Part shown: positions 1 to 64,000 of the stretch, piece by piece
Numbering within the stretch: position 1 is the first letter of the stretch
How the letters are laid out: the number at the start of each line of letters is the position of its first letter
NCBI GenBank assembly: GCA_964427275.1
Contig: CAYRSR010000001.1
Coordinates: 20,394-84,393 of the forward strand
DNA: 64,000 nucleotides
Reading direction: 5' to 3'
Origin: an uncultured Candidatus Saccharibacteria bacterium
Lineage (GTDB): Bacteria; Patescibacteriota; Minisyncoccia; UBA6257; CAYRSR01
The notes under the pieces: model-generated
Told to the model about the DNA's origin: nothing
The model's input: the letters and a program-made list of their open reading frames with translations, nothing else
The model's database searches: none
Translations under genes and position numbers: made by a program

Positions 1-1512
1 TAAAACTTCAAAAATACCTATTCTTCCAAAATAGCCGGTGCCATCACAATTTTTACAACCTCGTCCTCTATAAAGTCGAACTTCATCAGTGTTCTTAAAT
101 AACTCTTCGACAACTTGCTGAGGAAACTTGGATAATGCTTCTGATTTTTTGAGTTCATAACTCTCAATGCAGGCAGGACAAATTTTTCTGACCAGTCTTT
201 GAGCTATAACCAAAATTACCGAGGAAGCCACCAGATATGGTTCGGCTCCCATCTCTATCAATCTAATTAAATTAGCAGCAGCATTGATAGCATGCATAGT
301 CGATAGCACTAAATGACCGGTCATTGCTGTATCAATAGCAATTTTAACAGTTTCTCTGTCTCTTATTTCCCCTACCAGAATAATATCCGGGTCCTGTCTG
401 ACAATTGATCTAAGTCCTTGAGAAAAAGTTAAATTAGTCCTGGGATTAACTTGAACCTGGTTTACCCCAGGTATATAGTACTCTACCGGATCTTCAATCG
501 AAGAAATGTTTACCTCTGGAGTATTTAAAATTTTCAATATTGCATACATAGTAGTAGTCTTACCACAACCAGTAGGTCCTCCGGCTATTAGCATCCCATA
601 ACTTTTTTTAGTATATTCTTTAATAATCTCAATATCTTTTTCAAATAAACCTAAGCTATCTAAGGTGAATTTTCTAGCTCGCTCAGATAAAAGTCGTAGT
701 TCTATTTTTTCTCCGGCGGTAATTGGGATAACCGAAACCCTAGCATCAAAGCTATCCTGACCAATAGTTACAGTAAATCTTCCATCCTGAGCAGCAAAAT
801 GTTCATCTATCCGAAGATTACTTAAAACCTTTATTCTGGTAACTATAGAATCATGAACAAATCGAGGTAAAGTAAGTCCTCGCCTTAAGATACCATCAAT
901 TCGATACCTTACTATAGTTTCTTTTTTCATCGGCTCAATGTGAATATCCGAAGCTTCATTTTCATATCCATATCTAATTATGGCATCTACAATCTTTATA
1001 ACCGCAGTTTCAGCTCCGGCAGTTCCACTCTTAATTCTTTTTAGTTCCTGATTAACTACATCTTCAAAACTCTCCTTGACTTGCTGGTGAAAGTATTTCA
1101 AGGCAACTTTAATGCTTCTGGGAGTAGTATAATAAGGAATTATTCTTTGATTAGTTTTCCTCTCCAGCCAATCAATCATTTCTAAATTATTTGGATCAGT
1201 CATTGCCACTTTTATTCCTTCGCTTACCTGATCAAAACAAATTACCTGTTGATTTTTAGCTACTTCTTCAGGGATGATATTTAAAATCTCCTTGGGAATA
1301 GTAACTCTCCTGAGATCAACAAAATTAAAACCCATCCTTTCAGCTATTAGTCTGCCTAAATGTTCATCCTGAATTAGTCCTCTCTCTACTAGAACTTCTT
1401 CCAGAGATATATTTCTTTGCCTGGCTTCTTGCTTGACCGACTCAAATTGCTCCTTAGTAACAAATCCCGGAGCTACTAACATTTCTTCAAGACCTTTTGA
1501 AGTTAACTTCAT
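1..1512 (-). CDS. GspE/PilB-family type II/IV secretion ATPase (N-terminus complete, C-terminus cut by window edge)
   Basis: Minus-strand ORF starting at ATG 1512 and running off position 1. Translation has a GSPII_E N-domain-like start, Walker A GGPTGCGKTTT and downstream Asp/His boxes typical of PilB/GspE. Confidence 0.8.
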   Translation of the reverse strand, partial: MKLTSKGLEEMLVAPGFVTKEQFESVKQEARQRNISLEEVLVERGLIQDEHLGRLIAERMGFNFVDLRRVTIPKEILNIIPEEVAKNQQVICFDQVSEGIKVAMTDPNNLEMIDWLERKTNQRIIPYYTTPRSIKVALKYFHQQVKESFEDVVNQELKRIKSGTAGAETAVIKIVDAIIRYGYENEASDIHIEPMKKETIVRYRIDGILRRGLTLPRFVHDSIVTRIKVLSNLRIDEHFAAQDGRFTVTIGQDSFDARVSVIPITAGEKIELRLLSERARKFTLDSLGLFEKDIEIIKEYTKKSYGMLIAGGPTGCGKTTTMYAILKILNTPEVNISSIEDPVEYYIPGVNQVQVNPRTNLTFSQGLRSIVRQDPDIILVGEIRDRETVKIAIDTAMTGHLVLSTMHAINAAANLIRLIEMGAEPYLVASSVILVIAQRLVRKICPACIESYELKKSEALSKFPQQVVEELFKNTDEVRLYRGRGCKNCDGTGYFGRIGIFEVL

Positions 1513-1519
1513 TTTATCT

Positions 1520-2080
1520 TTATTTTATTATACTACTTTTATAACTTGTTAGAAGATGTTTTATTTTTCGTTTTATTTCGCTCCGATTAGCAGTAGATAA
1601 TTTTAATATAATAGTATCTTTTCTATTTCTTATTCTATCTAAAAACGGATCTGAATGAATACCAATTGTTCCAAGAACCTGGCTTTTACTATTAAGAGCC
1701 TGAAGTACCACCTTTTGAAATCGTTTAGAAAAAATTTCCATTTTTCCAATTTCATCAATAATTATTAAATCTCCCTTTTTCAAACCTCTGAAAATGGAAC
1801 TTACTCCCAATTCTTCTAAATCTTTAAGATTCAGGCCATATTTACTTACTCGCTTCTCACTACGAATATTCTGGTGAGCCAAAATTCCACGCTTACCACT
1901 TAAAGTTACTATACTAAATCCCTTCCTTTTTCCATGAACTCTTATTTCAGAAGTATAAAATCCACTAGCTTTTAAGTTTAATTCCTTTAATATTTCTATT
2001 ATTAATGTAGTCTTTCCGCAGCCAGGCTTACTAGTAATCAAAATATTCTTTACTCCGCTTAAATTTTTAGAACTTTCCAT
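1520..2080 (-). CDS. NTPase, THEP1/COG1618-like P-loop nucleoside triphosphatase
   Basis: 186-aa ORF with Walker A SKPGCGKTT and a size and architecture typical of the THEP1 NTPase family. Confidence 0.6.
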   Translation of the reverse strand: MESSKNLSGVKNILITSKPGCGKTTLIIEILKELNLKASGFYTSEIRVHGKRKGFSIVTLSGKRGILAHQNIRSEKRVSKYGLNLKDLEELGVSSIFRGLKKGDLIIIDEIGKMEIFSKRFQKVVLQALNSKSQVLGTIGIHSDPFLDRIRNRKDTIILKLSTANRSEIKRKIKHLLTSYKSSIIK

Positions 2081-2083
2081 AGT

Positions 2084-2671
2084 TTAAGTAAAAAATTCCC
2101 CTATCCCAGAGCAAATCATCTCTACAGCTAAAGCTGCTAAAATCAACCCCATTATTTTTGCTAGAGCTTGAGTTCCTCCAGTTTTAAGAAACTTAAACAA
2201 ATATTCAGAATTAATTAAAACTATCCAGCAAAAAAACATTGCTAAAAATATTGCCATAAAAACTAAAATTCTTTGTACCCCAAAAACCTGTCTAGTATAA
2301 ATCATTACTGTAGCTATTGCTCCTGGACCGGCAATTAATGGAACTGCTAGTGGAGTAAAAGCAAGATAGTCTTTTTCTTTTTGAATAACCTTGGGAAATC
2401 CTAAAATAATTTCTAGAGAAATAATCAGTAGCAAAATTCCTGCAGATATTCTAAAAGAGGAAAGACTTAAATTTAGCCAATCTAAAATATGCTGACCCAA
2501 ACAAGCAAATATTATTAAAATTAGACCAGAAATTAGAATTGCTTTAGTAATAATTCTTTTTCGAACCGAAGAATTAAAATTGGAAGTTAAAGACAAAAAA
2601 ATTGGAATATTCCCAAATGGATCAGCAATAACTACCAAAGTTATAAAAAGACGTATAAATAAATCAAGCAT
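2084..2671 (-). CDS. MarC family (UPF0056) integral membrane protein
   Basis: 195-aa polytopic membrane ORF. The N-terminal ADPFGNIPIFLSLT motif is characteristic of MarC-family proteins. Confidence 0.7.
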   Translation of the reverse strand: MLDLFIRLFITLVVIADPFGNIPIFLSLTSNFNSSVRKRIITKAILISGLILIIFACLGQHILDWLNLSLSSFRISAGILLLIISLEIILGFPKVIQKEKDYLAFTPLAVPLIAGPGAIATVMIYTRQVFGVQRILVFMAIFLAMFFCWIVLINSEYLFKFLKTGGTQALAKIMGLILAALAVEMICSGIGEFFT

Positions 2672-3649
2672 TTATTTAAAAAAAGTTAGTTTAATAATAA
2701 ACCAGGTGTAAAATACAATATACATTATCCCTTCCCAAAAGTGAAGTTTTTTGGAAAAGTAAGAAATTAATAACAAAAACGTAGCTAAAATTAAAAATGG
2801 TAAGCCAAGAGACAAAGTCAATGCATCTACATTGATAACTCTAAATAGAGATGGAAAACCACCTACAAATAAGAGATTAAATACATTAGAACCAAAAATA
2901 TTTCCTATTGCAATATCGTACTTTCTTCTAATTGCTGCTCTTACTGAAACTACTAATTCAGGCAAGGAAGTCCCTACTGCTAAAGCAGTTATGGAAATAA
3001 GAGAAGTAGTAACAACTAAAGTCTGGGCTAATTTAGAAATTGACTCAACTACAAAGTTTGCTCCTATCGAAAGTCCAATTATAGCTAAAACAAAAGTTAA
3101 AAATACTTTAAATAGCTTTATAATCAAGGAGAGAAATGCTTTAATTGCTTTCCAGTCTGGTCTTTTCAACTTAGGTATTTTTTGAGGAATTTCTCCCTTT
3201 CTCCGATAAAAGGAGAAAAATAAATAAACTAAAAAGGCTAAAATTAGCATACATCCCTCACTAAATTCAATTTTTCCATCCATAATTACTAAGATAAATA
3301 AAACTGTAGAAGTGGCTAGCAAAAAATAATCCAAAGTAATTAAGTCTTTAAGCTTTAAAGTCCGAGCTACTATAGTCATAATTCCCAGTATCAACAAAAT
3401 ATTAGCAACATTAGAACCTATTACATTGGAAGTAACAATTTCAGTTTCCTGCTTAATTGCTGCAGCAGTTGATGAAGCTAACTCAGGAAGTGAAGTTCCC
3501 ATAGCCACTATAACAGTTCCTATTACCAAAGGAGAAATCCCAAAAGCCAGGCCAATTTTTTCAGCACTGAATATCAGCCAGTCAGCCGATTTTACTACCA
3601 AGATAATACTAGCTATAAAAATAAGAACCCAGAAAAAAAGAGAAATCAT
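2672..3649 (-). CDS. CaCA-family Na+/Ca2+ exchanger membrane protein
   Basis: Two internal alpha-repeat motifs, GTSLPELASS and GTSLPELVVS, in a 325-aa polytopic protein. Confidence 0.8.
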   Translation of the reverse strand: MISLFFWVLIFIASIILVVKSADWLIFSAEKIGLAFGISPLVIGTVIVAMGTSLPELASSTAAAIKQETEIVTSNVIGSNVANILLILGIMTIVARTLKLKDLITLDYFLLATSTVLFILVIMDGKIEFSEGCMLILAFLVYLFFSFYRRKGEIPQKIPKLKRPDWKAIKAFLSLIIKLFKVFLTFVLAIIGLSIGANFVVESISKLAQTLVVTTSLISITALAVGTSLPELVVSVRAAIRRKYDIAIGNIFGSNVFNLLFVGGFPSLFRVINVDALTLSLGLPFLILATFLLLISYFSKKLHFWEGIMYIVFYTWFIIKLTFFK

Positions 3650-3942
3650 TTAATAAGCTAATTTTGATACTTTAGTCAAGCGACCAGTAAACCTTAGTCT
3701 CAGTGATTAATTTAAATCTAAACACTTTTAGAAATACCCTCTTGTGGTCTTAATACTCAAGTTAAGTATTTTATTTAGTCAGAAACTTATTAGAAATCGC
3801 ATAAAAATGATAGCTAATTTTTCAATTGTAGTCAACAAAAAATCATACCTAAAAACATACTCAAATTAATCTAAGCCTTGACAAAAGTAAGATTTTATGC
3901 TAACTTATTACCAAATAAAACGATCTTTAAAAAGGAGGGAGA

Positions 3943-4257
3943 ATGGATAGAGAAGATAAGCATTTAGACATAACAAAAAAACTGAAGAAGTTAGTAGAAG
4001 AAGCAGGAGATCCGGTCCATTTGGACACCCCATGGTGTAAAAGATGGAGAGAAACTCACCCTAATTGCAAGGGCTGTGAATCAGAACTCGGATGTGCTAA
4101 GTTGACCAGATTAATGCAATTAGTAGCCCTTTCTTCTCTTTGTCCAGTTGAGAGAGAAGTAATAGAAGAACTTAAATCAAAAATCTTAAAAGCTAGAACA
4201 ATTGAGGAGCTCAATAAAATTGTTGATGAAGAGGATCTTTTTAACCCGCTAATTTAA
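3943..4257 (+). CDS. small Cys-rich hypothetical protein (possible zinc-binding)
   Basis: 104-aa ORF preceded by a strong SD (AAAAGGAGGGAGA-ATG). Contains a C-x-n-H-x2-C-x2-C-x-n-C cluster and is followed by a terminator hairpin. Confidence 0.5.
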   Translation: MDREDKHLDITKKLKKLVEEAGDPVHLDTPWCKRWRETHPNCKGCESELGCAKLTRLMQLVALSSLCPVEREVIEELKSKILKARTIEELNKIVDEEDLFNPLI

Positions 4258-4266
4258 AATACTTCA

Positions 4267-4296
4267 GGCAGGCATTAAAGCCTGCCATTTTTATTT
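4267..4296 (+). terminator. rho-independent terminator
   Basis: GGCAGGC-attaaa-GCCTGCC hairpin followed by ATTTTTATTT. Confidence 0.5.
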
Positions 4297-4331
4297 AAAT
4301 ATTCCCAGCTTAACCTAAAGTTCAGTCTTTG

Positions 4332-4412
4332 TGCCCAGGGCGGGATTCGAACCCGCAGGCCTTTCGGCACGGCACCTCAAACCGTTGCGTCTGCCAGTTC
4401 CGCCACCTGGGC
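4332..4412 (-). tRNA. tRNA-Leu (anticodon GAG)
   Basis: 81-nt class II tRNA on the minus strand. Features: 5' GCCCAGGTGGCGGAA...; acceptor 7 bp; anticodon stem ACGGT/GCCGT with loop TTGAGGT (anticodon GAG, G37); long variable arm GCCGAAAGGC; T-arm GCGGGTTCGAATCCCGC; discriminator A; CCA not encoded. Confidence 0.8.
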
Positions 4413-4414
4413 AG

Positions 4415-4717
4415 TTAAATTTTTAATCGTTTTCTAATCTTTCTTTCTGATGCTTCTCTAGTCCAGTAAAGCTTGGCTCTTTTAGCTGAACCTTCCTTAA
4501 TAATCTTTACTTCAATCAAAGGTGAGTGTATTGGATAGGTCTTTTCCACTGCCACTCCTTCAATAACTTTTCTTACTGTAAAAGTAGCTCCGGGCTCACT
4601 TCCATGTTTTCTAGAAATTACTAGTCCCTCAAAGACACTCTGACTTTTCTCTCCTCTCTTCTCAATTACTCTCACTACCGCTCCAGCTCTAATTTTCTGA
4701 AGTTCTTTTTCAGTCAT
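4415..4717 (-). CDS. rplS: 50S ribosomal protein L19
   Basis: 100-aa ORF with clear L19 similarity (VFEGLVISRKHGSEPGATFTVRKV...KLYWTRE). Confidence 0.9.
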   Translation of the reverse strand: MTEKELQKIRAGAVVRVIEKRGEKSQSVFEGLVISRKHGSEPGATFTVRKVIEGVAVEKTYPIHSPLIEVKIIKEGSAKRAKLYWTREASERKIRKRLKI

Positions 4718-4729
4718 GCTTTTATAATT

Positions 4730-5461
4730 TTAACCATTCATTTTAAATTGTAAAGCATTTAAAACGTCTTCTAGATCAGCAGGAAGACCAGCTTCAATTC
4801 TAACTCTACCTTCTCTCTGCAAGAATGAATTGAATTCTAAACTCAAAGAATGAAGGAAAGGTCTCTTTAAACCAAATGGATTACTCTTTCTTCCATACAT
4901 TGAATCTCCTACTATGGGATGATGAATACTGGAAAAATGTATTCTAATTTGATGAGTTCTTCCAGTTAATGGGATTACTTTAACCAAGCTAAATTCCTGT
5001 CCTTTAAATTTAAAGCTTTTTATTCGCTGATATAAAGTTACTGCTGACTTAACTAACTTAGCCTTTTTTAGATAAGTAGTTCTTTTTACTACTCCTTTTC
5101 TGGATAATCCAATTGGTTTATCAATCTTGCCACTTTTAGGAACTATCCCAAAAATCAATGCTAAGTAGGTTTTCTTAACTTCTTCTTGTTTGAATAAATT
5201 TTTAAAGTAATCAAAACTTTTTTGATTTAATGCAATTATCATTGCTCCAGAAGTATCTCTATCCAACCGATGAACAATCCCTGGTCTGAATTTCTCTCCA
5301 ACATTTCTAACTTCCGGATAATTATCAAGCAGCCAACTTACAACAGTATTATTAGATGAATTCAAAAACTTAGAACCTACTGGCCTATGAACTAAAACTC
5401 CAGCTGGCTTATTTATTACAAGAAAATCAGAAGTCTTATAAATAACTTTAATTTCAGGCAT
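4730..5461 (-). CDS. RluA-family pseudouridine synthase
   Basis: Catalytic HRLDRDTSG motif and GRTHQIR motif. 243 aa. Confidence 0.85.
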   Translation of the reverse strand: MPEIKVIYKTSDFLVINKPAGVLVHRPVGSKFLNSSNNTVVSWLLDNYPEVRNVGEKFRPGIVHRLDRDTSGAMIIALNQKSFDYFKNLFKQEEVKKTYLALIFGIVPKSGKIDKPIGLSRKGVVKRTTYLKKAKLVKSAVTLYQRIKSFKFKGQEFSLVKVIPLTGRTHQIRIHFSSIHHPIVGDSMYGRKSNPFGLKRPFLHSLSLEFNSFLQREGRVRIEAGLPADLEDVLNALQFKMNG

Positions 5462-5474
5462 TAAAACTAAACTA

Positions 5475-5714
5475 TTACTTTTTACCAGCTATTAATCCAG
5501 CTATTATCCTGGCTACAAGGTAGAAAATCCAGACAGGTAAAAACCCAAGCAAAAATGAGGTAGAAATTTCAATTAAAAAATATTTAAAACTTTCCTGAAT
5601 AAATTCTTTTGGAAAACTTAATCCAGTCAAAAGTGCCAGGATAGTTCCTAAAATTAGAGAAAATAAAATAGTTAGCTTTAAAAATTTTCCAGTTAAAAAT
5701 ATGCTTTTTCTCAT
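5475..5714 (-). CDS. small membrane protein, hypothetical
   Basis: 79-aa ORF with two predicted TM helices and an ATG start. Confidence 0.4.
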   Translation of the reverse strand: MRKSIFLTGKFLKLTILFSLILGTILALLTGLSFPKEFIQESFKYFLIEISTSFLLGFLPVWIFYLVARIIAGLIAGKK

Positions 5715-5853
5715 AATTTTTTAGCTATTAAATATTCAACTAACATAATTACTGCTGCTATTATCAAGTATATCAATATTACCACCCAAAGCTTAAATTT
5801 TTTAAACCAGATAGTTTTTCTACTTGATGGAGTCTCCTTAAAAACTTTCATGA

Positions 5854-6738
5854 CTACATCATCCTTAGTCTTTTAATTCTTTCCTCCACTGGAGGATGAG
5901 TAGAAAACAATCTAGTAATGACGCTCTTAGCTTGCTTGCCTTTAAATGGACTAATTATAAATAGATGAGCTGTTGAATAATCAGCAGTTCTTAAAATGTT
6001 ATTATCTGCAGAAATTTTCTCTAAAGCTCTGGCCAACCCTTCCGGATATCTAGTCAACAAGGCACCAGTAGCATCGGCTAAAAATTCCCTTTCTCTGGAA
6101 ACAGCCAGTCTGATTAAAGTTGCTGCCAGTGGAGCTAATATAGCTCCTAACAAACCCAAAACCAATAGCATTATTCCTCCCTCCTTTCTTCTGCGGTTAC
6201 TAAAAAAGCTTGCTCTTAAAAAATATCTGGAAATCAAGGTAACCACTCCCACCAGTACTACTATTACTGTAGCCAGTAAAATATCTCTGTTTCCAATATG
6301 AGCCATTTCATGAGAAATTACCCCTTCTAATTCTACTCTTTCCAGTTTGTTCAACAATCCTTTGGTTACTGCAATTGCTGAATGTTCCGGATCTCTTCCA
6401 GTAGCAAAAGCATTTGGTTGTGAAGAATCAATTAAGTAAATTTTAGGCTTAGGCAAGCCAGCTGTAATAGACAGATTCTCTACAATTCGATGAAGTTCTG
6501 GATTATCTTCTTTGCTAACCGGAACTGCTCCAGTCATTTTTAACACAAACTTGTCAGAATACCAGTAACTTAAAAAGCTCTCCACAATAGCAATAACTAT
6601 AGCTATCACCACAATTAGATATTCATCTAAAATATAGCTAAACAGCCAGCCCAAGCCAATAATTAAAGCTACAAAGCCAGAAATAAATAAAAAGGTATTT
6701 CTGATATTCTTCTCTGCTTGAGTATACAAAGTAGCCAT
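5854..6738 (-). CDS. htpX: zinc metalloprotease HtpX (M48 family)
   Basis: HEMAHI zinc-binding motif, N-terminal TM helices and overall HtpX architecture. 294 aa. Confidence 0.85.
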   Translation of the reverse strand: MATLYTQAEKNIRNTFLFISGFVALIIGLGWLFSYILDEYLIVVIAIVIAIVESFLSYWYSDKFVLKMTGAVPVSKEDNPELHRIVENLSITAGLPKPKIYLIDSSQPNAFATGRDPEHSAIAVTKGLLNKLERVELEGVISHEMAHIGNRDILLATVIVVLVGVVTLISRYFLRASFFSNRRRKEGGIMLLVLGLLGAILAPLAATLIRLAVSREREFLADATGALLTRYPEGLARALEKISADNNILRTADYSTAHLFIISPFKGKQAKSVITRLFSTHPPVEERIKRLRMM

Positions 6739-6780
6739 TTTAGCTATAACTCAACCTAACAGAATTTTTATTTTTCTAAA

Positions 6781-7326
6781 TTAAAACTTTACTTCCACCG
6801 GTTTTCTCTCTTCCAACCCAGTTAATTCAAATAAATCCATTTTCCTAAACTTAAACATCTTCGCAATTATCTTAGCTGGAAAGCTTTCAATCCGGATGTT
6901 CAAATCCCTAACATTAGCATTATAAAACCTTCTGGCTGCCTGAATTTTATCCTCGGTATCTCTTAGTTCCCTTTGGAGCTCAATGAAGTTTTTGGAAGCC
7001 TTCAATTCAGGATAATTCTCAGCTACCGCAAAAAGACTCTTTAAAGCTTCACTTAAAGCACCTTCAGCTGCCCCTTTCTCAACTACTCCTTTTGCTTTAG
7101 TAACACTAGCTCTGGCCTCAGTTATCTTTTCAAAAAGTTCTCTTTCATGAGTAGCATATCCTTTTACTGTATTTACCAAATTTGGAATCAGGTTATATCT
7201 TCTTTTTAGCTGGACATCAATATCAGCCCAGGCTTCTCTGGCTCTGTTCCTTAACTTAACCAGTCCATTATAAGTAAAGATAGTCCACAAAAGAATTATG
7301 ACTACTATGGTTATCGCAATCCACAT
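6781..7326 (-). CDS. lemA: LemA family protein
   Basis: N-terminal TM plus conserved LemA core (AWADIDVQLKRRYNLIPNLVNTVKGYATHE). Confidence 0.85.
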   Translation of the reverse strand: MWIAITIVVIILLWTIFTYNGLVKLRNRAREAWADIDVQLKRRYNLIPNLVNTVKGYATHERELFEKITEARASVTKAKGVVEKGAAEGALSEALKSLFAVAENYPELKASKNFIELQRELRDTEDKIQAARRFYNANVRDLNIRIESFPAKIIAKMFKFRKMDLFELTGLEERKPVEVKF

Positions 7327-7418
7327 AATAAAAATTAAATTAAGTTCCGACCTTTAAACATTAAATCTCATACTTCAATTATACCAAATTTTAAATCTGG
7401 ACAAAACACAATAGATTA

Positions 7419-8672
7419 TCAGCCAATCCAGTTAATCAAAAAATATTTTCTCTTTCCTCTTCTAACTAACAAGTACTTGCCAAACAATTTATCTGAAGGA
7501 AAGAGAATTTTGTGTAAATCTCCAACTACCTTTCCATTAATACAAATTGCACCATTTCTAACATCTTCTCTTGCCTGTCGCTTGGATGAACAGATTCCAG
7601 TTTTAACTAGCAAATCTAAAATATTTAATTGTTTTCCTGAAATATTACTTGTAGGAATAGTATCTTTAATCTGAGCTAAGTCTGATTTAGATAGCTGACT
7701 GATTTTTCCATAAAACAAATAATTCGATATTTTTCCAGCCTGTTTAGAAGCAGATTTTCCATGTACTAATTCAGTAACTAATTTTGCTAAGGTTCTTTGA
7801 GCCTCCCTTTTTTCAGGTTGATTTTTAACTTTTTCTTGTAAATTCAAGATTTCTTTCTTATTCAAAAAGGTAAAATACTTGATAAGCTTAATTACATCTC
7901 TATCATCAATATTTATCCAGAACTGATAAAATTGATAAGGTGAAGTTTTTTTTGCATCCAGCCAGATATTACCTGATTCAGTTTTTCCAAACTTGGTTCC
8001 ATCAGCTTTGACTAATAATGGTAAAGTTAAGCCATAAACCACTTTCTTGCATTTCTTTCTGATTAAATCTACCCCGGCAGTAATATTCCCCCACTGATCA
8101 CTGCCTCCAATTTGAAGTTCACAGTTAAACTTTTTATTTAATACCATAAAGTCGTATGCTTGCAGTAACATATAACAAAATTCGGCAAATGAAATTCCAG
8201 TAGTTAATCTACTTCTTATTGATTGTTTGGAAAGCATATAATTTACCTGAAACCACTTTCCAATATCTCTTAAAAATTCAACTAACTTAAGATTACCAAG
8301 CCAGTCGTAATTATTTATCAACCTAGCTGGATTAATTTTAGATTTAAAATCGAAAAACTTTTTAATCTGATTTTCAATTTTTTTGGCTCTCAGTTTCACT
8401 TCTTTTTCGGAAAGTAAGGGACGTTCTTTTAGCTTCCCACTAGGATCACCTATTAAAGCAGTACCCGTTCCAATTAAAATTATTGGGGTATGACCGTATT
8501 CTTGAAATCTTTTTAAAGTGATTAGTTGAAGTAAATTTCCTAAGTGTAAGCTCTCTGCAGTAGGATCAAAGCCAGCATATACCACAATTTTGCCCTGTTT
8601 TAATCTAGAAGGTAACCCTTCAGTTGCTTGATATATTAGCCCTCTAAATTTTAAATCTTCTAAAATGTTCAT
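7419..8672 (-). CDS. tyrS: tyrosine--tRNA ligase
   Basis: Class I HIGH-like HLGN and KMSKS-like KFGKT motifs, C-terminal S4-like domain. 417 aa. 4-bp overlap with metG. Confidence 0.9.
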   Translation of the reverse strand: MNILEDLKFRGLIYQATEGLPSRLKQGKIVVYAGFDPTAESLHLGNLLQLITLKRFQEYGHTPIILIGTGTALIGDPSGKLKERPLLSEKEVKLRAKKIENQIKKFFDFKSKINPARLINNYDWLGNLKLVEFLRDIGKWFQVNYMLSKQSIRSRLTTGISFAEFCYMLLQAYDFMVLNKKFNCELQIGGSDQWGNITAGVDLIRKKCKKVVYGLTLPLLVKADGTKFGKTESGNIWLDAKKTSPYQFYQFWINIDDRDVIKLIKYFTFLNKKEILNLQEKVKNQPEKREAQRTLAKLVTELVHGKSASKQAGKISNYLFYGKISQLSKSDLAQIKDTIPTSNISGKQLNILDLLVKTGICSSKRQAREDVRNGAICINGKVVGDLHKILFPSDKLFGKYLLVRRGKRKYFLINWIG

Positions 8673-10090
8673 TTAATTTTTGGAAACATTGGTTTTCCTT
8701 TTTTAATCAGGTATTTTCCAGGAGAAATTGGCTTGATGTTTTTAAATATATTTGCAGCAGTTTCAGGCATAAACGGTGATAATAAATCCGAAATTCTTTT
8801 CAAGATAAAAATCAATTCAGAAACTTCAGTAGGATCTTCTATTCTCCACAATTTTCGCTGGTTAATATATAAATCGCCATAAGATATTAGCTCCCAGATA
8901 GCTGCCAAACTCTCATTAAATTTATACTGATTCATTTTTTGTTCAAATTTTTTTTCAATTTTTTTTACTTCTTCAGAAGAATATCCGGCTTGTTTCAATT
9001 TAACATACTTAAATTTAGAGCCAATTCCTTCTATTCTAGCTACCAAGTTTCCCAATCCATCAGCTAAATCTGAATTGTATCTTCTTTCTAACTTAGTATA
9101 AGAAAAATCTCCATCTTCAAATGGTGGAAACTCTCTTAATAGATAATACCTCAAAGTATCTGCACCATACTTTTCAGCTACTTCTATTGGATCAATTATA
9201 TTTCCCAAAGATTTTGACATTTTTTTGCCTTCAACTGTAATAAATCCGTGAACCAAAAGAGTTTTAGGAAGTTGAAGTCCTGCTGACTTAAGAAGCGAGC
9301 CCCAGATTATGCTATGATGCCACAAAATGTCCTTTCCAATTAAATGAACATCAGCTGGCCAGAATTCAGAAAATTTCTGCTCAGGATAATTAATGGTAGA
9401 AAGATAATTTATCAATGCATCTACCCAGACTGCAATAACATATTTTTCATCTCCTGGAAAAGGAATCCCCCAGCTGATATCCCGAGAAATGCTCAAATCT
9501 CTTAAAGGAGTCTTTAATCTTTCTAGGATTTCATTTGCACGATAGTGAGGAATAATAAAATCAGAATTATCTTTGATATGTTTAATTAAAAAATCTTGAT
9601 ATTTACTCATTTTAAAAAAGTAACTTTCCTCTTGTTTATACTCTACTGGTAATCGGTGCACCGGACACAGGTTATTAACCAGTTCTGATTTAGAATAATA
9701 AGTCTCACATTCCACGCAATAGTAACCCTGATAAACTCCCTTATAAACATCCTTATTTTTAATGATTTTATCTAAGACTTTTTCAACCGTTTGAATATGT
9801 CTAGGCTCAGTGGTTCGAATAAAATCATCAAAAGATATATTTAAAACCTGGCTTAACTGCTTAAAGTGATTAACCATTTTGTTTACAAACTGCTCAGGGG
9901 TTTGATTATTTTTTTGAGCTTGTTTTAATATTTTCAATCCATGCTCATCAGTCCCGGTACTAAAGTGAACTTTAAAGCCTTTTTTTCTCTTGTAGCGGGC
10001 AATGACATCAGCCTGAATCTTCTCTAAAGCATGCCCTAAATGAGGCTTGGCTGAAGGATAATCAATTGCAGTGGTAACAAAGAACTTCAT
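8669..10090 (-). CDS. metG: methionine--tRNA ligase
   Basis: HLGH (HIGH) and KMSKS motifs, Cys-knuckle (CVECETYYSKSELVNNLCPVH). 473 aa. Confidence 0.9.
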   Translation of the reverse strand: MKFFVTTAIDYPSAKPHLGHALEKIQADVIARYKRKKGFKVHFSTGTDEHGLKILKQAQKNNQTPEQFVNKMVNHFKQLSQVLNISFDDFIRTTEPRHIQTVEKVLDKIIKNKDVYKGVYQGYYCVECETYYSKSELVNNLCPVHRLPVEYKQEESYFFKMSKYQDFLIKHIKDNSDFIIPHYRANEILERLKTPLRDLSISRDISWGIPFPGDEKYVIAVWVDALINYLSTINYPEQKFSEFWPADVHLIGKDILWHHSIIWGSLLKSAGLQLPKTLLVHGFITVEGKKMSKSLGNIIDPIEVAEKYGADTLRYYLLREFPPFEDGDFSYTKLERRYNSDLADGLGNLVARIEGIGSKFKYVKLKQAGYSSEEVKKIEKKFEQKMNQYKFNESLAAIWELISYGDLYINQRKLWRIEDPTEVSELIFILKRISDLLSPFMPETAANIFKNIKPISPGKYLIKKGKPMFPKIK

Positions 10091-10092
10091 AT

Positions 10093-11073
10093 TTATTTTA
10101 AAGTTTCAATTTCTTTAACCACCTCTTGAATTATTATTACTGTGGGAACAGCTAAAATAATTCCAATCAGCCCAGCAAATTTTGCTCCCAATATTGCAAC
10201 TACAATTACTACAGCCGGATTTAAAGCTAACGTCTTTTTAAATATAGTCGGAATTAGTAAATCATTTTCTATTCTCTGAATAATTACAAACAATCCTATA
10301 ACCAGTAAGCCAAGCCACTTAGACTGAGCACTGGCAATAATAAAAGCTATAATCGCAGTTATAATCGGACCCAGAAATGGTATAATTTCCAAAATACCAG
10401 CTAACCCACCCAGAGTTGCTGAATAATCCACTTTTAATATTGACAAGCCCAGCCAAGTAAGTAAGCCTACTATTAAGCATAAAAGTAACTGAGCTTTTAG
10501 CCACTTTTCTAATCTGAACTTGATTTTCTCAAATACCAGATAAGCTCGATGCTGGTATTTAACTGGAATAAAAAAGCTTAAAAATTCCCAAACTCCATTT
10601 TCTCTAACAGTTAAGTAAAAGGTTAAAACTGCAATGGTGATAAAAGTAAAAATTCTTCCAAATACTGAAAAAACTATTTCAAAAATTGCCTGGGTATTTT
10701 CCACTAGCTTACTTACTCCAAGCTCCAGTCCAGAGCTTAACTGAGGAGCTATCGTTTCGGGAAAAAAGGCATAGATAAATTCCGTAGCAATTTCTTTAAA
10801 ATTAACTACAAACTCTTGAAACTGAGAACTTACTGCTGGAATAATATCAGAAAGAATAAATACTACTAAGCAAATAAAACTTAGATAAATTAACAACAAT
10901 GGATAAATTCTAGAAACATTTTTTTTCTGAAACCAATCTATCAAGGGAGAAATAGCTAAAGAAATTAGAACTGCTACTGCAACAAGAAGAATTACATCTC
11001 TAGCTAAATACAATAAGATAGCTACTGCAATAACTGCTAAAAATCTCCACAAATTTTTTCTGGAAATTTCCAT
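10093..11073 (-). CDS. AI-2E family transporter (UPF0118/PerM-like)
   Basis: Polytopic membrane protein with AI-2E family topology and conserved C-terminal region. The ATG at 11073 is preferred over the TTG at 11094. Confidence 0.75.
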   Translation of the reverse strand: MEISRKNLWRFLAVIAVAILLYLARDVILLVAVAVLISLAISPLIDWFQKKNVSRIYPLLLIYLSFICLVVFILSDIIPAVSSQFQEFVVNFKEIATEFIYAFFPETIAPQLSSGLELGVSKLVENTQAIFEIVFSVFGRIFTFITIAVLTFYLTVRENGVWEFLSFFIPVKYQHRAYLVFEKIKFRLEKWLKAQLLLCLIVGLLTWLGLSILKVDYSATLGGLAGILEIIPFLGPIITAIIAFIIASAQSKWLGLLVIGLFVIIQRIENDLLIPTIFKKTLALNPAVVIVVAILGAKFAGLIGIILAVPTVIIIQEVVKEIETLK

Positions 11074-11083
11074 ATCTTTAAAT

Positions 11084-12352
11084 TTAGCCTGCAATTAGTT
11101 TAGTAAAAATTTTCTCATCTTTAAATGGCCCAACTATTGCCAGTCTTGACTCTTTTTTACGGAAAATTTGGTTAGCAAGTTTTCTAATCTGCTCCGAGTT
11201 AACTTTTTCTATCTCTCTAGCAACTTGTTCTGGTGATTTAATTTTATTTTCCATCAGTTCAGTTCGAGCATAAAATCCAGCCCAATCATTAGACCTTTCC
11301 AACCTTAAGTACAGGTTTCCAATTAAGTAATTTTTTACTTTTTGAAGTTCACGTTCAGATACTCTATACTTCTTAATTCGATCAATTTCTTTAACTATTG
11401 CTAAAATTACCCTTTCTATTCTTTTATTATCCACCCCAGCTGAAATTGTGAACATTCCATGCTTTGAAAACAATGAAACGCTAGAAGAAACATAATAGGC
11501 TGCTCCCATTTTTTCTCTAACTACCTGAAACAATCTAGAACTCATTCCTGCACCTAAAACACCAGACAAAACCTCCAAAATATAGCGCCGGCGATCAAAT
11601 AGACTAAAAGCTGGATAACCAAAGACCAGGTGGCTTTGATGAGTAGGTCTAGTTTCTATCTTCACTCTAGACTTTGGTATTAAATTTGAGTGTAGTCGGT
11701 AAGAAAATCGCCTGGACTTAACTTTTCGAAGACTAAACTTGCTTTTAATCTGAATTAAAATATCTTCACTTAAAGCACCGGCTACAGCTACTACTGTTTT
11801 TTGAGGAATATAATTTCTCTTTCTAAATTCTAAAAGCTCGTTTTGGCTAATTTTTTCAACCGTTTCCTTAAATCCAATTACTGGATAGCCAATAGGTTGA
11901 TCCCCATACATCAAGGATAAAAACACATCGTCAACCTTATATTCCGGCATATCCTCATACATGTTAATTTCTTCAATTATCACTTTTCTTTCTTTTTCCA
12001 AGTCTGACTTTGAAAAGACCGGATTTAAATACAACTCAGAAATTAATTCCAGGGCTCTGGCTAAAAACTTGTTCTGAACCTTAATCCAGTAGCCAGTATA
12101 TTCCTCACTGGTAAAGGCATTGTAAGCTGCTCCAATTTTCTCAAATTCCAAAGCTAGTTTTAATGGACTAGGATACTTTTTTGTTCCTTTAAAGGCTAGA
12201 TGTTCCAAAAAATGAGAAATTCCAGCGTTACTCTTTCTCTCTAAAAACGAGCCAACTTTTACCAGTATTAAGATGGTAGAAGATAAGCTATCTTTTATTG
12301 GTACAAGTATAATTCTTAATCTATTATTTAAAGTAATCTTTTTATAAGTCAT
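11084..12352 (-). CDS. M16-family zinc peptidase (insulinase-like)
   Basis: Inverted zinc-binding motif HFLEH near the N-terminus. 422 aa. Confidence 0.8.
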   Translation of the reverse strand: MTYKKITLNNRLRIILVPIKDSLSSTILILVKVGSFLERKSNAGISHFLEHLAFKGTKKYPSPLKLALEFEKIGAAYNAFTSEEYTGYWIKVQNKFLARALELISELYLNPVFSKSDLEKERKVIIEEINMYEDMPEYKVDDVFLSLMYGDQPIGYPVIGFKETVEKISQNELLEFRKRNYIPQKTVVAVAGALSEDILIQIKSKFSLRKVKSRRFSYRLHSNLIPKSRVKIETRPTHQSHLVFGYPAFSLFDRRRYILEVLSGVLGAGMSSRLFQVVREKMGAAYYVSSSVSLFSKHGMFTISAGVDNKRIERVILAIVKEIDRIKKYRVSERELQKVKNYLIGNLYLRLERSNDWAGFYARTELMENKIKSPEQVAREIEKVNSEQIRKLANQIFRKKESRLAIVGPFKDEKIFTKLIAG

Positions 12353-12524
12353 AATATAAAAAATTTAAAATTAAAAAATCAAAATGCTATTAATTAATTT
12401 TCAATTATCAATTTTCAATTTTCAACATCCAACTTCTAACTTCTAACTTCTATTTGTAAATTCGTTGATTATTAGCAATTCGTAGATTGACATAACATTT
12501 GTAGGTTGGCATTATATCCATTAT
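12353..12524. repeat. dispersed intergenic repeat element, copy A (heptamer tract CAACWTC x4 followed by conserved TATTTGTAAATTCGTTGATTATTAGCAATTCGTAGATTG)
   Basis: Near-identical sequence recurs at 13770-13941 and 50658-50887, and in inverted orientation at 59195-59290. Confidence 0.8.
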
Positions 12525-13769
12525 TTACTTTATTATTTTCCCAAATTTTTCTATTTTTTGACCAGCCAAAATTTGAGGAATAATCTCAGCTAATCGATTA
12601 ATCTTTACTCTTATTTGGTTCATAGAATCACGGTCCCTTAAAGTAACATCCTGATTTTCAATAGATTCAAAGTCAACTGTAATGCATATTGGAGTCCCAA
12701 TTTCATCCTGTCTTCGATATCTTCTACCAATGGAATCTTTCTCATCATACTGAACCAAAAAATTTTCGGAAAGTCTCGTTTTAATTTGCTTAGCTATTTT
12801 AATTAACTGAGGTTTCTTAATTAAAGGTAGAACCGCTACTTTAACTGGAGAAAGTTTCGGATTCAATCTTAAAACTACTTCTATTTCCTTGGTTGGCTTG
12901 GTAGTCTTAGTTCTACCCCCCCTAACTTCACAATAAGCATCACATAACAAGGCTAAAAAAATTCTATCAATTCCGGAAGACGATTCAACAATGTAAGGTA
13001 ATGGCTGAGGAAAGTTTTGTCCTGAAAATTTTTGATGCTGTCTTAAATCGTAATCTCCACGATTGGCTATTCCCTCAATTTCCTTCCAGCCAAACGGAAA
13101 TCTATACTCTACATCTGTACAGGCTTTGGCATAATGAGCCAGCTCATCATTAGAATGTTCTTTTAATCTAAGATTCTCTTTTTTGATGCCTAAATTCAAA
13201 TACCAGTTTAGCCTTTCATTTCTCCAAAAGTTATAACATTTTTCTGCTTCAGATTCGCTTACAAAATATTCCAATTCCATTTGTTCAAATTCCAAAATTT
13301 TAATCAGAAAATGTTCAGGTGTTACTTCATTTCTAAACGATTTACCAATCTGAGCTATTCCAAAAGGAAGCTTCGCTCTTTGAGTATCCAGAATATTTAA
13401 ATAATTTACAAAAACTCCTTGAGCAGTTTCCGGTCTTAAGTAAATTAAATTTTTTTTCTGCTTTTCTCGATGATAGGTTTCAAACATTAAATTAAATGGC
13501 CGACCTTCAAACTCTTCAGTAAATAAAGTAGTATGTCCAGAAGCTTCCCATACCTTTTTATTCATAAAAATCGCTGCATCAAGTCCTACAACATTATCTC
13601 TCTTATAAACAATATCCTGCCACCACAACTTTTTAATATTGTTTTTTAACTCAACTCCCAATGGTCCATAATCATAAACTGCTGATAGTCCCCCATAAAT
13701 TTCTGAACTCGGGAAAATAAATCCTCTTCGCTTACACAAAGAAACTATTTTATCTAAGCTGTCTACCAT
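12525..13769 (-). CDS. glyQS: glycine--tRNA ligase (class II, homodimeric GlyRS-2 type)
   Basis: N-terminal IYGGLSAVYDYGPLGVELKNNIKKLWW and class II motifs. 414 aa. Confidence 0.85.
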   Translation of the reverse strand: MVDSLDKIVSLCKRRGFIFPSSEIYGGLSAVYDYGPLGVELKNNIKKLWWQDIVYKRDNVVGLDAAIFMNKKVWEASGHTTLFTEEFEGRPFNLMFETYHREKQKKNLIYLRPETAQGVFVNYLNILDTQRAKLPFGIAQIGKSFRNEVTPEHFLIKILEFEQMELEYFVSESEAEKCYNFWRNERLNWYLNLGIKKENLRLKEHSNDELAHYAKACTDVEYRFPFGWKEIEGIANRGDYDLRQHQKFSGQNFPQPLPYIVESSSGIDRIFLALLCDAYCEVRGGRTKTTKPTKEIEVVLRLNPKLSPVKVAVLPLIKKPQLIKIAKQIKTRLSENFLVQYDEKDSIGRRYRRQDEIGTPICITVDFESIENQDVTLRDRDSMNQIRVKINRLAEIIPQILAGQKIEKFGKIIK

Positions 13770-13941
13770 AGTTAATTTAAAATTAAAAAATCAAAAATCA
13801 AAATGCTATTAATCAATTTTTAATTTTCATTGAATTTTCAATTTTCAACATCCAACTTCTAACTTTTAACTTTTATTTGTAAATTCGTTGATTATTAGCA
13901 ATTTGTAGATTGGCATCATATATTTGCATTTTACATTTTTC
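13770..13941. repeat. dispersed intergenic repeat element, copy B
   Basis: About 90% identical to 12353-12524 over more than 110 bp, including the AAAAATCAAAATGCTATTAAT motif and the heptamer tract. Confidence 0.8.
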
Positions 13942-15123
13942 TTATGGTTTAGTCCAGCTAGTTTTAACATAAAAATCAGAAACAGTCTGACAATAATCAG
14001 AATCATTTAAATCTTCGGCTAAATTGGAACAATTAAACACAATCCAGCCACAGTTATCGGACCAAGCATAGCCATGAAAAATTCCTTCTGAATCAATAGT
14101 AACTTTATAGTTTGAAACAGTATCGCAAAAATCAGGGTCATTATGATAGTCTGCCATATCTGAACAATTAAACGATATCCAGCCACATTTTTCAGACCAG
14201 GCATAACCAGAAAGAACCCCCGTACTATCATTTAATACTCTATAATTAGAAACTGAGCATTCATTTTTATTTTTACAATTAAATGAAACTAGTCCATAAT
14301 TTTCTCCATAACCAAAGCCAGTAAGTTCATCTGTCTTTACATATACTCCATTTTCAACATCCATAGCTGTCATATCCAGCCAGCCAGCTATGTCAGACCA
14401 GGCATACTTATAAACTGAATCTATATTGGAAATAGATGGCGCAAGCCCTTGAATATAAATAGAACCTGGAATGGACAAATAGTCTATATTAGATGATGTA
14501 GCAAAAGAGAAACCAAAATCTTTTACCACCTGAACTTCTCCAAGTTGCTTTTCCCAGAATGACTGCCTGGCTATCTTATTTGTCCACCGAGTGAGAATGC
14601 TGACCATTCTCACTTTAGAAATTTGCTGAGCTTTCTTCCAGAACACTTCAACAATAATTTTTTGAGTAGAAGGATCTTCAGAACCCTCAGCTGGTTCCAC
14701 AATTTTCCCATTAACATCTCGATAAACATTTTCTACTGAAAAAAAACTATTAAACTTGGTTCCACCTATTTCTACTTCATCGATACCATCAACTACAACC
14801 AGTTCAGTACCACTGGTCTGGGTATGATACTTATAACCCATTCCTTTATTAAGTTGATAAATATTATTCCAATTACTTTCAGCTACTGTTTTCAGGTCAT
14901 CTATAAGCTGTTCGGCAATTGTGCTAGCAATTTGATGTAGCTTAGCTTCAAATTGAGAATGGAGAGCCATTACTACTGCAGTAATAGTTGCTCCAATTAA
15001 AATTGTCCCAATAGCTAAACCAATTAATACTTCAGCTAGAGCCTGTCCCTTATTTCTAAGTTTTAATACTTTGCATCTAGTACTCAATTTTTCCATTTTG
15101 ATGAATGGTAATAGAAATTTCAT
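13942..15123 (-). CDS. pilin-like protein with class III signal (G|QALAE) and C-terminal Cys-containing repeat modules
   Basis: Prepilin-like leader MKFLLPFIKMEKLSTRCKVLKLRNKG-QALAEVLIGLAIG with Glu at +5. Three repeats of about 45 aa, GYAWS..CGWI.FNCS. An alternative start ATG is at 15096. Confidence 0.55.
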   Translation of the reverse strand: MKFLLPFIKMEKLSTRCKVLKLRNKGQALAEVLIGLAIGTILIGATITAVVMALHSQFEAKLHQIASTIAEQLIDDLKTVAESNWNNIYQLNKGMGYKYHTQTSGTELVVVDGIDEVEIGGTKFNSFFSVENVYRDVNGKIVEPAEGSEDPSTQKIIVEVFWKKAQQISKVRMVSILTRWTNKIARQSFWEKQLGEVQVVKDFGFSFATSSNIDYLSIPGSIYIQGLAPSISNIDSVYKYAWSDIAGWLDMTAMDVENGVYVKTDELTGFGYGENYGLVSFNCKNKNECSVSNYRVLNDSTGVLSGYAWSEKCGWISFNCSDMADYHNDPDFCDTVSNYKVTIDSEGIFHGYAWSDNCGWIVFNCSNLAEDLNDSDYCQTVSDFYVKTSWTKP

Positions 15124-15547
15124 CCTGTGGTTTTTTTATCAGACGAACTTTTACAACCGACAAATTTTTAGGTAAGCCAGTAATACTTTCAAAAATAATA
15201 TCTACTGTTTTACCTTCAGATGGTTGACTAAATTCAAGTTGAGGTTTTAAAAAATAAGTGTCAGTTACATTAGAAGCAGTAAAATTTTCTCCAAAAAAAA
15301 CTTGATAAAAATCTTTCTGAGAATTTACAAAATGAATTCCCCAGCAATCTGGTCTATCGTCTCCATCCCCATCCACACCAGCTAGAGATTTAGTTTGGGT
15401 CGCTCGTAAGGAAATTACTATTTTTCTGGCTTCAAGTTCTAGAGTTTGTCGCTGTTGATAAGAAAATAAATTCAGTAAAATTACTAATCCCAAAGTAACT
15501 AAAATTGAGATTGAAATTAGAAGCTCAGTTAAGGTAACCCCCCTCAT
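15077..15547 (-). CDS. minor (pseudo)pilin with prepilin-type N-terminus
   Basis: MRG-VTLTELLISISILV class III signal with Glu+5. The start at ATG 15547 sits just downstream of the pilC stop. The ORF-track 5' extension to 15610 overlaps pilC and is unlikely. Confidence 0.6.
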   Translation of the reverse strand: MRGVTLTELLISISILVTLGLVILLNLFSYQQRQTLELEARKIVISLRATQTKSLAGVDGDGDDRPDCWGIHFVNSQKDFYQVFFGENFTASNVTDTYFLKPQLEFSQPSEGKTVDIIFESITGLPKNLSVVKVRLIKKPQDEISITIHQNGKIEY

Positions 15548-15551
15548 AACA

Positions 15552-16760
15552 TTAGAACTGGGTAGCCATCTGATAAATTGGAACGATAATAGAAATAGCA
15601 ATAAATCCAATAATTAGTCCCATAACTAAAAGTAAAATTGGCTCAAGTATCGTAACCAAATCTTTAAGAGCTTTATCTACTTCTTTTCTATAAAAGTCCG
15701 CCAAGGTTTGCAGAGTTGTTTCAATGTTGCCAGTTTTTTCAGCAATACTAATTAAATTAACCACTGTTCTGGGGAAAAATGGCTCTCTTGAAAATGCATC
15801 AGATATAGTCCAGCCCTTAGCTAATCTTTCTCTAGAAATTCTGATTAAAGCATCTTTTAGTCTCTGATTTCCAACTACTTCGGCAGTAATTTCAACCGCG
15901 CGCGGAAAATCTATTCCGGCTTCAATTAAAGATGCTAAGGTGGAGGCAAATCTTTGAATAGCCATTTTTTCAGTCAAATTTCTAACTATTTTTATTTTGG
16001 TAAATAAATCAAAAAGTAATCTGCGAACTACTATAAAATTACGATATAAAATGAACAGTAATAATAAACCTCCTATCCCTAATGATAATATTGTCCAGAT
16101 ATGTTCAGCAATAAATCCACCTACAGTAAAAACCATCTTAGAAAAAGCTGGCGGTTCAAATCCAGTACCTTCAAACACCGAAGCAATTTTGGGTAGCGCA
16201 AAGGTAGTTAAAAAGGTTACCACAACACCAGACATTATTAATAGAAAAACTGGATAAATTAGAGCTGATCTAACTCGGCCTTTAAAATCCCTGGTTGTTT
16301 CTAAAGAAGTTGACAAGCGATCAAACACCACTTCCAGATTACCTGAAGCTTCTCCGGCTTTAATTAAATTAACAAAAACCGGGTCAAAAAACTGAGGATA
16401 TTTTGCGAAAGTAAAAGACATTGACCGTCCCTGTTCAAGGTCATATCTCAATTCCATTAAAAAGTTTCGAAGTCCTGGCTTTTCATAGTCAGTAATCAAA
16501 ATTTTAACAGTCCTGAATAAATCTGTCCCACTTCTCAGCATTAAAGATATATACCTAGTTAGAAAGATTTTATCATTGATACCAATTAGTGGAGCAAAAA
16601 ATCTTCTTCCTCGAAGTACCACTCTCCTTTTTGGTTTAATTGTAATTGGAGTTAAACCTTTTGCAGCTAACTCTTCTAAGGCTTCTTTGATATCTGTGGC
16701 AGATATTTCTCCTTCACTAACTTCTCCAGTTGGTAAAGCTGCAGTATATTTAAAACGCAT
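15552..16760 (-). CDS. pilC: type IV pilus assembly platform protein PilC (GspF family)
   Basis: 402-aa inner-membrane protein with duplicated T2SS-F domains. Confidence 0.85.
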   Translation of the reverse strand: MRFKYTAALPTGEVSEGEISATDIKEALEELAAKGLTPITIKPKRRVVLRGRRFFAPLIGINDKIFLTRYISLMLRSGTDLFRTVKILITDYEKPGLRNFLMELRYDLEQGRSMSFTFAKYPQFFDPVFVNLIKAGEASGNLEVVFDRLSTSLETTRDFKGRVRSALIYPVFLLIMSGVVVTFLTTFALPKIASVFEGTGFEPPAFSKMVFTVGGFIAEHIWTILSLGIGGLLLLFILYRNFIVVRRLLFDLFTKIKIVRNLTEKMAIQRFASTLASLIEAGIDFPRAVEITAEVVGNQRLKDALIRISRERLAKGWTISDAFSREPFFPRTVVNLISIAEKTGNIETTLQTLADFYRKEVDKALKDLVTILEPILLLVMGLIIGFIAISIIVPIYQMATQF

Positions 16761-16906
16761 AATGTAAATTTAAAATGTAAAAATCAAAATGTAAAATGAC
16801 GATTTAAAATTCAAAATAGATAAATATTAAAATGATTTTGAAATTTGCTAATTTTAACATTTTGCATTGTAATTTTAATTTTTGATTTTTTAATTTTAAA
16901 TTTATA
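16761..16906. repeat. AT-rich imperfect palindromic intergenic element related to the AAAATGTAAAAATCAAAATG motif
   Basis: Left arm TAAATTTAAAATGTAAAAATCAAAATG and right arm CATTTTGCATTGTAATTTTAATTTTTGATTTTTTAATTTTAAATTTA are largely reverse complements. The motif recurs at 12373, 13785, 50875 and 59490. Confidence 0.4.
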
Positions 16907-18625
16907 TTACCTGGCTACTCTCAAAACCTCTTCTATGGTGGTAATTCCTCTTTCTACTTTCAATAAACCATCCTCAAACATTGTTGTCATCCCCTTGCTT
17001 CTACTTAGTTCCTTTAAGGCATCTAAGGAAAAATCTGGAAGTGTAATCATATCTCTAATATCTTTGGTTACATCTAAAACCTCAAAAATGGCAGTTCTTC
17101 CAGAATATCCAGTAAAGTTACATCCAGGACATCCTCTGCCTCGGTAAAGAGTCTTTGGTATACGCACTTCACTAGGATCTATCCCTAACACTCTTAGCTG
17201 CTCTTTTATAGCTGATATAGTACCCTTATCTGGCTTATATGACTCAATACAGGGCTTATGAATTGTTCGAACCAATCTTTGAGCTACTACTGCATTTAAA
17301 ACCGCAGCTACCAAATAAGCTGGAATGCCCATATCAATTAACCTTGGAATTGCAGTAGGTGCATCGCTGGTATGAAGTGAGGATAGAATTAGATGTCCGG
17401 TTAAAGCTGAATGAACTGCAATTTCAGCAGTTTCTCTATCTCGAATTTCACCAACCATAATAATGTCGGGGTCTTGACGCAGAATAGCCCTTAAGCCATT
17501 AGCAAAAGTAATTCCAGCTTTAGGATTTATCTGAGTTTGATTCAAATAAGAAATATTATATTCCACCGGATCTTCAATAGTAACAATATTTACACCAGGT
17601 TGATTTAATAAATTCAAAATTGAATAAAGGGTAGTGGTTTTTCCAGAGCCAGTAGGCCCACATACTAAAATCATTCCATAAGTTTTAGCAATATTCTTTT
17701 TAACTAATTTTATGGTATCCCTTAACATTCCCAGTTCTTCAAAGGAAAAAGGTTTTTGAGTCGCAGCTAGCAACCTAATCGCAATTTTTTCTCCAAAAAA
17801 AGTAGGCATTACCGATACTCGCATATCTACCGCCCCTGTTTCAGTCTTGTATCTAAACCGTCCATCCTGAGGCCTGGAATGTTCATCAATTGCAAGCCCG
17901 GATAGTAGTTTAATTCTAGCCACTATTGCCGGATGAATTTGCTTGGGTAGTCTAATCATTTCATAAAGAATTCCGTCAATTCTAAACCTTACCAGTAAGC
18001 AATCTTCTAAAATTTCTAGATGAATATCAGAGGCCGAAAGCGAAGCAGCATAACTTATCAGATTATCAACTATAGCAGCAATTGGAACCATGGTAGCTAT
18101 TTCTTTTAACTTCTTTTCGGCTTTGGTTCCAGCTCGTAAAGCTTCAGCTACACTTTCTTCAATCATCTTCCTGAAGCTTAATGCAGTTTTTCTCTGATAT
18201 AAAGAAAAAGCCCAATTTAAATCCTCATCAGAGACTAAAACTGGATGAACTTTAGCTTTTAAATATTTTTCTAAAAATTCAATAATTTCTAGATTAGTAG
18301 GGTCCTCCATTCCTATATCCAGAGTTCCATCTTTTTCTCGATTAAATACACAAACTTTATATTCTTGAGCTAAGTCCTGAGGAAGAAGATAAAATGCATC
18401 TTCCTGAATTCCCACATTTTTAAGTTTTACCCTTTCCACTTTCAGAATATCTGATAACAGGTCATAGTAATAATCCAAAGTAAGATAACCTTGAGCTGCT
18501 AGAGCTTCGACTATATTCTGTCTTTTTCGCTTGGCTCTTTCAACCATCGCATCAAATTCTTCAGTGGTAATTAGTCCTTTATCAATCAATATTTGCTTCA
18601 GCTTTTTTAAAGGAAGAATTAACAT
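16907..18625 (-). CDS. pilB: type IV pilus assembly ATPase PilB (GspE family)
   Basis: Walker A GPTGSGKTTT and GSPII_E N-terminal domain. 572 aa. Confidence 0.9.
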   Translation of the reverse strand: MLILPLKKLKQILIDKGLITTEEFDAMVERAKRKRQNIVEALAAQGYLTLDYYYDLLSDILKVERVKLKNVGIQEDAFYLLPQDLAQEYKVCVFNREKDGTLDIGMEDPTNLEIIEFLEKYLKAKVHPVLVSDEDLNWAFSLYQRKTALSFRKMIEESVAEALRAGTKAEKKLKEIATMVPIAAIVDNLISYAASLSASDIHLEILEDCLLVRFRIDGILYEMIRLPKQIHPAIVARIKLLSGLAIDEHSRPQDGRFRYKTETGAVDMRVSVMPTFFGEKIAIRLLAATQKPFSFEELGMLRDTIKLVKKNIAKTYGMILVCGPTGSGKTTTLYSILNLLNQPGVNIVTIEDPVEYNISYLNQTQINPKAGITFANGLRAILRQDPDIIMVGEIRDRETAEIAVHSALTGHLILSSLHTSDAPTAIPRLIDMGIPAYLVAAVLNAVVAQRLVRTIHKPCIESYKPDKGTISAIKEQLRVLGIDPSEVRIPKTLYRGRGCPGCNFTGYSGRTAIFEVLDVTKDIRDMITLPDFSLDALKELSRSKGMTTMFEDGLLKVERGITTIEEVLRVAR

Positions 18626-18647
18626 GATAAATTTCTAACTTGTTTTA

Positions 18648-19208
18648 TTATACCAAAAATTTAGATACTAATAAAATAGCTAAACTTGGCCAAAGCCAGA
18701 AATAATAAAATGGAAACCGAGCCTGAGAACCTCTAAATTTTAACAGCGCAGTTCCAATAATTCCAATCAAAAATATGGCTATTAAATAAATAAAACACCA
18801 TGGATGAGGAAGAATAAAAATTGATACTCCAGCAATATAAGGTTCCTCATTTTCAAAAAATCGATATCGCTTCTTTTTGTTTATGTATTTAAAAAAAGCT
18901 AGAAAAAATAAAGAAATCCCAAAGGATATTAAATATTTGATATAAAAGTGGAAAAAAGAATAACTTAAAAAATAATAAATACTACGATAGGGAGGAATAA
19001 GATACTTTGATGGTGGACTTGTCTGCCAGGTTAAAAACAATTGCCTGGTATTATAAAAGCTAAAGCTGAAAATTAAAATAACTGAAATTAGTAGTATAAG
19101 TTTGAAAACATTTTTAGCTAAAGTTTTCCCAACTAAATTTTTAAACTTTAAAAAAACTTGAACAGCAATACTGACAATTAAAATACTTAAAGCAAGATAG
19201 AACATCAT
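18648..19208 (-). CDS. integral membrane protein, hypothetical (within pilus cluster)
   Basis: 186-aa ORF with multiple TM helices. No recognisable PilD motifs. Confidence 0.45.
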   Translation of the reverse strand: MMFYLALSILIVSIAVQVFLKFKNLVGKTLAKNVFKLILLISVILIFSFSFYNTRQLFLTWQTSPPSKYLIPPYRSIYYFLSYSFFHFYIKYLISFGISLFFLAFFKYINKKKRYRFFENEEPYIAGVSIFILPHPWCFIYLIAIFLIGIIGTALLKFRGSQARFPFYYFWLWPSLAILLVSKFLV

Positions 19209-19236
19209 TAAAATTATACCAGCTTCAGACTAAATT

Positions 19237-19267
19237 CAAAATCAAGCCTGCCCCTGAATTTCAGGGG
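19237..19267 (-). terminator. rho-independent terminator downstream of major pilin gene
   Basis: Perfect 15-bp palindrome AAGCCTGCCCCTGAA-T-TTCAGGGGCAGGCTT followed by a T-rich tract on the minus strand. Confidence 0.6.
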
Positions 19268-19292
19268 CAGGCTTCAAACGCTTCCTGCTCAA

Positions 19293-19889
19293 CTAAATCA
19301 AATCCAATCCGGGGTCAGAACCAATTTCGTAAATATTAGAATTATCTCCTCCATCCTTGCCTTCCAGGTCGCTATACTTGGTGCTCTCCATATTGCAGTT
19401 CAACTCAAAAGTCAGGGTAGAAGAAGAACAACCAAAGATGTAATAAAAGCCACCATCAACCCCTTCACCATTACTGCTATCATCATTAACTGGATCTAAT
19501 GGTAAAGATGATAAAGGAGAACCGGCAGGAATATCATTTAGATTAATTGCTACCCAGCCGGTACCATCAGTGGTAATATCATTATCAGCAGCGCAAGTTG
19601 CAGACGTGAATCCACCATCAGTATCATCCTTCGCGTAAACATTACCACTTCCAGTTTTCCCAGTACATTTACAGGCAGATTCTCCAGATTTGGGCATTTG
19701 CGGATTAGACACTGATACTAGATACAAACTTAAAGCTGATTGAATACTCTTTAAATCAGACATTCTCTGAGAGTCTCTGGCTTCCTTGAGCATCTGAGCT
19801 GGATTCATTACTACCGCTATCGTGGTTGCTATAATTGCCAGAATTGCAATAACTATCAATAGCTCAATTAAAGTAAATCCCCTCTTCAT
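19293..19889 (-). CDS. type IV major pilin (PilA-like)
   Basis: Canonical prepilin N-terminus MKRG-FTLIELLIVIAILAII with Glu+5. The ATG at 19889 is preferred over the upstream GTG at 19901. Confidence 0.85.
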   Translation of the reverse strand: MKRGFTLIELLIVIAILAIIATTIAVVMNPAQMLKEARDSQRMSDLKSIQSALSLYLVSVSNPQMPKSGESACKCTGKTGSGNVYAKDDTDGGFTSATCAADNDITTDGTGWVAINLNDIPAGSPLSSLPLDPVNDDSSNGEGVDGGFYYIFGCSSSTLTFELNCNMESTKYSDLEGKDGGDNSNIYEIGSDPGLDLI

Positions 19890-19983
19890 CCTTTTTGTCA
19901 CTTTTTTCGACCTTTGTTATTATTGTAAAACAAATAATTACAAGAATCAATTGGGAATTTGTTTTTAAAAAAATTACAAGGAT

Positions 19984-22900
19984 TTATTCTTTAAAGAAAT
20001 ATCGGTTTTGGTCTCTAGCTATAGTTACTAAAGTCCCCCTGGGAAGACCAGAGTTATTACAATTTAGAAAAGCTATGGTTATGAAATCTGAAGAATTAAG
20101 CTCGGATAAATTTTTATCTGAATTGTAAATTCCAGAAACTTTAATGACAATTTTCCCTGGTTTATCCTGTTTTGGAAAAACAATTTCTGAAAATGGCAGC
20201 GAATATCTTCTATAGCATATACAATCCTTTTTTTCAGCTAAAAACAGAGCTGGAGAATCCTTAATTTGACTGCATTGCTTATAATTTAACTTTAGCTGAG
20301 AATCATTTTGAATTATTTCAGAATCTCTGGCATTCAGGTTAAAGGAGATATTTTTAGCTGGCTGATTAAAATAAAATATTATTGCCTGCCAGGGATAATC
20401 ATTTTCAGGAATAAATGGATACTTACCAAATTCAAAACTTAACTCAACAGTTGAAGAAGAGTTTAAATGTCCCCACTGAATATTTTTAAGTCCTAATGGA
20501 TTTTTAATCTCAGGAACTGAATAATTGAACAATTTTGTTTCAGAATAAATTCCAAATTCATCTTTAGCTCTAACTGCTATTTGATACGTACTACCAGGAT
20601 AAACAGTTAACCTGACTGAATTTTCCACTTCCTGCCAATCTTTATCTTCTAAATTTTCAGGCAATTCAGCATATTTCAATTCATATTTCAACGACTTGTC
20701 CAATGAATCAACATCAGTTGATTTGAATTCCAGACAAAGTTCTGAATTATTCTCATCCAGGCTAGAACTGAGAATTTCTGGAATAATTGGTTTTTGATGA
20801 AAAGAAATATCATCCTGAAAGTAGTATTTAGTTCTATCTACAGCTACCAATCTAGCTGTAGTGTCAGAACTGGAGCTATAAAAGGCAATGGTTAAATAAT
20901 CTGAATTAGAAAGGTTATCAATATCAGCGTCATCAATCTTAATTTTTAAATGCAAGTCTTCTAACTGACTCCAGGGCATTGAACCAACTCCGGTCCATCC
21001 AGGTATCATCTGCTGGCTTTCAGTATCAGGCAAAATTAAACTGGTGCTGGTTCGTTCACTCTGGCTATATAAATTAACCCAGGTTAAGTACTTTAGCCTA
21101 ATAGCTTCATTGATTTCAGAACCCCAATATCCATACTTCTTTGCATTTTCGCTGGAGTCAACATAAAAACCGCTTGCCCCATCTAGCTGATTAATTTCAA
21201 CATTTGGGTCTTGATTTAAATAAAATATCAAAAACTTAAAGCTATCTCCCTGATTATAAATATCCGGAATAAATGGATATTTAGAATAGTACAAATCAAT
21301 AAATTGCTGGCCATTGTATTGATATAAATAAACCGAATCTAAAAACGAAGGAACTTTAATTTCAGTATAATTTTTTGAAGACAATAAACCATCTTTATCT
21401 CTGGCTCGAATTGAAAACTTATAATTTCGGCCAATTTCCAAAATTGGCTTGCAAACAGAATTTTCAGAAATTGGTTCAAAAATTAAACTGGTAGAAGAAT
21501 TGGAAATATCGGTAATTAAATAAGTTAAGTCAGAGTTACCTAAACAGTCAGTTGATTTCTCCCAGCTAAATTCAAGTTGCATCTTTTCAGAATTAAATTC
21601 AACTTCAAAGTTTGATGGAGTAGTCGGTCTTTCTCTTGGTTCAGGCAAGCTTTGGGAATTTTGAGGATTAGGAACATCTCTTAAATCAAAATCATTTAAG
21701 CTATCGGTATCGCATCCATTACCAGAAAACTCATATTCATTCTGAGCAACATAGCAAGTGTCATTCAAAATTGCTTTTCGTTCTAAAGATTTTCCTTTGG
21801 GAATATTTGAATAAGAAACTTTATCAACAACATCAGCAGTTTGATAATCGCCATTATACAAAACTATTGAATTGTTTGAATAAGCTAATAGCCCACTACT
21901 TACTGAATAATTAATATCTGGCTGTTTTTCTCCTGAATAATCCTTAGAACCAATCAAGAAAAAACCTCTAGCCGGAATAGTCCCGATAAATTTACCATCA
22001 TCTAATAAATTAGTTTCGGTTCCAGTAGAGGTTATTTTTCTTAACTCCCAGCCAGTTAAATCTACCGGTTTTGAAGCGGGATTGTAAAGCTCAACAAATT
22101 CATCATTAGGGTTTTCTTCAGTTCCAGCTTGAATTTCCGAAATAACTACATGGTCGGCTAATTTTGGCACCGGTTTTACTTCAATAATTTTGGAAACCTT
22201 CGAGCTGGCATTTTTATCATCAAAAATAGTTAAAGAAATTTGATAAGTTTTTGGCTCTGAGAATGAATGACTGATCAATTGAGTGGTAGTAGAGATGAAA
22301 CTTCCATCACCAAAATCCCAGTTATAAGAAGTAATTTTTCCATCTGAATCAAAAGAATTGCTGGCGTCAAAGTTAATCAGCTGATTGACTTTGGGATTTT
22401 GAGGTTGAAAATCAAAATCGGCAATTGGCAAGGAATTTGGAGGAGGACCAACCGAAATTGTAGTAGAAGTAGAATTAGATAAATTTTGGTCATCATAAAC
22501 AGTTAAAACCACCCGATAATTACCTGGCTCAACATAATGATGAAAAATGACCGTGCTGGTAGTAGAACTGGCAAAACCATCTCCAAAATCCCAATTATAG
22601 GAAATAATTTCTCCGTCAGAATCAGTTGAGGAAGAGGCGTCAAAAGTTATTTCGTCTTCAGTGGTCGGATTTTCAGGAGTACAAACAAAAAAAGCGCTTG
22701 GAGATTGGTTTATATGTTTTTTGTTTTCTTCTCCCGGCGAGGGATTTTCTTCAAGCCATTGTCCATCTATTTTTTGAAGAGATTTATTGTTGCCATCTGC
22801 TCCCCAAGTGTTTGAATATTCTACCTGGTCAATAATTTCATCGTTGTATTTTAAAGCAATTTCTTCGCCAGGATTGTTCTTCAGAGAATTAAAGGAAGAT

Positions 22901-23154
22901 TTAAAAAGAGGAGAAGTGCAATCAGGGAATTCCTCTTTAAACTTCTCTGGATTGTTGGAAATTACGGCATATTCGTTGGAAGAAATTTCTTTATTTCCTT
23001 GGAATAAAGAAACACTATGATTGGTTTTATCTTCGTAAAACTTTAAACAAGTTAAATCTATTTCTTTATTTCCTTTATTTTTTATCTCTATCCATTCTCT
23101 CCCTGAATCATTGCCTTCCGGATTATACATAATCTCAGTAATTTCTAATTGCAA
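19984..23154 (-). CDS. large secreted/surface protein with two lamin-tail (LTD) domains and two PKD domains
   Basis: LTD signatures (EIMYNPEGNDSGREWIEIKNKG; EIQAGTEENPNDEFVELYNP) and PKD signatures (YNWDFGDG, twice). 1056 aa as called with a TTG start. The frame is open further upstream with no ATG. Confidence 0.75.
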   Translation of the reverse strand: MQLEITEIMYNPEGNDSGREWIEIKNKGNKEIDLTCLKFYEDKTNHSVSLFQGNKEISSNEYAVISNNPEKFKEEFPDCTSPLFKSSFNSLKNNPGEEIALKYNDEIIDQVEYSNTWGADGNNKSLQKIDGQWLEENPSPGEENKKHINQSPSAFFVCTPENPTTEDEITFDASSSTDSDGEIISYNWDFGDGFASSTTSTVIFHHYVEPGNYRVVLTVYDDQNLSNSTSTTISVGPPPNSLPIADFDFQPQNPKVNQLINFDASNSFDSDGKITSYNWDFGDGSFISTTTQLISHSFSEPKTYQISLTIFDDKNASSKVSKIIEVKPVPKLADHVVISEIQAGTEENPNDEFVELYNPASKPVDLTGWELRKITSTGTETNLLDDGKFIGTIPARGFFLIGSKDYSGEKQPDINYSVSSGLLAYSNNSIVLYNGDYQTADVVDKVSYSNIPKGKSLERKAILNDTCYVAQNEYEFSGNGCDTDSLNDFDLRDVPNPQNSQSLPEPRERPTTPSNFEVEFNSEKMQLEFSWEKSTDCLGNSDLTYLITDISNSSTSLIFEPISENSVCKPILEIGRNYKFSIRARDKDGLLSSKNYTEIKVPSFLDSVYLYQYNGQQFIDLYYSKYPFIPDIYNQGDSFKFLIFYLNQDPNVEINQLDGASGFYVDSSENAKKYGYWGSEINEAIRLKYLTWVNLYSQSERTSTSLILPDTESQQMIPGWTGVGSMPWSQLEDLHLKIKIDDADIDNLSNSDYLTIAFYSSSSDTTARLVAVDRTKYYFQDDISFHQKPIIPEILSSSLDENNSELCLEFKSTDVDSLDKSLKYELKYAELPENLEDKDWQEVENSVRLTVYPGSTYQIAVRAKDEFGIYSETKLFNYSVPEIKNPLGLKNIQWGHLNSSSTVELSFEFGKYPFIPENDYPWQAIIFYFNQPAKNISFNLNARDSEIIQNDSQLKLNYKQCSQIKDSPALFLAEKKDCICYRRYSLPFSEIVFPKQDKPGKIVIKVSGIYNSDKNLSELNSSDFITIAFLNCNNSGLPRGTLVTIARDQNRYFFKE

Positions 23155-23400
23155 AGATTGTTGGTTTTCAGAAGGAATAACAGTTACAATTAAATTATCG
23201 CTATCTTTATTTCCAGCTGCATCTGAAACCTCTAAAGTTACAGTATTAGGTATTTGCCGATGAATAGCCCTGAAAAAATGGCTTTTCTCCTAACAAATCC
23301 GCTACTCCATCATTGTTAACATCCCAATTATAAGAAACAATCCCAATATTATCAGTTGAACCAGAAACAATGTAATATTTATAATAACGTTAAGCTATCA
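23155..23400 (-). pseudogene. frameshifted PKD-like fragment upstream of the LTD/PKD gene (possible disrupted 5' extension)
   Basis: Minus-strand translation gives ...IVSGSTDNIGIVSYNWDVNNDGVADLLGEK in one frame. After a T6 homopolymer it continues as AIHRQIPNTVTLEVSDAAGNKDSDNLIVTVIPSENQQSLQLEITEI, in frame with the main ORF. There are stops on both sides and no ATG. Confidence 0.3.
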
Positions 23401-23500
23401 CTCTGTTAATATCTTTTACTTGTAATAATGACATAATTATCAGGCAGATCCATGAAAAAAGAATTTAGAGGAACTTTACAGTTAAATTCAAGAAGCTTAT

Positions 23501-23773
23501 TTACAAGATTAGATTTTGTAAAGTTTGCAAATATTTTCTACCTTTACCTTTTTTAATATTTCTTGCTTTTACGCTTTCACCAGTTTCAAGATTTGTCAGT
23601 TTATAATTAAACATGCTATTATCATCAATTTTCTCAATTTCAATTTCAGCTGTTGGAATCCACGTGCAAACCGTAGGCATATCCCCGGGATTAATTAGCC
23701 ATTCAGATTCATCTATTAAAGAAATTTTTTCTCCATCATTTATCACTTCATATAATAACATTTTTTTGTTCAT
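23501..23773 (-). CDS. hypothetical protein
   Basis: 90-aa ORF with an ATG start. Confidence 0.4.
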   Translation of the reverse strand: MNKKMLLYEVINDGEKISLIDESEWLINPGDMPTVCTWIPTAEIEIEKIDDNSMFNYKLTNLETGESVKARNIKKGKGRKYLQTLQNLIL

Positions 23774-24020
23774 ATGATTAGAATTGAGTAGGATTAGTTA
23801 CTAACAAGCTATACACAAACTCACTGATTTTAAGCTCTACTCAAGCTAAAATTTTACTTAAAAAGATACAACCATAATTACTCTCTAATTGCATTAACCT
23901 TTGATTTGATTATAAGCAAATTTTATACTTAAATAAAGTGGCACGCTTGTACATTTCTACCAGGTAAAAAATAGGACAATTTTTGGGGTCTGACCTCCCT
24001 TGTTCAACGGCTAATTACGC

Positions 24021-24290
24021 CTATTTAGCCGTTGATTTAAATTGATAATAAACAAACCTACCGGTTTTGCCTACTTGTTCAATTGTTCCTTCCTTTTCTA
24101 ATTCATCCAAATAATTAGTAGCAGTAACATCAGAACAATTTAAAATCTCCTGAATATTATTATTGGCGATTTTCCTTTTTTCTTTTAATATTTCCAAAAT
24201 TTTTCTCTTACTCTCTTGCTTTTTCTTTATCCTGGCTTGAGTGGCTTTCTTTATACTATAACCAACAACATCTCTATCTTCATTTCTCAA
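24021..24290 (-). CDS. winged-helix DNA-binding protein, hypothetical regulator
   Basis: 89 aa. Basic N-terminus and a C-terminal wHTH-like segment (IQEILNCSDVTATNYLDELEKEGTIEQVGKTGRFVYY). TTG start only. Confidence 0.45.
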   Translation of the reverse strand: MRNEDRDVVGYSIKKATQARIKKKQESKRKILEILKEKRKIANNNIQEILNCSDVTATNYLDELEKEGTIEQVGKTGRFVYYQFKSTAK

Positions 24291-24333
24291 CTTCCTTACT
24301 CTTTTCTTTTTCCTAAAATTTCTTTTATAAAAG

Positions 24334-24681
24334 TTACTGGGATTTACACTTAATATGGAAAATTGATACTAAAAATAGAACTGCCACAATAAGGTCAATT
24401 ATCTGCCATAATTCTTTATCCAAATGAATAGGTAAGATGAGATTAAAGAGGATAGCCACTCCCATCATTAACCAAAGCCAGCTTTTCTTGTTAAGATTAT
24501 AAGCTACCCATAGCACGAAAAGGGCTAGTCCTGTAACAACCCAACGCAAAAGAATGTAATATCCGTAAGGCCATATTCCCGAAGGAATAGCAAGTAAAAG
24601 CATTAAAATAACAATTACCGAAGCAATATTCTTATTTCTAATTATATTTTTAAAAATTGTAGATTCTTCCACATGGGGCAT
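24334..24681 (-). CDS. integral membrane protein, hypothetical
   Basis: 115 aa with 3-4 TM helices. Confidence 0.5.
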   Translation of the reverse strand: MPHVEESTIFKNIIRNKNIASVIVILMLLLAIPSGIWPYGYYILLRWVVTGLALFVLWVAYNLNKKSWLWLMMGVAILFNLILPIHLDKELWQIIDLIVAVLFLVSIFHIKCKSQ

Positions 24682-24753
24682 TATATCTAATACAAGTTTA
24701 AAGTCAAGCGATCATATAAGATGAGTACATCTTCTTGAAAAACTTCGAAATAT

Positions 24754-25386
24754 ATGCTATCACTATTAGGAGTTATAGAAAACTTGATCAGGAGAACCTA
24801 TAAAACAATTTTATCTGGTCTGCTATCACTTTGTGCAATAGGAAGTCTTTTTTATATAGCTTGCGATACTAATACTTATGCGAGAGTAAAGAGATACTAT
24901 CGGAAAGACGGCACTTATATAAGACCTCACTATAGGAGTAACCCCGATGGTAATCCTCATAATAATTGGAGTTTTCCCGGTAATGTTAATCCATTTACAG
25001 GAAAGGTAGCACCTGGTAATCCGGGTACTTATTTAAAAAATTATTATAAGAAACCAGCACCTCCCTCTTGTAGAGTTCCTAAACCCAAAACCTCTCTGAC
25101 GCTAAAGTTTAGTCCTCAAGTGAGCCTTCTAACAAGATTATTATACCAAGAAATAAGAAATGGAGATGTTACAAAGCTTCAAAGGTTCGCTGTCTCTCAA
25201 GATTCAGATATTTATCCTGAGAAGTTGATTACTAGTTATTTTGGCCCTTTGACTGAAGCTGCGGTAGTTCACTTTCAAGAGAAATATACTAATAATATTT
25301 TAGCTCCCTGGAGTTTAATCAGGGAGACCGAAATTGTTGGCATTACCACTAGAGCAAAAATTAATGGAATATTGCTATTAAACTAA
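24754..25386 (+). CDS. membrane-anchored protein with C-terminal peptidoglycan-binding-like domain
   Basis: N-terminal TM. Proline-rich linker. C-terminal GPLTEAAVVHFQEKYT...INGIL resembles PG_binding_1. Confidence 0.55.
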   Translation: MLSLLGVIENLIRRTYKTILSGLLSLCAIGSLFYIACDTNTYARVKRYYRKDGTYIRPHYRSNPDGNPHNNWSFPGNVNPFTGKVAPGNPGTYLKNYYKKPAPPSCRVPKPKTSLTLKFSPQVSLLTRLLYQEIRNGDVTKLQRFAVSQDSDIYPEKLITSYFGPLTEAAVVHFQEKYTNNILAPWSLIRETEIVGITTRAKINGILLLN

Positions 25387-25399
25387 TAGGTAACGGTTT

Positions 25400-26137
25400 A
25401 TGAATATTTTTTTGAAAAAGAATAAAACCTTCATTGCAATAATAATAGCTGCTTTTATAATTGGTGGTTTTATTTATTTATCTAATTCCAGAATCAGCTT
25501 TCCCAGTCCAGAATCTCCCAAAGAAGAAATTCCCAACTTAAAAACAAAAAAGCAAGTTGTTCCTAAAGATGAATTACAATTATTTACCCAATTGCAGCAA
25601 ATTCTCAACGAGACAATGGAAGCCGAAAGAATCTCAGACAATCGTATTTATCTCCCTCGATTTCCTCATTATCAAAAAGAATTTGTTGAATTTGAAGAAA
25701 GCATTGCTAATCTTCCTCTTTTAGAGCAAGTAAAAAGAAAAGAGCTCTACGCAAAGGAGAATCCTGAATACCAAGCATATCGCAATGCTGTTACTAAACA
25801 GCTTGATAAAGTTTTCCAATGGGGATACCAAATTAGCAGGGGAAAAACATTAGCTATGACCTTGCACCAAATTATGGAAGGAGAAAAACAACCGAGTGAA
25901 ATCCAAGAACTATTAGAAAGATATGCAAAAGCATCTGTCAAATTTTGGAATCTTGAAGAAATATATTATTATTACAGCTTCTGTTATAGAACCCAACAAC
26001 AAATGGAAATATCTGATTGTCTCAATAATCAAGAGAAGCGGTTAGGAAAATTCCCTGATGATTTAGAACAACAACGTAATTCAGCACTTCTTACAGTAAT
26101 AATTTTAGGAAAAAAAATTGATGCTTTAGTTGAATAA
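25400..26137 (+). CDS. hypothetical protein with N-terminal TM anchor
   Basis: 245-aa ORF. Confidence 0.5.
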   Translation: MNIFLKKNKTFIAIIIAAFIIGGFIYLSNSRISFPSPESPKEEIPNLKTKKQVVPKDELQLFTQLQQILNETMEAERISDNRIYLPRFPHYQKEFVEFEESIANLPLLEQVKRKELYAKENPEYQAYRNAVTKQLDKVFQWGYQISRGKTLAMTLHQIMEGEKQPSEIQELLERYAKASVKFWNLEEIYYYYSFCYRTQQQMEISDCLNNQEKRLGKFPDDLEQQRNSALLTVIILGKKIDALVE

Positions 26138-26937
26138 AAACTTTCATAAATAAGCCTATGAAAGAAAAAAAAGAAAAATTGTGAGTGGATAAAATGGATT
26201 TTAATTACTCTTATTATTTATGTAGTGATTTATTTAATTTGTCCAAAATATGACTTTATCAGTAGCAGTGACAGAATGATATATGTATGTAATAAAATTA
26301 CTGGACAGTGCAGAAGAGCAACTAAGTATGATCGCCTCTGGTAAGATCTGAAGCTAAAGTCATCTGTTAGGTAAAGCCATTTCAGCTCTAAATTTAGGAT
26401 TTTCTCTGGAATTACTTAAAATCTTCTTAATCTGATTAATATAGTAGAGGATTTACTTCAGCTGTCTGAGCGATAATAGTTCTTAGAATCTGTCTTTTAA
26501 GTATACAATCTTCACAGTAACTTTCCTGAGTGACTACCAAAATTTTTAATTTACTTAAAGCAAAGCTCGCTTTAAGACCAATTGAGGAATTCATCTATAG
26601 ATGGGTTTGAAGGATAATTATATTGCCTATAAACCAAGCCAACATCAAGACTGCCATAGCTAACCCAGACTTTACTCACCTTTTTTAAGAAATTTTTTCA
26701 TAAAAATATATAATTGGCAAAATGCGTTACTACACAGATTAATTTTTTGTCAACTGGTCAAATTTTTAAAAATTTTTTGTAGGAAACATAATTTAGCAAA
26801 ACCTTATTACCAATTAATTTTTTGTTAAGCAGTTCAAAATAATTCAATGAACTATTAAACTATTTAAGTACTTGACTAGTTAGACACTTAAATACATTAA
26901 GAACAAAGAGTCAAATAATCAAAAATGAAAACCTGAA

Positions 26938-27489
26938 TTATCTACTCTGATTCAGATAAGCTTTCCTGATTAAATAGTAAAAAAGAGCAATGGTTATGAT
27001 AATTCCAAAAAGAACCTGCCAGCCAAAGTGCTGCTGTATAGTTAAACCTAATTTAGTTATTAGTAATACCAATCCCCCGGCAGTAAATACTCCCAAGCTA
27101 ATAGCAGAAAGAGCCTTTTTAAATGGAATACCAAATAAGAAGGCAATTAAACAACCAGTCCAGGCTCCGGTAACTGGAAGTGGAATAGCTACGAACAAAG
27201 CTAAAATCGGATGACCAAATTTTTTAATCTGTAAATTGTATTTTTTTCTAGTTCTTTTGAATAACCAGCTAAAAAATATTTCAAAAACTTTAAAATTTCT
27301 GGAAAGAAAATTAGTTATTTTTTCTAAAAATAGTAACAGAAAAATTACTGGAATTAAATTACCAGCTACAGATATTAAATAAGCAAGAACCGGATTTAAA
27401 CCATAAACTGTTAAAGCCACTGGAATAGAAACTCTTAATTCTCCAATTGGTGTCATAGCTAAAAGAAGAATTTTAATTAATTGATTCAT
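26938..27489 (-). CDS. small multidrug-export-like membrane protein (COG2426/Sm_multidrug_ex-like)
   Basis: The PIGELRVSIPVALTVYGLNPVLAYLISVAGNLIPV segment is typical of the family. The ATG at 27489 is preferred over the TTG at 27513. Confidence 0.5.
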   Translation of the reverse strand: MNQLIKILLLAMTPIGELRVSIPVALTVYGLNPVLAYLISVAGNLIPVIFLLLFLEKITNFLSRNFKVFEIFFSWLFKRTRKKYNLQIKKFGHPILALFVAIPLPVTGAWTGCLIAFLFGIPFKKALSAISLGVFTAGGLVLLITKLGLTIQQHFGWQVLFGIIITIALFYYLIRKAYLNQSR

Positions 27490-27556
27490 TTTTAGGTAGT
27501 GTAACAGAGTCAATTTCTAAATTAAAGTGGATTATGAACATATTCCCAACTATACT

Positions 27557-27600
27557 AACACCAACCACTTAAGTACTTAACTACTCAAGTACTTAAGTAG
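27557..27600. promoter_or_regulatory. 13-bp-stem hairpin / palindromic operator-like site between the Wzz-like gene and the downstream membrane gene
   Basis: AGTACTTAACTAC-tcaagtacttaa-GTAGTTAAGTACT, a perfect inverted repeat. The half-site AAGTACTT recurs at about 26870. Confidence 0.35.
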
Positions 27601-27741
27601 TTAAGTACTCAATCAAAACTCATAAAAACATCACATACAAATAAAAATAAGTAGGCGATAAAATAAGAATAAGAAAGTAGATGATTTACAATATTACCAA
27701 CACTTAGAGAAGATTATAAGTAATTACTTGGTAGAAATTTT

Positions 27742-28539
27742 TTAGGCTGATGCTTCTCTACTCTTTTTCCACCATTCTTTAATAAAAGCAGCAAATACTC
27801 CAATAAGTAACCCTAAAATTCCAGATATAGTTAGATTCTGAGCAACTTTTGGCCGAATTGGTCGGTCCAAAACTTGGGCAGATTTTATTACTTTAGTTGA
27901 TTCAATTTTGGTTAAAGCATTCTTCAATTCATTAATTTTCGATTTAGTCTCGCTGATTTCCTGTTTTTTAACTTCAAGTAAATTCAGTAAGGCATACCTT
28001 TCCGAGCCAGTTAACTTTTGAATGTCCTGTTCTAAGATTTTCCTTTCTTGCTCTAAAGAATTAACTTTTTGCTCCAGATTTCTAATATTATCATTTAAGA
28101 TATTTTGTTTAGCCGAAACTTTGAGCTGGTGTTGCTTTAAAATAACCTGATTTAAGTTATTCAAAGCTTTCCGAATCAACTGCTTATTAGTTGATTCAAT
28201 TTTAACTTCTATAAAACTGGTCTCACCTAAGACAGCTGACGATATTCTAATTAAAGGTTTTTCTTTTCTCCCAACTACTAAATCCGAATAAACTCCTTGA
28301 TTAATTTTTTCCACTAGTTCAGCCGGAGATTCAATTAATTCTGATACAACCTGACCAGTTTTGGGAACCAAAGTTCCTATCTGCCCAATTTCTAAAATTG
28401 CGGTTCCCTGATAAACTTTAGGAGCAACTAAATTTAAAATAATAGCTGTAACTATGATTATTCCAAAGATAGCTAAAATCAGCCACCTATGTTTAATAAT
28501 TACTTCTAGATAATCCACTAAGTTAACTTCTTCTTCCAT
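27742..28539 (-). CDS. Wzz-like polysaccharide chain-length determinant / PCP-family protein (no kinase domain)
   Basis: N-terminal TM (WLILAIFGIIIVTAIIL). APKVYQGTAILEIG Wzz motif. Periplasmic coiled-coil. C-terminal TM. The ATG at 28539 with an AAGGA SD is preferred over the TTG at 28629. Confidence 0.6.
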   Translation of the reverse strand: MEEEVNLVDYLEVIIKHRWLILAIFGIIIVTAIILNLVAPKVYQGTAILEIGQIGTLVPKTGQVVSELIESPAELVEKINQGVYSDLVVGRKEKPLIRISSAVLGETSFIEVKIESTNKQLIRKALNNLNQVILKQHQLKVSAKQNILNDNIRNLEQKVNSLEQERKILEQDIQKLTGSERYALLNLLEVKKQEISETKSKINELKNALTKIESTKVIKSAQVLDRPIRPKVAQNLTISGILGLLIGVFAAFIKEWWKKSREASA

Positions 28540-28585
28540 ATATTTTTTACTGTCCTTAGTATAGTAGCCTGTTTTGTCTATTTTG

Positions 28586-29857
28586 TCAAAATAAATATCT
28601 AATAGTTTTAAGAATAATTCCCAAATCAAAGATAAAAGAGCGATGTTTTAAATAATAAAGTTCATATTTCAGTTTTTCTTTGGCTTCATCAACAGAAGCT
28701 CCATACTTGTACTTGATCTGTGCCCAGCCGGTTAAACCGGGCTTTACAAGATGGCGGATGTCATAAAAAGGAATTTCTCTTTTTAATCTTTCTACAAATT
28801 CCGGCCTCTCCGGCCTTGGTCCAACAAAAGAAATATCTCCTTTTAAAATGTTAAAAAACTGGGGAAATTCATCCAAATGAGTGGAGCGGAGAAACTTTCC
28901 AAAAGAAGTTATTCGTGAATCATTCTTAACTGCCCACTGTGGCCCATTTATTTCAGCACTTTTTATCATGGTTCTAAATTTATATAAGGTAAAAATTTTA
29001 CCATTCTTACCTACTCTTTTTTGTTTGTAAAAAATAGGGCCAGGAGAAGTAATTTTTATACCCAGGGCAACAAAAGGAAAAAGAACTCCAGTAACTATTA
29101 AGCCAATTATAGAAAAAACAATATCAAACAATCTCTTAAAAAACTGGTAGGTTTTTCCTTTATTTTTAAAGTTTTCAAAAAACCAGGTCTCATCAATATA
29201 ATCCAAGGCCACCCTTTGAAGCAAACTCTCGTAAAAATCTTTCAAACTTATGTAATTTAAATCCAAAGGAAAATTAGAAAATATCTCTTTTATCCTTTCT
29301 TTGTCTTCTTTGTCAAAAGCCAGAATAACTAAATCCGGCCTTTCTTCGTACTTATTCAAAACTTTGTACTCACTTCTAGTTAAAACTTCAGGAAGAACTT
29401 CCTTTAGTAACAGATGACTTCCCAAAAAAAGAATTTTTTGTTTAAAACCAAAAAATTTTAATAAAAAAGAAATTAAAAGACGCCAGATGTAAAGAAAAAT
29501 TGCTAAAAAGACGACATCCATTAAAAGTATGGTTTTGGGAGAAATAATTATTTTGGGTTGAACATAAAAATAAACACTTCCTACTAAAAAAGCTAAAAAC
29601 AGAAAAATAATTAGATGAGAAAAAAATTCAGATAAATTCTTTAAAGAAGGAATTTCATAAAAATCTAAGAGAAAAAGAATAAAAAGCCAGATTAGATGGA
29701 TAAAAGAAAAATGAAAAAGGAAAATCTGCGTTCTTGGCCCGGGCAAAAAAGAAAAATCGTTATACCTTATAGCCAAAGCTAAAAGAATAGCAAAGTACAT
29801 CAAGAGAAAATCGCCCAAACATAAAACAAACTTTAGAAAATTTATTTTAGACTTCAT
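28586..29857 (-). CDS. initiating polyprenyl-phosphate sugar-phosphate transferase (bacterial sugar transferase, WbaP/PssY-like)
   Basis: C-terminal PF02397 core (KRLFDIVFS...PGPIFYKQKRVGKNGKIFTLYKFRTM...LDEFPQFFNILKGDISFVGPRP) with N-terminal TM helices. Confidence 0.85.
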   Translation of the reverse strand: MKSKINFLKFVLCLGDFLLMYFAILLALAIRYNDFSFLPGPRTQIFLFHFSFIHLIWLFILFLLDFYEIPSLKNLSEFFSHLIIFLFLAFLVGSVYFYVQPKIIISPKTILLMDVVFLAIFLYIWRLLISFLLKFFGFKQKILFLGSHLLLKEVLPEVLTRSEYKVLNKYEERPDLVILAFDKEDKERIKEIFSNFPLDLNYISLKDFYESLLQRVALDYIDETWFFENFKNKGKTYQFFKRLFDIVFSIIGLIVTGVLFPFVALGIKITSPGPIFYKQKRVGKNGKIFTLYKFRTMIKSAEINGPQWAVKNDSRITSFGKFLRSTHLDEFPQFFNILKGDISFVGPRPERPEFVERLKREIPFYDIRHLVKPGLTGWAQIKYKYGASVDEAKEKLKYELYYLKHRSFIFDLGIILKTIRYLF

Positions 29858-29946
29858 CAAAGACTTTTTATTAACTAGATTTTAAATTCTTGCGTTTTAA
29901 AATACAATAGCTGAAATGCTAGCAGTAGATATAATCACTTTCAATG

Positions 29947-30993
29947 TTATCTTGCAAGGGGTATATCTTCAATCTTTTTCTTTTTATGTTTTTCTAAAAT
30001 AATAAAATCCCATATACCTTTTAAATAGCCAAGTCCATAGCTAAAATGTAAGGTTGAAAAGACAGAAGGAAGAACAAAAAAGAATTTAATTCCTTTTTTG
30101 AGAGAAATTTTTAAAGAAAACACCAGATTAACAATTATATAAGAGCTCAACATAAAAACAAAAAGCCATAAAAGTGGTTGGTAAATTATTGAAAGCGCAA
30201 GCGAAATAACCAAACTTCCAACAAATATCCCTGGAACTAGTTGTCTTATAGTATAAACATTTCCTACTTTTTTAACTGTTAAAGGTTTAAAATACCCATA
30301 TTGAAAGTAGGTTCTCCAGAGTTTAAGTAAGGAATCCCTGGCATAATAATAAGAAACAATTTCTGGGACCAGAAGAATTTTTCCTCCGTACTTTTTTAAT
30401 CTAGTATTAAATTCAGCATCCTGTCCTCGCAATAAATCTTCATCAAACAATCCAATTTTTTTAAAAACTTCCCTTTTATAACAACCAAATGGAACCGTAT
30501 CCACAAATCTTGGTTTTTTTGAACCTATCCTAAAATAAACATTTCCTACACCAAAGGGATGAGAAAGTGCTAACGCAATGGATTGAGAAAGTAAGTTTTC
30601 CTTTGCAGGAAGAGTTATTATAGTTCCTCCGACACAGTCAACACGATGTTTTTGTAAATTCGAAACATTCTCCTGGATAAAATTTTTACCTACCTTTGAA
30701 TGACTGCTTAAAATCAATATATAATCCCCTTTTGCCTTTTTTATTCCTATGTTCATGCCAGCAGGAGTTATCCTCTTTGGGTTATCTAAAATTCTTATAA
30801 ATGAATATTTCTGAATATATTTTTTAACAACCTCTTTTGTCTTATCGGTGCTTCTTCCATCTACTACCAGTACCTCAATTCTATCCTTTGGATAATTCTG
30901 AACAATAATAGAATCAAGACAGTCTCCAATGAACTTTTCTTCATTTCGACAAGGAATAATTATAGAAACCAGTGGTAAATTTTCATTTTCCAT
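29947..30993 (-). CDS. family 2 glycosyltransferase with C-terminal TM segments
   Basis: N-terminal GT-A fold motifs (SIIIPCRNEE...DGRSTD). 348 aa. Confidence 0.8.
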   Translation of the reverse strand: MENENLPLVSIIIPCRNEEKFIGDCLDSIIVQNYPKDRIEVLVVDGRSTDKTKEVVKKYIQKYSFIRILDNPKRITPAGMNIGIKKAKGDYILILSSHSKVGKNFIQENVSNLQKHRVDCVGGTIITLPAKENLLSQSIALALSHPFGVGNVYFRIGSKKPRFVDTVPFGCYKREVFKKIGLFDEDLLRGQDAEFNTRLKKYGGKILLVPEIVSYYYARDSLLKLWRTYFQYGYFKPLTVKKVGNVYTIRQLVPGIFVGSLVISLALSIIYQPLLWLFVFMLSSYIIVNLVFSLKISLKKGIKFFFVLPSVFSTLHFSYGLGYLKGIWDFIILEKHKKKKIEDIPLAR

Positions 30994-32071
30994 AGTTCTT
31001 TAGAACTTCTATGATTCTTTCACTTGCTTTTCCGCCACCATAAAAGTCAATCCATTTTTTATTGGAAGTATCTCTATTAAAAGCTTTTATGGTCTCTTTT
31101 ACTATGTTTTCTTTTTTATTGCCAACAACCTTATTCCATCCTATTTCTACCAGTTCAACCCATTCTGTTTCATTCCTTGGAATGATACAGGGTGTTCTAA
31201 AAAAATATCCTTCCTTCTGTACACCTCCAGAATCAGTAACTATTACCTTTGCACTACTTTCAAGAACAATCATCTCAAAATAAGAAACTGGTTCTGTGAT
31301 AATTAAGTTTTTAGAAGTTCTATCTATTAAGTTATAATTTTTTAATGCTTTTCTTGTTCTTGGATGAACAGGAAAGAAAACTTTTATATCTGAATTAGCA
31401 ATATCATTCAAAGCATTCCAGATATTTTCTAAATTCTCTTTAATATCTGTATTTTCCGCTCGATGTATTGTAACTAGAATAAATTCTTTAGGTCTGAGAT
31501 TATATTTTGAAAGTATCTTTTTTTTACTAACTTTCCTTTTAACTTCTAAAGCTAGATCGAACATTACATCCCCTACTTTGTAAACACCTTTTGTTATCCC
31601 TTCTTTCTTTAAATTTTCTACTGTCTTATCTGTTGGTGCAAAAAGAATATCCGAACAGTGATCTGTCAAAACCCTGTTTACTTCCTCAGGCATATTCTTG
31701 TTATAACTTCTCAGGCCTGCTTCTATATGAGCAAGAGGAATATGAAGCTTGACAGAAGCCAAAGCTCCTGCCAGAGTTGTATTCGTATCTCCATAAACTA
31801 AAACAAGATCAGGTTTCTCTTTGAATAATACTTTTTCTACTTCTATAAGCATTTTGCCTGTCTGTTTGCCATGAGTTCCGGAACCTACTCCAAGATTATA
31901 ATCGGGTCTTGGTAAGCTTAATTCCTTGAAAAATATGTCAGACATGTTGAAGTCATAATGCTGTCCTGTATGAACAAGAATTTCATTAATACCATTTTTT
32001 CTCAGTTTCCTTGAAATTAAAGCTGCCTTTATAAATTGAGGACGAGCACCAATAATAGATATAACTTTCAT
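30983..32071 (-). CDS. wecB: UDP-N-acetylglucosamine 2-epimerase (non-hydrolysing), WecB/WbpI family
   Basis: IGARPQFIKAA...GQHYD...LVYGDTNTTLAGALA...HIEAGLRSYN signature. Confidence 0.85.
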   Translation of the reverse strand: MKVISIIGARPQFIKAALISRKLRKNGINEILVHTGQHYDFNMSDIFFKELSLPRPDYNLGVGSGTHGKQTGKMLIEVEKVLFKEKPDLVLVYGDTNTTLAGALASVKLHIPLAHIEAGLRSYNKNMPEEVNRVLTDHCSDILFAPTDKTVENLKKEGITKGVYKVGDVMFDLALEVKRKVSKKKILSKYNLRPKEFILVTIHRAENTDIKENLENIWNALNDIANSDIKVFFPVHPRTRKALKNYNLIDRTSKNLIITEPVSYFEMIVLESSAKVIVTDSGGVQKEGYFFRTPCIIPRNETEWVELVEIGWNKVVGNKKENIVKETIKAFNRDTSNKKWIDFYGGGKASERIIEVLKNYGK

Positions 32072-32116
32072 AGTTTTTTATGGATACTTAAAATTTTTTT
32101 CTCTTTTATGACTTGA

Positions 32117-32863
32117 CTACTTCTTGATTTTCATTACAAACTGCTGATATTTTTCAATAACCTCCTGAGGTTTCCCATAAGCCTTAACTTCACCTCTATG
32201 CAACCACAATACCTGTGTAGAAAACTGTTTGATAGCTTCCATATTGTGACTTACCAAAACTACTGTGTGATCCTTACCTAATAACTCTCGAATCTTTGCC
32301 TGGCTTTTTTGACGAAAACTCTGGTCTCCAACACCTAATACTTCGTCAATCAGCAATATATCACATTCCAGATGAGCAGCTATAGCAAATCCAAGTCTAG
32401 CTACCATACCTGATGAATAAGTTTTAACAGGAGTATTAATAAAATCCCCAATTTCGGCAAACTCTACTATCCTTTTATAATACTTCCTAATTTGAGGTAA
32501 GGAAAATCCCATTAGCATTCCAACCAAAAATATGTTCTCACTGCCAGTAAGCTCAGGTTGAAAACCTGCGGTTAAGGAAAGTAATGTTGAAACTCGGCCA
32601 GCTACTTCTATCTTACCTTCATCTGGAACAAATATACCCCCGATCACCCTGAGAAGAGTACTTTTTCCAGCTCCATTTAATCCTATAACTCCCAATGTTT
32701 CACCATTTCTTACAGCAAAGCTTACATTCCGCAAGGCCCAAAATTCTTTAAAAGATTGACGCTTTAAACCCTGCACTACTAACTTTTTTAATGTAGGACG
32801 CTTTTCCAGATGCAGTCTGAACTTTATGCCAATATTATTTGCTTTTATCATTACTTTGCTCAT
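32117..32863 (-). CDS. wzt: polysaccharide ABC exporter ATP-binding protein (Wzt/TagH-like, no C-terminal carbohydrate-binding domain)
   Basis: Walker A GLNGAGKST, ABC signature and Walker B. 248 aa. 4-bp overlap with the upstream permease. Confidence 0.8.
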   Translation of the reverse strand: MSKVMIKANNIGIKFRLHLEKRPTLKKLVVQGLKRQSFKEFWALRNVSFAVRNGETLGVIGLNGAGKSTLLRVIGGIFVPDEGKIEVAGRVSTLLSLTAGFQPELTGSENIFLVGMLMGFSLPQIRKYYKRIVEFAEIGDFINTPVKTYSSGMVARLGFAIAAHLECDILLIDEVLGVGDQSFRQKSQAKIRELLGKDHTVVLVSHNMEAIKQFSTQVLWLHRGEVKAYGKPQEVIEKYQQFVMKIKK

Positions 32864-33648
32864 CTTATATCTTTTGCTAGATAAGATTCCTTACGAGCAA
32901 AAAGAAAAAGACCAAAGCACAAGAATAAAAATCCTGCTCCTAAAGTTATCCAGATATAAAAAGTTGGTGGAATCCCTCGCACCAGTAAATTCTTGTAGGC
33001 ATTAAACAAAGCAGAAAATGGATTCAACATATATATTGGTTGTAGATGTTTTGGAATTCTATCAGCTACCGAATATAATCCCGGTGAAAGATAAAACCAC
33101 ATTCGCAAGCCAAACTGTAATATGTTTTGAAGGTCTCGAAAATATACCCCAAAAATTGCCAATATTAGAGAAAGACCTAGCGTAAAAACAAACTGAATCA
33201 AAACTACCACCGGTAGCCATACAAGATTTATAGTAAAGCGAGCATGAAACATAAAAAGCATGGGTAAGAGAGCAATCAAACTGAATAAATACTTCATAAA
33301 CCCAGTAACTACCTGTTGAGTAGGAAGTATTATTTTTGGAAAAGCTACGGCCTGAATAAGCTTTGCCCTGCTAGTAAGTGAGACAACGGATTGCTGTAAA
33401 GAATAAGTGAACCAGCGCCAGGCAAGTAGAGCAGAAAATAAAAGCACTGGAAACTGAGGACCTCCTCTTTTAAAGATATACTGAACCAGAATTACATATA
33501 CTACCATCATCATCAAAGGATCTAAAATACTCCACAAAAAACCAAAAAACTTGTTTTTGTAGGCAACTTTAAGATCAGACTTTACCAGAAACCAAAGTAG
33601 ATATCTCCAATTCCAAAGTTGTTTTACCGGTTGAAATAAGTTTTTCAT
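32860..33648 (-). CDS. wzm: ABC-2 type polysaccharide exporter permease (Wzm-like)
   Basis: 262 aa with 6 TM helices and the ABC-2 family pattern. Overlaps the stop of the GT4 gene by 4 bp. Confidence 0.8.
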   Translation of the reverse strand: MKNLFQPVKQLWNWRYLLWFLVKSDLKVAYKNKFFGFLWSILDPLMMMVVYVILVQYIFKRGGPQFPVLLFSALLAWRWFTYSLQQSVVSLTSRAKLIQAVAFPKIILPTQQVVTGFMKYLFSLIALLPMLFMFHARFTINLVWLPVVVLIQFVFTLGLSLILAIFGVYFRDLQNILQFGLRMWFYLSPGLYSVADRIPKHLQPIYMLNPFSALFNAYKNLLVRGIPPTFYIWITLGAGFLFLCFGLFLFARKESYLAKDIR

Positions 33649-35231
33649 AAGTTCTTATTTGTCAACTCAGAGTAAACTTTTAAAAGTTTCTTGGATTCGT
33701 TTTCCCAGTTGTAAATCTTAGCTGCTTTTTTTGCATTCTCTTTCATTTGTCGATATCTTTTTGGATTAGATAGAATAAAATCAATAGCTCTGGCAATATC
33801 CTCTGGGTCTTCTGGATTAAAAACTGCGCCAAGTTTATGCCCAAGTACAATCTTTCTTAATTCTGGAAAATCACTTGCAGCTACTGGTAAGCCAGCCATT
33901 AAATATTCAAACATTTTATTTGGAAGCCCGTAGTAATTGTTTAAGCTAACTTTCCGAAAAGGAATTACACCTAAATGTGCTTCTTTTGTAACATAGATTA
34001 GCTTATCAGGGGAAACTGGAGGAAGAAATATTACTTTATCATGTAATTCCTGATCAGTTTCAACAAAACTTTTAAGTTCACTTTCTAGTTTTCCCCAGCC
34101 AATCAATACCAGAATAATTTGTGAAAGAGAAACAAGTTTAATAGCTTTTATTAAATTAAATAAGCCTCGCCCAGGAGCGAATCCTCCTTGATAAATAACT
34201 ACTTTGAACTTATTGCTTACCGGGATAAATTTTCGGTTATAATGCTGTTGTTTGTTTTTTTTAGCAGCAACCGGACAATTCATAACTATAGCCGAAATAT
34301 TTAGGTTATATCTTTTTTCTAGTTGACCTGCAATTGAATGGTTAACTGTAATGATTCTGTCAGATTTACCTATAAGATTTCTTTCTATTATTCGTGCTAG
34401 AAACCTCTCCAGCCAATTTAGGCCAGTCTTTTCTGTATAGAGTTCATGTGAATCATATACCAGTTTTCCTCCTAATTTTTTCTTAGCCCAAAAAGCTATC
34501 GGTAAAGTATTTAAGTCATGAGCATGATAAATATCTGCTGGTTCTTGTTCTATAATCTTAAAACTTCGCTGGTAATAATCTAAAAACGACAAAGGTCTGT
34601 GGAAAATCATTAAAAAATTTCGAAGTAACCCATACAAAAAGAAATAGGTATGTTTTGCTGGATAATAAAATCCCCAGTAGAAAATTTTTTTTATACCTTT
34701 GTAGAAAAAGAAGCAGATACATTTTGCTGGATAATAAAATCCCCAGTAGAAAATTTTTTTTATACCTTTGTAGAAGTAATAACCTAATACTAAAGCCCAG
34801 CCTAAAGATAAAAAGTAACCCGGACAAGTTTTTAAAGATTTTCTAACATACTCTCTAAGTCCTTTTTCTTTAATAACCTGATTAAGTTTCTGAAATATTA
34901 ATCGCAGCTTGCCTACTGCTTTTCTTGTAACTGATTGAACTTTTACCGGTTGACGTTTCAACCGTGAAATAGAGCAATTTAAAAAACTCAAAAATTTTTT
35001 AGTAGAAGAAAGGATTCCTTTTAAGATTTTATAGTGAAGTGGGTTTTTAACCACTCGAATAATCCTAAACCCTTCCCTTTTTTCGTAAGGTTCTGTAGTT
35101 TTATCAAGCACGGCAATAATTCTTACATCGTATCCAGCTTCCGTTAAAGTCTTTGCTTCTTTTAAAACTCTAGCATCATGCTTACAGTTATTATATACAA
35201 ACATGCAGACTTTAATGTTTCTGAATGTCAT
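33645..35231 (-). CDS. GT4-family (group 1) glycosyltransferase
   Basis: C-terminal GT-B motif (GLPNKMFEYLMAGLPVAASDFPELRKIV). 528 aa. Contains an internal 69-bp tandem duplication. Confidence 0.75.
   Translation of the reverse strand: MTFRNIKVCMFVYNNCKHDARVLKEAKTLTEAGYDVRIIAVLDKTTEPYEKREGFRIIRVVKNPLHYKILKGILSSTKKFLSFLNCSISRLKRQPVKVQSVTRKAVGKLRLIFQKLNQVIKEKGLREYVRKSLKTCPGYFLSLGWALVLGYYFYKGIKKIFYWGFYYPAKCICFFFYKGIKKIFYWGFYYPAKHTYFFLYGLLRNFLMIFHRPLSFLDYYQRSFKIIEQEPADIYHAHDLNTLPIAFWAKKKLGGKLVYDSHELYTEKTGLNWLERFLARIIERNLIGKSDRIITVNHSIAGQLEKRYNLNISAIVMNCPVAAKKNKQQHYNRKFIPVSNKFKVVIYQGGFAPGRGLFNLIKAIKLVSLSQIILVLIGWGKLESELKSFVETDQELHDKVIFLPPVSPDKLIYVTKEAHLGVIPFRKVSLNNYYGLPNKMFEYLMAGLPVAASDFPELRKIVLGHKLGAVFNPEDPEDIARAIDFILSNPKRYRQMKENAKKAAKIYNWENESKKLLKVYSELTNKNL
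34653..34790. repeat. in-frame 69-bp tandem duplication (2 copies) inside the GT4 gene
   Basis: TTTTGCTGGATAATAAAATCCCCAGTAGAAAATTTTTTTTATACCTTTGTAGAA... repeated head-to-tail. Encodes FYKGIKKIFYWGFYYPAK(C/H) twice. Confidence 0.7.
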
Positions 35232-35348
35232 TTTTTACAATTAGTAAAACTTTATTTCAGGTTAATTTTCTTGTCAAGTTTTAAAAAATTTCAAAAATCG
35301 CTTGCTTAGAAATTTCTATTAGCCAAGAAATATTAGACTTATCTCTCT

Positions 35349-36614
35349 TTAATTTTCGGTCATCAATGTCTTTCGCAAATATAAAGCAATTACATGACTT
35401 CTCTCAAGCTGTCTTTCTTTAGTTAACTTCTTATTCCACTCATTACATAACCTACTAACTGCATTTTGTTCTGGGTAACCTCCCGGATAAAGATAAATAG
35501 AACATTTCGGGCAAACAGTTGTTGGAGTACGTGCCCAAATACCTCCTAAATGCTGCTTAATCCAAAGAAGAATTCTTACAAACGAGCGACGCTCTCCTCC
35601 AGTATGAAGAATTTTAACCAGTTTGAAATCAGGCTCAAATAAATATTTTAATTTCTTTAACGAGAAACTTCGATGATGATAATTAACATGAAAAATTGTT
35701 TTACAGCGTATACATCGAGCTAAACCCAATGACAATTGTTCTTGCCAAGGAACACTTATTAGTATCCACTTTCGAGCTACCCGCTTAAGCTCCTTTAGCG
35801 TCCGTTCATAAGCAGCTTGAGGAAGATGTTCCAAGAGCTCTGCTGCTAGGACAAGATCGAAGCTTTGGTCTCTAAATGGAAGATTATCTGCAGATCCAAT
35901 TACTGTTTTGGTTTTTACGTATTTTAAAGCAGCCTGGCTTGTGTCTACTCCTATAACTTTATAAGAACTGGCAAGTCGATTAGTAATTCTGCCATCACCA
36001 CATCCTACATCAAGTATTGTTGAAGTACCTTTAGGTATCATAGTAATTGTGTCGTTAATCCGCCTTAATTCTCTCTTATCAAGTTTTTTACCCCAAAGAG
36101 AGGATTGTTCATAATATCCTTCTGCTTTTTTAGATTTAGCTAAAAGAATTATGTCATTATAATCGCGAATAAAATAGCGTCTTTTAAGAATACAAGCTAG
36201 CCATACTAAAAGCATAAGACTCAATGGAAAATGAACATGGTAGTAAACAGCTGGCAGACGAAACGCAGCAAATACCAACAAAAGAGTAGTTAAGAATTTA
36301 TTCAAAATTCCTCCCAACTTACGTATCAGGACAACCACAACTAAATCAGCTTTTTGTAAAAAGAACCTTACAGGTTTAGGAGAGAGTTTAGTTATTTTCC
36401 TGTATTTACCAATCAATGAGGTTGATATTCTATATACTGCTGAAGGAATCCTAACTATTTCAAAACCAGTAATTCTTTCCCGTTTTGGCAAGTTCTTAGC
36501 CCAGAGTCCAATAACTGTTACCCAAAGACCAAACTTAGAAAGAATCCTAGCTTCTTTAATCGTACGTGAGTCATTTACTAAAGTATTACGCGTTACTATA
36601 CAAACTCTGCCCAT
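35349..36614 (-). CDS. fusion protein: GT4-N-terminal-like domain + TM segments + class I SAM-dependent methyltransferase
   Basis: The N-terminus (RVCIVTRNTLVNDSRTIKEARILSKFGLWVTVIGL) parallels the N-terminus of the adjacent GT4. The C-terminal half has methyltransferase motif I LDVGCGDGRIT and post I/II motifs. Confidence 0.65.
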   Translation of the reverse strand: MGRVCIVTRNTLVNDSRTIKEARILSKFGLWVTVIGLWAKNLPKRERITGFEIVRIPSAVYRISTSLIGKYRKITKLSPKPVRFFLQKADLVVVVLIRKLGGILNKFLTTLLLVFAAFRLPAVYYHVHFPLSLMLLVWLACILKRRYFIRDYNDIILLAKSKKAEGYYEQSSLWGKKLDKRELRRINDTITMIPKGTSTILDVGCGDGRITNRLASSYKVIGVDTSQAALKYVKTKTVIGSADNLPFRDQSFDLVLAAELLEHLPQAAYERTLKELKRVARKWILISVPWQEQLSLGLARCIRCKTIFHVNYHHRSFSLKKLKYLFEPDFKLVKILHTGGERRSFVRILLWIKQHLGGIWARTPTTVCPKCSIYLYPGGYPEQNAVSRLCNEWNKKLTKERQLERSHVIALYLRKTLMTEN

Positions 36615-36630
36615 GCTCAACTTTTGTTTG

Positions 36631-38148
36631 TCACCTGCTACTAGCTTCTATCTTATGAAGTAACGCATTCCAATTGTCCGTTAGTAAGAAGGCTCTATGT
36701 TCGTATAACTCTTTCAAAACATACTGGTAATCATAAAATACCAGCTTCTTACCGGAATTCCAGTTTTCGATTGTTTGCATCCATTTGTGCATCCAGAATT
36801 TTAAAGTTTGATACACTTCCTCTGGAAGATCAGCAGAAGCAAGTAGACATACCAAAGCAACCACATGATAAGTATGATAATAATTCTTACCAATACCAAA
36901 CTTGGAAAAGTTAGTTGGATAACCACAGAATAGTTTGTCACGCACTGAGGTAATATGAACTACTGAATAATTACTGAGTTTTTTTGATTGAAGCTTAACA
37001 GTTTCTCCTCCAGCAGGAGTTGTTTGATAGGGATCATATTCACCAACATTAAACTCAACAGAAAAAGGTTTTCCTTCTCCTATTAAATAAGTATCATACC
37101 TTTGACTACAGCTTATCCATATATCAGTCCACCCGGAAGTAGTTTTAATAATTCTATTGTCATAAGATGAACTATCTTCTTTGATAAGTTCAAGCTTAAA
37201 TACTAAGTCATCCAGCTCAGGTAAGCGAGATTTATAAAATACATAAAGATTATCCGGTGGTCCATCAGGATGATAAATTCTAACTCGATAAGGACAAAGA
37301 TCTGAATACAAACTCAAACCAGTTGTCGAATCGTGGAAGGAAGGTAAAACTTGAGCAAGGGTAAAGATATTTTTCCTGAATAGTTCTAATGCTTCTGAAT
37401 CATTATAAAAAGTAGCATATTGATGAAGATAAAGAAGTGCATGAAGCCATCCATTAAGAATAACTTCAGGGGCAGATCGAAAAAGGGGTAGTTCAAGCAG
37501 AAAGCTATCTTTTAAATTTACTCCACCTTGATAATATGGGAAAGCTAATCCAAGATAGGTTTCTCGAGCTAATTCTTTTAAATTTAAGTTGCAACGCCTA
37601 TCTAGATCCACAATGGCTCCAAGAATCTGAGCCTGACCAATTGCACTTGGAGAAATATCAGGTCCAAGGAAACGATTAAGATTAAAATTATCTGGATAGT
37701 ACCATAAAAGACCACCATTAGGTAATCTATATGCTGTTTTCTTTGCTGCTGAAAGATACTTTTTTATTGGTTCATCACAACTAAGACGAGATAAAAATCC
37801 TCCATAAGCCATCGGATGAAAAACATATCTTTCTTTAACATCCTGCCAGTACTTAAAAAAAGGAACATCATTTACCAAAACAATGTTATCTTTAGAAATA
37901 ACCTGTCTATTCTTTTCTTCAGGAGTATAAACACTTGAAATTAACTGAAGTAAGTCCTCTGGAGGTTGAAGATAATTTTTGATGTGTCGTGCTTTGTGAA
38001 AAGCTACTATTAAAGAATTAGGTTCTTGTTTCGATTCTGTAGGCAAAAATGCATCATAAGAAAATAGTAATAGAATTAACAAAAGACAGCTAACCATAAC
38101 TGCTGTATAGATGACTTTACTAATTAGTTTTTTTAATGGAGTTTTCAT
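36631..38148 (-). CDS. secreted protein with D-glucuronyl C5-epimerase-like C-terminal region (tentative)
   Basis: N-terminal signal/TM. The GPDISPSAIGQAQILGAI segment resembles the S-x-MAQG-x-A-x-S core of PF06662. Weak. Confidence 0.35.
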   Translation of the reverse strand: MKTPLKKLISKVIYTAVMVSCLLLILLLFSYDAFLPTESKQEPNSLIVAFHKARHIKNYLQPPEDLLQLISSVYTPEEKNRQVISKDNIVLVNDVPFFKYWQDVKERYVFHPMAYGGFLSRLSCDEPIKKYLSAAKKTAYRLPNGGLLWYYPDNFNLNRFLGPDISPSAIGQAQILGAIVDLDRRCNLNLKELARETYLGLAFPYYQGGVNLKDSFLLELPLFRSAPEVILNGWLHALLYLHQYATFYNDSEALELFRKNIFTLAQVLPSFHDSTTGLSLYSDLCPYRVRIYHPDGPPDNLYVFYKSRLPELDDLVFKLELIKEDSSSYDNRIIKTTSGWTDIWISCSQRYDTYLIGEGKPFSVEFNVGEYDPYQTTPAGGETVKLQSKKLSNYSVVHITSVRDKLFCGYPTNFSKFGIGKNYYHTYHVVALVCLLASADLPEEVYQTLKFWMHKWMQTIENWNSGKKLVFYDYQYVLKELYEHRAFLLTDNWNALLHKIEASSR

Positions 38149-38163
38149 ATCAACTTAAATTCT

Positions 38164-39309
38164 TTATTGTAAACTCTTTATTTCTTCTACCACTTTTTTA
38201 TAAATCTTTTCTTTATAAGCTGGCTCTATTGGCAAGCTTAAAACTTGCTCTGTAACCTCTATGGTATTTTTTAGTTTTCCTAAGCATTTACATCTTTTTT
38301 TAAAAACTTTCATCTTACAAAGAGGTACTGGGTAGTAAACCATTGTTTGTATGCCTTTTCTTTTAAGTTTTTCTTGAATCTTATCTCTTTTTTTATTAAG
38401 TAGTTTCACGGTATATTGATGATAAACATGATAAGCTCTTCTTTGAACCTTGGGTATTTTAATCCAACTTATTCCTCTTAGGTACCTATTGTAGAATCTG
38501 GCTATTTTTCTTCTTTTTTTATTAAACTTATCTATGTATCTTATTTTTGCAAGCAAAACAGCTGCCTGCAAAGTATCAAGACGAGCATTATAACCTATAT
38601 GTTCTGCATCATATTTATCTTTACCCCCATGCTTTCTTAACATTCTTACAATTTCCGCCAGTTTATTATCATTTGTAGTAATCATTCCTCCATCGCCAAA
38701 TCCGCCAAGATTTTTAGAAGGGAAAAAACTGAAACATCCTGCATCGCCAAACGAACCTGTTTGTCTTCCATTCCATTTAGCACCAAAACTTTGAGCACAA
38801 TCTTCTACTATAAACAAATTATTTTTTCTAGCTATCTTTATTATTTCATCCATATTGGATGCCTGACCATAAAGATGAACAGGAAGTATTCCTACCACGT
38901 TACTATCATATTTTTCTAAGGCCAAATTTATCTGCACTGGGTCTATGTTAAAAGTCTCAGGGTTTATGTCTACAAAAAGTGGAGTTGCTCCAGATCTTAA
39001 AATAGCATCTCCGGTAGCAGTAAAGGTAAATGGTGTAGTAATTATTAAATCTTTTTTATTCCAGAACTCAGAATCTCTTTTTTTGATAGCTATAGCTCTT
39101 AAAGCAAGAACTAAAGCATCTGTTCCTGAAGATACACCAACAGCATGTTTTACTTTTATATAGTTAGCAACTTTTTGTTCTAATTCTTTTACTTCAGGGC
39201 CTAATATCCAGCGTTGATGTCTAAGACATTTCTTAATAGCAGAATTAATCTCTTTTTTAATTAACTTATACTGAGCCACCAGATCAAGAAGTTTTATTTC
39301 AATTGCCAT
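38164..39309 (-). CDS. DegT/DnrJ/EryC1/StrS-family sugar aminotransferase (WbpE-like)
   Basis: PLP-dependent fold with family-typical N-terminus (LDLVAQYK...GPEV.ELEQK...[11 protein letters not shown]). Confidence 0.85.
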
Positions 39310-39878
39310 ACTTTGTTTCTCTTTTTTCTGTACTTTCTTTTACAAATTTTACAAATAGCCTTTCCTTTCTTAAATTCTAATTTATTTCCACATTCACAAA
39401 CCCAGCCAATAATTCTTGCAGGTACTCCAGCTACAATTGCATAATCTGGAACATCTTTTGTAACCACAGCTCCAGCTCCAATCATTGCCCATTTACCAAT
39501 TTCAATTCCACAAACAATTGTCGCATTTGCTCCAATCGTAGCTCCTTCTTTCACCAATGTAGGAAACCATTTTCCATATTGAGGATATTTTGATTTAGGA
39601 TATTTAGCTCTTGGGTTTTTATCATTAGTAAAAACTGCTGAAGGTCCTACAAAAACGTAATCTTCTAAGGTTACTAAATCCCAAACATCAACATTAGACT
39701 CAAGTTTTACCCCTTTCCCCAGTTTTGCTTTAGAACTTACCAGACAATTATGCCCGATAACACAATTTTCACCAATTTCTGCACCTTTTAAAATCTGACA
39801 ATTTTGCCAAATTTTCGTCCCTTTTCCAATTTTTGCTCCCTTTTGAATCTCAGCAGTTTTATGTGCCCAATAATTCAT
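39294..39878 (-). CDS. hexapeptide-repeat sugar N-acetyltransferase (WbpD/WlbB-like)
   Basis: Left-handed beta-helix repeats and a C-terminal GVPARIIG... region as in UDP-GlcNAc3NA N-acetyltransferases. Confidence 0.8.
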
Positions 39879-40846
39879 AAATTAATAAGTTTCCCATTTT
39901 TACTCAATGACCTCTGGCAACCTTCTAACACCTTTAATACTTCTAGTGCTTCTTTTCCATCTGTTCTTGGATCTTTTCTTTCCTTGATACATTTCAAAAA
40001 ATGCTTTGCTTCCTCCATTAATGGTTCTTTTTTTGAAATTTTAATCACTTTCCCTTTAGCCTTTATTACTTCCGGATTTTTGTTTTTCCTCCACCTTATC
40101 TTATGGAAATAAATTATAAGCTCATTTTTCACACCATCAAAAACTGCCATTGCCTTTGAGCCAATTATCGACAATTTTTGCTCTTTAAAGGGATTTAGCC
40201 AGGAAACAAAAATGTGAGCTGCTTTTCCTTCTTGAAACTCTAGAGAAGTTAGAGTAATATCGGGAATGTCTTTTTGAAGATATGTCTTTCCAATTGCCCT
40301 AACTTTCTTGGGCATTCCTAAAATATCAAGAATGACTGAAATATCATGAGGAGCAAATGACCATAAAACATTTTCCTCTCTTCTTAACCTACCAAAATTA
40401 AGTCGGTTTGACCAAATATAGCAAATTTTTCCTAATTCCCCTTTCTTTATTATTTCCTTTAACTTTAAAACCGCTGGATGATACAAAAGCAAGTGTCCTA
40501 CCATTAAAATCTTTTTTTTCTTTTCAGTCAATTTTAGTAGTTCTTTACCTTCTTTGACTTTCAGAGCCAGTGGCTTCTCTACAAAAACATCTTTTCCGGA
40601 ATTTAAAGCTAATTTAGCTAACTTATAATGAGTAGCCGAGGGAGTTGAAATCACAACTGCATCAATCTCTCTCTTTTTTAAGACATCTAAAAAATTTGTT
40701 GTTGTTTTAAGCCAAGGAAAGTCTCTTTTTCTCTTCCTTAGAACTTTTTTATCAGAATCACAAATAATCTCTAAAACTCCAAGTTGACTAAAAACCCTAA
40801 CCAAATTCTTTCCCCAGTATCCTGTCCCAATTATTGCTACTTTCAT
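39875..40846 (-). CDS. Gfo/Idh/MocA-family oxidoreductase (WbpB-like)
   Basis: N-terminal Rossmann [14 protein letters not shown]. 323 aa. Confidence 0.8.
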
Positions 40847-40852
40847 AAGTCT

Positions 40853-42169
40853 TTACCACCAAGACACATTTTTGTATTCTCTCGATTTAATAGCATTTCT
40901 GGTATCAACTACCAATTTTGCATTTTTAGCAATTTCATTGTAATCAAATCCTGAGTGATCTGTAAGAATTAAGACCAAATCATACCTTTTTAAAACTTCA
41001 GGAGAATACTTAATTGATTCTAAAATTATTGGTTTCTTTAATCTATGATTTTTAACCTCAAATTTTTTAATGTAAGGGTCAAAATAATCAAGCCTGGCTC
41101 TCTTTCGCAAGAGATCCCATATTACTCGGTGAGCTGCTGATTCTCTTGAATCGGCAATATCTCTCTTATAAGCTACTCCCCAAACCAAAATTTTAGAATC
41201 CTTAACTGGCTTTTTGTTTCTATTTAGAAGAGTAATTACTCTAGTAACTACAAAATGTGGCATTTGTTCATTAATCTGTCCAGCTAATTCAATAAATCGG
41301 GGCCAGAAATTAAATTCTCTAGCACGAAAAGAAAGATAGAATGGATCAACTCCAATACAATGACCGCCACAACGAGGAGAAGGATAAAAAGGCATAAAGC
41401 CAAAAGGCTTTGTTTTTGCCGCCTCAATTACTTCCCAGATATCGATTCCCATTTTGCCACAAAGTAAAGCCAGTTCATTTATCATTGAAATGTTTACCAG
41501 TCGAAAAGTGTTTTCTAAAATTTTGGTCATTTCGGCAGTTTCAGGAAAAGTTAGTGGCATTATTTGAGCTTCAATAAAGCTCTGATAAAATTGAGTAGCA
41601 AGTTTAGTACATTTTCTGGTTATTCCTCCTACTACTCTGGGAATACTTTTTAACTGATATTTTTTGTTTCCTGGATCAAGTCTTTCTGGTGAATAAGCTA
41701 AAAAGAAATCTCTACCAACCTTTAAACCAGTCTTTTGAAGGATTGGTAAAACTACTTCCCTGGTTGTTCCAGGATAAGTGCTACTTTCTAAAATAATAAG
41801 TTGGTGTCTATGTAAATATTTTGCAATTTCTTTTGTAGCTGATTTTATATAGGAAATATCAGGAATTTTGTTTTTATCTAAAGGAGTTGGAACGCAGATT
41901 AAAACAACATCCGATTTTTTTAAACACAGATAATCATTAAAGACTTCTAATCTTTTAGAAGCTATTGCTTTCTTTAAATCTTCTGAAGTCACATCAAAAA
42001 TGTAAGACCTTCCTATATTAATCTGCCTAACTCTTTGATTATTTTTATCTATGCCAAAAACTTTAAAGCCTACCCTGGTTAGTTGAACAACAGTAGGCAA
42101 TCCTACATAACCTAAACCGATAACTGTAACTTTTGCTTTTCTATTTCTAATTAACCTATCCAAGTTCAT
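40853..42169 (-). CDS. UDP-N-acetyl-D-glucosamine/mannosamine 6-dehydrogenase (WbpA/WecC-like nucleotide-sugar dehydrogenase)
   Basis: VTVIGLGYVGLP Rossmann motif and the three-domain UDPGDH architecture. The ATG at 42169 is preferred over the TTG at 42178. Confidence 0.85.
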   Translation of the reverse strand: MNLDRLIRNRKAKVTVIGLGYVGLPTVVQLTRVGFKVFGIDKNNQRVRQINIGRSYIFDVTSEDLKKAIASKRLEVFNDYLCLKKSDVVLICVPTPLDKNKIPDISYIKSATKEIAKYLHRHQLIILESSTYPGTTREVVLPILQKTGLKVGRDFFLAYSPERLDPGNKKYQLKSIPRVVGGITRKCTKLATQFYQSFIEAQIMPLTFPETAEMTKILENTFRLVNISMINELALLCGKMGIDIWEVIEAAKTKPFGFMPFYPSPRCGGHCIGVDPFYLSFRAREFNFWPRFIELAGQINEQMPHFVVTRVITLLNRNKKPVKDSKILVWGVAYKRDIADSRESAAHRVIWDLLRKRARLDYFDPYIKKFEVKNHRLKKPIILESIKYSPEVLKRYDLVLILTDHSGFDYNEIAKNAKLVVDTRNAIKSREYKNVSWW

Positions 42170-42299
42170 AAATTTCAATTTTTCTTTTGATGTTTATGTG
42201 CTTTTCTTATCATCACTTTTAAATATTTTTGATAAATAAACCTACTTGGTGTTCTAAAGGCTAATTTTCCTTTTTTAGCTCTTTTTGACGAGTATTTTT

Positions 42300-43367
42300 T
42301 CATTGTCTGAGTTCTTCAAACCATTGGTGAACCATTTTGAGACCTTCTTTGAGATCAACTTTTGATTGCCAGCCAAGTAATTTTTTAGCCAGAGTTATAT
42401 CAGCTCGAGTATGATAAACATCACCATCTCTTGGTGGTAAATATTGTTTTTTGCCACCAACTAAATCGGCTAGGTAATTTATTGAGTAGGATTTTTCACT
42501 GCTCATGTTAATTACTTCTCCCCCTTTTAGCTTCTCACTTTCCATTGCTTTAATAGTTGCATCAATTGCATCGTCGACATAACAAAATCCTCTGGTCTGC
42601 TTACCATCACCATAAATAGTTAATGGCTTACCTTCAATTTTTTGTTTTAAAAATTTTCCAATTACCAAACTGTATTCGGAATCAAAGTCAATTCTGGGCC
42701 CATATATGTTGAAGTATCGTAAAGAAATAATTGGTGTCCTATAAAGATTGGTAAATAGCTTAGCAAATTGTTCCCCAACTAATTTCTGTAAGCCGTAAGG
42801 ACTAACAGGCTCAGGGGTCATATCTTCTTTGAAAGGTAGTTTTTCTTGATTACCATAAACAGCCGAAGAAGAAGCAAAAACAACTCTCTTTACTCTACTC
42901 TCAGCTGAAGCCTTAAATACACTGATTGTTCCAAGAATATTAACCTTAGAAGTCCTGACAGGATCCTCAACTGAAAGAGGCACTCTTGGAATAGCTGCTA
43001 AATGAAAAACATAATCAACTTTTTGAAAAAGTGGTTTAATCTTATCAAAATTACAAATATCAAGTTCATAAAATTCAGCTTTAGGATTTAAATTCTCCCT
43101 TTTACCAGTGGATAGATCATCAATTACAATTACTTTATAGTTTTCTTTAATTAATCTATCTACTAAATGACTTCCAATAAAACCAGCACCACCAGTAACT
43201 AAGATTGTTTGATGTTTGAGGTTAGATGTTCGATGTTGGAGATTGGAAGTTGGAAGTTGGAGGTTGGAGGTTGGAGGTTGGAAGTTGGAGGTTTGAGGTT
43301 GGAAGTTTGACGTTTGATGTTGGATATTAGATGTTAGATGTTGGAGGTTTGATGTTTGATGTTTCAT
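42300..43367 (-). CDS. NAD-dependent epimerase/dehydratase (UDP-sugar 4-epimerase / UXS-like) with heptamer-repeat-encoded N-terminal tail
   Basis: TGGAGFIGSHL Rossmann motif and YxxxK. The first 54 codons, (H/Q)QTSN(L/F)Q repeats, are encoded by a (AACWTCY)n heptamer tract. Confidence 0.8.
   Translation of the reverse strand: MKHQTSNLQHLTSNIQHQTSNFQPQTSNFQPPTSNLQLPTSNLQHRTSNLKHQTILVTGGAGFIGSHLVDRLIKENYKVIVIDDLSTGKRENLNPKAEFYELDICNFDKIKPLFQKVDYVFHLAAIPRVPLSVEDPVRTSKVNILGTISVFKASAESRVKRVVFASSSAVYGNQEKLPFKEDMTPEPVSPYGLQKLVGEQFAKLFTNLYRTPIISLRYFNIYGPRIDFDSEYSLVIGKFLKQKIEGKPLTIYGDGKQTRGFCYVDDAIDATIKAMESEKLKGGEVINMSSEKSYSINYLADLVGGKKQYLPPRDGDVYHTRADITLAKKLLGWQSKVDLKEGLKMVHQWFEELRQ
43205..43364. 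repeat. tandem heptanucleotide repeat tract, about 23 units of GADGTTD (plus strand), within the 5' coding end of the epimerase gene
   Basis: Read directly: gatgttt gaggtta gatgttc gatgttg gagattg gaagttg gaagttg gaggttg gaggttg gaggttg gaagttg gaggttt gaggttg gaagttt gacgttt gatgttg gatatta gatgtta gatgttg gaggttt gatgttt gatgttt. Confidence 0.85.
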
Positions 43368-43753
43368 TGTTTTTTTAGATATCTTTTTAAACTTAATAAC
43401 TTGAAAAATAATTCATCGATTCTGGTGATGATTTGATTAAAGGTTATTTTAGATATGTATTTTAAATTCTCGGCAATAATACAACAAGCCTTTACCTCTA
43501 TCAAAGAACCTAATGCAATATCCACAAACCTTGCAAATTCTTTCTTGTTTCGCGCACTTCCTTCTGTAATATTCAATATCACTGAAATTGCCGCTCGTTT
43601 CAATTGAGCACCCAAAATGAATGTTTCTTCCTTAGGAAATTTTAAACTAAGATTGTAAATTTCCTTAAGTAATTCATTTGCTAACTTATAAACTTCTAAA
43701 TTTCCAAAATTATACTTCTGATACATAATTCCAACATCCAACATATCCAACAT
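43364..43753 (-). CDS. four-helix-bundle protein (23S rRNA intervening-sequence protein family, TIGR02436-like)
   Basis: 129 aa. YKLANELLKEIYNLSLKFPKEE...QLKRAAISVILNITEGSAR...EFARFVDIALGSLIEV is typical of the family. Confidence 0.7.
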   Translation of the reverse strand: MLDMLDVGIMYQKYNFGNLEVYKLANELLKEIYNLSLKFPKEETFILGAQLKRAAISVILNITEGSARNKKEFARFVDIALGSLIEVKACCIIAENLKYISKITFNQIITRIDELFFKLLSLKRYLKKQ

Positions 43754-43770
43754 CTAACATCTAACATCAT
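43729..43770. repeat. heptamer tract (CCAACAT/ATCTAAC x about 6), inverted orientation relative to 43205-43364
   Basis: ccaacat ccaacat atccaac atctaac atctaac atc spans the start codon of the four-helix-bundle gene and the stop of the upstream YqeY gene. Confidence 0.7.
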
Positions 43771-44276
43771 TTAGCTTTTTTCAGGAGTAAGTCTTTGACT
43801 ATTTTTGCGATTAATTGAGGTTCAGCTTTTCCTTTGAATTTAGACATCATCTCCTTCATTACTTTTCCCATATCAGCTATAGATTTTGCTTTGAGTTTTT
43901 CTATAACTTGCTGGGCTGACTTTTCAATTTCTGTAGCAGAAGCTTGCTTGGGTAAATACTTTTTCAGAATCTCTATCTCGGCCTGTTCTTTTTTAGCTAG
44001 TTCTTCTCTCCCTCCTTTTCGATACAGTTTAATTGAATCAGTTCGCTTTTTTATTTCCGAATAAATCAAGTCAATTATTTCCTGATCAGTTAAACTACTT
44101 TGCTTAGTTAGTTCTGATTCAGTTATTGATTTACTTTGTTTAAGAATTCTTACTCTTTTTTCCTTTTCACGATTTAAAATAGATGTTTTTAAAAGCCTCA
44201 GCACCGAAAGAACTTCGGTTTGTTTATTTTTTAAAGCTAATTTAAAATCCCGTTCAATTTCTTGCTTAAGAGACAT
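43767..44276 (-). CDS. GatB/YqeY domain protein
   Basis: MSLKQEIERDFKLALKNKQTEVLSVLRLLKTSI start is typical of YqeY. The ATG at 44276 is preferred over the GTG at 44306. Confidence 0.7.
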   Translation of the reverse strand: MSLKQEIERDFKLALKNKQTEVLSVLRLLKTSILNREKEKRVRILKQSKSITESELTKQSSLTDQEIIDLIYSEIKKRTDSIKLYRKGGREELAKKEQAEIEILKKYLPKQASATEIEKSAQQVIEKLKAKSIADMGKVMKEMMSKFKGKAEPQLIAKIVKDLLLKKAK

Positions 44277-44281
44277 AATAA

Positions 44282-45277
44282 CTACTTTGTTTTTTCTAAA
44301 TACCACTTTAAAGTTTTTTCTAATCCTTCATCCAGACTGTACTTTGGTTCAAATTCAAGCTCTCTTTTAGCTTTAGAGTAATCTAGAGCAACTCGGCCAA
44401 CCTCACCTCTTTTTTCTGGAACATATATTTTGGCTACATCTATCCTGGTTAACTTTTTAATCTTATCAAATAAGCTATTTATGCTAGTCTCTACACCAGT
44501 CCCAATATTAAATATTCCAGTTTTATCTTTCTTTAAAGCTAAAATTGCAGCATCTATCGCATCGTCTATGTAAATAAAATCTCTAGTTTGAGTTCCATCT
44601 CCAATAATAGTAGGCTGCTCACCAGCTAGCATCTTTTTAAAAAATACCGAAATTACTCCAGCTTCAGCAGAAATTCCCTGTCTTGGTCCATAGACATTTG
44701 AGTAACGCAAGGAAATACTCGGTACCTGATATACTTCGCGATAATAGTCCAAGTACTTTTCTACTGCTAGCTTAGCCACTACACATGGAGCAATAGGTCT
44801 TTCTGGAGAAGTTTCAGGAGTAGGAATGACATCTGCTTCTCCATAAATTGCTCCACCAGTAGAGAAAAATATAAACTTAGAATCAGTAATTTCCACCGGC
44901 AAGAAATGTAAAAAATTTTTTAACACATTTAAAGAGCCCATAATATTTATCCGGGCATCCCAGTCAGGATTATCTAGCGACTTTCTTATATCCACCTGAG
45001 CAGCTAGATGGAACACTGTCTGAGGTCTTTCTTTTTTAAATATTTTGGAAATTTTAGGTGAGCAAATATCTACTTTATAAAAACTTGCTTTTTTGTTCAC
45101 CAGCTCTTTTCTTCCGGTAGAGAGATTATCAATAACTACTACCTTAAAGCCAAGTTCTACTAATCTATCCACCAGATGAGAACCAATAAATCCAGCTCCA
45201 CCAGTAACTAAGATTGTTTGAGGTTTGAGGTTAGACGTTGGATGTTGGATATTAGAGGTTTGATGTTTTTCCAGCAT
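44282..45277 (-). CDS. NAD-dependent epimerase/dehydratase (paralog) with short heptamer-repeat-encoded N-terminus
   Basis: MLEKHQTSNIQHPTSNLKPQT followed by ILVTGGAGFIGSHLVDRL. The ATG at 45277 is preferred over the ORF-track TTG at 45331. Confidence 0.8.
   Translation of the reverse strand: MLEKHQTSNIQHPTSNLKPQTILVTGGAGFIGSHLVDRLVELGFKVVVIDNLSTGRKELVNKKASFYKVDICSPKISKIFKKERPQTVFHLAAQVDIRKSLDNPDWDARINIMGSLNVLKNFLHFLPVEITDSKFIFFSTGGAIYGEADVIPTPETSPERPIAPCVVAKLAVEKYLDYYREVYQVPSISLRYSNVYGPRQGISAEAGVISVFFKKMLAGEQPTIIGDGTQTRDFIYIDDAIDAAILALKKDKTGIFNIGTGVETSINSLFDKIKKLTRIDVAKIYVPEKRGEVGRVALDYSKAKRELEFEPKYSLDEGLEKTLKWYLEKTK
45215..45268. repeat. heptamer tract (about 8 units: gtttgag gtttgag gttagac gttggat gttggat attagag gtttgat) in the 5' coding end of the second epimerase gene
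   Basis: Same unit family and the same adjoining 22-nt sequence (CCACCAGTAACTAAGATTGTTT) as at 43183-43206. Confidence 0.8.
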
Positions 45278-45409
45278 TGAGATGATTATAACATATCTTA
45301 AAAGTAGTTTGCACCACTTGACAAATTGCAAAAATGTTAGTATAATTAGGTCAGCTTAAGGGAATTAACAAAAAAATAAGGTTGGTAGAATTGAAAAAGG
45401 AGGTTCGAA

Positions 45410-45637
45410 ATGAATGAAAAGAAAGAAAGATTTAATAAAGCTGTAAAACTATGTGCAAAAAGTCCAGTGTTAGTCGCTAAAAGAATTCTGAAGGCTGGAG
45501 TATACGATGAAACAGCAGTTTATCTTTTTTGTCAGAAACTCTATAATGCAGTGTTAAAAGTAAATGAGGAATCAGCAGAAATTTTTGCTAAAAAGCTAGA
45601 AGAAGAAGGAATTAAACTGGCTTGCAGGAGGAAATAA
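45410..45637 (+). CDS. small hypothetical protein
   Basis: 75 aa. Strong SD AAAAAGGAGGTTCGAA-ATG. Followed by a terminator. Confidence 0.45.
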   Translation: MNEKKERFNKAVKLCAKSPVLVAKRILKAGVYDETAVYLFCQKLYNAVLKVNEESAEIFAKKLEEEGIKLACRRK

Positions 45638-45654
45638 ATTATCAAATAAATTTA

Positions 45655-45708
45655 TGCCGCGAGTGGAGCCATCATCCTTATAACTTCTTCTCCCTCGCGG
45701 CTCTTTTC
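45655..45708 (+). terminator. rho-independent terminator
   Basis: GCCGCGAGTGG...CCCTCGCGGC stem followed by TCTTTTCC. Confidence 0.5.
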
Positions 45709-45736
45709 CTGAATAGCAAGTTAAAAGGAGGTAAAA

Positions 45737-46126
45737 ATGAAAAGGATGATATGGTTGATTGTTGGAGGGTTAATGATAATATCCCTGTGCGGTTGTATAA
45801 CCACTGGGACGATAAGATATCCTAGAGTTCGTGTAAGAACAAACCTTCCAATTCATTTATACCGGGATTTAACAGTAGTAGTAGTAAATGCCTCAGACTT
45901 TCAAGTTAAGTTAATTATTGATGGCAAGTTAAAAGCTGAACTTCAAAGCGGAAAAAGTGTAACTATATTCTTTAACAACTACACCACCAGAAGCGCAAGG
46001 GTTTGTATAACCGCAATTGCCTATAAAGGAGATAAGGTAATTGGAGCAACTGCAAGAAGATTCAATGTATCAGGATATTATAAAGATTCAACAAGCTGGA
46101 TATTAAGAAATAAAGATTTTAGATAA
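45737..46126 (+). CDS. lipoprotein, hypothetical
   Basis: Signal peptide with lipobox (IISLCGC). SD AAAAGGAGGTAAAA-ATG. 129 aa. Confidence 0.55.
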   Translation: MKRMIWLIVGGLMIISLCGCITTGTIRYPRVRVRTNLPIHLYRDLTVVVVNASDFQVKLIIDGKLKAELQSGKSVTIFFNNYTTRSARVCITAIAYKGDKVIGATARRFNVSGYYKDSTSWILRNKDFR

Positions 46127-46141
46127 AAAACATTAATTTAA

Positions 46142-46200
46142 TCCTGCCCGTGAGTGGAGCTATTATAATATCTTTCTTTTCTCCCTCGCGGGCTTTTTAT
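46142..46200 (+). terminator. rho-independent terminator (paralogous in sequence to 45655-45708)
   Basis: CCCGTGAGTGGAGC...CTCCCTCGCGGG stem followed by CTTTTTATTT. Confidence 0.5.
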
Positions 46201-46288
46201 TTCAACAAACTAAGGTTGACAAATTTTAAAAAGTTGTTAAAATTCAAAGCGGAAAATTGAAAATTAAGTAAAGGAAGGAGGTGGAGAT

Positions 46289-46885
46289 ATGTTTAAAAAA
46301 AGATTTGGGTTAAAGGAAGCTTTGAAGGTTTTAGAAAAAAAGCCAGATATTTATGAAAGCGAAGTCAAGGTTGGAATAGCGTTCTTGGAAGCACTAGGGA
46401 TCCCAAATGTTGCATCAAAAGAGGCCAGTCAAAGAATAGAGGAGTTAGAACGTCACCAACGACAGTTGAAACAGGCTGTCAAGCTTGGAGAAGCTAGAAT
46501 TAATTCAATAGCTTCTAGTGTTGCTGAAAAAATTTCAGCTGTAGCCGAAAAGGGAGCTAAGCTGGTTGAAAAACTAAATAAAGAATTAGTTGCTTCGATA
46601 GTTAAAATCACTAGTAAAGCACAGAGAAAGGTTGTTAAGTTGCAAACCAAAATATCTAGAGTCCTAAGGTGGAAAGTGGAAGAAATAAACAAAGTTCAGC
46701 AGGTAACCAAGCAGCTTAAAGAAGAAATTGCCAGACAGGTTGAAAGAGAGACAATTAGGATCAGAATGCAAGCAAGTCAGGAAATAAAAAGGATTAAGGA
46801 AGACATTAAAGAACTTCAGAAAAAAGTTGAAAAACAAGAGAAAGAAGTTTCAACTTTAGAAGAAGTAGTCAGATTATTTAAATAA
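46289..46885 (+). CDS. coiled-coil hypothetical protein
   Basis: 198 aa rich in heptad-like K/E segments. SD GGAAGGAGGTGGAG-ATATG. Confidence 0.5.
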   Translation: MFKKRFGLKEALKVLEKKPDIYESEVKVGIAFLEALGIPNVASKEASQRIEELERHQRQLKQAVKLGEARINSIASSVAEKISAVAEKGAKLVEKLNKELVASIVKITSKAQRKVVKLQTKISRVLRWKVEEINKVQQVTKQLKEEIARQVERETIRIRMQASQEIKRIKEDIKELQKKVEKQEKEVSTLEEVVRLFK

Positions 46886-46902
46886 TATTTAAATAATAAT
46901 TA

Positions 46903-46930
46903 AAGGGGGCACAAAAGTGCCCCTTTTTAT
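46903..46930 (+). terminator. rho-independent terminator
   Basis: AAAGGGGGCAC-aaaa-GTGCCCCCTTTTTATTTT. Confidence 0.6.
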
Positions 46931-46980
46931 TTTAAAATCTAGACAAAATTTTAAAAAAGTGTTAAAATTTTTTTAAGCTT

Positions 46981-47490
46981 ATGGCTGGACATTCTCACTG
47001 GAAACAAACTAAATATAAGAAAGCTATAGTTGATGCTAAAAAAGGAAAAATATTTTCAAAGTTAATTCACGAAATCATGGTTGCTGCTCAAGCTGAACCA
47101 AACCCTGAGTTTAATCCCAGGCTAAGACAGGCAATCGAAAAAGCCAAGCAAGCCAGAGTACCCCAAGAAAACATTAAGCGAGCTATTGAAAAAAGCAGAC
47201 AAGTAGAAGAGCTAATTTTAGAAGGGTATGGTCCAGAAGGAGTTGGTTTAATTGTTCAAGTTACATCAACAAATAAGCAAGGAGTTTTGTCTGCAATTAA
47301 AAAAATCTTCACTAAATACCAGGGAAAGCTAGTTGATAAAGGAGGTGTAAGTTGGGCTTTTGACTCTCAATTCCAGCCAAAATTTCTTCAAAAAATATCT
47401 GAATCAGGAAAAAACACCTTACAGCAGTTAATTTCCGAGTTAAACCAGTTAGAGGAAGTCAAAAAGATAATTACAAACGCTGAAAATTAA
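46981..47490 (+). CDS. YebC/PmpR-family protein (short form)
   Basis: MAGHSHWKQTKYKKAIVDAKKGKIFSKLIHEIMVAAQ matches the family N-terminus. 169 aa, shorter than the usual roughly 240. Confidence 0.6.
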   Translation: MAGHSHWKQTKYKKAIVDAKKGKIFSKLIHEIMVAAQAEPNPEFNPRLRQAIEKAKQARVPQENIKRAIEKSRQVEELILEGYGPEGVGLIVQVTSTNKQGVLSAIKKIFTKYQGKLVDKGGVSWAFDSQFQPKFLQKISESGKNTLQQLISELNQLEEVKKIITNAEN

Positions 47491-48500
47491 ATTTCTTTAA
47501 ATTCTTTCTGCCGATAAGCTAAAATAGTCTGTTTTTTAATTTGATTCAGAAGCTTTTTATTTTCTCTTAAAGTTTGCCTTACCTTTTCCTTTCCTACTCC
47601 AAGTTTTTCTTGACCAAACCTATAACTAGCTCCAGCCTTAGCAATTACTCCATATTTCTCAGCAACATTAATCACATCTAACAAGTAAGGAATACCTCTT
47701 CCGTAAATCAAATCAAATTCAGCAACTCTAAAGGGTGGAGCTAATTTATTTTTAACTATCTTAGCTTTTATCCGATGCCCAACAATTTTATCTTTCTGTT
47801 TAATTTTAGCTGATGGTCTGACATCTATTCTTACTGACGAATAAAACTTTAAAGCCCTTCCACCAGGAGTAGTTTCAGGATTCCCAAACATTACCCCAAT
47901 TTTCATTCTAATCTGATTTATAAACACAATCACAGTTTTAGTTTTAGCAGTAATTGCGGTTAATTTTCTTAGTGCCTGAGACATCAGTCTAGCTTGTAAG
48001 CCAATATGAGGGGTTCCCACTTCCTCTTCAATTTCTGCCTGAGGAGTAAGTGCTGCAACTGAATCCACAATAATAATGTCAATACTTCCTGATCTTACTA
48101 AGGTTTCTAAAATATTTAAAGCTTCCTCACCACTGTCTGGCTGAGAAATTAAAAGATTTTTAACATCAACACCTAATCTTTTAGCATATTCCAGATCCAA
48201 AGCATGTTCAGCATCAATGTAGGCGGCTTGTCCGCCCTGTGCCTGTGCAGAAGCTACTGCTTGAAGAGCAATAGTACTTTTCCCACTACCTTCTACTCCA
48301 AAAAGTTCAATTATTCTACCTCTGGGAAAGCCTCCTATTCCTAAAGCTAAATCTAAAGAAAAACAGCCACTGGAAATAACCTCAACTGGAGAAATCTTTA
48401 CCTCACCCAGTCTCATTATTGCCCCTTCTCCAAATTTTTCCTGCAAAGCTTTTACTAAATTATCCAGATTTTGATTCTTTTTTGATTTTGATTCAGTCAT
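47487..48500 (-). CDS. recA: recombinase RecA
   Basis: Walker A GVEGSGKST and the L1/L2 loop regions. 337 aa. Confidence 0.95.
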   Translation of the reverse strand: MTESKSKKNQNLDNLVKALQEKFGEGAIMRLGEVKISPVEVISSGCFSLDLALGIGGFPRGRIIELFGVEGSGKSTIALQAVASAQAQGGQAAYIDAEHALDLEYAKRLGVDVKNLLISQPDSGEEALNILETLVRSGSIDIIIVDSVAALTPQAEIEEEVGTPHIGLQARLMSQALRKLTAITAKTKTVIVFINQIRMKIGVMFGNPETTPGGRALKFYSSVRIDVRPSAKIKQKDKIVGHRIKAKIVKNKLAPPFRVAEFDLIYGRGIPYLLDVINVAEKYGVIAKAGASYRFGQEKLGVGKEKVRQTLRENKKLLNQIKKQTILAYRQKEFKEI

Positions 48501-48506
48501 TTTTAA

Positions 48507-49133
48507 TTAAATTTCAACATCAGGTAAATAGTAAACCTGTTTGGTAATAGTTTTGGTTCGACCTAAAAAATTTTTTAAGTTAAATCTAATTGGGTTAATT
48601 CCTGGTTCAAGTAGAATTTCTTTATAAAATTCTCCATTTTGATTCGAAAATACCTCTTCACCATTAATTAATAACCTAGCATTCGGGGAAATCTTGCCAC
48701 GAATTGTAAAAATTGGCTGGTTTACTACAACTCTATCCGAACCAATCAGAGGTGAAGCCAAACATAACTTCAAAGAATTGTTAATTAACTGACTGGCCTG
48801 AGTAATCAAAAAAAACATTAAAAGAAAGAACAAAAGCAAAACTCCAAAAAATCTTCTGAAATTTTTTACTTCAAACCTATTAGCAGGTAAGCGGTCTTTT
48901 ATTCCAGGTTTTTTAAGGTTTTGCTCCTTAAAATCCTTCCAGAGTTCTTTACCATTCAGTTTCAAAATATCAGCAATTCTCAAAATATATCCCCTAACAT
49001 AGGGAATTGCAGGAAGTTCTTCAACTTTTCCCTGAATTAGAGCATTTATAAACCTTTCCTGAATCCCGGATAATTCAGCTAGTTTGTGTACATCCAATTT
49101 TCTTTTTTGAAGTACCTTTTTAATTTGCTCCAT
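48507..49133 (-). CDS. RodZ-like HTH (XRE-type) membrane protein
   Basis: N-terminal HTH (LDVHKLAELSGIQERFINALIQGKVEELPAIPYVRGYILRIADIL), single TM, short periplasmic tail. Confidence 0.55.
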   Translation of the reverse strand: MEQIKKVLQKRKLDVHKLAELSGIQERFINALIQGKVEELPAIPYVRGYILRIADILKLNGKELWKDFKEQNLKKPGIKDRLPANRFEVKNFRRFFGVLLLFFLLMFFLITQASQLINNSLKLCLASPLIGSDRVVVNQPIFTIRGKISPNARLLINGEEVFSNQNGEFYKEILLEPGINPIRFNLKNFLGRTKTITKQVYYLPDVEI

Positions 49134-49215
49134 TGATTACATATAATAAAATAATTAATCCAATAAAGTCAAGAATTTGATATTTAAGTTAGCTGTCATA
49201 TAATATTAAAATCTT

Positions 49216-49581
49216 ATGAAGGACACCTATCAAAAACTAAATCAAGGCAAAAAATTTCACTGGACAAATCATATAATTGAAAAAATGAAATATTATCGAA
49301 TTTCTCCATCCATGATTAGAAGAGTAATCAGATTTCCTGAGAGAGTTGAAGAAGGAATAGTTAAAAACACTATTGCTAGCATGAAAGTAAACAAACTAAA
49401 AAAGAAAAGAGAAGAAATCTGGGTAATGTATCAAAGAAAAATCAAAAATAAAAAATCAAAAATAAAAAATAATAATAAGTTAATTCTAATTACAGCGTGG
49501 AGATATCCAGGTAAAAGTCCTGAAAGAAATCCCATCCCCAAGGAAATAGTTGAAGAAATAAAAGAAATCCTAAAAATTTAA
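49216..49581 (+). CDS. lysine-rich hypothetical protein
   Basis: 121-aa ORF divergent from the RodZ-like gene. No recognisable domain. Confidence 0.4.
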   Translation: MKDTYQKLNQGKKFHWTNHIIEKMKYYRISPSMIRRVIRFPERVEEGIVKNTIASMKVNKLKKKREEIWVMYQRKIKNKKSKIKNNNKLILITAWRYPGKSPERNPIPKEIVEEIKEILKI

Positions 49582-49619
49582 GAGTTGCATTTTAATTTTA
49601 GAAATATATACTAAAAAGT

Positions 49620-49886
49620 ATGCCCATCACTAAGTCAGCTAAAAAAGCACTAAGACAAAGCTTAAGAAGAAGAGAAAGAAATCTTATAAGGAAAAATAAG
49701 TTGCGTAAAGCAATTAAAGAGTTTAAGAAATCGCTGGAGCAGGAAAATTTTGATAAGGCTAGAAAACAGCTAGACCTGGTTTATAAAGCTGCAGATAAGT
49801 TAGCTAAAGTCAATTACATCAAGAAAAATAAAGCTTCCAGAATAAAATCCAGGATAACTAAACTTTTAAACAAATCAGTCAAGTAA
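49620..49886 (+). CDS. rpsT: 30S ribosomal protein S20
   Basis: ITKSAKKALRQSLRRRERN... start typical of bS20. 88 aa. Confidence 0.85.
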   Translation: MPITKSAKKALRQSLRRRERNLIRKNKLRKAIKEFKKSLEQENFDKARKQLDLVYKAADKLAKVNYIKKNKASRIKSRITKLLNKSVK

Positions 49887-50657
49887 CTTTGATAAGACAA
49901 AATCCAGTAAGGCAGTTTGATAATCCAGTTTCCCTGATTTGATTTTCACATCGTATTCAGCAAATTTTAAAACCAATTTTTTTCTTGTTCCCAATAGATT
50001 AAAAATATAAGCAGGCTCAGTTCTGAAAAGTAGTTTTTCTAAATTTACCAAATTAAAGTTGTTAATTAGTTTAAAAATACCTTCTGAATTCAAATAAGGA
50101 AAGAAATTAAGGATTTTAGTTAAATCTACTGGCTGTGAAAATTTAGCTAACTTAATTTTTTTTAGCTCATTTACTATAAACCAGCTTTTATCCTGACCAT
50201 AATTTTGACCATATCTAGCTAAAAAATTAACTACATCTCTTTTTAACTTAAGATTTAACTTTTGGGCTTCTTTTTCAATGAAAAATACAAGTTTATGTTG
50301 ATCCATTTCTTGAAATTTCTGCGAGATAACCGGTGACTTGGTCAAAAATTCAAACTCCTTTTCAGGACATGAATCCTCGCTAATAATTAAGGTAGTTTTT
50401 TTTCGATTCAGTTGAATCTTTAAAAAGTTAATCAGCTTTTTAGAATTAACCTTAAAAATATTATCAACCAAAGCCAGCTTGAAATTCTCAAATAAAGATG
50501 GTTGGTCTAAAAAGTCCATTAAATCTTCAAAGTTATCCTCAGCTAGGTCAAACCTTTTAAAATCAAACTGAGGATGTTTTCTTTTGTAAATTGAAATTAT
50601 TTCCTTTTGTTTTTGTTTTCTTCGATATGAATCTTTTCCATAAAGAAAAATAAGCAT
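49875..50657 (-). CDS. probable DNA polymerase III delta subunit (HolA-like), short
   Basis: MLIFLYGKDSYRRKQ start resembles holA. Synteny next to rpsT is common for holA. Weak sequence support. Confidence 0.4.
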   Translation of the reverse strand: MLIFLYGKDSYRRKQKQKEIISIYKRKHPQFDFKRFDLAEDNFEDLMDFLDQPSLFENFKLALVDNIFKVNSKKLINFLKIQLNRKKTTLIISEDSCPEKEFEFLTKSPVISQKFQEMDQHKLVFFIEKEAQKLNLKLKRDVVNFLARYGQNYGQDKSWFIVNELKKIKLAKFSQPVDLTKILNFFPYLNSEGIFKLINNFNLVNLEKLLFRTEPAYIFNLLGTRKKLVLKFAEYDVKIKSGKLDYQTALLDFVLSKLLD

Positions 50658-50887
50658 AATAGCAAATTCAAAATTTAAAAATTAAATTTTAAAATGATAA
50701 TTTAAAATTCAAAATTAGCAAATTTTAAAATTACACCAACCATAATAAAATTTAAAATTTAAATATTAAAATGCGATTAATCAATTTTCAACTATCAATT
50801 TCTAATTTTCATTGAATTTTCAATTTTCAACTTCCAACTTCTAACTTCTAACTTTTATTTGTAAACTGTCATTTTTCATTTTGATTT
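50658..50887. repeat. dispersed intergenic repeat element, copy D
   Basis: Contains GCGATTAATCAATTTTCAACTATCAATTTCTAATTTTCATTGAATTTTCAATTTTCAACTTCCAACTTCTAACTTCTAACTTTTATTTGTAAAC, matching copies A and B. Confidence 0.75.
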
Positions 50888-51469
50888 TTAAATTTTACAT
50901 TTACTATGGTATTTCTCTACTTTGAATCTATAGATTACTATTTTTTCTCTGGACAGGTCTATTCCTGCTTTCAGGCAGGCAATAGATATTTGTTTCTCTA
51001 CTGTATCAACTCCCTCTAAATCTGGTAAAAGCAAGCCAGTTTTGACAGGCACTTTGCCATTAAAAGTTACATTTGATGAACTAGTAATTGGAGTTGTCTT
51101 TACAATTATTCCGTATTTCTTAGGATTTAACTCGGTTTTAGTTTTTACTAGCTCCGGCTTGCTCAAGATATAAACAGTATAAACTAAATCTGGTAATTCA
51201 AGTTGGCTAACTCTTCCAAATCTATAATCTTCAGTAGCAGCAGCAATAGCATTATAAATTACTTCTAATGCAATATTTTTTCTGGTAGGAAGATAAGTTC
51301 CAATACAGCCGCGCAATACTTTATGACTATTTAATCTTTTTTCAATAGTTACAAAAGTTCCGGCTTGCTTATTTAAAAACTCCTGGTCTAAATCCTTTGG
51401 TACAGAAATTATCTTTCCTTCTTTAATGTAGCTTTCTACTGCTAATTTGGCTAAATCAACCAAAGACAT
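50888..51469 (-). CDS. AMMECR1 domain protein
   Basis: LRGCIGTY...AAATEDYRF motif set. The ATG at 51469 is preferred over the TTG at 51493. Confidence 0.7.
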   Translation of the reverse strand: MSLVDLAKLAVESYIKEGKIISVPKDLDQEFLNKQAGTFVTIEKRLNSHKVLRGCIGTYLPTRKNIALEVIYNAIAAATEDYRFGRVSQLELPDLVYTVYILSKPELVKTKTELNPKKYGIIVKTTPITSSSNVTFNGKVPVKTGLLLPDLEGVDTVEKQISIACLKAGIDLSREKIVIYRFKVEKYHSKCKI

Positions 51470-51562
51470 AGTAAATTTAAAATTCAAAATCAAAATACAA
51501 ACTCAAGGTTGGCGACAAGTGAGTAACTTTGATTTTTGGTTTTTTAAGTTTTGTATTTCTCA

Positions 51563-52321
51563 TTATATCCTAACTATCTTTAAATCTCTAGCATCCTTTA
51601 TCTCTTTTTTAAAATCGTAAATAGCTATATTTCTTTCTGGCCGATAAGCTGAAGAAGTAAATATGGTAAGGCAACGATTATTAAACAAATATAAAGGTGC
51701 ATCAGGTTGATGGGCTCTAATAAGTACCTCTTTATTAAATCTGTTCATTAAATTATAAAACCAATCTTTTCCAAATTGAGGCCGGCCAGTAAAAGAGTCA
51801 AAGTCTAGTTTTTTCCCAGCAACTTCCTGAAAATCTCCCCAGGTAATCTGCTTCCAGATTTCTGAACCTAAACTTATTTTATTTACCTGCTTTAGGTTTT
51901 CTAAATCTGGTAAAGCTCCGTGTAAAGAAATAACATTTTTAGCCACAACTATTAAGGGAAATTTTTCCACTATTTCAGCGTAATATTGATAATCAACTGA
52001 ACTTAAGTTTTCCCAAAAATCGGCTGGATAAAAAGGTAAAATTCGATGACCCTCGTGATTTCCCTGTAGTAAATAAATCTGTTCTGGATATTTTAATTTA
52101 TTTTGAAGTAAAAAATCCAAATTTTCTCTGGAATTAGGACCTCGGTCAACATAATCTCCTAAAAAAACTAATATATTACCTGATTTAAGGTAATTCTTAA
52201 CTACTATTTTTGAAGCTTCAAAATCACCATGAGTATCACCAACAAAAACAACCAGGTTGGCTTTAGAAACCTCAATCAATCTAGGTTCATTTTTCAAAAC
52301 TTCTAAAATTTTCTTCATCAT
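51563..52321 (-). CDS. calcineurin-like metallophosphoesterase (PPP-family phosphatase-like)
   Basis: GDTHGD, GDYVDRG and GNHE motifs. 252 aa. Confidence 0.75.
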   Translation of the reverse strand: MMKKILEVLKNEPRLIEVSKANLVVFVGDTHGDFEASKIVVKNYLKSGNILVFLGDYVDRGPNSRENLDFLLQNKLKYPEQIYLLQGNHEGHRILPFYPADFWENLSSVDYQYYAEIVEKFPLIVVAKNVISLHGALPDLENLKQVNKISLGSEIWKQITWGDFQEVAGKKLDFDSFTGRPQFGKDWFYNLMNRFNKEVLIRAHQPDAPLYLFNNRCLTIFTSSAYRPERNIAIYDFKKEIKDARDLKIVRI

Positions 52322-52332
52322 AATATAAAAAA

Positions 52333-52365
52333 TGAAGCCCCGTTTTTAAAAGAAACGGAGCTTCA
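52333..52365 (-). terminator. rho-independent terminator downstream of second pilin gene
   Basis: On the minus strand, GAAGCTCCGTTTC-ttttaaa-AACGGGGCTTC followed by ATTTTTTATA. Confidence 0.5.
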
Positions 52366-52387
52366 AGCTAAAAAGTAGTCTATAATT

Positions 52388-52939
52388 TTAAATTCGGTTC
52401 AATCCTGGCACTGAACCAATCTCGTAAACCTCATTATTATTTCCACCATCAGTACTCTCCACATCAGCACTTCCACCATTGCTGTACTTTGTACTCTCCA
52501 TGTTACAATTCAACTCAAAGGTTAACGGGTGAGTACCGGTAGCATTACTAGCAAATTCATAGTAATAACTACTATCATTAACTGGGTCTAGTGGCAAAGC
52601 TGATAAAGGAGAACCAGTTGGAATTGCATCTAAATTAACATCTACCCAACCATTACCATCAGTGGTTATAACGGTACGCTCAGTACAGCTAGTGTCTGCT
52701 GGTCCGTAACCAGTAGTTCCCTTAGTGCAATAATCATTGCCACTGAATGATGGATCAACTACCGATACCAGATACAAAGCCAAAGCTGACTGAATACTCT
52801 TTAAATCAGACATTCTCTGAGAATCTCTAGCTTCCTTAAGCATCTGAGCTGGATTCATCACTACCGCTATCGTGGTTGCCAGAATTGCTAGAATTGCAAT
52901 AACTATCAACAGCTCAATTAAAGTAAACCCTTTCTTCAT
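52388..52939 (-). CDS. type IV major pilin paralog
   Basis: MKKG-FTLIELLIVIAILAIL. The first roughly 60 aa are nearly identical to pilin 19293-19889, with a divergent C-terminus. 183 aa. Confidence 0.85.
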   Translation of the reverse strand: MKKGFTLIELLIVIAILAILATTIAVVMNPAQMLKEARDSQRMSDLKSIQSALALYLVSVVDPSFSGNDYCTKGTTGYGPADTSCTERTVITTDGNGWVDVNLDAIPTGSPLSALPLDPVNDSSYYYEFASNATGTHPLTFELNCNMESTKYSNGGSADVESTDGGNNNEVYEIGSVPGLNRI

Positions 52940-53009
52940 TTTTTTAAATTAAACTTCGACCTTTAATCTTATTATATCACAAATCAATTACTTGAATTGT
53001 GGATAACTT

Positions 53010-53387
53010 TCACTTCAAAAAATTCTTAACCCGCTGCACTAAATCATCAATGGAAACTTGAGCTTTAACAAAGTAGTCAGCTGCTCCAAGTTGCTTTCCC
53101 CTAGAAATATCTTCAGTTTGACCTAAATTAGAGACAATTATTACCGGTGGAAACTTAATCTGGGGATCTTTGGAAGCCTCCTCCATAAATTCAAAGCCAG
53201 ACATTTTAGGCAAAATTATATCCAGTAATATCAAATCAAAGGATGCGCCCGGTTCTCTTAATAAGTTCAAAGCTTCTTCCCCGTCCCTAGCTACCACCGG
53301 CTTAAATCCTTCCTTTTCCAGACGACTCTTTAAAAGATGAGCTAGAAATTTTTCATCTTCTACTACTAAAATTTTTTTTGGTTCCAT
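53010..53387 (-). CDS. stand-alone response regulator receiver (CheY/PilH-like)
   Basis: REC domain with DD...D...T...K signature (ILVVEDEKF...LILLDIILPKMSGFEF...VIIVSN). 125 aa. Confidence 0.8.
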   Translation of the reverse strand: MEPKKILVVEDEKFLAHLLKSRLEKEGFKPVVARDGEEALNLLREPGASFDLILLDIILPKMSGFEFMEEASKDPQIKFPPVIIVSNLGQTEDISRGKQLGAADYFVKAQVSIDDLVQRVKNFLK

Positions 53388-53902
53388 AAGTTAATAAATT
53401 TAATTTTAAAGTTTTTAAGCACTGCTAAATCCTTTTTTGGTTGCCCAAAGGAGTTTTGTTAGTTTTTAATTGATCCACGGACAGGTTCCCCTACCCGTGC
53501 CTTGTTACGACTTCATCCTGATCACCGAGCTGATTCTAGGTCCTTAAACAGGAACTTCGAACCCTCCCGGCTCTCCTGATGTGACGGGCGGTGAGTACAG
53601 GACTCGAGAACGTATTCACCGCGACATAGCTGATTCGCGATTACTAGCGATTCCGGCTTCATGAGGGCGAATTGCAGCCCTCAATCCGAACTGAGACTAC
53701 TTTTAAGAGATTCGCTCCGCCTTACGGCTTAGCAGCTCTTTATAGTAGCCATTGTAGCATGAGTGCAGCCCAGGGCATCAGAGGGCCATGCTGACTTGGC
53801 GTCATCCCCACCTTCCTCCCCAAAAATTGAGGCAGTTCCGCATGACACATATAACATGCAGTAGGGGTTGCGCTCGTTACCTCACTTAAGAGAACACCTC
53901 AA

Positions 53903-53934
<32 letters not shown>

Positions 53935-54175
53935 CTCCAATGTCCTTGAAGGAAGCCTCACCTTTCGGTAAGGTTTCATTGGAGTGTCAAGCCCTGGTGA
54001 GGTTCTTCGGTTATTGACGAATTAAGCCTCATGCTCCACCGCTTGTGCGAGTCCCCGTCTATTCCTTTGAGTTTTAACCTTGCGGTCGTACTCCCCAGGC
54101 GGTCTGCTTAACGCGTTAGCTACGCCACCCAGAGGGTCGATACTCTAGACAGCAAGCAGACATCGTTTAGGGCCT

Positions 54176-54209
<34 letters not shown>

Positions 54210-54441
54210 AGGCTTTCGGGTCTCAGAGTCAGGAGAGCCCCAGCTATTTGCCTTCGCCTTTGGTATTCCGCACGATATCAACGGATTTCACCCCTACACC
54301 GTGCGTTCTAAAAGCCTCTGGCTCCCTCTAGTTCGGTAGTTTCCGAGGCATTTCCCTGGTTGGGCCAGGGGCTTTAACCTCAGACTTACCGAACCTCCTA
54401 CACCCGCTTTACGCCCAGTAAATCCGGATAACGCTTAGGGT

Positions 54442-54476
<35 letters not shown>

Positions 54477-54889
54477 AACCCTTTATTCTCCACTTACCAT
54501 CAACATCTACTAAAAGGTAGATGCTTTTTCAGTGGAAAAAGCGGTTTACACTCCGCAGAGCTTCATCCCGCACGCGGCGTCGCTGGATCAGGCTTTCGCC
54601 CATTGTCCAAAATTCTCGACTGCTGCCTCCCGTAGGAGTAGGGCCCGTGTCTCAGTGCCCTTGTTGGAGAACAACCTCTCAGTCCTCCTACCCGTCATAG
54701 CCAAGGTGAGCCATTACCCCACCTTCTAGCTGATAGGCCGCAGGCCATTCCCATTCCGGCATACCATAAGATACACCTTTAATGACATCACTAAAAGTGT
54801 GTCATACTATCGGGTATTAGCCACCTTTTCAGATGGTTATCCCCGTGAATGGGGTATGTACCTACGTGTTACTAACCCGTTTGCCGCTC

Positions 54890-55210
54890 CCAGCCCCACT
54901 TTTTGGATTCAAATAAAGCATTTCTTAATTCTCTTGAAAAGTTCCTGTTTTGCACTCCCATAATGTTTTAATCTCTTTTCTCTTCTCTTCGCATCTTTTT
55001 TATTTCTATAAGCTTCGGCATAAATTAAAACCCACTTTCCATCTCTTCGGTAAGTGGCTTTTGTTTTTCCTTGATTATGATCTGTCAACCTCTTTTGAAG
55101 ATTTTTAGTTAAACCAATGTAAACTTGTTTTGTGACATTATGCTGAATTAGATAAACATACCACCACATAACCTTATTATGACTATTGAATCCAAAAAGT
55201 GAGGCTGGGC
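54890..55210 (-). other. intervening/insertion sequence within 16S helix 6, closed by a 23-bp stem and carrying an endonuclease ORF
   Basis: The exon sequence GCATGCAAGTCGTGCGC is interrupted by CCAGCCTCACTTTTTGGATTCAA...[ORF]...TTGAATCCAAAAAGTGGGGCTGG and then resumes at GAGCGGCAAACGGGTTAGTAACACGTAGG. The flanks are reverse complements, allowing one U-G. Confidence 0.6.
54909..55169 (-). CDS. GIY-YIG nuclease-superfamily protein (homing-endonuclease-like) encoded inside the 16S insertion
   Basis: YVYLIQHNVTKQVYIGLTKNLQKRLTDHNQGKTKATYRRDGKWVLIYAEAY matches the GIY-(x10)-YIG...R...E core. The ATG at 55169 has an AAGG SD. The ORF-track 5' extension to 55223 lies in the stem. Confidence 0.7.
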   Translation of the reverse strand: MWWYVYLIQHNVTKQVYIGLTKNLQKRLTDHNQGKTKATYRRDGKWVLIYAEAYRNKKDAKRREKRLKHYGSAKQELFKRIKKCFI

Positions 55211-55330
55211 GCACGACTTGCATGCCTTATCCACGCCGCCAGCGTTCATCCTGAGCCAAGATCAAACTCTCGTTTTGGGCAACCAAAAAAGAATTCAACC
55301 TGTTTAACTTTTAAAGGTACAACCACGTTA

Positions 55331-55359
55331 ATAATAGTCAAAAACTCATTGCAAGTCAA
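55331..55359 (-). promoter_or_regulatory. candidate sigma-70 promoter for the 16S gene
   Basis: On the minus strand, TTGACT-17 bp-TATTAT about 60 nt upstream of the processing stem. Confidence 0.4.
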
Positions 55360-55378
55360 GCCCATCTTGAATTAAAAA

Positions 55379-55407
55379 GAGGTAGTCCCGATTAATGGAA
55401 CTACCTC
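55379..55407 (-). terminator. terminator hairpin downstream of CPBP protease gene
   Basis: GAGGTAGT-n13-ACTACCTC followed on the minus strand by TTTTTAATTC. Confidence 0.45.
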
Positions 55408-55423
55408 CAAATAATCTTACAAT

Positions 55424-55936
55424 TTACAATAATGATATTAACATCACTAGCAGGTTATGCAAGCCGTGAAGTGTTACCACAGATGCATAACCTTGAAAAA
55501 CTCCACCGGCATTCTGACTAACTTTCAGAAAAAATAGCGACCATAATGCTCCAACAACTCCTTGAATGAATATACTAGGCCATCCATAATGAAAATATCC
55601 AAATATCACCGAGCTTATCAAAATTACTGCAGTAAGAATCAAATTCCGACTCTTTCTGCTTTTTCGACTTACTTCAAAAACCAGTAAACTTAAAGTTAAA
55701 GGCACAAACCGGAATATAAACTCTTCTATAATTGGAGCCAATATTACCGCTTTTACTACAGAAACAGACTTATAGTAATAGCTACCGACTACTTGATACA
55801 GATATGGCTTCAAGAAAGAAATTGCAATTGTACACCAGGTAAAATCAACAATCAAAATCAAGATTATCCATAAAAGGTATTCTAAAAATGAACTTGGTTT
55901 TTTGGTCAACCATTTCAACCATTTCTGGAATTTCAC
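55424..55936 (-). CDS. CPBP-family (CAAX/Abi) intramembrane metalloprotease
   Basis: EEFIFRFVPL (EExxxR motif), a FGYFH motif and multi-TM. 170 aa. GTG start. Confidence 0.7.
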   Translation of the reverse strand: MKFQKWLKWLTKKPSSFLEYLLWIILILIVDFTWCTIAISFLKPYLYQVVGSYYYKSVSVVKAVILAPIIEEFIFRFVPLTLSLLVFEVSRKSRKSRNLILTAVILISSVIFGYFHYGWPSIFIQGVVGALWSLFFLKVSQNAGGVFQGYASVVTLHGLHNLLVMLISLL

Positions 55937-56029
55937 TCAAATCACCCCCTTTAAAAAATTTTTAAGGTACTATTCTGTTGAACAAACCAATCTAGCCTGC
56001 TATCTTTGTAACATAAATTTTAATTTTTG

Positions 56030-56626
56030 TCAATTGTGGCTAATCTTTCTTTGAATAGCTTTAAGATATACTACCAGCATTAATCCCCAGCAAAAAATTA
56101 TAAGTTCAGTTGATGCATTTTGTATCAATGATAGCACTACTAGAATTAATACTCCTACTGCACCTCCAGCAGCCGGAGCAGTAGTTCTTAGTATTGATGG
56201 AACCATTTTTCTAAGAAACCTGGAGTAAATTAATCCAAAAATAACTGCTACTCCCAGAGATAATCCAGTTAGTTTGGGAACTAAAACTAAACCAGTTCCT
56301 ATTGAAGTTGCTAGTCCTCCACCTCCTTTAAACTTAAAAAATACCGGCCAGTTGTGACCGGCTACACAAAACAAAGCCCCTGCAACTATTACACTTAAAT
56401 TTAGATTCAAAAATTTACCTAAAAGTACTATCAGACTTCCCTTTAAAGCATCAAATAATCCAACCAAAATTCCAAGTATAATTGAATTGGTTTGCCTTGT
56501 AGTTCCAGCTGCTCCGGGTAAGTCAACTTTAGCAAAATCTTTAAGCTTTAAAGCTCTAGCTAAGATATATCCCCCCAAAATAGAACCTACTAGATAGCTT
56601 ATTAAGATATATAAAACTCCAGGCAT
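56030..56626 (-). CDS. plsY: glycerol-3-phosphate acyltransferase PlsY (acyl-phosphate dependent)
   Basis: GHNWPVFFKFKGGGGLATSIG and upstream SGN-like motifs. 198 aa, polytopic. Confidence 0.8.
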   Translation of the reverse strand: MPGVLYILISYLVGSILGGYILARALKLKDFAKVDLPGAAGTTRQTNSIILGILVGLFDALKGSLIVLLGKFLNLNLSVIVAGALFCVAGHNWPVFFKFKGGGGLATSIGTGLVLVPKLTGLSLGVAVIFGLIYSRFLRKMVPSILRTTAPAAGGAVGVLILVVLSLIQNASTELIIFCWGLMLVVYLKAIQRKISHN

Positions 56627-56627
56627 T

Positions 56628-57488
56628 TTACATTATTGTATATCCTATTCCCCAGGCTTTAGGTCCCATGTAGCAGGTAGCAGTACAGCCAATTTCTCCT
56701 TTAATTATTTCAATGTTTTTAAAATTTTGTTTCAGAAGATTTTCTAAATCCTGACTGGCTGGCTGATTATCAATTTCTCCAATCATTGAGATTATAAATT
56801 TACCATTTTTTTCTTTTAAATCCCTTTTAATCTGTTCAACCATTATTTCATTGGCTTGTCTAATTGTTCTAGCTTTACCAAGCGGGCTAACTATTCCTTC
56901 CTGATTTCTAAAGCCAACCAGAGGAATTATTTTAATCAGTGAACCAATTAAAACTTTTGCTTTGCCAATTCGACCTCCTTGATAAAGATACTCCAAATCA
57001 GGTAAAGCTAGAATAGAATTAGTCCGGCTAACAATTTTTTCAGCTTCAGTAAAAATTTCTGAGTCAGTTTTACCTGATTCAACTAGCCGGGCAATTTCTA
57101 TAACAATTAAATCCTTGCCCAGACCAGCTTGTCTTGTATCAATGATTCTTATCTTTGTTTCAGGAAAGTCTTTAATTGCCTGTTTTATGTTTAGATAAGT
57201 AGCCTTGGTTAATTCTTTTGACATTAAAACCAGTAAAATCTGATAGTTCTGCCAGAGGTCCTTAAAAATTCTTGATAGGTCAGCTACACCCGGAGCAGAA
57301 GTTTTAGGAAAACCCCTTTTTTCTTTCAGGTCTCTTAGGAAAACTTCTCTGCTAGTATTGCTTTCCAGGTACTCTTTTCCAGCAAAGTAAATAGGACAAT
57401 TAAAAAGCCTTATATCATATTTTTTTACCAGTTCCTTCGATAAGGCATGTCCATTATCAGTAACAATTTTAATTTTCATTACATTCAT
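56628..57488 (-). CDS. DegV-family fatty-acid-binding protein (FakB-like)
   Basis: N-terminal MKIKIVTDNGHAL...LF and overall DegV length (286 aa). Confidence 0.8.
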   Translation of the reverse strand: MNVMKIKIVTDNGHALSKELVKKYDIRLFNCPIYFAGKEYLESNTSREVFLRDLKEKRGFPKTSAPGVADLSRIFKDLWQNYQILLVLMSKELTKATYLNIKQAIKDFPETKIRIIDTRQAGLGKDLIVIEIARLVESGKTDSEIFTEAEKIVSRTNSILALPDLEYLYQGGRIGKAKVLIGSLIKIIPLVGFRNQEGIVSPLGKARTIRQANEIMVEQIKRDLKEKNGKFIISMIGEIDNQPASQDLENLLKQNFKNIEIIKGEIGCTATCYMGPKAWGIGYTIM

Positions 57489-57490
57489 AA

Positions 57491-59119
57491 TTATTCACAG
57501 GATATTATATAAAAATAATGAGGCTGACCACCAGAGTAAATTTGAACTTCCAGGTCAGGATATTTTGATTTTATAATTTTAGCTAATCTTTCAGCTTCCT
57601 TTTTTGTAACCATTTTACCATAATATAGAGAAAGAAGATGAGAATCTTTTTCTACCATCTTTTCAATTAATTTAATAGTAACTTCATTTAGATCCTCTCC
57701 AGCAACTTCTAGCTTCTCTTCACAAAAACCAAGCTTATCCCCTTTCTTTAAAATACTTTGCTGAAAACTTCTTTCTTCCAGAGAATAGGTAACCAATCCT
57801 GATTTTACTCTTTTTAAAGCCTGGTTCATTGCCATTAAATTTTGTTCTAGATTGTTGTGAGAATTAAAAGATAAGAGAGCTGAAATTCCCTGGGGAATAG
57901 TTTTTGAAGAAACAATATAAACTTTGAACCCACTTAATTTTTCAATTTCTTTTGCAGTAACTAAAACATTTTCATTATTTGGAAGAATAATGACTTCCTC
58001 AGCTTTAGTTTTTTTAATTGCTTTATCTAGATCTCTTACACTTGGATTCATAACATATCTTCCGGTAATTACCACATCTGCACCAAGATTTTTAAAAATT
58101 CTAGTTAATCCGCTTCCCAAAGTTACAGCCACAATACCAATTTTCTTTTCCTTATCCTTTTTTGCCAGAGTGGCTCGTCTTCTAATCATTTTCTCCATGT
58201 CATCTATCTTTTCAGATTTAATTTTCCCCAAGCCAGATAAAAGCTGATGTATTTTTTTGGGATAATTGGTATGAATGTGAATTTTAAACAAATTTCCCGA
58301 CTTAGAAGTGATTAAAGAACTTCCATACTGTTTTAGCTTTTCTTTAATTTCTTCAAATTTTGATTCAGAAGTAGAAATAACTGATTCAAAACAATACTTA
58401 TTTACCAATTCCTCGGTCTTGTATCTAAGTTCTCTTAAAAACTTTGGCAAAAGAGTTGCTTCAGAAACTACTTTTAAAAGAGTTTTTGGCTTTTTATTTA
58501 AATAAGCAGTTATTGCCTCAAGTATAAAAACAAATCCCTGACCACCAGCATCTACTACTCCAGCTTCTTTAAGAACTGGTAAAAGCTCTGGAGTTTCAGC
58601 TAAAGTTTTTTGAGCTTGCTTTAAAGCCTCCGAAAAAATTTTACCTAAATCGTTTTCTTTTTTAGCCAGTTGACTAATTTTTTTAGCAACCTCTCTCATA
58701 ACTGTAAGAATTGTTCCTTCAACCGGCTTTTCTACTGCCCGGTAAGCAGATTGGGCTCCTTTCTCAAATGCTAAACCTAAATCTTTGACAGATAGATATT
58801 CTTTGCCCTGGCAAGCCTCTGAAAATCCTTTTAACCATTGAGACAAAATATTACCTGAACAACCCCGAGCCTCCATTAAACTGGCCCGAGCAATAAGCTG
58901 AGTTGTTTGAGAAAAATCTAACTGAACATTCTTTAATGCTTTAACTGCCCCTTTTAAGGTTAAAGACATATTTATTCCAGTGTCACCATCGGGAACTGGA
59001 AAAACATTAAGCCGGTTTAAAATCTCTTTATTTTTATCCACCCAATCACTGGCAGCTAAAATCAGTTCCTTCAACTGGCTAGCATCTATTTTTCTAACTT
59101 TGGTCATTTCCTGGTTCAT
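57491..59119 (-). CDS. DAK2-domain fusion protein YloV (FakA-like fatty acid kinase catalytic subunit)
   Basis: N-terminal Dak2 domain (VPDGDTGINMSLTLKGAV), central and C-terminal YloV-type domains. 542 aa. Confidence 0.8.
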   Translation of the reverse strand: MNQEMTKVRKIDASQLKELILAASDWVDKNKEILNRLNVFPVPDGDTGINMSLTLKGAVKALKNVQLDFSQTTQLIARASLMEARGCSGNILSQWLKGFSEACQGKEYLSVKDLGLAFEKGAQSAYRAVEKPVEGTILTVMREVAKKISQLAKKENDLGKIFSEALKQAQKTLAETPELLPVLKEAGVVDAGGQGFVFILEAITAYLNKKPKTLLKVVSEATLLPKFLRELRYKTEELVNKYCFESVISTSESKFEEIKEKLKQYGSSLITSKSGNLFKIHIHTNYPKKIHQLLSGLGKIKSEKIDDMEKMIRRRATLAKKDKEKKIGIVAVTLGSGLTRIFKNLGADVVITGRYVMNPSVRDLDKAIKKTKAEEVIILPNNENVLVTAKEIEKLSGFKVYIVSSKTIPQGISALLSFNSHNNLEQNLMAMNQALKRVKSGLVTYSLEERSFQQSILKKGDKLGFCEEKLEVAGEDLNEVTIKLIEKMVEKDSHLLSLYYGKMVTKKEAERLAKIIKSKYPDLEVQIYSGGQPHYFYIISCE

Positions 59120-59194
59120 TGGCTTATCTTCCTCTCATAATTATAATTTAATTATAGTTATAATATTGCAACTGAAATAAATTATCAACCAATT

Positions 59195-59290
59195 TACAAA
59201 ATATGATGCCAATCTACGAATTGCTAATTATCAACGAATTTACGGATAAAAGTTGGAAGTTGGAAGATAGAAGATGACAAATATCTAAAA
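59195..59290. repeat. dispersed intergenic repeat element, copy E (inverted orientation)
   Basis: Its reverse complement, ...CCAACTTCCAACTTTTATCCGTAAATTCGTTGATAATTAGCAATTCGTAGATTGGCATCATAT, matches the conserved core of copies A, B and D. Confidence 0.75.
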
Positions 59291-59395
59291 ACTTATTAAC
59301 AGATTTCACGATCGTAAAAAATGTTAATAAACTGAATCTAGATGTAAATAATGGAATTTAAAAAATGAAAATTGAACTGATTTAAGTTTTAGTTC

Positions 59396-59440
59396 AAAAA
59401 AATTACGTAAAAAATTACGTAATTTTTTACGTAATTTTTT
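59396..59440. promoter_or_regulatory. 45-bp perfect palindrome containing three TTACGTAA boxes at 12-bp spacing
   Basis: AAAAAAATTACGTAAAAAATTACGTAATTTTTTACGTAATTTTTT, with boxes at 59403, 59415 and 59427. Confidence 0.5.
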
Positions 59441-59455
59441 GAATTCTTTTAAAAA

Positions 59456-59482
59456 TATAAGGACTTCGCAAGTCCTTATATT
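59456..59482 (-). terminator. rho-independent terminator downstream of the giant pilin-like gene
   Basis: ATATAAGGACT-tcgca-AGTCCTTATAT (11-bp perfect stem) followed on the minus strand by TTTTTAAAAG. Confidence 0.6.
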
Positions 59483-59547
59483 CAGTAAATTAAAAATGTA
59501 AAAATCAAAATGATTTAATCTACAAAGGAGAATATCTTAATATTTGC

Positions 59548-61503
59548 TTATCTAGTTACTTTCTCCAGTAAAAATTTGTAAATTTCACCAGTTTTTTGAT
59601 TTTCTAAATATAATCCACTTTCATCTTCAAACATCCGCCAGAGAATTTGTCGAGTTTTCTGATCTCTAAAAGTAATGTCTCCTACATCAAAAGCAGCTGC
59701 TTGAATTTTTCCTTCTACATCAAGTTTGTACCCGGTTGCCGGATTTGTTGTCCCAATACCAACGTTGCCACTTGGATCAATTGTTAGATCTGCAACATCA
59801 TCACCGGCACTAAAGGAGAGATCAAGATCCGTCCCTACAGCACCAGTCCTTATCAACACATTCGGTTCAGTTCCTCCAGCTGTCAATACAAAATCAAGTG
59901 CCTTTAGTTCACCTGATGTGTTTTCAGCGATTGCAGATAAAACATATTGAGAAGTGTCCTGTTGACTTCCTTGTACAACCAATTTTGCTCTATCTGGACT
60001 CGTTGTTCCAATGCCAACATTACCGTCATCTTTAATAAACAAGCCTTCTACACCTCCAGATCTAAAAAATCGAAAGCCTCCCCAGTATCTATCTCGCCCC
60101 ATAACCCATTCCTCAGTTGTCCCTTCATTAAAGCCAATCCAGACATCACCACCATCTGGATCAGTCAACCTGAGCTTCCTTTTTGTATTACTTGATTCAC
60201 TAATTTCAAGCTTTGCTCCTGGACTGATTGTTCCGATGCCGACGTTGCCGTCAAAAGTAACTACCAGCTTCCCGCCTCCAGCATCCAGTAATCCGGCCGG
60301 GTTGATTGTTCCGATGCCGACACCGCCTAAGGAATTTACTACAAATCTGCTTGTTGCATCGTTGGAATCTGCTCTTAAAATAGGCTGCTGATAAGAATAA
60401 GAAGTTCCCTCTGGCAAATCAGTAGAAAATGCAGAATCTACAGTTAATGAGGTTTGAGATTCAATTGAAACTATGGTTTTGTATTCATTTCCAGTCCCAG
60501 GGTCGGCAATTAAAATATCTCCTACATTTAATTCGGTTTGGAAGCTGGTGTTATTTCCGGTAACTGTAATATCTGATGAAGAAATTGTTCCGGTTCCGGA
60601 TTGAGCTGCTGTTCCTTTGATATGCAGAACAGAAATTGGTTCAGTCGTTCCAATACCGGTATTTCCAGATGATAATACTATAAATTTTCCTCCGCCAATA
60701 TCTAATAAACCTGAAGGATTCTTAGTTCCTATTCCTACTTTCTTTTGCTTGGTAATTACAAATGGAGGTTCAAGTTCACCAATTCCAGAATGAGGCTCAA
60801 TTTTAAATTTATTTAAATCATCTACATCTACTCCAACAGTAAACTGGTCAGTTGCACCAGCATCAAAAATTAGAGCGGAATCTTCTCCGGTTGGACTAGA
60901 AATTTCTAAATTAGTAAATACACCCTTATCCCAGCGGGAAGCAGAATTCCCTACCGAAAACCAATCATCCTGGTTTGGAATTAAATCTGAATCAAAAGTA
61001 GCAGCTGAAACTTTTCCAATTGCAGTAGTCAAAGTTCTACTAATCTGCATTAAAGGAGAAGGAGAATTATAAGTTAAAGTAATATTTAATTCTACAATTG
61101 CTTTTCCGCCCGGATTTTCATATTTAGTGACCTCAAAATTATCTACTTTTACCCGAGTAGTAGTTAATGAGGTCTTATCCGCAGTTCCCTGCTTTAGATA
61201 AACTGCATTATTATCAGCTGAAATTATAGTTGGGTCAATAGCTGAGTTTCTCATTCTCAGTATTAATTCAGCTGAAGTTTCACCAGGTTTATTTTCAATT
61301 AAACTTGATTGACGAACCAGCCGTTGAATAGTATCCTGCACAAACCGCAATTGAGTAGTAACTTCCGAGCCAGCAGTCAGTCTTTGATGAGCCCTGGTAA
61401 TGCTTAAAAGAATAGCAGTAAAAATGCCTGAAGCAACAGCAAAAATAGCAATATAAATTAACAGCTCCATCAATGTATATCCCTTAAATTTAGATGAAAT
61501 CAT
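59548..61503 (-). CDS. giant pilin-like protein (class III signal peptide + repetitive beta-helix-like C-terminal region)
   Basis: MISSKFKG-YTLMELLIYIAIFAV prepilin N-terminus with Glu+5. Body contains recurring G(N/G)VGIGT(T/I)(N/S/E)P...LLD(A/I)GGGK motifs, at least 5 times. 651 aa. Confidence 0.65.
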   Translation of the reverse strand: MISSKFKGYTLMELLIYIAIFAVASGIFTAILLSITRAHQRLTAGSEVTTQLRFVQDTIQRLVRQSSLIENKPGETSAELILRMRNSAIDPTIISADNNAVYLKQGTADKTSLTTTRVKVDNFEVTKYENPGGKAIVELNITLTYNSPSPLMQISRTLTTAIGKVSAATFDSDLIPNQDDWFSVGNSASRWDKGVFTNLEISSPTGEDSALIFDAGATDQFTVGVDVDDLNKFKIEPHSGIGELEPPFVITKQKKVGIGTKNPSGLLDIGGGKFIVLSSGNTGIGTTEPISVLHIKGTAAQSGTGTISSSDITVTGNNTSFQTELNVGDILIADPGTGNEYKTIVSIESQTSLTVDSAFSTDLPEGTSYSYQQPILRADSNDATSRFVVNSLGGVGIGTINPAGLLDAGGGKLVVTFDGNVGIGTISPGAKLEISESSNTKRKLRLTDPDGGDVWIGFNEGTTEEWVMGRDRYWGGFRFFRSGGVEGLFIKDDGNVGIGTTSPDRAKLVVQGSQQDTSQYVLSAIAENTSGELKALDFVLTAGGTEPNVLIRTGAVGTDLDLSFSAGDDVADLTIDPSGNVGIGTTNPATGYKLDVEGKIQAAAFDVGDITFRDQKTRQILWRMFEDESGLYLENQKTGEIYKFLLEKVTR

Positions 61504-61652
61504 ATTTTAATAATTATATCTTACTCTAGAAAAATTGCAATTATTTGTATAAGATGAGTACATTTTTGATAACTAAATGTCTTCACTTGAAATTTAATGC
61601 ATCTAAATGACTTATATCTTTTTTAAATTAATTTTGGTAAAATAGTATTAAG

Positions 61653-63092
61653 ATGATTTCAATTAAAGACTTCAAAAAAATTAATCCCTGGCTCTGGGAG
61701 ATTCCCAAAAACTTTAGAAAGGATATGAGAGTTCCGGCTAGAATTTATGCATCAGAGAAGCTTTGCAAGGATATTTTCAGAGACCAATCAATTTCCCAGC
61801 TAATCAATACCTCTACTCTACCTGGAATTGTTAAATACGCTATGGCTATGCCAGATATACATGAAGGTTATGGATTTCCAATCGGTGGAGTAGTGGCCAC
61901 TAGAACCTCCGACGGAGTAATTTCTCCTGGAGGAATTGGCTTTGATATTAATTGTGGAGTAAGGTTACTAAAATCAGACTTTACTGCTGAAGAAATAAAA
62001 CCTTATTTAGATAAGTTAGCTCAAGAAATTCAACAGGCAGTTCCTTCAGGTTTGGGTAGAGCTAGAAAAACCAAAATTAGCTTGATCGACTTAAACAAAG
62101 TTTTAAAATATGGAGTTAAAAGTTTACTTGAAAATGGCTATGGAGAAAAAGAAGATTTCGAAAATTGCGAAGCAAATGGAAGCTTAAATTTAGCTGAACC
62201 AGATTTAGTTTCCAATCATGCCAAAGAAAGAGGCAGAAACCAGCTTGGTACTCTTGGTTCAGGAAATCATTTTCTGGAAATTCAGCAAGTAGTTCAAATT
62301 TATGACCAGAAAATAGCTGAAGTTTTTGGGTTGTATTTAAACCAGATAGTAATAATGCTTCATACCGGCTCCAGGGGTTTAGGGCATCAGGTTTGTACCG
62401 ACTACCTAAAAGTAATGAGAAGAGCAGTAGATAAATATAGGATTACTTTACCAGACCGAGAACTTTGTTGCGCTCCATTTAATTCTCCAGAAGGAAGAAA
62501 TTATTTCCGGGCAATGTGTGCAGCAGCAAACTTTGGCTTTTCGAATCGTCAGATGATTACCTACTATGTTCGAAAAGTTTGGAAAAAAGTTTTTGGTAGT
62601 AGAAATCTTAAGCTTTTATATGGAGTAGCTCATAACATTGCTAAAATTGAAAAATATCAGGTTAATGGAAAAACTGAAGAATTATGCGTTCATCGAAAAG
62701 GAGCCACTCGAGCTTTTCCACCAGGAAGTCCGGAAATTCCTGAAAAATACCGAGAAGTTGGCCAGCCAGTATTAATTCCTGGTTCAATGGGAACTTCTTC
62801 ATATGTTTTAGCTGGTACCAAATCTGGAGAACAAGCCTGGTACTCAACCTGTCATGGTTCAGGAAGAACTATGTCCAGGCACCAGGCAATTAAGAGATTT
62901 CCTGGTCGAGAAGTGATAGAAAATTTACAGGCAAAAGGAATCATTGTAAAATACCAGGGATATCGTGGGATAGCCGAAGAAGCACCTGGTGCTTACAAAG
63001 ATGTTGATAAAGTAGTTGAAACAGTTCATCAAAGTGGACTTTCCAGAAAAGTTGCTAAACTCAAGCCACTAGCAGTAATCAAGGGAGAATAA
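61653..63092 (+). CDS. rtcB: RNA-splicing ligase RtcB
   Basis: Metal-binding motifs: MPDIHEGYGFPIGG, GIGFDINCGVR, GSGNHF, and the C-terminal His cluster. 479 aa. Confidence 0.9.
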   Translation: MISIKDFKKINPWLWEIPKNFRKDMRVPARIYASEKLCKDIFRDQSISQLINTSTLPGIVKYAMAMPDIHEGYGFPIGGVVATRTSDGVISPGGIGFDINCGVRLLKSDFTAEEIKPYLDKLAQEIQQAVPSGLGRARKTKISLIDLNKVLKYGVKSLLENGYGEKEDFENCEANGSLNLAEPDLVSNHAKERGRNQLGTLGSGNHFLEIQQVVQIYDQKIAEVFGLYLNQIVIMLHTGSRGLGHQVCTDYLKVMRRAVDKYRITLPDRELCCAPFNSPEGRNYFRAMCAAANFGFSNRQMITYYVRKVWKKVFGSRNLKLLYGVAHNIAKIEKYQVNGKTEELCVHRKGATRAFPPGSPEIPEKYREVGQPVLIPGSMGTSSYVLAGTKSGEQAWYSTCHGSGRTMSRHQAIKRFPGREVIENLQAKGIIVKYQGYRGIAEEAPGAYKDVDKVVETVHQSGLSRKVAKLKPLAVIKGE

Positions 63093-63130
63093 TTAAGTCA
63101 GTAAGATTAGTTAAAGGCTTATGAAAAAGA

Positions 63131-63292
63131 AGATGCCCAAGTCTTTAAGAAAATTTATTCGCAGAAAAAAAGCTGAAATTAGAAGAAAGTTTTTAGATCC
63201 AGAAAAGGCTCAGCAAGAAATTAAAAAATTTTTAGAAACTCTAAAAACTAAAAAAAATAACTTATGCTCGAACAAAAGCTAAAACATGCAAT
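63131..63292 (+). CDS. small basic ORF (about 53 aa), hypothetical
   Basis: ATG 63131 gives MKKKMPKSLRKFIRRKKAEIRRKFLDPEKAQQEIKKFLETLKTKKNNL... It overlaps the start of the next gene in another frame and is not in the ORF track (below the size cut-off). Confidence 0.25.
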
Positions 63293-63824
63293 CTGCATAT
63301 CCGGAACAGCTGATCTAGATGTTTGCAGTGAAGAAACTAAACAAAAAGCTTTTAAAATTGGTAAGGAAATTGCCAAACGAGATTTAATTTTACTTACTGG
63401 GGCTACCACTGGAATTCCTTATCTGGCAGCTCAAGGAGCTAAAAAAGCTGGAGGAATAGTATTTGGCTTCTCTCCAGCTGCCTCAAAGGTCAGTCACTTA
63501 AAAACCTATCATTTACCGATAACTTATCATGATGTAATTGTCTACACTGGATTTGGTTATTCTGGAAGAAATTTATTTTTAATTCGGGCTGCTGACGGAA
63601 TAATCATAATTAACGGAAGAATGGGAACATTAAACGAATTTACCATTGCTTTCGAAGACAAAAAACCAATAGGAGTTTTAACTGGAAGCGGAGGTACAGC
63701 TGATAAGATTGAAAAGATAGTTAAGGAAGCTCACCGGGGTCCAGGAAAAATTGTATACGATTCCAATCCATCCAAACTCCTGGATAAATTAATTAAACAA
63801 ATTGAAGAAGAAGAAAAGCTATAA
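63264..63824 (+). CDS. Rossmann-fold nucleotide-binding protein (TIGR00725/LOG-like family)
   Basis: 186 aa with the pattern AICISGTAD...LLTGATTGIPYLAAQGAKKAGG...IIINGRMGTLNE, typical of SLOG/LOG-like proteins. Confidence 0.45.
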   Translation: MLEQKLKHAICISGTADLDVCSEETKQKAFKIGKEIAKRDLILLTGATTGIPYLAAQGAKKAGGIVFGFSPAASKVSHLKTYHLPITYHDVIVYTGFGYSGRNLFLIRAADGIIIINGRMGTLNEFTIAFEDKKPIGVLTGSGGTADKIEKIVKEAHRGPGKIVYDSNPSKLLDKLIKQIEEEEKL

Positions 63825-64000
63825 CATCTGATGAAATTCATTAATAGCTTGAATTAATTCTTTAAAACTGGTGTTAGTAATATTTAGCTGATTTTCAAAT
63901 TGATAAGCAGATATTGATTTAAATGACTTAAATTTTATTTGTAAAATCTGACGTTTAAACTTTTTGCTTTTATTTTCAGCTTCAAATTTAAGTTTTTCAA
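63819..64000 (-). CDS. hypothetical protein, C-terminal fragment (gene runs off window end)
   Basis: Minus-strand frame is open from position 64000 to the TAG at 63819-63821 (...FKELIQAINEFHQML*). Confidence 0.3.
   Translation of the reverse strand, partial: EKLKFEAENKSKKFKRQILQIKFKSFKSISAYQFENQLNITNTSFKELIQAINEFHQML

Follow-up and report, generated by a model that had tools for sequence, protein, structure and literature searches.

The closest known relative of the locus described here is the intervening sequence (IVS) of the Coxiella 23S rRNA gene, in which heptamers lie upstream of S23p. So far, IVS elements with an S23p ORF have passed for an oddity confined to 23S rRNA genes, and we know of no role for the PF05635 family outside diversity-generating retroelements (DGRs). 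The cyanobacterial STRR sequences, which we take to be intergenic heptamer direct repeats to be grouped with the TAACTGA type, have, like the TAACTGA heptamers themselves, long been without an explanation to our knowledge. Rickettsia palindromic elements (RPEs), reportedly described by Ogata et al. in 2000, are said to be selfish palindromic DNA that lies in frame within protein genes and is translated without destroying them.

In the IVS of Coxiella burnetii, the S23p ATG is directly preceded by two to three tandem copies of the heptamer GACAGAT, in a strain-dependent number; the 5' cut of RNase III falls at the first repeat, and the element was viewed as selfish by its authors (PMC4990558). 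TAACTGA heptamer repeats of Cyanobacteria, Bacteroidetes and Beggiatoaceae range from 2 to >40 copies, mostly end a few nucleotides upstream of start codons, and occur in genomes poor in Shine-Dalgarno sites; the same study does not link them to PF05635 genes or to inverted pairs (PMC4679880). Haemophilus influenzae hmw1A is controlled by 7-bp repeats and is a simple sequence repeat (SSR) contingency locus (PMC8262952). Avd, an accessory protein of DGRs, acts on RNA encoded beside its own gene (PMC10053308).

The window analysed here, a 64,000-nt stretch of the genome of an uncultured Candidatus Saccharibacteria bacterium, contained a heptamer array at the 5' end of an epimerase ORF (42300-43367, minus strand; 355 aa, beginning MKHQTSNLQHLTSNIQHQTSNFQPQTSNFQPPTSNLQLPTSNLQHRTSNLKHQT-ILVTGGAGFIGSHL). 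Tandem Repeats Finder reported 22.6 copies of period 7 at 43206-43363, with 82% matches and 0% indels. Read on the sense (minus) strand from the ATG, the array was comprised of 22 NAACNTC units and a junction unit, AAACAAT; the longest perfect run was three units (CAACCTC x3). Allowing at most one mismatch, AACNTCNAACNTCNAACNTC matched the window 31 times, against 0.00 expected from 100 dinucleotide-preserving shuffles, and 20 of the 31 matches fell in the array at 43205-43363. Four copies of an intergenic repeat contained the heptamer family as well: 12423-12450, 13846-13873, 50828-50855, and 59249-59276. Two claims of an earlier sequence-only reading were thereby borne out, namely that about 23 tandem heptamers encode the in-frame N-terminal residues (about 54) of the enzyme, and that the family recurs in intergenic repeats. 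The array, free of indels, lay between the ATG and the Rossmann motif. Genome-wide, the period-7 signal in 5' leaders was weak (0.345 vs 0.29-0.33 at other periods), and clear A/T-rich heptamer leaders preceded three genes only.

What that reading missed is a cassette with inverted repeats, built around the PF05635 gene upstream, of which the array forms one arm. The cargo gene (43364-43726, minus strand) encodes a four-helix-bundle protein (23S rRNA intervening-sequence protein/S23p) of 120 aa and pI 9.5, matched by Pfam 23S_rRNA_IVP (E = 7e-30) and PDB 2gsc (E = 5e-15). The 3' arm (43205-43363, minus strand; 22.6 NAACNTC units) corresponds to epimerase residues 2-54. The 5' arm (43730-43768, minus strand) contained five units of complementary polarity (GATGTTA GATGTTA GATGTTG GAT-AT-GTTG GATGTTG GA), started inside the TGA stop codon of a yqeY-like gene (43767-44276, minus strand; its stop codon shares bases with the first unit) and ended 3 nt before the four-helix ATG; in the related strain L020 it has five units without the 2-nt insertion. 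The two arms formed inverted-repeat pairs (I1-I12) of up to 23 nt at 96% complementarity. Their predicted RNA duplex reached -48.0 kcal/mol vs -26.2 +/- 3.7 in shuffles (z = -5.9), and the minimum free energy fold paired both arms (z = -3.5). The 3' arm is far longer than the 5' arm, an excess that a pure stem function does not need.

The cassette lay between yqeY and the short-chain dehydrogenase/reductase (SDR) epimerase in a glycan-biosynthesis operon of this Patescibacteria (CPR) genome, outside any 23S rRNA gene; the sole rRNA gene in the window was a 16S gene at 53463-55277. We consider it probable that an IVS-like cassette, i.e., a PF05635 gene between complementary heptamer arrays, is wedged between these two genes and that the array is its 3' inverted-repeat arm. 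We also considered, and rejected, the possibility that the four-helix gene serves a DGR: the Pfam annotation of all called genes in assembly L001, which covers the surrounding 20 kb (window 32300-52579), contained no reverse transcriptase.

The same architecture recurred in three phyla. Among 19 distinct PF05635 loci drawn from Patescibacteria, Cyanobacteria and one Gemmatimonadota plasmid, tandem arrays of 7-8 nt adjoined 18, in what is a small sample without a control set of other small genes, and inverted, significantly complementary arms were found at 15. Four-helix genes 66-80% identical to that of the window occurred on other CPR contigs with the same architecture and the same AACNTC unit family, next to different neighbors: HTH_17, NTP-transferase, DegT, and polysaccharide synthase. 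Further CPR cassettes were built of other units (TTCAAGCA, GTCATNN, CATGNAA), including TAACTGA-like units at L059#2. Cyanobacterial plasmid cassettes had the units GGGAGTA/TCCCTAC, GGGTGTA/CTACACC, CAGGAGT, and ATCTCCT, and the Gemmatirosa locus had the unit CTCCTGCC. Arrays were direct rather than inverted at two loci (Pseudanabaena and Gemmatirosa), and the CPR cassette L082#1 had no arms. No transposase or recombinase was seen next to the cassettes. In a set of 10 contigs, drawn from 10 samples, one cassette block showed 99.8% identity vs 86-90% for its flanks; this set was chosen by identical protein, with synonymous sites free to vary. By this sequence comparison, the cassette would seem to be mobile or to have spread recently.

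The 3' arm and the downstream gene formed one open frame in six CPR lineages, starting at an ATG that overlapped or abutted the cassette stop codon. The genes reached in this way encoded three epimerase subfamilies (37-58% mutual identity), a GT4 glycosyltransferase and an ABC-2 permease, and the tails measured 14, 20, 21, 35 or 54 residues by lineage. In the window the overlap is the ATGA at 43364-43367 (minus strand), where the epimerase ATG (43367-43365) lies over the four-helix TGA stop (43366-43364); an ATGA overlap was also present in L069, L072, L077#1 and L088; in L059 the stop and start codons were 1 nt apart (TAGAATG). Shine-Dalgarno motifs preceded just 2 of the 26 genes in the window, and the lack of one before the epimerase ATG was dropped as an argument for coupling. 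Genetic code 25 was also rejected; with table 11, in which TGA is a stop codon, RecA, the epimerases and other genes were translated at full length.

The enzyme behind the tail was intact. The core of paralog 1 (42300-43204, minus strand) matched Pfam Epimerase (PF01370) at E = 3e-65 from residue 55, covering positions 1-239 of 240 and thus the full-length domain. The Rossmann GxxGxxG motif (GGAGFIG, G59-G65) and YxxxK (Y191, K195) fell in invariant columns of an alignment with 19 homologues, placing the protein among the NAD-dependent epimerases/dehydratases of the SDR type. The AlphaFold model had a pLDDT of 85-96 in the core and about 30, without secondary structure, in residues 1-49, and the Rossmann strand started at residue 54. 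The tail, which was polar and rich in Q/T/S/N/H/P/L, is accordingly predicted to be disordered by this model, and the predicted peptide at its junction with the core is HQTILVTGGAGFIGSHLVDR.

The closest homologues of paralog 1 were 80% identical, 302-309 aa long and started MRILVTGG. Since all 119 of the closest homologues start M[RK]ILVTGG, and none has a tail, the native start codon of the epimerase has been lost. The closest homologues L014-L018 lay in a different gene context without a cassette, and the nearest relative found by scanning contigs with the epimerase core (80% identical) was on a 2.7-kb contig without synteny. The 54-aa tail had no match in a word-indexed protein search; an exhaustive phmmer search returned 522 representatives at E <= 1e-3, many of them short ORFs that merely translate similar arrays.

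A similar tail was present on paralog 2 (44282-45277, minus strand). Its SDR epimerase core (44282-45214, minus strand) was 42% identical to that of paralog 1 and was preceded by a solo array of the 3' type (45215-45277, minus strand; ATG CTG GAA + 7 units) encoding a 20-residue tail, with the predicted peptide PQTILVTGGAGFIGSHLVDR. Tandem Repeats Finder found 7.6 units at 45216-45268, and the junction AAACAATCTTAGTTACTGGTGG was common to both paralogs, as the sequence-only reading had reported of this shorter tract. No four-helix gene lay upstream; a -10-like box, TGTTATAAT, stopped 7 nt before the ATG. This tail without a cassette counts against the cassette explanation. Paralog 2-type epimerases in L059 and L088 (55-58% identical) had a full cassette upstream. 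The further suggestion that the shared 22 nt reflect recombination fared poorly: AACAATCTTAGTTACNGGTGG was ordinary coding sequence for (K)TILVTGG, in epimerases starting MKTILVTGG, on 38 metagenome contigs unrelated to one another, and the identity is weak evidence of recombination because this is a common coding solution. The 38 contigs were those returned by a metagenome scan with the array/gene junction, and no strain variant of the locus was found among them.

In strain L020, which is 95% identical, the paralog 2 tail had the same unit count and differed by nine nucleotide substitutions, mostly synonymous. The ratio of synonymous to non-synonymous changes was 6:2 in the tail and 34:13 in the gene body, five of seven array substitutions were at third codon positions (p = 0.045), and the tail evolved 2.6 times faster than the gene body.

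Whether the array is coding at all was weighed against the reading that the annotated start is wrong, so that the array would be a 5' leader or regulatory RNA, with a non-canonical start near ILVTGG or a pseudogene inactivated by insertion. Untranslated heptamer arrays are known just before start codons (the TAACTGA repeats, PMC4679880), and the 3' arm of L077#2 was itself untranslated, the downstream gene retaining its own ATG. Start sites are also hard to call in this genome because it rarely uses Shine-Dalgarno motifs. However, the stretch from the ATG at 43367 to the Rossmann motif contained no further in-frame ATG, GTG or TTG. Only one of the three frames of the array was open, and it was the frame leading into the epimerase. 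TAA-containing units made up 6 of 45 units in translated arms vs 14 of 22 in untranslated arms (Fisher p = 5e-5). With the frame maintained in six lineages, a coding-like substitution pattern and a core that keeps all its catalytic motifs, an untranslated leader is very unlikely, and the array is almost certainly, judging from these sequence patterns, in frame and translated.

A translated tail could have been recruited for a purpose of its own: tethering, partner binding, solubility or turnover control by a disordered Q/T/S/N-rich extension, with growth to 54 residues selected. The matching synonymous to non-synonymous ratios of tail and body in paralog 2, the third-position excess and the retention of frame in several lineages speak for such selection, and PMC9879509 describes tandem repeats in Borg elements that create disordered regions under selection. 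Against this, the same peptide was attached to unrelated proteins (epimerases, GT4, ABC-2 permease and, in other organisms, HypF and NlpC/P60), and therefore a by-product of a DNA element fits better than a specific function. The faster evolution of the tail, the lack of structure in its model and the 119 closest homologues that work without it point the same way. An adaptive tail was judged unlikely.

The sequence-only reading had proposed a contingency locus, in which single-unit slippage turns the gene off or on and 21-nt changes alter the tail. In its full form, slipped-strand mispairing would add or remove units at high frequency, so that the epimerase is switched off and on by one- or two-unit steps, its tail is altered by three-unit steps, and surface glycans become heterogeneous. 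The tract is indeed a coding tandem repeat of short units whose length is not a multiple of three, in a gene within a glycan-biosynthesis cluster. Unit numbers, and with them tail lengths, differed between lineages, and near-identical strains differed in related arrays, by one unit between L077 and L078 and by two between L075 and L069 (5' arms of four and two units, respectively). Similarity at a lag of three units was slightly raised (p = 0.046) and Tandem Repeats Finder scored period 21 (7.5 copies) above period 7 (169 vs 134); the evidence that the array grew in 21-nt steps was marginal.

All of the unit-number differences between these near-identical strains, however, fell in untranslated arms. 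The translated arms did not differ in unit number across 23 contigs: 10 contigs (L059-68), five (L069-76), three (L072-74), three (L088-90), and the window paired with L020, where the unit count was conserved at 5% divergence. Classical contingency genes are often OFF in sequenced strains; no out-of-frame allele occurred in any lineage compared here. The paralog 1 protein cluster had a single member and no length variant. The array sequence was identical in three assemblies from different assemblers, which represent the same population because they are 100% identical over 8.6-20 kb; L001 and L002, seemingly independent assemblies, were thus uninformative on variation. The tract was also impure, and as a cassette arm it has a structural explanation. 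Phase variation is therefore unsupported, given the invariance of the translated arms and the 82% unit matches. Of the contingency proposal there remain an in-frame coding tract and a class of arrays in which units do change, the changes being seen in untranslated arms and no switch being evident; as a whole it was judged quite unlikely. The repeats look like the arm of a small, selfish-looking cassette rather than an on/off switch.

Under the favored cassette reading, ribosomes ending the four-helix ORF would restart at the ATGA overlap by termination-reinitiation (translational coupling) and then read through the arm. The enzyme would thereby gain a disordered tail of 52 residues that is tolerated and not needed. 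Arm length would shift by unit slippage or unequal exchange, and in translated arms only in-frame, stop-free versions would survive, which would account both for the differences in tail length between lineages and for the invariance inside populations. At the RNA level, the two arms may pair and enclose the four-helix ORF, by analogy with the 23S rRNA IVS excised by RNase III. Processing at the arms would sever the epimerase coding region from its ATG, and for this reason the cassette probably reduces expression of the gene behind it or makes that expression conditional.

Elements consisting of an ORF with complementary heptamer flanks thus live inside ordinary operons in at least three phyla. 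They sit exactly at gene boundaries, and the gene that follows can take up one arm as coding sequence without being killed. This offers a concrete route from selfish DNA to disordered N-terminal extensions and a possible post-transcriptional brake on CPR glycan genes. It also connects PF05635 proteins, in a way that can be tested, with the heptamers of Cyanobacteria and other groups that lack an explanation. For annotation, repeat-encoded N-termini beside "four helix bundle protein" genes should be taken as real features and not as contingency switches. A broader, speculative idea, which we would not expect to hold but would not dismiss, is that PF05635 proteins and heptamer arrays form one widespread two-part system. 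The protein would recognize the arrays of its own gene and dispersed copies upstream of other genes, of which this window has four, controlling RNA processing or translation, and cassettes would spread at gene starts by supplying a start codon and an in-frame arm. If true, this would give the S23p/IVS family a function and explain the STRR and TAACTGA heptamers of Cyanobacteria, Bacteroidetes and Beggiatoaceae.

Compared with known systems, the cassette shares with DGR Avd accessory proteins a four-helix protein of the same superfamily. Unlike Avd genes it has no reverse transcriptase or template/variable repeat pair in the surrounding 20 kb, its neighbors are glycan-pathway genes, and the bAvd-like Pfam match of its protein (2e-4) was below the cut-off. 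As in SSR contingency loci such as hmw1A, there is a tandem heptanucleotide tract in which a change of units would alter expression of a surface-related gene, and slippage-type changes occur in related arrays; unlike in those loci, the units are degenerate, the tract belongs to a larger element with inverted repeats, and neither strain or population variation nor OFF alleles were found where it is translated. Like TAACTGA repeats, the 5' arm and the L077#2 arm stop a few nucleotides short of a start codon, whereas the unit here is NAACNTC and the array in question lies inside an ORF. Like the RPEs, the cassette is a selfish-looking element that is translated in frame in a gene that survives; unlike it, RPEs are not known to contain a gene or to consist of tandem arrays, and they lie within genes instead of replacing a gene start.

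The likeness is closest to the 23S rRNA IVS with an S23p ORF found in Coxiella burnetii and Leptospira. Both carry a PF05635 four-helix-bundle ORF as cargo, enclosed by complementary flanks that could form a long stem. As in Coxiella, the repeats of the 5' arm run up to the ORF, ending 3 nt before the four-helix ATG, and close CPR strains vary in unit number in untranslated arms. In contrast to the 23S rRNA IVS, which lies in helix 25 or 45, the cassette lies between protein genes in an mRNA operon, and its arms, with 5 and 22.6 units, are long tandem arrays. Excision by RNase III is established for the rRNA element, whereas the present cassette is known from its sequence. Its 3' arm almost certainly supplies the N-terminus of the protein encoded by the gene that follows.

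The epimerase ORF at 42300-43367(-), paralog 1, encodes 355 amino acids, with the Pfam Epimerase domain beginning at residue 55. Tandem Repeats Finder called a period-7 array at 43206-43363 (22.6 copies, 82% matches, 0 indels) and also a period of 21, which scored above period 7. On the sense (minus) strand, counting from the ATG at 43367, the array was composed of 22 NAACNTC units followed by AAACAAT-CTTAGTT. It was not pure: no perfect run exceeded three units. A three-unit heptamer pattern (<=1 mismatch) had 31 matches in the window and 0 in 100 shuffles. Thus the tandem array described at this 5' end by the sequence-only reading was recovered both by Tandem Repeats Finder and unit by unit. 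The shorter tract described in the second epimerase gene (paralog 2, 44282-45277(-)) was also present, as 7.6 units at its 5' end with the same junction as in paralog 1.

Directly upstream of paralog 1 was a PF05635 "23S rRNA intervening sequence protein" gene (43364-43726(-), E = 7e-30), encoding a four-helix-bundle product that matched PDB 2gsc. The TGA stop of this gene and the ATG of paralog 1 overlap as ATGA. The yqeY stop codon and the four-helix ATG were separated by a short array of complementary GATGTTN heptamers (43730-43768(-)). The two arrays were inverted repeats with 96% complementarity over up to 23 nt. Their RNA duplex had an energy of -48 kcal/mol vs. -26 +/- 3.7 for shuffles, and folding the 591-nt region to minimum energy paired the two arrays, enclosing the four-helix ORF (z = -3.5). 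Because the arrays are inverted, complementary and bracket the four-helix ORF, array 43206-43363 is one arm of a cassette consisting of a 5' arm, the four-helix ORF, and a 3' arm. A diversity-generating retroelement (DGR) role for the four-helix gene was ruled out, as there was no reverse transcriptase within 20 kb.

From 43367 to the ILVTGG of paralog 1 there was no in-frame ATG, GTG or TTG. All 119 of the closest homologues (69-80% identical, 300-329 aa) started at most a few residues from the Rossmann strand, usually as M[RK]ILVTGG, and DNA homology to the nearest relative began at the Ile codon. Judging from these alignments, the native start codon of paralog 1 is replaced. The core kept its GGAGFIG and YxxxK motifs in the alignment and was modeled well, while residues 1-49 had a pLDDT of ~30 and were without secondary structure. 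Heptamer units with an initial T would give TAA stop codons, and such units made up 6 of 45 units in translated arms vs. 14 of 22 in untranslated arms (p = 5e-5), which shows selection against stop codons where the arm is read. With no alternative start, a replaced native start and depleted stop-giving units, the array is probably translated, as the proposal of an in-frame N-terminal extension had held. Further evidence for translation came from a related strain (L020), 94.7% identical to the window in DNA over 5.3 kb. Between the two, the paralog 2 tail had equal unit counts and a synonymous to non-synonymous ratio of 6:2 (34:13 in the gene body), although it changed 2.6 times faster than the gene body.

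Four-helix homologues (66-80% identical) on other CPR contigs had the same layout and heptamer family with different upstream neighbors. The downstream gene on these contigs began with an ATG overlapping or abutting the four-helix stop codon and then read through the 3' arm. These downstream genes were: paralog-2-type epimerases with tails of 14 aa (L059-68) or 35 aa (L088-90); a third epimerase subfamily with a tail of 21 aa (L069-71, L075-76); a GT4 glycosyltransferase with its tail in frame and an internal ATG also present (L072-74); and an ABC-2 permease with an 8-mer arm read through (L077#1). The fusions are separate, since the epimerase subfamilies are only 37-58% identical to each other.

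Distant PF05635 genes had arms of other repeat units. In a tblastn search of plasmids, most PF05635 genes came from Cyanobacteria. On cyanobacterial and Gemmatirosa plasmids (L091-L100) the genes were wedged between cas6 and cas4, cas10 and cmr3, or ribonucleotide reductase subunit genes, flanked by heptamer or octamer arrays. Nostoc edaphicum, for example, had (GGGAGTA)8 ... (TCCCTAC)5 and Calothrix (GGGTGTA)4 ... (CTACACC)4 as flanks; Pseudanabaena and Gemmatirosa had direct, not inverted, arrays, those of Pseudanabaena being 13 and 10 GCYAAAA units, one array per side. In this small sample of PF05635 loci only, tandem arrays adjoined 18 of 19 distinct loci, and significantly complementary arms occurred at 15 of 19.

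Altogether, at least five gene families had a member of the cassette family upstream. Across ten contigs that came from ten samples (L059-L068), chosen by fixed protein sequence, the segment from -70 to +415 of the four-helix ATG was 99.8% identical; synonymous sites were free to vary, yet did not. The flanking genes (HTH_17 and epimerase) were only 86-90% identical. This pattern suggests recent spread or gene conversion, and no recombinase was seen adjoining the cassettes.

Single-unit slippage in the array had been proposed as an on/off switch for the epimerase. Among near-identical strains, unit numbers differed in untranslated arms only: three units in the L077#2 3' arm vs. two in L078, and four in the L075 5' arm vs. 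two in L069. Translated arms were identical within sets of 10, 5, 3, and 3 contigs from different samples and kept their unit count in the window and L020 pair, and no out-of-frame allele occurred among them. The protein cluster of the tailed epimerase had one member. Slippage thus happens in such arrays, but at contig level there was no sign of switch use where the arm codes. With invariant translated arms and an impure tract, the switch was not supported, and the best explanation of array 43206-43363 is a cassette arm rather than a contingency tract.

Related heptamers in intergenic repeats, also anticipated from the sequence, were present as four ~150-nt copies: 12353-12524, 13770-13941, 50740-50887 (polarity of minus-strand genes), and 59150-59270 (inverted). 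Each contained (GAAGTTA)2-3 GATGTTG (AAAATTG)n, with the polarity and family of the cassette 5' arm, and was without a four-helix gene; downstream genes included an M16 peptidase and a class II aminoacyl-tRNA synthetase. In a Thermoanaerobaculia MAG (L011, 64% GC), two inverted (GAAACCA)n arrays at 3935-4082, with a 17-nt loop and no ORF between them, lay just 5' of a DegT aminotransferase gene; this resembles an "empty" arm pair, here from a distant phylum. Paralog 1's nearest relatives (L014-L018) carried a different heptamer array, e.g., L015 8734-8776 (AAGCGCA AAGCGCA AAACTCA ...), which is intergenic and called as a 35-aa ORF. A phmmer search with the 54-aa tail returned 522 cluster representatives with TSNIQHP/TSNIEHR-type peptides, i.e., translated AACATCN-type arrays (P0171-P0320). 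Many were short, probably spurious ORFs; others were genuine proteins that carry the peptide in their reading frame, among them a HypF with no Met separating tail and domain (P0312) and an NlpC/P60 protein (P0261). Other repeats in the window were a 69-nt tandem duplication within a glycosyltransferase ORF (34636-34775, 92% identical), palindromic AAAAAATTACGT repeats (59397-59440), and five units of ACTTAAGT (27567-27612).

A Shine-Dalgarno-like motif was upstream of 2 of 26 gene starts checked in the window, and A/T-rich period-7 leaders (CATTTTG / ATTTTTA) directly preceded the ATG of three genes (starts 12352, 16760, and 50657). The divergent promoter region at 45284-45346 had a perfect TTGACA-17-TATAAT on the + strand and, on the - strand, a TGTTATAAT box ending 7 nt before the paralog 2 ATG, which suggests an operon mRNA that is leaderless or near-leaderless. 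The 16S rRNA gene (53463-55277(-)) was 1815 nt vs. 1533 nt for the Rfam model, and its insertion contained an ORF (54909-55223(-)) that encodes a GIY-YIG endonuclease domain (E = 7e-18). Introns and insertions are reported for CPR rRNA genes, and this insertion looks like one of that type.

The cassette architecture, its recurrence, the native start loss, the frame open from the ATGA overlap, and the selection against stop codons in translated arms are demonstrated. Ribosomes may terminate and reinitiate at the overlap, producing an epimerase tail that would be disordered and tolerated. Arm length would change by slippage, the reading frame filtering the outcomes. The arms may pair in RNA and be processed by RNase III, and a cut would part the epimerase body from its ATG, lowering epimerase expression.

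The closest known relative of the window cassette is Coxiella burnetii's intervening sequence (IVS), a selfish 23S rRNA element that harbors an S23p ORF and that RNase III cuts out (PMC4990558). The S23p ATG there is directly preceded by tandem GACAGAT heptamers, two or three depending on the strain, and the RNase III site is at the first repeat (PMC4990558). Unlike the Coxiella element, the window cassette is part of an mRNA operon, has long arrays as arms, and has a 3' arm that is probably translated. Heptamer direct repeats just before start codons are known, as an unexplained feature, from Beggiatoaceae, Cyanobacteria, and Bacteroidetes (PMC4679880), where no link to PF05635 was drawn. The cassette connects PF05635 genes with heptamer arrays and with N-termini encoded by repeats, and is best explained as akin to known IVS/S23p elements, with new features.

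Follow-up and report, generated by a model that had tools for sequence, protein, structure and literature searches.

The 64,000-nt stretch of DNA that we analysed (hereafter the window; ~33% GC) encodes two proteins that we predict to be paralogous major-type type IV pilins of a large Patescibacteria family. The two genes, pilA1 and pilA2, are probably whole-gene duplicates of the single pilin of a conserved pilus assembly cluster that were later split, with the 5' ends kept alike by ancestry and purifying selection. It is textbook biology for pilin paralogues to keep their N-termini alike, and we regard the pair as a modest discovery with nothing pointing to a new mechanism.

The gene pilA2 (52388-52939, minus strand) encodes a 183-aa protein (P0001) in which the leader MKKG precedes FTLIELL. 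Its paralogue pilA1 (19293-19889, minus strand) encodes a 198-aa protein (P0016) from its ATG, with MKRG before FTLIELL; an alternative GTG start at 19901 would give 202 aa. Both ORFs, which share one 96,444-nt contig, had been located correctly by the sequence-only reading, and the strings it quoted are the plus-strand reading of the 5' end of pilA2. A protein identical to P0001 is present in NCBI, JGI and ENA assemblies. Each pilin has a class III leader (MKKG/FTLIE in pilA2, MKRG/FTLIE in pilA1), here taken as a short basic leader ending in Gly, with Phe or Met at +1 and Glu at +5, and each matches N_methyl (PF07963) and TIGR02532 above the cut-offs. The strict leader pattern was identified in these two ORFs only in the window. 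A looser pilin N-terminus (KGYTLMELL) occurs in a 651-aa ORF (59548-61503, minus strand), which matches N_methyl above the cut-off and in which GNVGIGT motifs recur within a long C-terminal region. A role as a tip adhesin, or as a minor pilin of large size, is possible for this protein.

A promoter and leader region was identified upstream of pilA2 (52940-52997, minus strand) by motif search and by homology to the pilA1 upstream region. It includes an extended -10 box (TGaTATAAT, ~52979-52971), followed by AAAGGTCGA at 52964-52956. The equivalent region of pilA1 (19890-19950, minus strand) has the form TTGATT-17-TACAAT (19950-19922), followed by AAAGGTCGA at 19915-19907. Intrinsic terminators are present after pilA2 (52333-52365, minus strand; a 13-bp stem, then a T run) and after pilA1 (19244-19274, minus strand; a 14-bp stem with 9 GC pairs). 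Both are strong, as had been claimed for them, and they are unrelated to each other. Based on these elements, pilA1 and pilA2 are predicted to be intact and separately transcribed, each with its own promoter-like site.

The near-identity of the 5' ends, first put at ~93% over ~150 bp, was confirmed. The shared coding segment (leader and alpha-1 helix) extends over 52764-52927 in pilA2 and 19714-19877 in pilA1 (both minus strand), with 92.07% identity over 164 nt (blastn, E ~4e-60). Identity is 92% across the first 150 nt and 90% across the first 180 nt, the longest perfect runs are 32, 20, 20 and 20 nt, and the alpha-1 helices of the two proteins are 95% identical. The same region forms the top repeat within the window in a self-blast (19711-19947 and 52761-52997; 240 nt at 85%), which takes in ~58 nt of promoter and leader; upstream identity is 43/65. 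Homology runs from ~60 nt upstream of the genes to the stop codons, and not beyond.

Codon choice was used to separate DNA-level likeness from protein conservation. In the N-terminal block (the first 60 codons), 41 of the 53 identical residues use the same codon, compared with 22.2 expected from the codon usage of 23 long window ORFs (z 5.5), and nucleotide identity at these codons is 93% where 78% is expected. As a control, pilin P0002 (locus L003), from another organism with similar GC, is 86% identical in protein over the N-terminal block, but only 74% identical in DNA, with silent sites near saturation (pS 0.70). By both the codon excess and the control, the DNA identity extends beyond protein conservation. 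Thus, the leader peptide and N-terminal helix are common to both genes at the DNA level, as first proposed, and the pattern that the sequence-only reading had named as evidence against it (identity due to amino-acid conservation alone, with synonymous divergence) is not what we see. An orthologue pair from two related loci (L088 and L089) is 96% identical in protein and 86% in DNA (pS 0.46); the window pair, at 92% in DNA, has a pS of 0.27 in this comparison and of 0.29-0.32 in others. The pN of the window pair is 0.03 in the N-terminal block vs. 0.24 elsewhere. Conserved mRNA structure was considered as the cause of the silent-site conservation and rejected, as the 5' regions fold no better than shuffled sequences (z 0.05 and -0.44).

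The sequence-only reading had assigned different C-terminal globular domains to the two pilins, and this part did not hold. The proteins align end to end (61.65% amino acid identity over 206 columns, E 1e-68) and have a single type of head domain with variable loops. Conserved head blocks (ITTDGxGWV..NL..IPxGSPLSxLPLDPVND, LTFELNCNMESTKYS and DGGxN..YEIGSxPGL) reach up to 80-90% nucleotide identity between the copies and are kept across >100 family members. Relative to pilA2, pilA1 has insertions of 15 aa and 9 aa in its head loops, and the two proteins also differ by substitutions towards the C-terminus and in the loop that follows the helix. Of the three conserved head blocks, C1 uses the same codon at 17/25 identical residues (10.0 expected, z 3.0) and C3 at 9/13 (5.8 expected, z 1.9, a weaker excess). 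Block C2 (same codon at 6/14) is saturated (p 0.02), as are the loops. The codon excess in the N-terminal block and C1, and more weakly in C3, therefore indicates that the whole gene is a duplicate.

The AF2 model of pilA2 (pLDDT 94.3) consists of a helix (residues 7-59) and a small, loop-rich head with four short beta strands. The helix agrees with the hydrophobic alpha-1 of ~53 residues that characterizes type IV pilins at the N-terminus. A Foldseek search of the PDB with this model returned no match with E<1, and no Pfam model matched the head domain (pilA2 residues ~60-183, 52388-52762). A family profile aligned with alpha-1 of pilins and pseudopilins of known structure, and likeness to solved pilins is confined to the helix. 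Invariant W, P-D-P, E-S and D-G-G motifs characterize the head in this family of >1,500 members, the named homologues of which are from Patescibacteria (including Paceibacterota, Jorgensenbacteria and Liptonbacteria). With its 33% GC and its 16S rRNA gene of 1,815 nt, these homologues mark the genome as one of CPR/Patescibacteria type.

Genes for pilus assembly follow pilA1 on the minus strand. These encode a 186-aa multi-TM protein (18648-19208) with no Pfam or NCBIfam match, a PilB-type assembly ATPase (16907-18625; T2SSE and MshEN), the platform protein PilC (15552-16760; T2SSF) and a probable minor pilin (15077-15610). The last was recognized by weak ComGE and prepilin-dependent-protein matches, and by a place like that of N_methyl proteins downstream of PilC in relatives. 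The neighbours of pilA2 are a phosphoesterase gene and a gene for a stand-alone REC receiver (53010-53387, minus strand; 125 aa, Pfam Response_reg 1e-21), and a 16S rRNA gene is nearby. The REC gene is 70 nt upstream of pilA2, in agreement with the claim that such a regulator adjoins one of the pilins. A 542-aa ORF near REC was considered as a possible histidine kinase partner, and is instead a FakA-like kinase. No match to a prepilin peptidase (Peptidase_A24) was found among the ORFs scanned in the window.

We compared this arrangement with nine independent loci from relatives (L003, L004, L005 and L088-L093). A pilin heads the type IV pilus assembly cluster in all nine. In its fullest form the cluster starts with REC or a 7TM histidine kinase and one or two pilins, followed by a membrane protein of 186-195 aa and then by PilB, PilC and a minor pilin. 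A REC or kinase gene is directly upstream of the pilin in eight of the loci (not L004); this gene is REC in L003, L005, L088, L089, L090, L091 and L092. The membrane protein was called in seven (L003, L005, L088, L089, L090, L092 and L093, but not L004 or L091), and may be an unrecognised pilus component. Tandem pilin pairs occur in four (L004, L005, L092 and L093), where both pilins precede a single PilB/PilC. In L005 and L088, rRNA-intron-type LAGLIDADG genes are found upstream of REC. In the window the order, on one strand, is rRNA-REC-pilA2, then 33 kb, then pilA1-TM-PilB-PilC. The ~33-kb interval between the pilins (19984-52321) encodes a large LTD/PKD surface protein, a glycan cluster, recA, yebC, a holA-like gene, AMMECR1 and a phosphoesterase. 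The possibility that this is a foreign island was ruled out by its uniform GC content (~0.33) and by the recA and holA-like genes.

The element AAAGGTCGA occurs exactly twice in the window (52956-52964 and 19907-19915, minus strand), each time 6 nt after a pilin -10 box. Its core, GGTCGA, was identified upstream of 8 of 15 pilin genes from 10 genomes (33-47% GC), where 0.39 occurrences are expected (Poisson 1e-8). Outside the window these are pilins of L003, L005, L088, L089, L092 and L093. Spacing is 3-14 nt after a -10-like box in the pilin leaders. Where two pilins are in tandem, it is the first that has the exact core, and a one-base variant (GGTCGG) is upstream of the PilB-proximal pilin of L004. 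GGTCGA could well act as an operator or within the mRNA leader. For annotation, use can be made of the conserved gene order, of this leader motif and of the head domain for which there is no model.

According to the duplication explanation that we favour, the single pilin of a cluster ordered REC, pilin, ~190-aa membrane protein, PilB, PilC and minor pilin would have been duplicated, and the tandem pair would later have been parted by ~33 kb of ordinary chromosome. The place next to REC would have been kept by pilA2, and the place before the membrane protein, PilB and PilC by pilA1. The near-identical 5' ends would then reflect both common ancestry of moderate age (dS ~0.4) and purifying selection that has acted very strongly on the leader and on alpha-1, probably imposed by prepilin peptidase recognition, membrane residence and the filament core. 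The exposed head loops would have diverged by substitutions and two indels, with fast turnover. Duplication recurs in different lineages, as indicated by the spread of N-terminal pS from 0 to 0.81 over five within-genome pairs (N-terminal/rest values of 0.00/0.14 in L092, 0.17/0.37 in L004, 0.29/0.64 in the window, 0.42/0.31 in L005 and 0.81/0.76 in L093).

In ultra-small, host-dependent Patescibacteria, the chief organ of attachment known is the pilus. We infer that one assembly machine can handle both pilins, and that two alternative or mixed fibre surfaces could result; the 95% identity of the alpha-1 helices and the position of the tandem pilins of relatives before a single PilB/PilC make this the most likely arrangement. 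The two surfaces would probably be used for attachment to different partners or for evasion of phage or host recognition. Alternative pilus types, which the sequence-only reading had also raised, are conceivable. A pilin family that often duplicates, with the machine-facing helix fixed and the loops variable, helps to predict the residues that contact partners or phages.

It is also conceivable, although unlikely, that there are two pilus systems, like the thick and thin pili of Saccharibacteria. PilB and PilC next to pilA1 would then polymerise its product, and pilA2 would depend on another machine, powered by a PilB-type ATPase at the edge of the window. This ATPase (1-1512, minus strand) has an MshEN-like N-terminus, is 41% identical to the cluster PilB and runs off the window start; furthermore, pilA2 has its own promoter and terminator. 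There is also a precedent in the Saccharibacteria TM7x, which has T4P-1 and T4P-2 systems, builds two filaments from PilA1 and PilA2, uses pili for host attachment and needs PilB2 for the thin filament (PMC11623550). TM7x resembles the window in its Patescibacteria lineage, in having more than one major pilin (highly expressed in TM7x) and in having two PilB paralogues. However, TM7x encodes its two pilins at different loci and has a dedicated ATPase, PilB2, for the thin pilus, whereas the window pilins are recent paralogues and relatives keep their pilins in one cluster. The near-identity of the alpha-1 helices, which dock with the machine, points to one shared machine, as does the position of the tandem pilins of relatives before a single PilB/PilC. 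In addition, the second ATPase has no pilus neighbours in the window (these are an NTPase, MarC and a Na/Ca exchanger), and only one PilC was seen. A 186-aa ORF beside the second PilB was considered as a paralogue of the pilin-linked membrane protein; it has no similarity to that protein and is an NTPase.

Other bacteria also have two complete pilin genes, as tandem or dispersed major-pilin paralogues. We take PDB entries 6xxd and 6xxe to represent the wide and narrow pili of Thermus thermophilus PilA4/PilA5. Another example is pilA1 and pilA2 of Xylella fastidiosa (PMC9956873). As in the window, the two genes of these systems have a conserved N-terminal helix and divergent heads, each would be expressible, and assembly components are plausibly shared. 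The window pair differs from both in its Patescibacteria-specific head (unmatched by Pfam models and by Foldseek in the PDB) and in being split by 33 kb.

A less probable alternative to simple duplication, but one that deserves some weight, is concerted evolution. In this case an older duplication would have been followed by conversion of a ~150-180 bp tract that homogenised the 5' module, perhaps with the promoter, while the heads diverged and compatibility with the machine was kept. Several results are in line with this. Silent divergence (dS) is 0.39-0.42 in the N-terminal block and 1.2-1.4 in the rest of the gene (0.39 vs. 1.38 by NG86). Codons for identical residues differ at 12/53 vs. 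28/66 sites with a 60-codon cut (Fisher, p 0.03) and at 10/51 vs. 30/68 with a 58-codon cut (Fisher, p 0.006), and a maximum chi-square test places a breakpoint after codon 49 (permutation p 0.043). The C-terminal-domain phylogeny called for by the sequence-only reading was obtained as a neighbour-joining (NJ) head tree, and it does not join the two copies (27% bootstrap), whereas they are sisters in the tree of the N-terminal module (98%). The nearest head to that of pilA2 in the NJ tree is P0002, from another organism. The gene recA is present. In the L092 pair, the 5' block is 100% identical and the rest 94% (p 0.018).

Other results speak against it. Identical residues in poorly aligned loops can be chance matches, and with only confidently aligned head blocks the comparison becomes 12/53 vs. 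20/52 (p 0.09; per-site chi-square p 0.016). The same codon is used at 41/53 N-terminal sites vs. 26/38 in C1 and C3 together (p 0.35). The head tree is poorly resolved, head DNA is 67% identical between the copies vs. 59-60% to P0002, and the L005 pair trends the opposite way. Thus, the evidence for 5'-specific conversion is weak (p 0.006-0.35 by test); conversion could be an added event, and is not required. Recent exchange is contradicted by the 5' blocks themselves, in which 10-12 codons show silent differences (dS ~0.4). No close relative was usable for an orthologue-based conversion test, the best PilB match among species-representative genomes being 52% (on a 1.8 kb contig) and the others ~42%.

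A clear case among relatives, and a point in favour of conversion in the window pair, is a silent-site mosaic in the tandem pair of L004 (5774-7060 of a 698-kb Patescibacteria contig with 68% GC). The 5' and 3' ends of these two genes are near-identical. In a central cassette (codons 58-104), 16/27 codons differ, compared with 10/131 outside it (p<0.002), and silent sites are saturated. Recombination between pilin paralogues therefore does happen in this family, and the window pair would be an older and less clear case than L004. More speculatively, and with slightly less confidence than we give to conversion in the window, recurrent conversion in Patescibacteria pilin pairs might keep the promoter and alpha-1 module identical, in some genomes together with the 3' end, while the central cassette diverges. 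Such a modular pattern is clear in L004 and faint in the window pair. The first pilin might then be governed through GGTCGA, in connection with the ever-present upstream two-component gene.

The sequence-only reading had viewed the pair as a substrate for gene conversion or antigenic variation. We consider programmed antigenic or phase variation through the shared 5' segment, by conversion of the Neisseria pilE/pilS type (PMC4023411 and PMC12871193) or by a Moraxella-like invertible switch, to be very improbable. The suggestion draws on the two loci, alike in their 5' segment and variable in the head, and on the presence of recA in the interval. But both pilins are complete and have promoters. 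Searches of the window by tblastn and blastn found no promoterless or partial cassettes, only the two full genes and the one unrelated large pilin-like ORF. Neither strand of the window has a G4 motif (G3+N1-7 x4), its homopolymer runs reach only A7/T7, and no recombinase or invertase domain was identified among its annotated ORFs. The longest perfect match between the copies is only 32 nt. Few variants are on record: the single member of the P0001 cluster (pilA2) recurs unchanged in three sources, and the sole pilA1 variant (P0121) carries S54R, an unrelated substitution at a site where pilA2 has A. The search for chimeric pilins in the protein database and in metagenome contigs found none, within shallow sampling, and a shared exact 29-mer returned only pilA2's own contig from the metagenome contigs. 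With no cassettes, G4 motif or chimeric alleles, and no recent exchange, the claim of an active substrate is not borne out.

In Neisseria, variable segments are donated by many promoterless pilS copies that do not include the 5' constant region, and the process requires a G4 element. The window resembles this system in having several pilin-homologous loci in one genome, and exchange would depend on RecA. It differs in that the 5' constant region is what the two genes have in common and in that each gene is complete; cassettes and a G4 motif were looked for in the window and not found. The Q/I inversion of Moraxella bovis and M. lacunata involves two pilin genes with a common 5' constant region and different 3' ends, and requires inverted orientation and the Piv invertase. 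The window genes likewise have a common 5' coding region and differing 3' ends, but they are direct repeats, each lying on the minus strand, and the ORFs scanned in the window include no invertase. As direct repeats that flank recA and core genes, they would, upon reciprocal recombination, delete the 33 kb between them, with recA in it.

Strain variants of one locus misplaced on a single contig would also give two similar genes, and the genome is metagenome-derived; repeats can cause misjoins. Such an artefact is extremely unlikely here. The pilA2 junctions (REC-pilA2-phosphoesterase) were recovered in two independent assemblies (ENA and JGI), the heads are only 60% identical and differ by indels, assemblers use k-mers much longer than the 32 nt of the longest exact repeat, and paralogous pilin pairs are common in relatives.

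Genes of the glycan cluster between the pilins (27742-45331) encode a Wzz-like protein, an initiating sugar transferase, GT2 and GT4 glycosyltransferases, an ABC-2 exporter, a methyltransferase and two epimerase/dehydratases. A WbpA/B/E/D/I-like enzyme set is also encoded, which is presumably a route to a 2,3-diacetamido uronic sugar. Given its place between the pilins, a link between this cluster and pilin or surface glycosylation is conceivable. A gene for a 23S-rRNA-intervening-sequence protein is located inside this region (43364-43753).

Insertions in 16S rRNA genes are common in CPR bacteria. The 16S rRNA gene near REC (53463-55277, minus strand) is 1,815 nt long, compared with a model of 1,533 positions, and thus carries insertions. 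The self-blast also identified dispersed intergenic repeats of ~80-140 nt that are 78-97% identical and occur in both orientations (12352-12509, 13764-13924, 16757-16903, 50654-50911, 59189-59280 and 59485-59512). One copy is located between pilC and pilB. Candidate identities for this repeat family include MITEs, REP-like elements and regulatory RNAs.

Follow-up and report, generated by a model that had tools for sequence, protein, structure and literature searches.

The window, a 64,000-nt stretch of DNA, carries a 16S rRNA gene whose helix 6 has given way to a stem-closed insert bearing an open reading frame (ORF) for a small GIY-YIG protein. We interpret this insert as a horizontally mobile cassette of the intervening sequence (IVS) type, one of a family in CPR bacteria, which is probably cut from the precursor rRNA by RNase III; we put the probability of this reading at roughly 0.6. 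The parts of the cassette are as follows.

54890..55208, minus strand: 319-nt cassette in place of apical helix 6, at about E. coli positions 70-98
55186..55208, minus strand: 5' arm of the closing stem, CCAGCCTCACTTTTTGGATTCAA, with a CCAGC...TTTT motif common to the 23S and RNase P RNA cassettes
55176..55181, minus strand: -10-like hexamer CATAAT, exactly 6 nt ahead of the ATG
54909..55169, minus strand: 86-aa ORF for a minimal single-domain GIY-YIG protein (UPF0213/Slx1-like, Pfam PF01541), a predicted nuclease
54890..54912, minus strand: 3' arm of the closing stem, TTGAATCCAAAAAGTGGGGCTGG, which holds the ORF stop codon and covaries with the 5' arm

Aligned to the Rfam covariance model SSU_rRNA_bacteria, the 16S gene leaves a single unaligned block of 298 nt between model positions 80 and 83, at the tip of helix 6, where the original prediction had placed an insertion. 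Read on the minus strand the gene runs ...GCATGCAAGTCGTGCGC / CCAGCCTCACTTTTTGGATTCAA ... TTGAATCCAAAAAGTGGGGCTGG / GAGCGGCAAACGGGTTAGTAACACGTAGG, breaking off and resuming at the points proposed there. The cassette boundaries (319 nt, both arms counted) were set from the arms, which are 23 nt each and complementary with one U.G pair; the flanking bases C55209 and G54889 form a 24th pair. This stem, whose presence had also been predicted, is plain and continuous, without bulges, and the insert region folds at -82.7 kcal/mol (z = -4.35), with none of 100 shuffled sequences as stable. The 5' arm is followed by 16 nt, the 261-nt ORF and the 3' arm; as this last arm overlaps the stop codon, the insert has just 58 non-coding nt. 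Its GC content is 0.33, compared with 0.52 in the 16S body. The same insert, with a 100% match, is present on contigs of two other samples (L040 from ENA and L041 from JGI), and because of these identical copies it is not an assembly artefact.

The host gene and the signals around it occupy the following positions.

53463..55277, minus strand: 16S rRNA gene, host of the insert (Rfam RF00177, 1415 bits, model positions 1-1533)
55331..55359, minus strand: promoter-like site of the 16S gene, TTGACT-17-TATTAT, from a consensus scan only
55378-55408: terminator-like hairpin preceding the promoter-like site, from a consensus scan only
55277..55291, minus strand: leader strand of a predicted pre-16S processing stem, CTTTTTTGGTTGCCC, pairing with the trailer
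53432..53446, minus strand: trailer strand of the same predicted stem, GGGCAACCAAAAAAG, pairing with the leader

The whole Rfam model (1-1533) is covered by window positions 55277 to 53463, making this a full-length gene, and its 3' end reads GGATCA-ATTAAAAACTAACAAAA-CTCCTTT. The adjoining genes are protein-coding, and no 23S gene follows the 16S gene within the window. Homologues of a neighbouring protein were named Paceibacterota, Parcubacteria, Colwellbacteria, Jorgensenbacteria and Patescibacteria, in agreement with the CPR affiliation that had been suspected. The cassette stem resembles the pre-16S processing stem in the window but not in L038, L001 or L003, and this apparent mimicry was dropped as evidence. 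No RNase III was found among the 10 window ORFs scanned; in the related locus L129, rnc is found two genes upstream of the cassette-bearing 16S gene.

The ORF begins at the ATG at 55169 and ends with the TGA at 54911-54909, on the minus strand. Its product matches the Pfam GIY-YIG profile over residues 3-69 (E = 5e-18; 65.6 bits, cut-off 22.6), and the profile search thereby confirms the 86-aa ORF with a GIY-YIG core that had been read from the translation. Among 16 cassette proteins, Y6, Y17, G19, R27, H31 and E64 are invariant, as is E52; Tyr6, Tyr17, Arg27, His31 and a Glu occupy the core or catalytic positions of the superfamily, by comparison with I-TevI and UvrC. In an AF2 model of the protein (pLDDT 86.6) the elements follow one another as strand, strand, helix, strand, helix, helix, which gives the GIY-YIG alpha/beta fold with its three-stranded sheet. 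Foldseek matched this model to UPF0213, Slx1 and I-TevI catalytic domains, with TM scores of 0.62–0.68 (rmsd 2.4–3.1 Å) for Slx1 and a weaker 0.44 for I-TevI. The nearest group by sequence is likewise that of the UPF0213/YhbQ-type and Slx1 proteins (E = 1.4e-4 and 2.6e-3), and the NCBIfam model for 'group I intron endonuclease', TIGR01453, scored below its threshold (21.6 bits, cut-off 56.05). We regard the protein as a predicted nuclease. Close relatives are few, with only 9 representative clusters at E <= 1e-30 among 1.84 billion, and in the wider clade at least 75 of 98 assessable homologues lie within or beside rRNA, tRNA or RNase P RNA genes. A phage origin was rejected, as it drew only one weak tblastn match (38% identity) and one marginal PHROG match.

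Comparison of the window ORF with that of L038 gave a dN/dS of about 0.10 (pS 0.57, pN 0.10), which shows purifying selection on the ORF. Two other cassettes contain decayed ORFs, one frameshifted (L033) and one without a stop codon (L003), and both have kept the hairpin. How the ORF might be expressed is suggested by a different signal from the one first proposed. The Shine-Dalgarno site initially assigned to it did not hold up: the AAGG ends only 2 nt ahead of the ATG, homologous cassettes do not conserve it, and the host hardly uses such cores (3 of 51 host ORFs). A TANNNT hexamer at a spacing of exactly 6 nt, in contrast, occurs in 11 of the 19 cassettes that lie inside RNA genes, where about 3% would be expected, and in only 2 of 51 host ORFs; the window's own hexamer has C rather than T at its first position. 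We suggest as a hypothesis that this -10-like element could serve as an internal promoter for a leaderless mRNA, though the promoter consensus scan returned no -35/-10 pair inside the insert on the minus strand.

Cassettes with the same arms (CCAGCnCCACTTTT...AAAAGTGGnGCTGG) and ORF were found in 16S helix 6, in other 16S helices, near H63 of 23S rRNA and in an RNase P RNA gene.

16S gene, helix 6: the window, L038, L039 and L129
16S gene, elsewhere: between E. coli positions 66 and 243, and at 452-480 (L123)
23S gene, between E. coli positions 1704 and 1770: L001-4, L033, L042, L043, L122, L124, L126 and L127
RNase P RNA gene: L128 (Rfam E = 9e-31)

In host RNA genes the cassette always lies in sense orientation. 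Their stems are 17–24 bp long, about two helical turns, and in an alignment of 12 distinct elements the outer 14 bp pair in 100% of cells. Six of these 14 pairs have changed on both sides in a compensatory manner, values that none of 500 shuffles matched, and sliding the register of the alignment lowered pairing to only about 50%. Where stems are imperfect, the mismatched pairs read on the RNA sense strand comprise 19 G.U and 2 A.C (binomial p = 2e-4), counts which include events shared by descent, with roughly ten estimated to be independent. Such an excess would be expected from selection on the hairpin of the transcript and not on an inverted repeat in DNA, and these patterns of pairing in the alignment argue strongly that the closing stem is maintained at the RNA level, on the sense strand.

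Hairpins of 81–177 nt with the same arm motif and no ORF also occur, at E. coli positions that match the IVS sites of helix 25 and helix 45. Helix 25 is a site of known IVS elements. The Coxiella IVS, which RNase III cuts out, lies in helix 45 (PMC4990558). Two ORF-less copies in L004 have arms identical over 27 nt and diverged interiors. We rejected the idea that the ORF-less hairpins are internal-deletion derivatives of the larger cassettes, as the two kinds share an outer arm of about 14 bp and have unrelated interiors. Throughout the family, whatever the gene or phylum, the CCAGC/GCTGG core does not vary, and the arm variant is specific to each genome. The elements have terminal inverted repeats of the kind that define transposons and MITEs; the flanks of 16 elements contained no direct repeat that would indicate a target-site duplication, and their first flanking bases pair rather than repeat (C-G, U-A, G-C). 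Inspection of the arms by eye revealed no consistent Chi-like or I-TevI 'CNNNG' motif.

Diverged copies of the cassette occupy the window's own helix 6 site in L038, L039 and L129. Among three lineages the insert DNA is 81–86% identical and the 16S bodies only 76–81%, a contrast to be read with the fast evolution of CPR 16S genes in mind, and the flanking genes differ. Greater conservation of the insert than of its host gene suggests horizontal transfer, and the distribution of cassettes across genes and lineages also points to horizontal movement.

These observations can be accommodated in the following model. The window insert would be one copy of a series of compact, hairpin-bounded GIY-YIG cassettes that settle in apical helices of the structured-RNA genes of CPR bacteria. 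It would be transcribed in sense within pre-16S rRNA, where its 23–24 bp stem stands in for helix 6, and RNase III would most likely cut the closing stem, freeing the ORF-bearing loop. The cut 16S rRNA would then consist of two pieces, one of about 75–90 nt and the other of about 1.4 kb, which the ribosome and the GC-rich stem base would keep together. RNase III is retained in CPR bacteria (PMC12641178), and CPR rRNA insertions are removed from transcripts according to Brown 2015, as cited in PMC11270868. The 86-aa protein probably aids the spread or retention of the cassette at the DNA level; as a counterpoint, a lone domain of 86 aa without a DNA-binding domain would be an atypical homing endonuclease. 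The invariant CCAGC/GCTGG core and the identity of arms within a genome go further than RNase III, with its weak sequence specificity, would require, and they hint at a sequence-specific partner.

Three fates had been left open for the insert at the outset, namely a spliced intron, an excised IVS and a segment retained in the mature rRNA. Group I or II introns that carry endonuclease ORFs account for many of the rRNA insertions in CPR bacteria (PMC11270868), which speaks for a group I, group II or bulge-helix-bulge intron with a homing endonuclease. However, a search of the insert against group I, group II and every other Rfam family at E <= 10 returned chance-level matches alone (mir-365, GAIT, SNORD51), although the same library detected group I introns in the related loci L001, L003 and L033 at 56–85 bits. 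The 58 non-coding nucleotides are all taken up by the bulge-free stem, and Tsurumaki et al. placed every GIY-YIG ORF in non-intron insertions (PMC11270868). As far as sequence can tell, an intron is excluded, and we consider it highly improbable; the insert looks like an expansion of helix 6 and not a group I core, as first thought, and an excised IVS is favoured. The third fate is in our view unlikely; here the mature 16S rRNA would keep all 319 nt, with helix 6 enlarged on the solvent side of the 30S subunit, and the ORF would be translated either from the precursor or from a separate internal transcript. Helix 6 is a variable helix at the ribosome surface, the stem merely lengthens it (Rfam aligns the outer arm as helix 6), and the -10-like hexamer would permit a separate leaderless transcript. 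Against retention, the loop is AT-rich and consists largely of coding sequence with only weak structure, which sets it apart from stable expansion segments, and the stem lengths cluster at about two helical turns like those of RNase III substrates. The ORF-less relatives, moreover, lie at positions of known excised-IVS sites, and reported removal of CPR rRNA insertions (Brown 2015, in the citation given by PMC11270868) also speaks for excision.

Two further explanations place the function of the arms or of the protein elsewhere. The arms could mainly be a DNA signal, as transposon-like terminal inverted repeats that the GIY-YIG protein cuts as hairpin or cruciform DNA, with the RNA stem as a by-product. 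An invariant core with a genome-specific arm variant would suit such a signal, as would the occurrence of cassettes in three kinds of RNA gene at sites that are not homologous, and the structural proximity to Slx1, which cuts branched DNA in a structure-specific manner. We nevertheless find this improbable, as a DNA-only signal would not produce the 19:2 ratio of G.U to A.C on the sense strand, target-site duplications are lacking, every copy follows the sense of its host RNA, and no transposon family is known to use a GIY-YIG transposase. No likelier is the idea that the protein is an RNA-processing enzyme which binds the precursor stem and excises its own and the ORF-less cassettes from rRNA and RNase P RNA. 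It would explain why a sequence-specific arm core is common to ORF-bearing and ORF-less elements of the same rRNA genes, why selection acts on the RNA hairpin, and why the wider clade is associated with genes for stable RNAs. No GIY-YIG enzyme is known to cleave RNA, however, and the hairpins of L033 and L003 have outlasted their ORFs; RNase III, in addition, is available and is sufficient in known IVS systems (PMC4990558, PMC12641178). Finally, the window evidently comes from a metagenome-assembled genome, which raises the question of a chimera or mis-join, but insert and flanks are identical in the ENA and JGI samples and diverged copies occupy the same site in three other loci, by which this already negligible possibility is refuted. 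An IVS-type cassette excised by RNase III thus remains our preferred reading.

That non-intron rRNA insertions in CPR bacteria can carry GIY-YIG ORFs has been published before (Brown 2015; Tsurumaki 2024, PMC11270868); Tsurumaki et al. counted 30 such ORFs, 15 in 16S and 15 in 23S genes, at several sites (PMC11270868). The window insert belongs to the same category: compared with E. coli it adds at least 100 bp, it matches neither type of intron (group I or group II), and its ORF is of the same Pfam family in the same host group. The cassettes described here differ from that account in their covarying stem with a conserved core, their ORF-less relatives, the RNase P RNA member, and the recurrence at helix 6 of cassettes more alike than the 16S genes of their hosts. 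The main text and one supplementary file of PMC11270868 do not mention inverted repeats, and use the word 'stem' once, in an unrelated sense. Searches of the literature for the arm sequences gave no paper, those for GIY-YIG proteins with tRNA genes and hairpins, or for RNase P RNA insertions in Patescibacteria, gave nothing relevant, and one for GIY-YIG with UPF0213 returned nothing; a paper on tRNA introns in Patescibacteria does not mention GIY-YIG. In the literature searched we did not find a description of shared arms with an ORF in several genes, of ORF-less hairpins, of the covariation or the G.U bias, of selection on the ORF, or of an insert more conserved than its 16S gene.

The insert sits at the tip of a variable rRNA helix, has a long stem under pairing selection, lacks a ribozyme core and is sporadically distributed, all of which are features of IVS elements. 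A close parallel is the IVS in helix 45 of the Coxiella burnetii 23S gene, which is named alongside those of Salmonella and Leptospira (PMC4990558). Both are selfish elements at a helix tip whose terminal inverted repeats form a long stem (28 bp in Coxiella, 23–24 bp here), and both contain an ORF, are more AT-rich than the host gene and occur sporadically (PMC4990558). The Coxiella element is hosted by 23S rRNA, whereas the present one lies in helix 6 of 16S rRNA and has relatives in other RNA genes; its S23p ORF is decaying and apparently untranslated, in contrast to the GIY-YIG ORF under purifying selection, and its excision by RNase III is established (PMC4990558), while that of the present cassette is predicted.

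The I-TevI-type and T4-like phage Seg endonucleases share the catalytic superfamily, with core residues at equivalent positions. Like the cassette ORF, they are selfish genes in or beside highly conserved genes, which for SegB are tRNA clusters. I-TevI, however, is an intron-encoded protein of about 245 aa with a linker and a C-terminal DNA-binding domain, whereas the cassette protein has a single domain of 86 aa, without linker or DNA-binding domain, and its gene does not lie in a self-splicing intron. The UPF0213 or YhbQ-type proteins (PDB 1ZG2, 1YWL) are closer in build, being single domains of about 85–100 aa, but they are encoded by ordinary chromosomal genes. Slx1 acts with Slx4 and has an additional zinc-finger domain; neither UPF0213 nor Slx1 is known to be encoded inside an RNA gene. 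The archaeal rRNA introns of the LAGLIDADG type also place an endonuclease ORF in a stem-closed insertion, for whose removal a protein enzyme of the host rather than a ribozyme is responsible. They form a bulge-helix-bulge that is cut by the splicing endonuclease and ligated, whereas the stem here is continuous and free of bulges, in a bacterial host.

A bolder interpretation, which we offer tentatively and think rather doubtful, is that the cassettes constitute an undescribed class of mobile element for structured-RNA genes. A minimal Slx1/UPF0213-like nuclease inside a hairpin of the form CCAGCnCCAC-UUUU... would take the place of hairpins native to 16S, 23S and RNase P RNA genes, and would have relatives adjacent to tRNA genes; in the transcript, the hairpin would also mark the cassette for excision and so preserve the function of the host RNA, and members without an ORF would be non-autonomous elements acted upon in trans.

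CPR bacteria account for a large part of bacterial diversity and are characterised by insertions in their rRNA genes. These insertions disrupt 16S-based surveys, in which primers miss the genes and lengths fall outside the expected range. One hairpin module, with and without an ORF, in three kinds of RNA gene offers a handle on how the non-intron insertions, about half of the total, leave the transcript and spread. If protein and hairpin do not act together, the cassette would be a well-characterised ORF-bearing IVS in a 16S gene. If they do, no smaller autonomous element of its type would be known, and its protein might be a compact structure-specific nuclease of practical use.

The complete bacterial 16S rRNA gene of the window (53463-55277, minus strand; Rfam, 1415 bits, model positions 1-1533) contains a single unaligned block of 298 nt between model positions 80 and 83, which places the interruption at the tip of helix 6 (h6), where the original prediction had put it; the points at which the minus-strand sequence ends (...GCATGCAAGTCGTGCGC) and restarts (GAGCGGCAAACGGGTTAGTAACACGTAGG) match its wording exactly. 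Insert and flanks were found identical on contigs of two other samples, so the feature is real. The names borne by a neighbouring protein's homologues (Paceibacterota, Parcubacteria, Colwellbacteria, Patescibacteria) identify the host as a CPR bacterium. The inserted cassette has the following parts:

54890-55208, minus strand: insert including arms, 319 nt
55208-55186, minus strand: 5' arm, CCAGCCTCACTTTTTGGATTCAA
54912-54890, minus strand: 3' arm, TTGAATCCAAAAAGTGGGGCTGG
ATG 55169 to TGA 54911-54909, minus strand: GIY-YIG ORF, 86 aa (Pfam GIY-YIG, E=5e-18)

The arms give the 23 pairs that had been predicted, one of them U.G, and the flanking bases C55209 and G54889 add a 24th; the profile search likewise bore out the assignment of the ORF to the GIY-YIG family. 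The insert region has a folding energy of -82.7 kcal/mol (z = -4.35), and the GC content of the insert (0.33) equals the genome average, that of the 16S body being 0.52. Some pipelines call an alternative 104-aa reading with its ATG in the 16S exon; the homologues' start falls at the 86-aa position in all.

The closing stem had also been judged not to resemble a group I core, and we found no match in the insert to group I, group II or any other Rfam family at E<=10 with permissive filters, the same library detecting group I introns (56-85 bits) in related 23S loci. As the stop codon sits within the 3' arm, the ORF leaves just 58 nt of the insert non-coding, and because a plain continuous stem takes these up, no space is left for a ribozyme; the closing stem holds no bulge-helix-bulge motif. 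On a short contig, L053, a GIY-YIG homologue has a group I intron (372-630; Rfam 71.6 bits) ~190 nt upstream of it. The proposal that the ORF has its own Shine-Dalgarno (SD) sequence found no support: the AAGG ends 2 nt before the ATG, homologous cassettes carry unrelated bases there, an SD-like core precedes only 3 of the 51 window ORFs of at least 150 aa, and the 16S 3' end reads GGATCA-ATTAAAAACTAACAAAA-CTCCTTT in place of GGAUCACCUCCUUA (window 53447-53476, minus strand). The modelled 3' end lacks the canonical CCUCC anti-SD; a partial CUCCUUU follows 17 nt beyond, immediately ahead of the trailer stem. The 16S gene is linked to no 23S, 5S or tRNA gene (the only tRNA in the 64 kb is at 4332-4412); a Rce1-like protease gene lies on one side and a response-regulator gene on the other, with a promoter-like site and a terminator-like hairpin upstream. 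Its precursor stem is predicted as:

55277-55291 and 53432-53446: pre-16S leader/trailer stem, CUUUUUUGGUUGCCC / GGGCAACCAAAAAAG

This stem resembles the inner cassette stem (CUUUUUGGAUU / AAUCCAAAAAG), a resemblance not seen again at the cassette-bearing loci L038, L001 or L003.

The proteins nearest to that of the window (loci L038/L039 and L129; 80-87% identical) are encoded at the same h6 site of other CPR 16S genes, within stems that differ from the window's by a matched one-base deletion per arm and a U.G to C-G change. The next nearest (52-63%) lie within 23S rRNA genes (L001-4, L033, L042, L043, L122, L124, L126, L127), between E. coli positions 1704 and 1770, which we take to be helix 63; these cassettes have the ORF and the arms in common with the window, CCAGC(A/C)(C/T)CAC-T3-5-GG... 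and ...CC-A3-5-GTG(G/A)(G/T)GCTGG. A full-length RNase P RNA gene (L128:4734-5368; Rfam RF00010, 99.2 bits, E=9e-31) carries a cassette at 4962-5268 with arms of the same type (TCCAGCCCCAGTTTTAGGT), 269 nt being unaligned in a P16/P17-type hairpin. One 16S gene (L123:999-2475) holds three GIY-YIG cassettes, in h6, between E. coli 66 and 243, and at 452-480 (h17), with separate, differing closing stems of 19-24 bp each and proteins 38%, 59% and 34% identical to the window's. In every case the stem directly borders conserved host sequence, which indicates that the cassette replaces a native hairpin, and the ORF lies on the sense strand of the host RNA without exception among the cassettes.

Conservation of the stem was assessed by a covariation test of the outer 14 pairs in 12 distinct elements, with 500 shuffles and with registers slid by 1-3 columns. 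Pairing was standard in 100% of cells, with two-sided changes in 6 of the 14 pairs (for example A-U/C-G, C-G/U-A and C-G/G-C/A-U); the observed values were reached by 0 of 500 shuffles, and the slid registers paired in merely 37-55%. The five outer pairs past the junction pair, CCAGC/GCTGG, were invariant across the 12 elements, and this core exceeds the known needs of RNase III. The imperfect pairs bear on the level at which selection acts: from a perfect palindrome, neutral transitions would yield G.U and A.C equally, a sense A.C being an antisense G.U. Across 24 elements we counted 19 G.U against 2 A.C (binomial p=2e-4), both of the latter at the stem's inner edge; the count includes events common by descent, with ~10 independent by estimate, and its direction is still clear. 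This excess on the sense strand shows that selection acts on the transcript hairpin, which is compatible with a stem that is processed or serves as a clamp in the precursor RNA and not with a purely DNA-level inverted repeat.

Cassette-bearing rRNA genes also contain hairpins of 81-177 nt that lack the ORF and have the outer arm CCAGCnCCACTT(T/C)T...A(A/G)AAGTGGnGCTGG or the variant TCAGTTCCACTTTTT:

L038:1903-2002: 16S, between E. coli 439 and 509 (h17)
L004:1103-1199: 23S, just after E. coli 270
L004:2433-2534: 23S, E. coli 1157-1185 (helix 45)
L042:721-801: after E. coli position ~1854
L127:3358-3534: between E. coli 530 and 668 (helix 25 region)

Several correspond in position to the sites that stem-bounded intervening sequences (IVSs) occupy in helix 25 and helix 45, helix 25 presumably being another classical site. 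Helix 45 is that of the Coxiella IVS excised by RNase III (PMC4990558). The interiors of the ORF-less hairpins are unrelated to those of the ORF-bearing cassettes, which rules out simple deletion derivatives. Elements of one genome have their arm variant in common, CCCCAC for the two of L038 and CACCAC for the three of L004; between the ORF-less copies of L004, 27 nt of the 3' arm are identical and the interiors have diverged.

The window and L038 ORFs compare at pS 0.57 and pN 0.10 (dN/dS ~0.10), and the residues invariant in 16 cassette proteins (Y6, Y17, G19, T21, R27, H31, T39, Y50, E52, A60, R63, E64, K68 and R80) include the canonical GIY-YIG core. Two ORFs have decayed, that of L033 by frameshift and that of L003 by loss of its stop codon, as selfish endonuclease genes commonly do. 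Among solved proteins, BH0048 and EF2693, two stand-alone members of UPF0213, are nearest in sequence, and the folds nearest to an AF2 model (pLDDT 86.6) are UPF0213 proteins and the nuclease domain of Slx1 (TM 0.62-0.68), an enzyme that cuts branched DNA in a structure-specific manner. The catalytic domain of I-TevI matches less well (TM 0.44), and the protein scored far under threshold with the NCBIfam group I intron endonuclease model.

The tight clade is small: of 1.84 billion entries, 9 representatives reach E<=1e-30, and 981 reach E<=1e-10. Nearly all distant homologues (36-51% identical) adjoin stable-RNA genes on the same strand, most of them a tRNA gene at <=400 nt. In a census of 108 distinct proteins, of which 98 were assessable (the other 10 having an upstream flank <400 nt), 43 followed a tRNA gene within 400 nt, 12 directly preceded one, 18 were inside rRNA genes, one was inside an RNase P RNA gene and at least one lay downstream of such a gene, at a distance of ~140 nt. 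Three loci have this last arrangement, with RNase P RNA genes at 61.9-63.4 bits (under the gathering score; E ~1e-16) and homologues 40-48% identical:

L012:2507-3246, same strand: GIY-YIG homologue 3' of RNase P RNA
L075:2007-2746, same strand: likewise
L072:2059-2698, same strand: likewise

Conserved GC-rich hairpin modules surround the distant homologues. Between tRNA and ATG these read GCGCACCATTCGGTGCA.GGCTTCGCC or GGCACAATTCTGCGCC..., followed by a GGGTACCGACTGGTACCC-like module (L005-L121; e.g. L006:2900-3320, L104:2330-2900, L010:2790-3200), sometimes in tandem (L064, L017) or directly repeated on either side of the ORF (L104). Where a tRNA gene lies 0-6 nt 3' of the ORF, a partial duplicate of its 5' part stands upstream, extending to the anticodon loop (L005, L006, L007, L034 and L046-L048, tRNA-Glu) or to the T-loop (L077, tRNA-Gln); the element would seem to have entered the tRNA gene and brought a replacement segment with it. 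A direct repeat of ~90 nt (GCGCGGATGGCGGAATTGGCAGACCCGTCTGGCTGCTGCCAGCCGGACGG...) on both sides of the homologue at L107 (2350-2830) and L117 looks like part of a structured RNA.

The uniform sense orientation suggests that expression of the ORF may depend on transcription of the host RNA. An internal -10 element is likewise a candidate route: TANNNT occurs exactly 6 nt before the ATG, where the -10 element of a leaderless mRNA would be expected, in 11 of 19 cassettes inside RNA genes, often with TGn in front. At this spacing ~3% is expected by composition, and the hexamer was found in 2 of 51 host ORFs and 3 of 55 tRNA-adjacent homologues. The window copy (CATAAT, with neither TG nor -35) makes a weak case for an internal promoter.

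Tsurumaki et al. 2024 (PMC11270868) have already described GIY-YIG ORFs within CPR rRNA insertions that are not introns, so the window element is a further example of a published kind; Brown et al. 2015, as cited there, reported removal of CPR insertions from transcripts. The best-studied mechanistic analogue is the Coxiella 23S IVS, with a 28-bp terminal stem, an internal ORF and a mid-stem cut by RNase III (PMC4990558). RNase III is kept in CPR (PMC12641178), and the run L32, NusB, RNase III, S16, 16S at L129 puts its gene (3718-4437; Ribonuclease_3 and dsrm domains) two genes upstream of the 16S that bears the cassette. We infer that RNase III may excise the cassette and that the 86-aa protein may act as a nuclease, and we likewise infer the mechanism of transfer. 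The searchable literature yielded no account of a bacterial RNase P RNA gene that carries an ORF-bearing insertion, and no mention of a common arm module that covaries and has an invariant core, relatives that have these arms and lack the ORF, an RNase P RNA host, a sense-strand G.U bias, an insert better conserved than its host rRNA or a -10-like hexamer in cassettes.

Among the three h6 lineages, insert DNA is 81-86% identical and the 16S bodies 76-81%; for L038 and L129 the proteins are ~87% identical (counted from the alignment) and the host 16S ~81%. An AT-rich coding sequence that has diverged less than the surrounding rRNA speaks for horizontal transfer into one and the same site, as support and not proof because CPR rRNA evolves fast. 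Flanking genes differ in all three lineages. The h6 of L123 holds a distantly related cassette with different arms. Together these cases show that hairpin tips have been colonised repeatedly, by one cassette lineage in h6, the 23S site and RNase P RNA, and by another in the h6 of L123.
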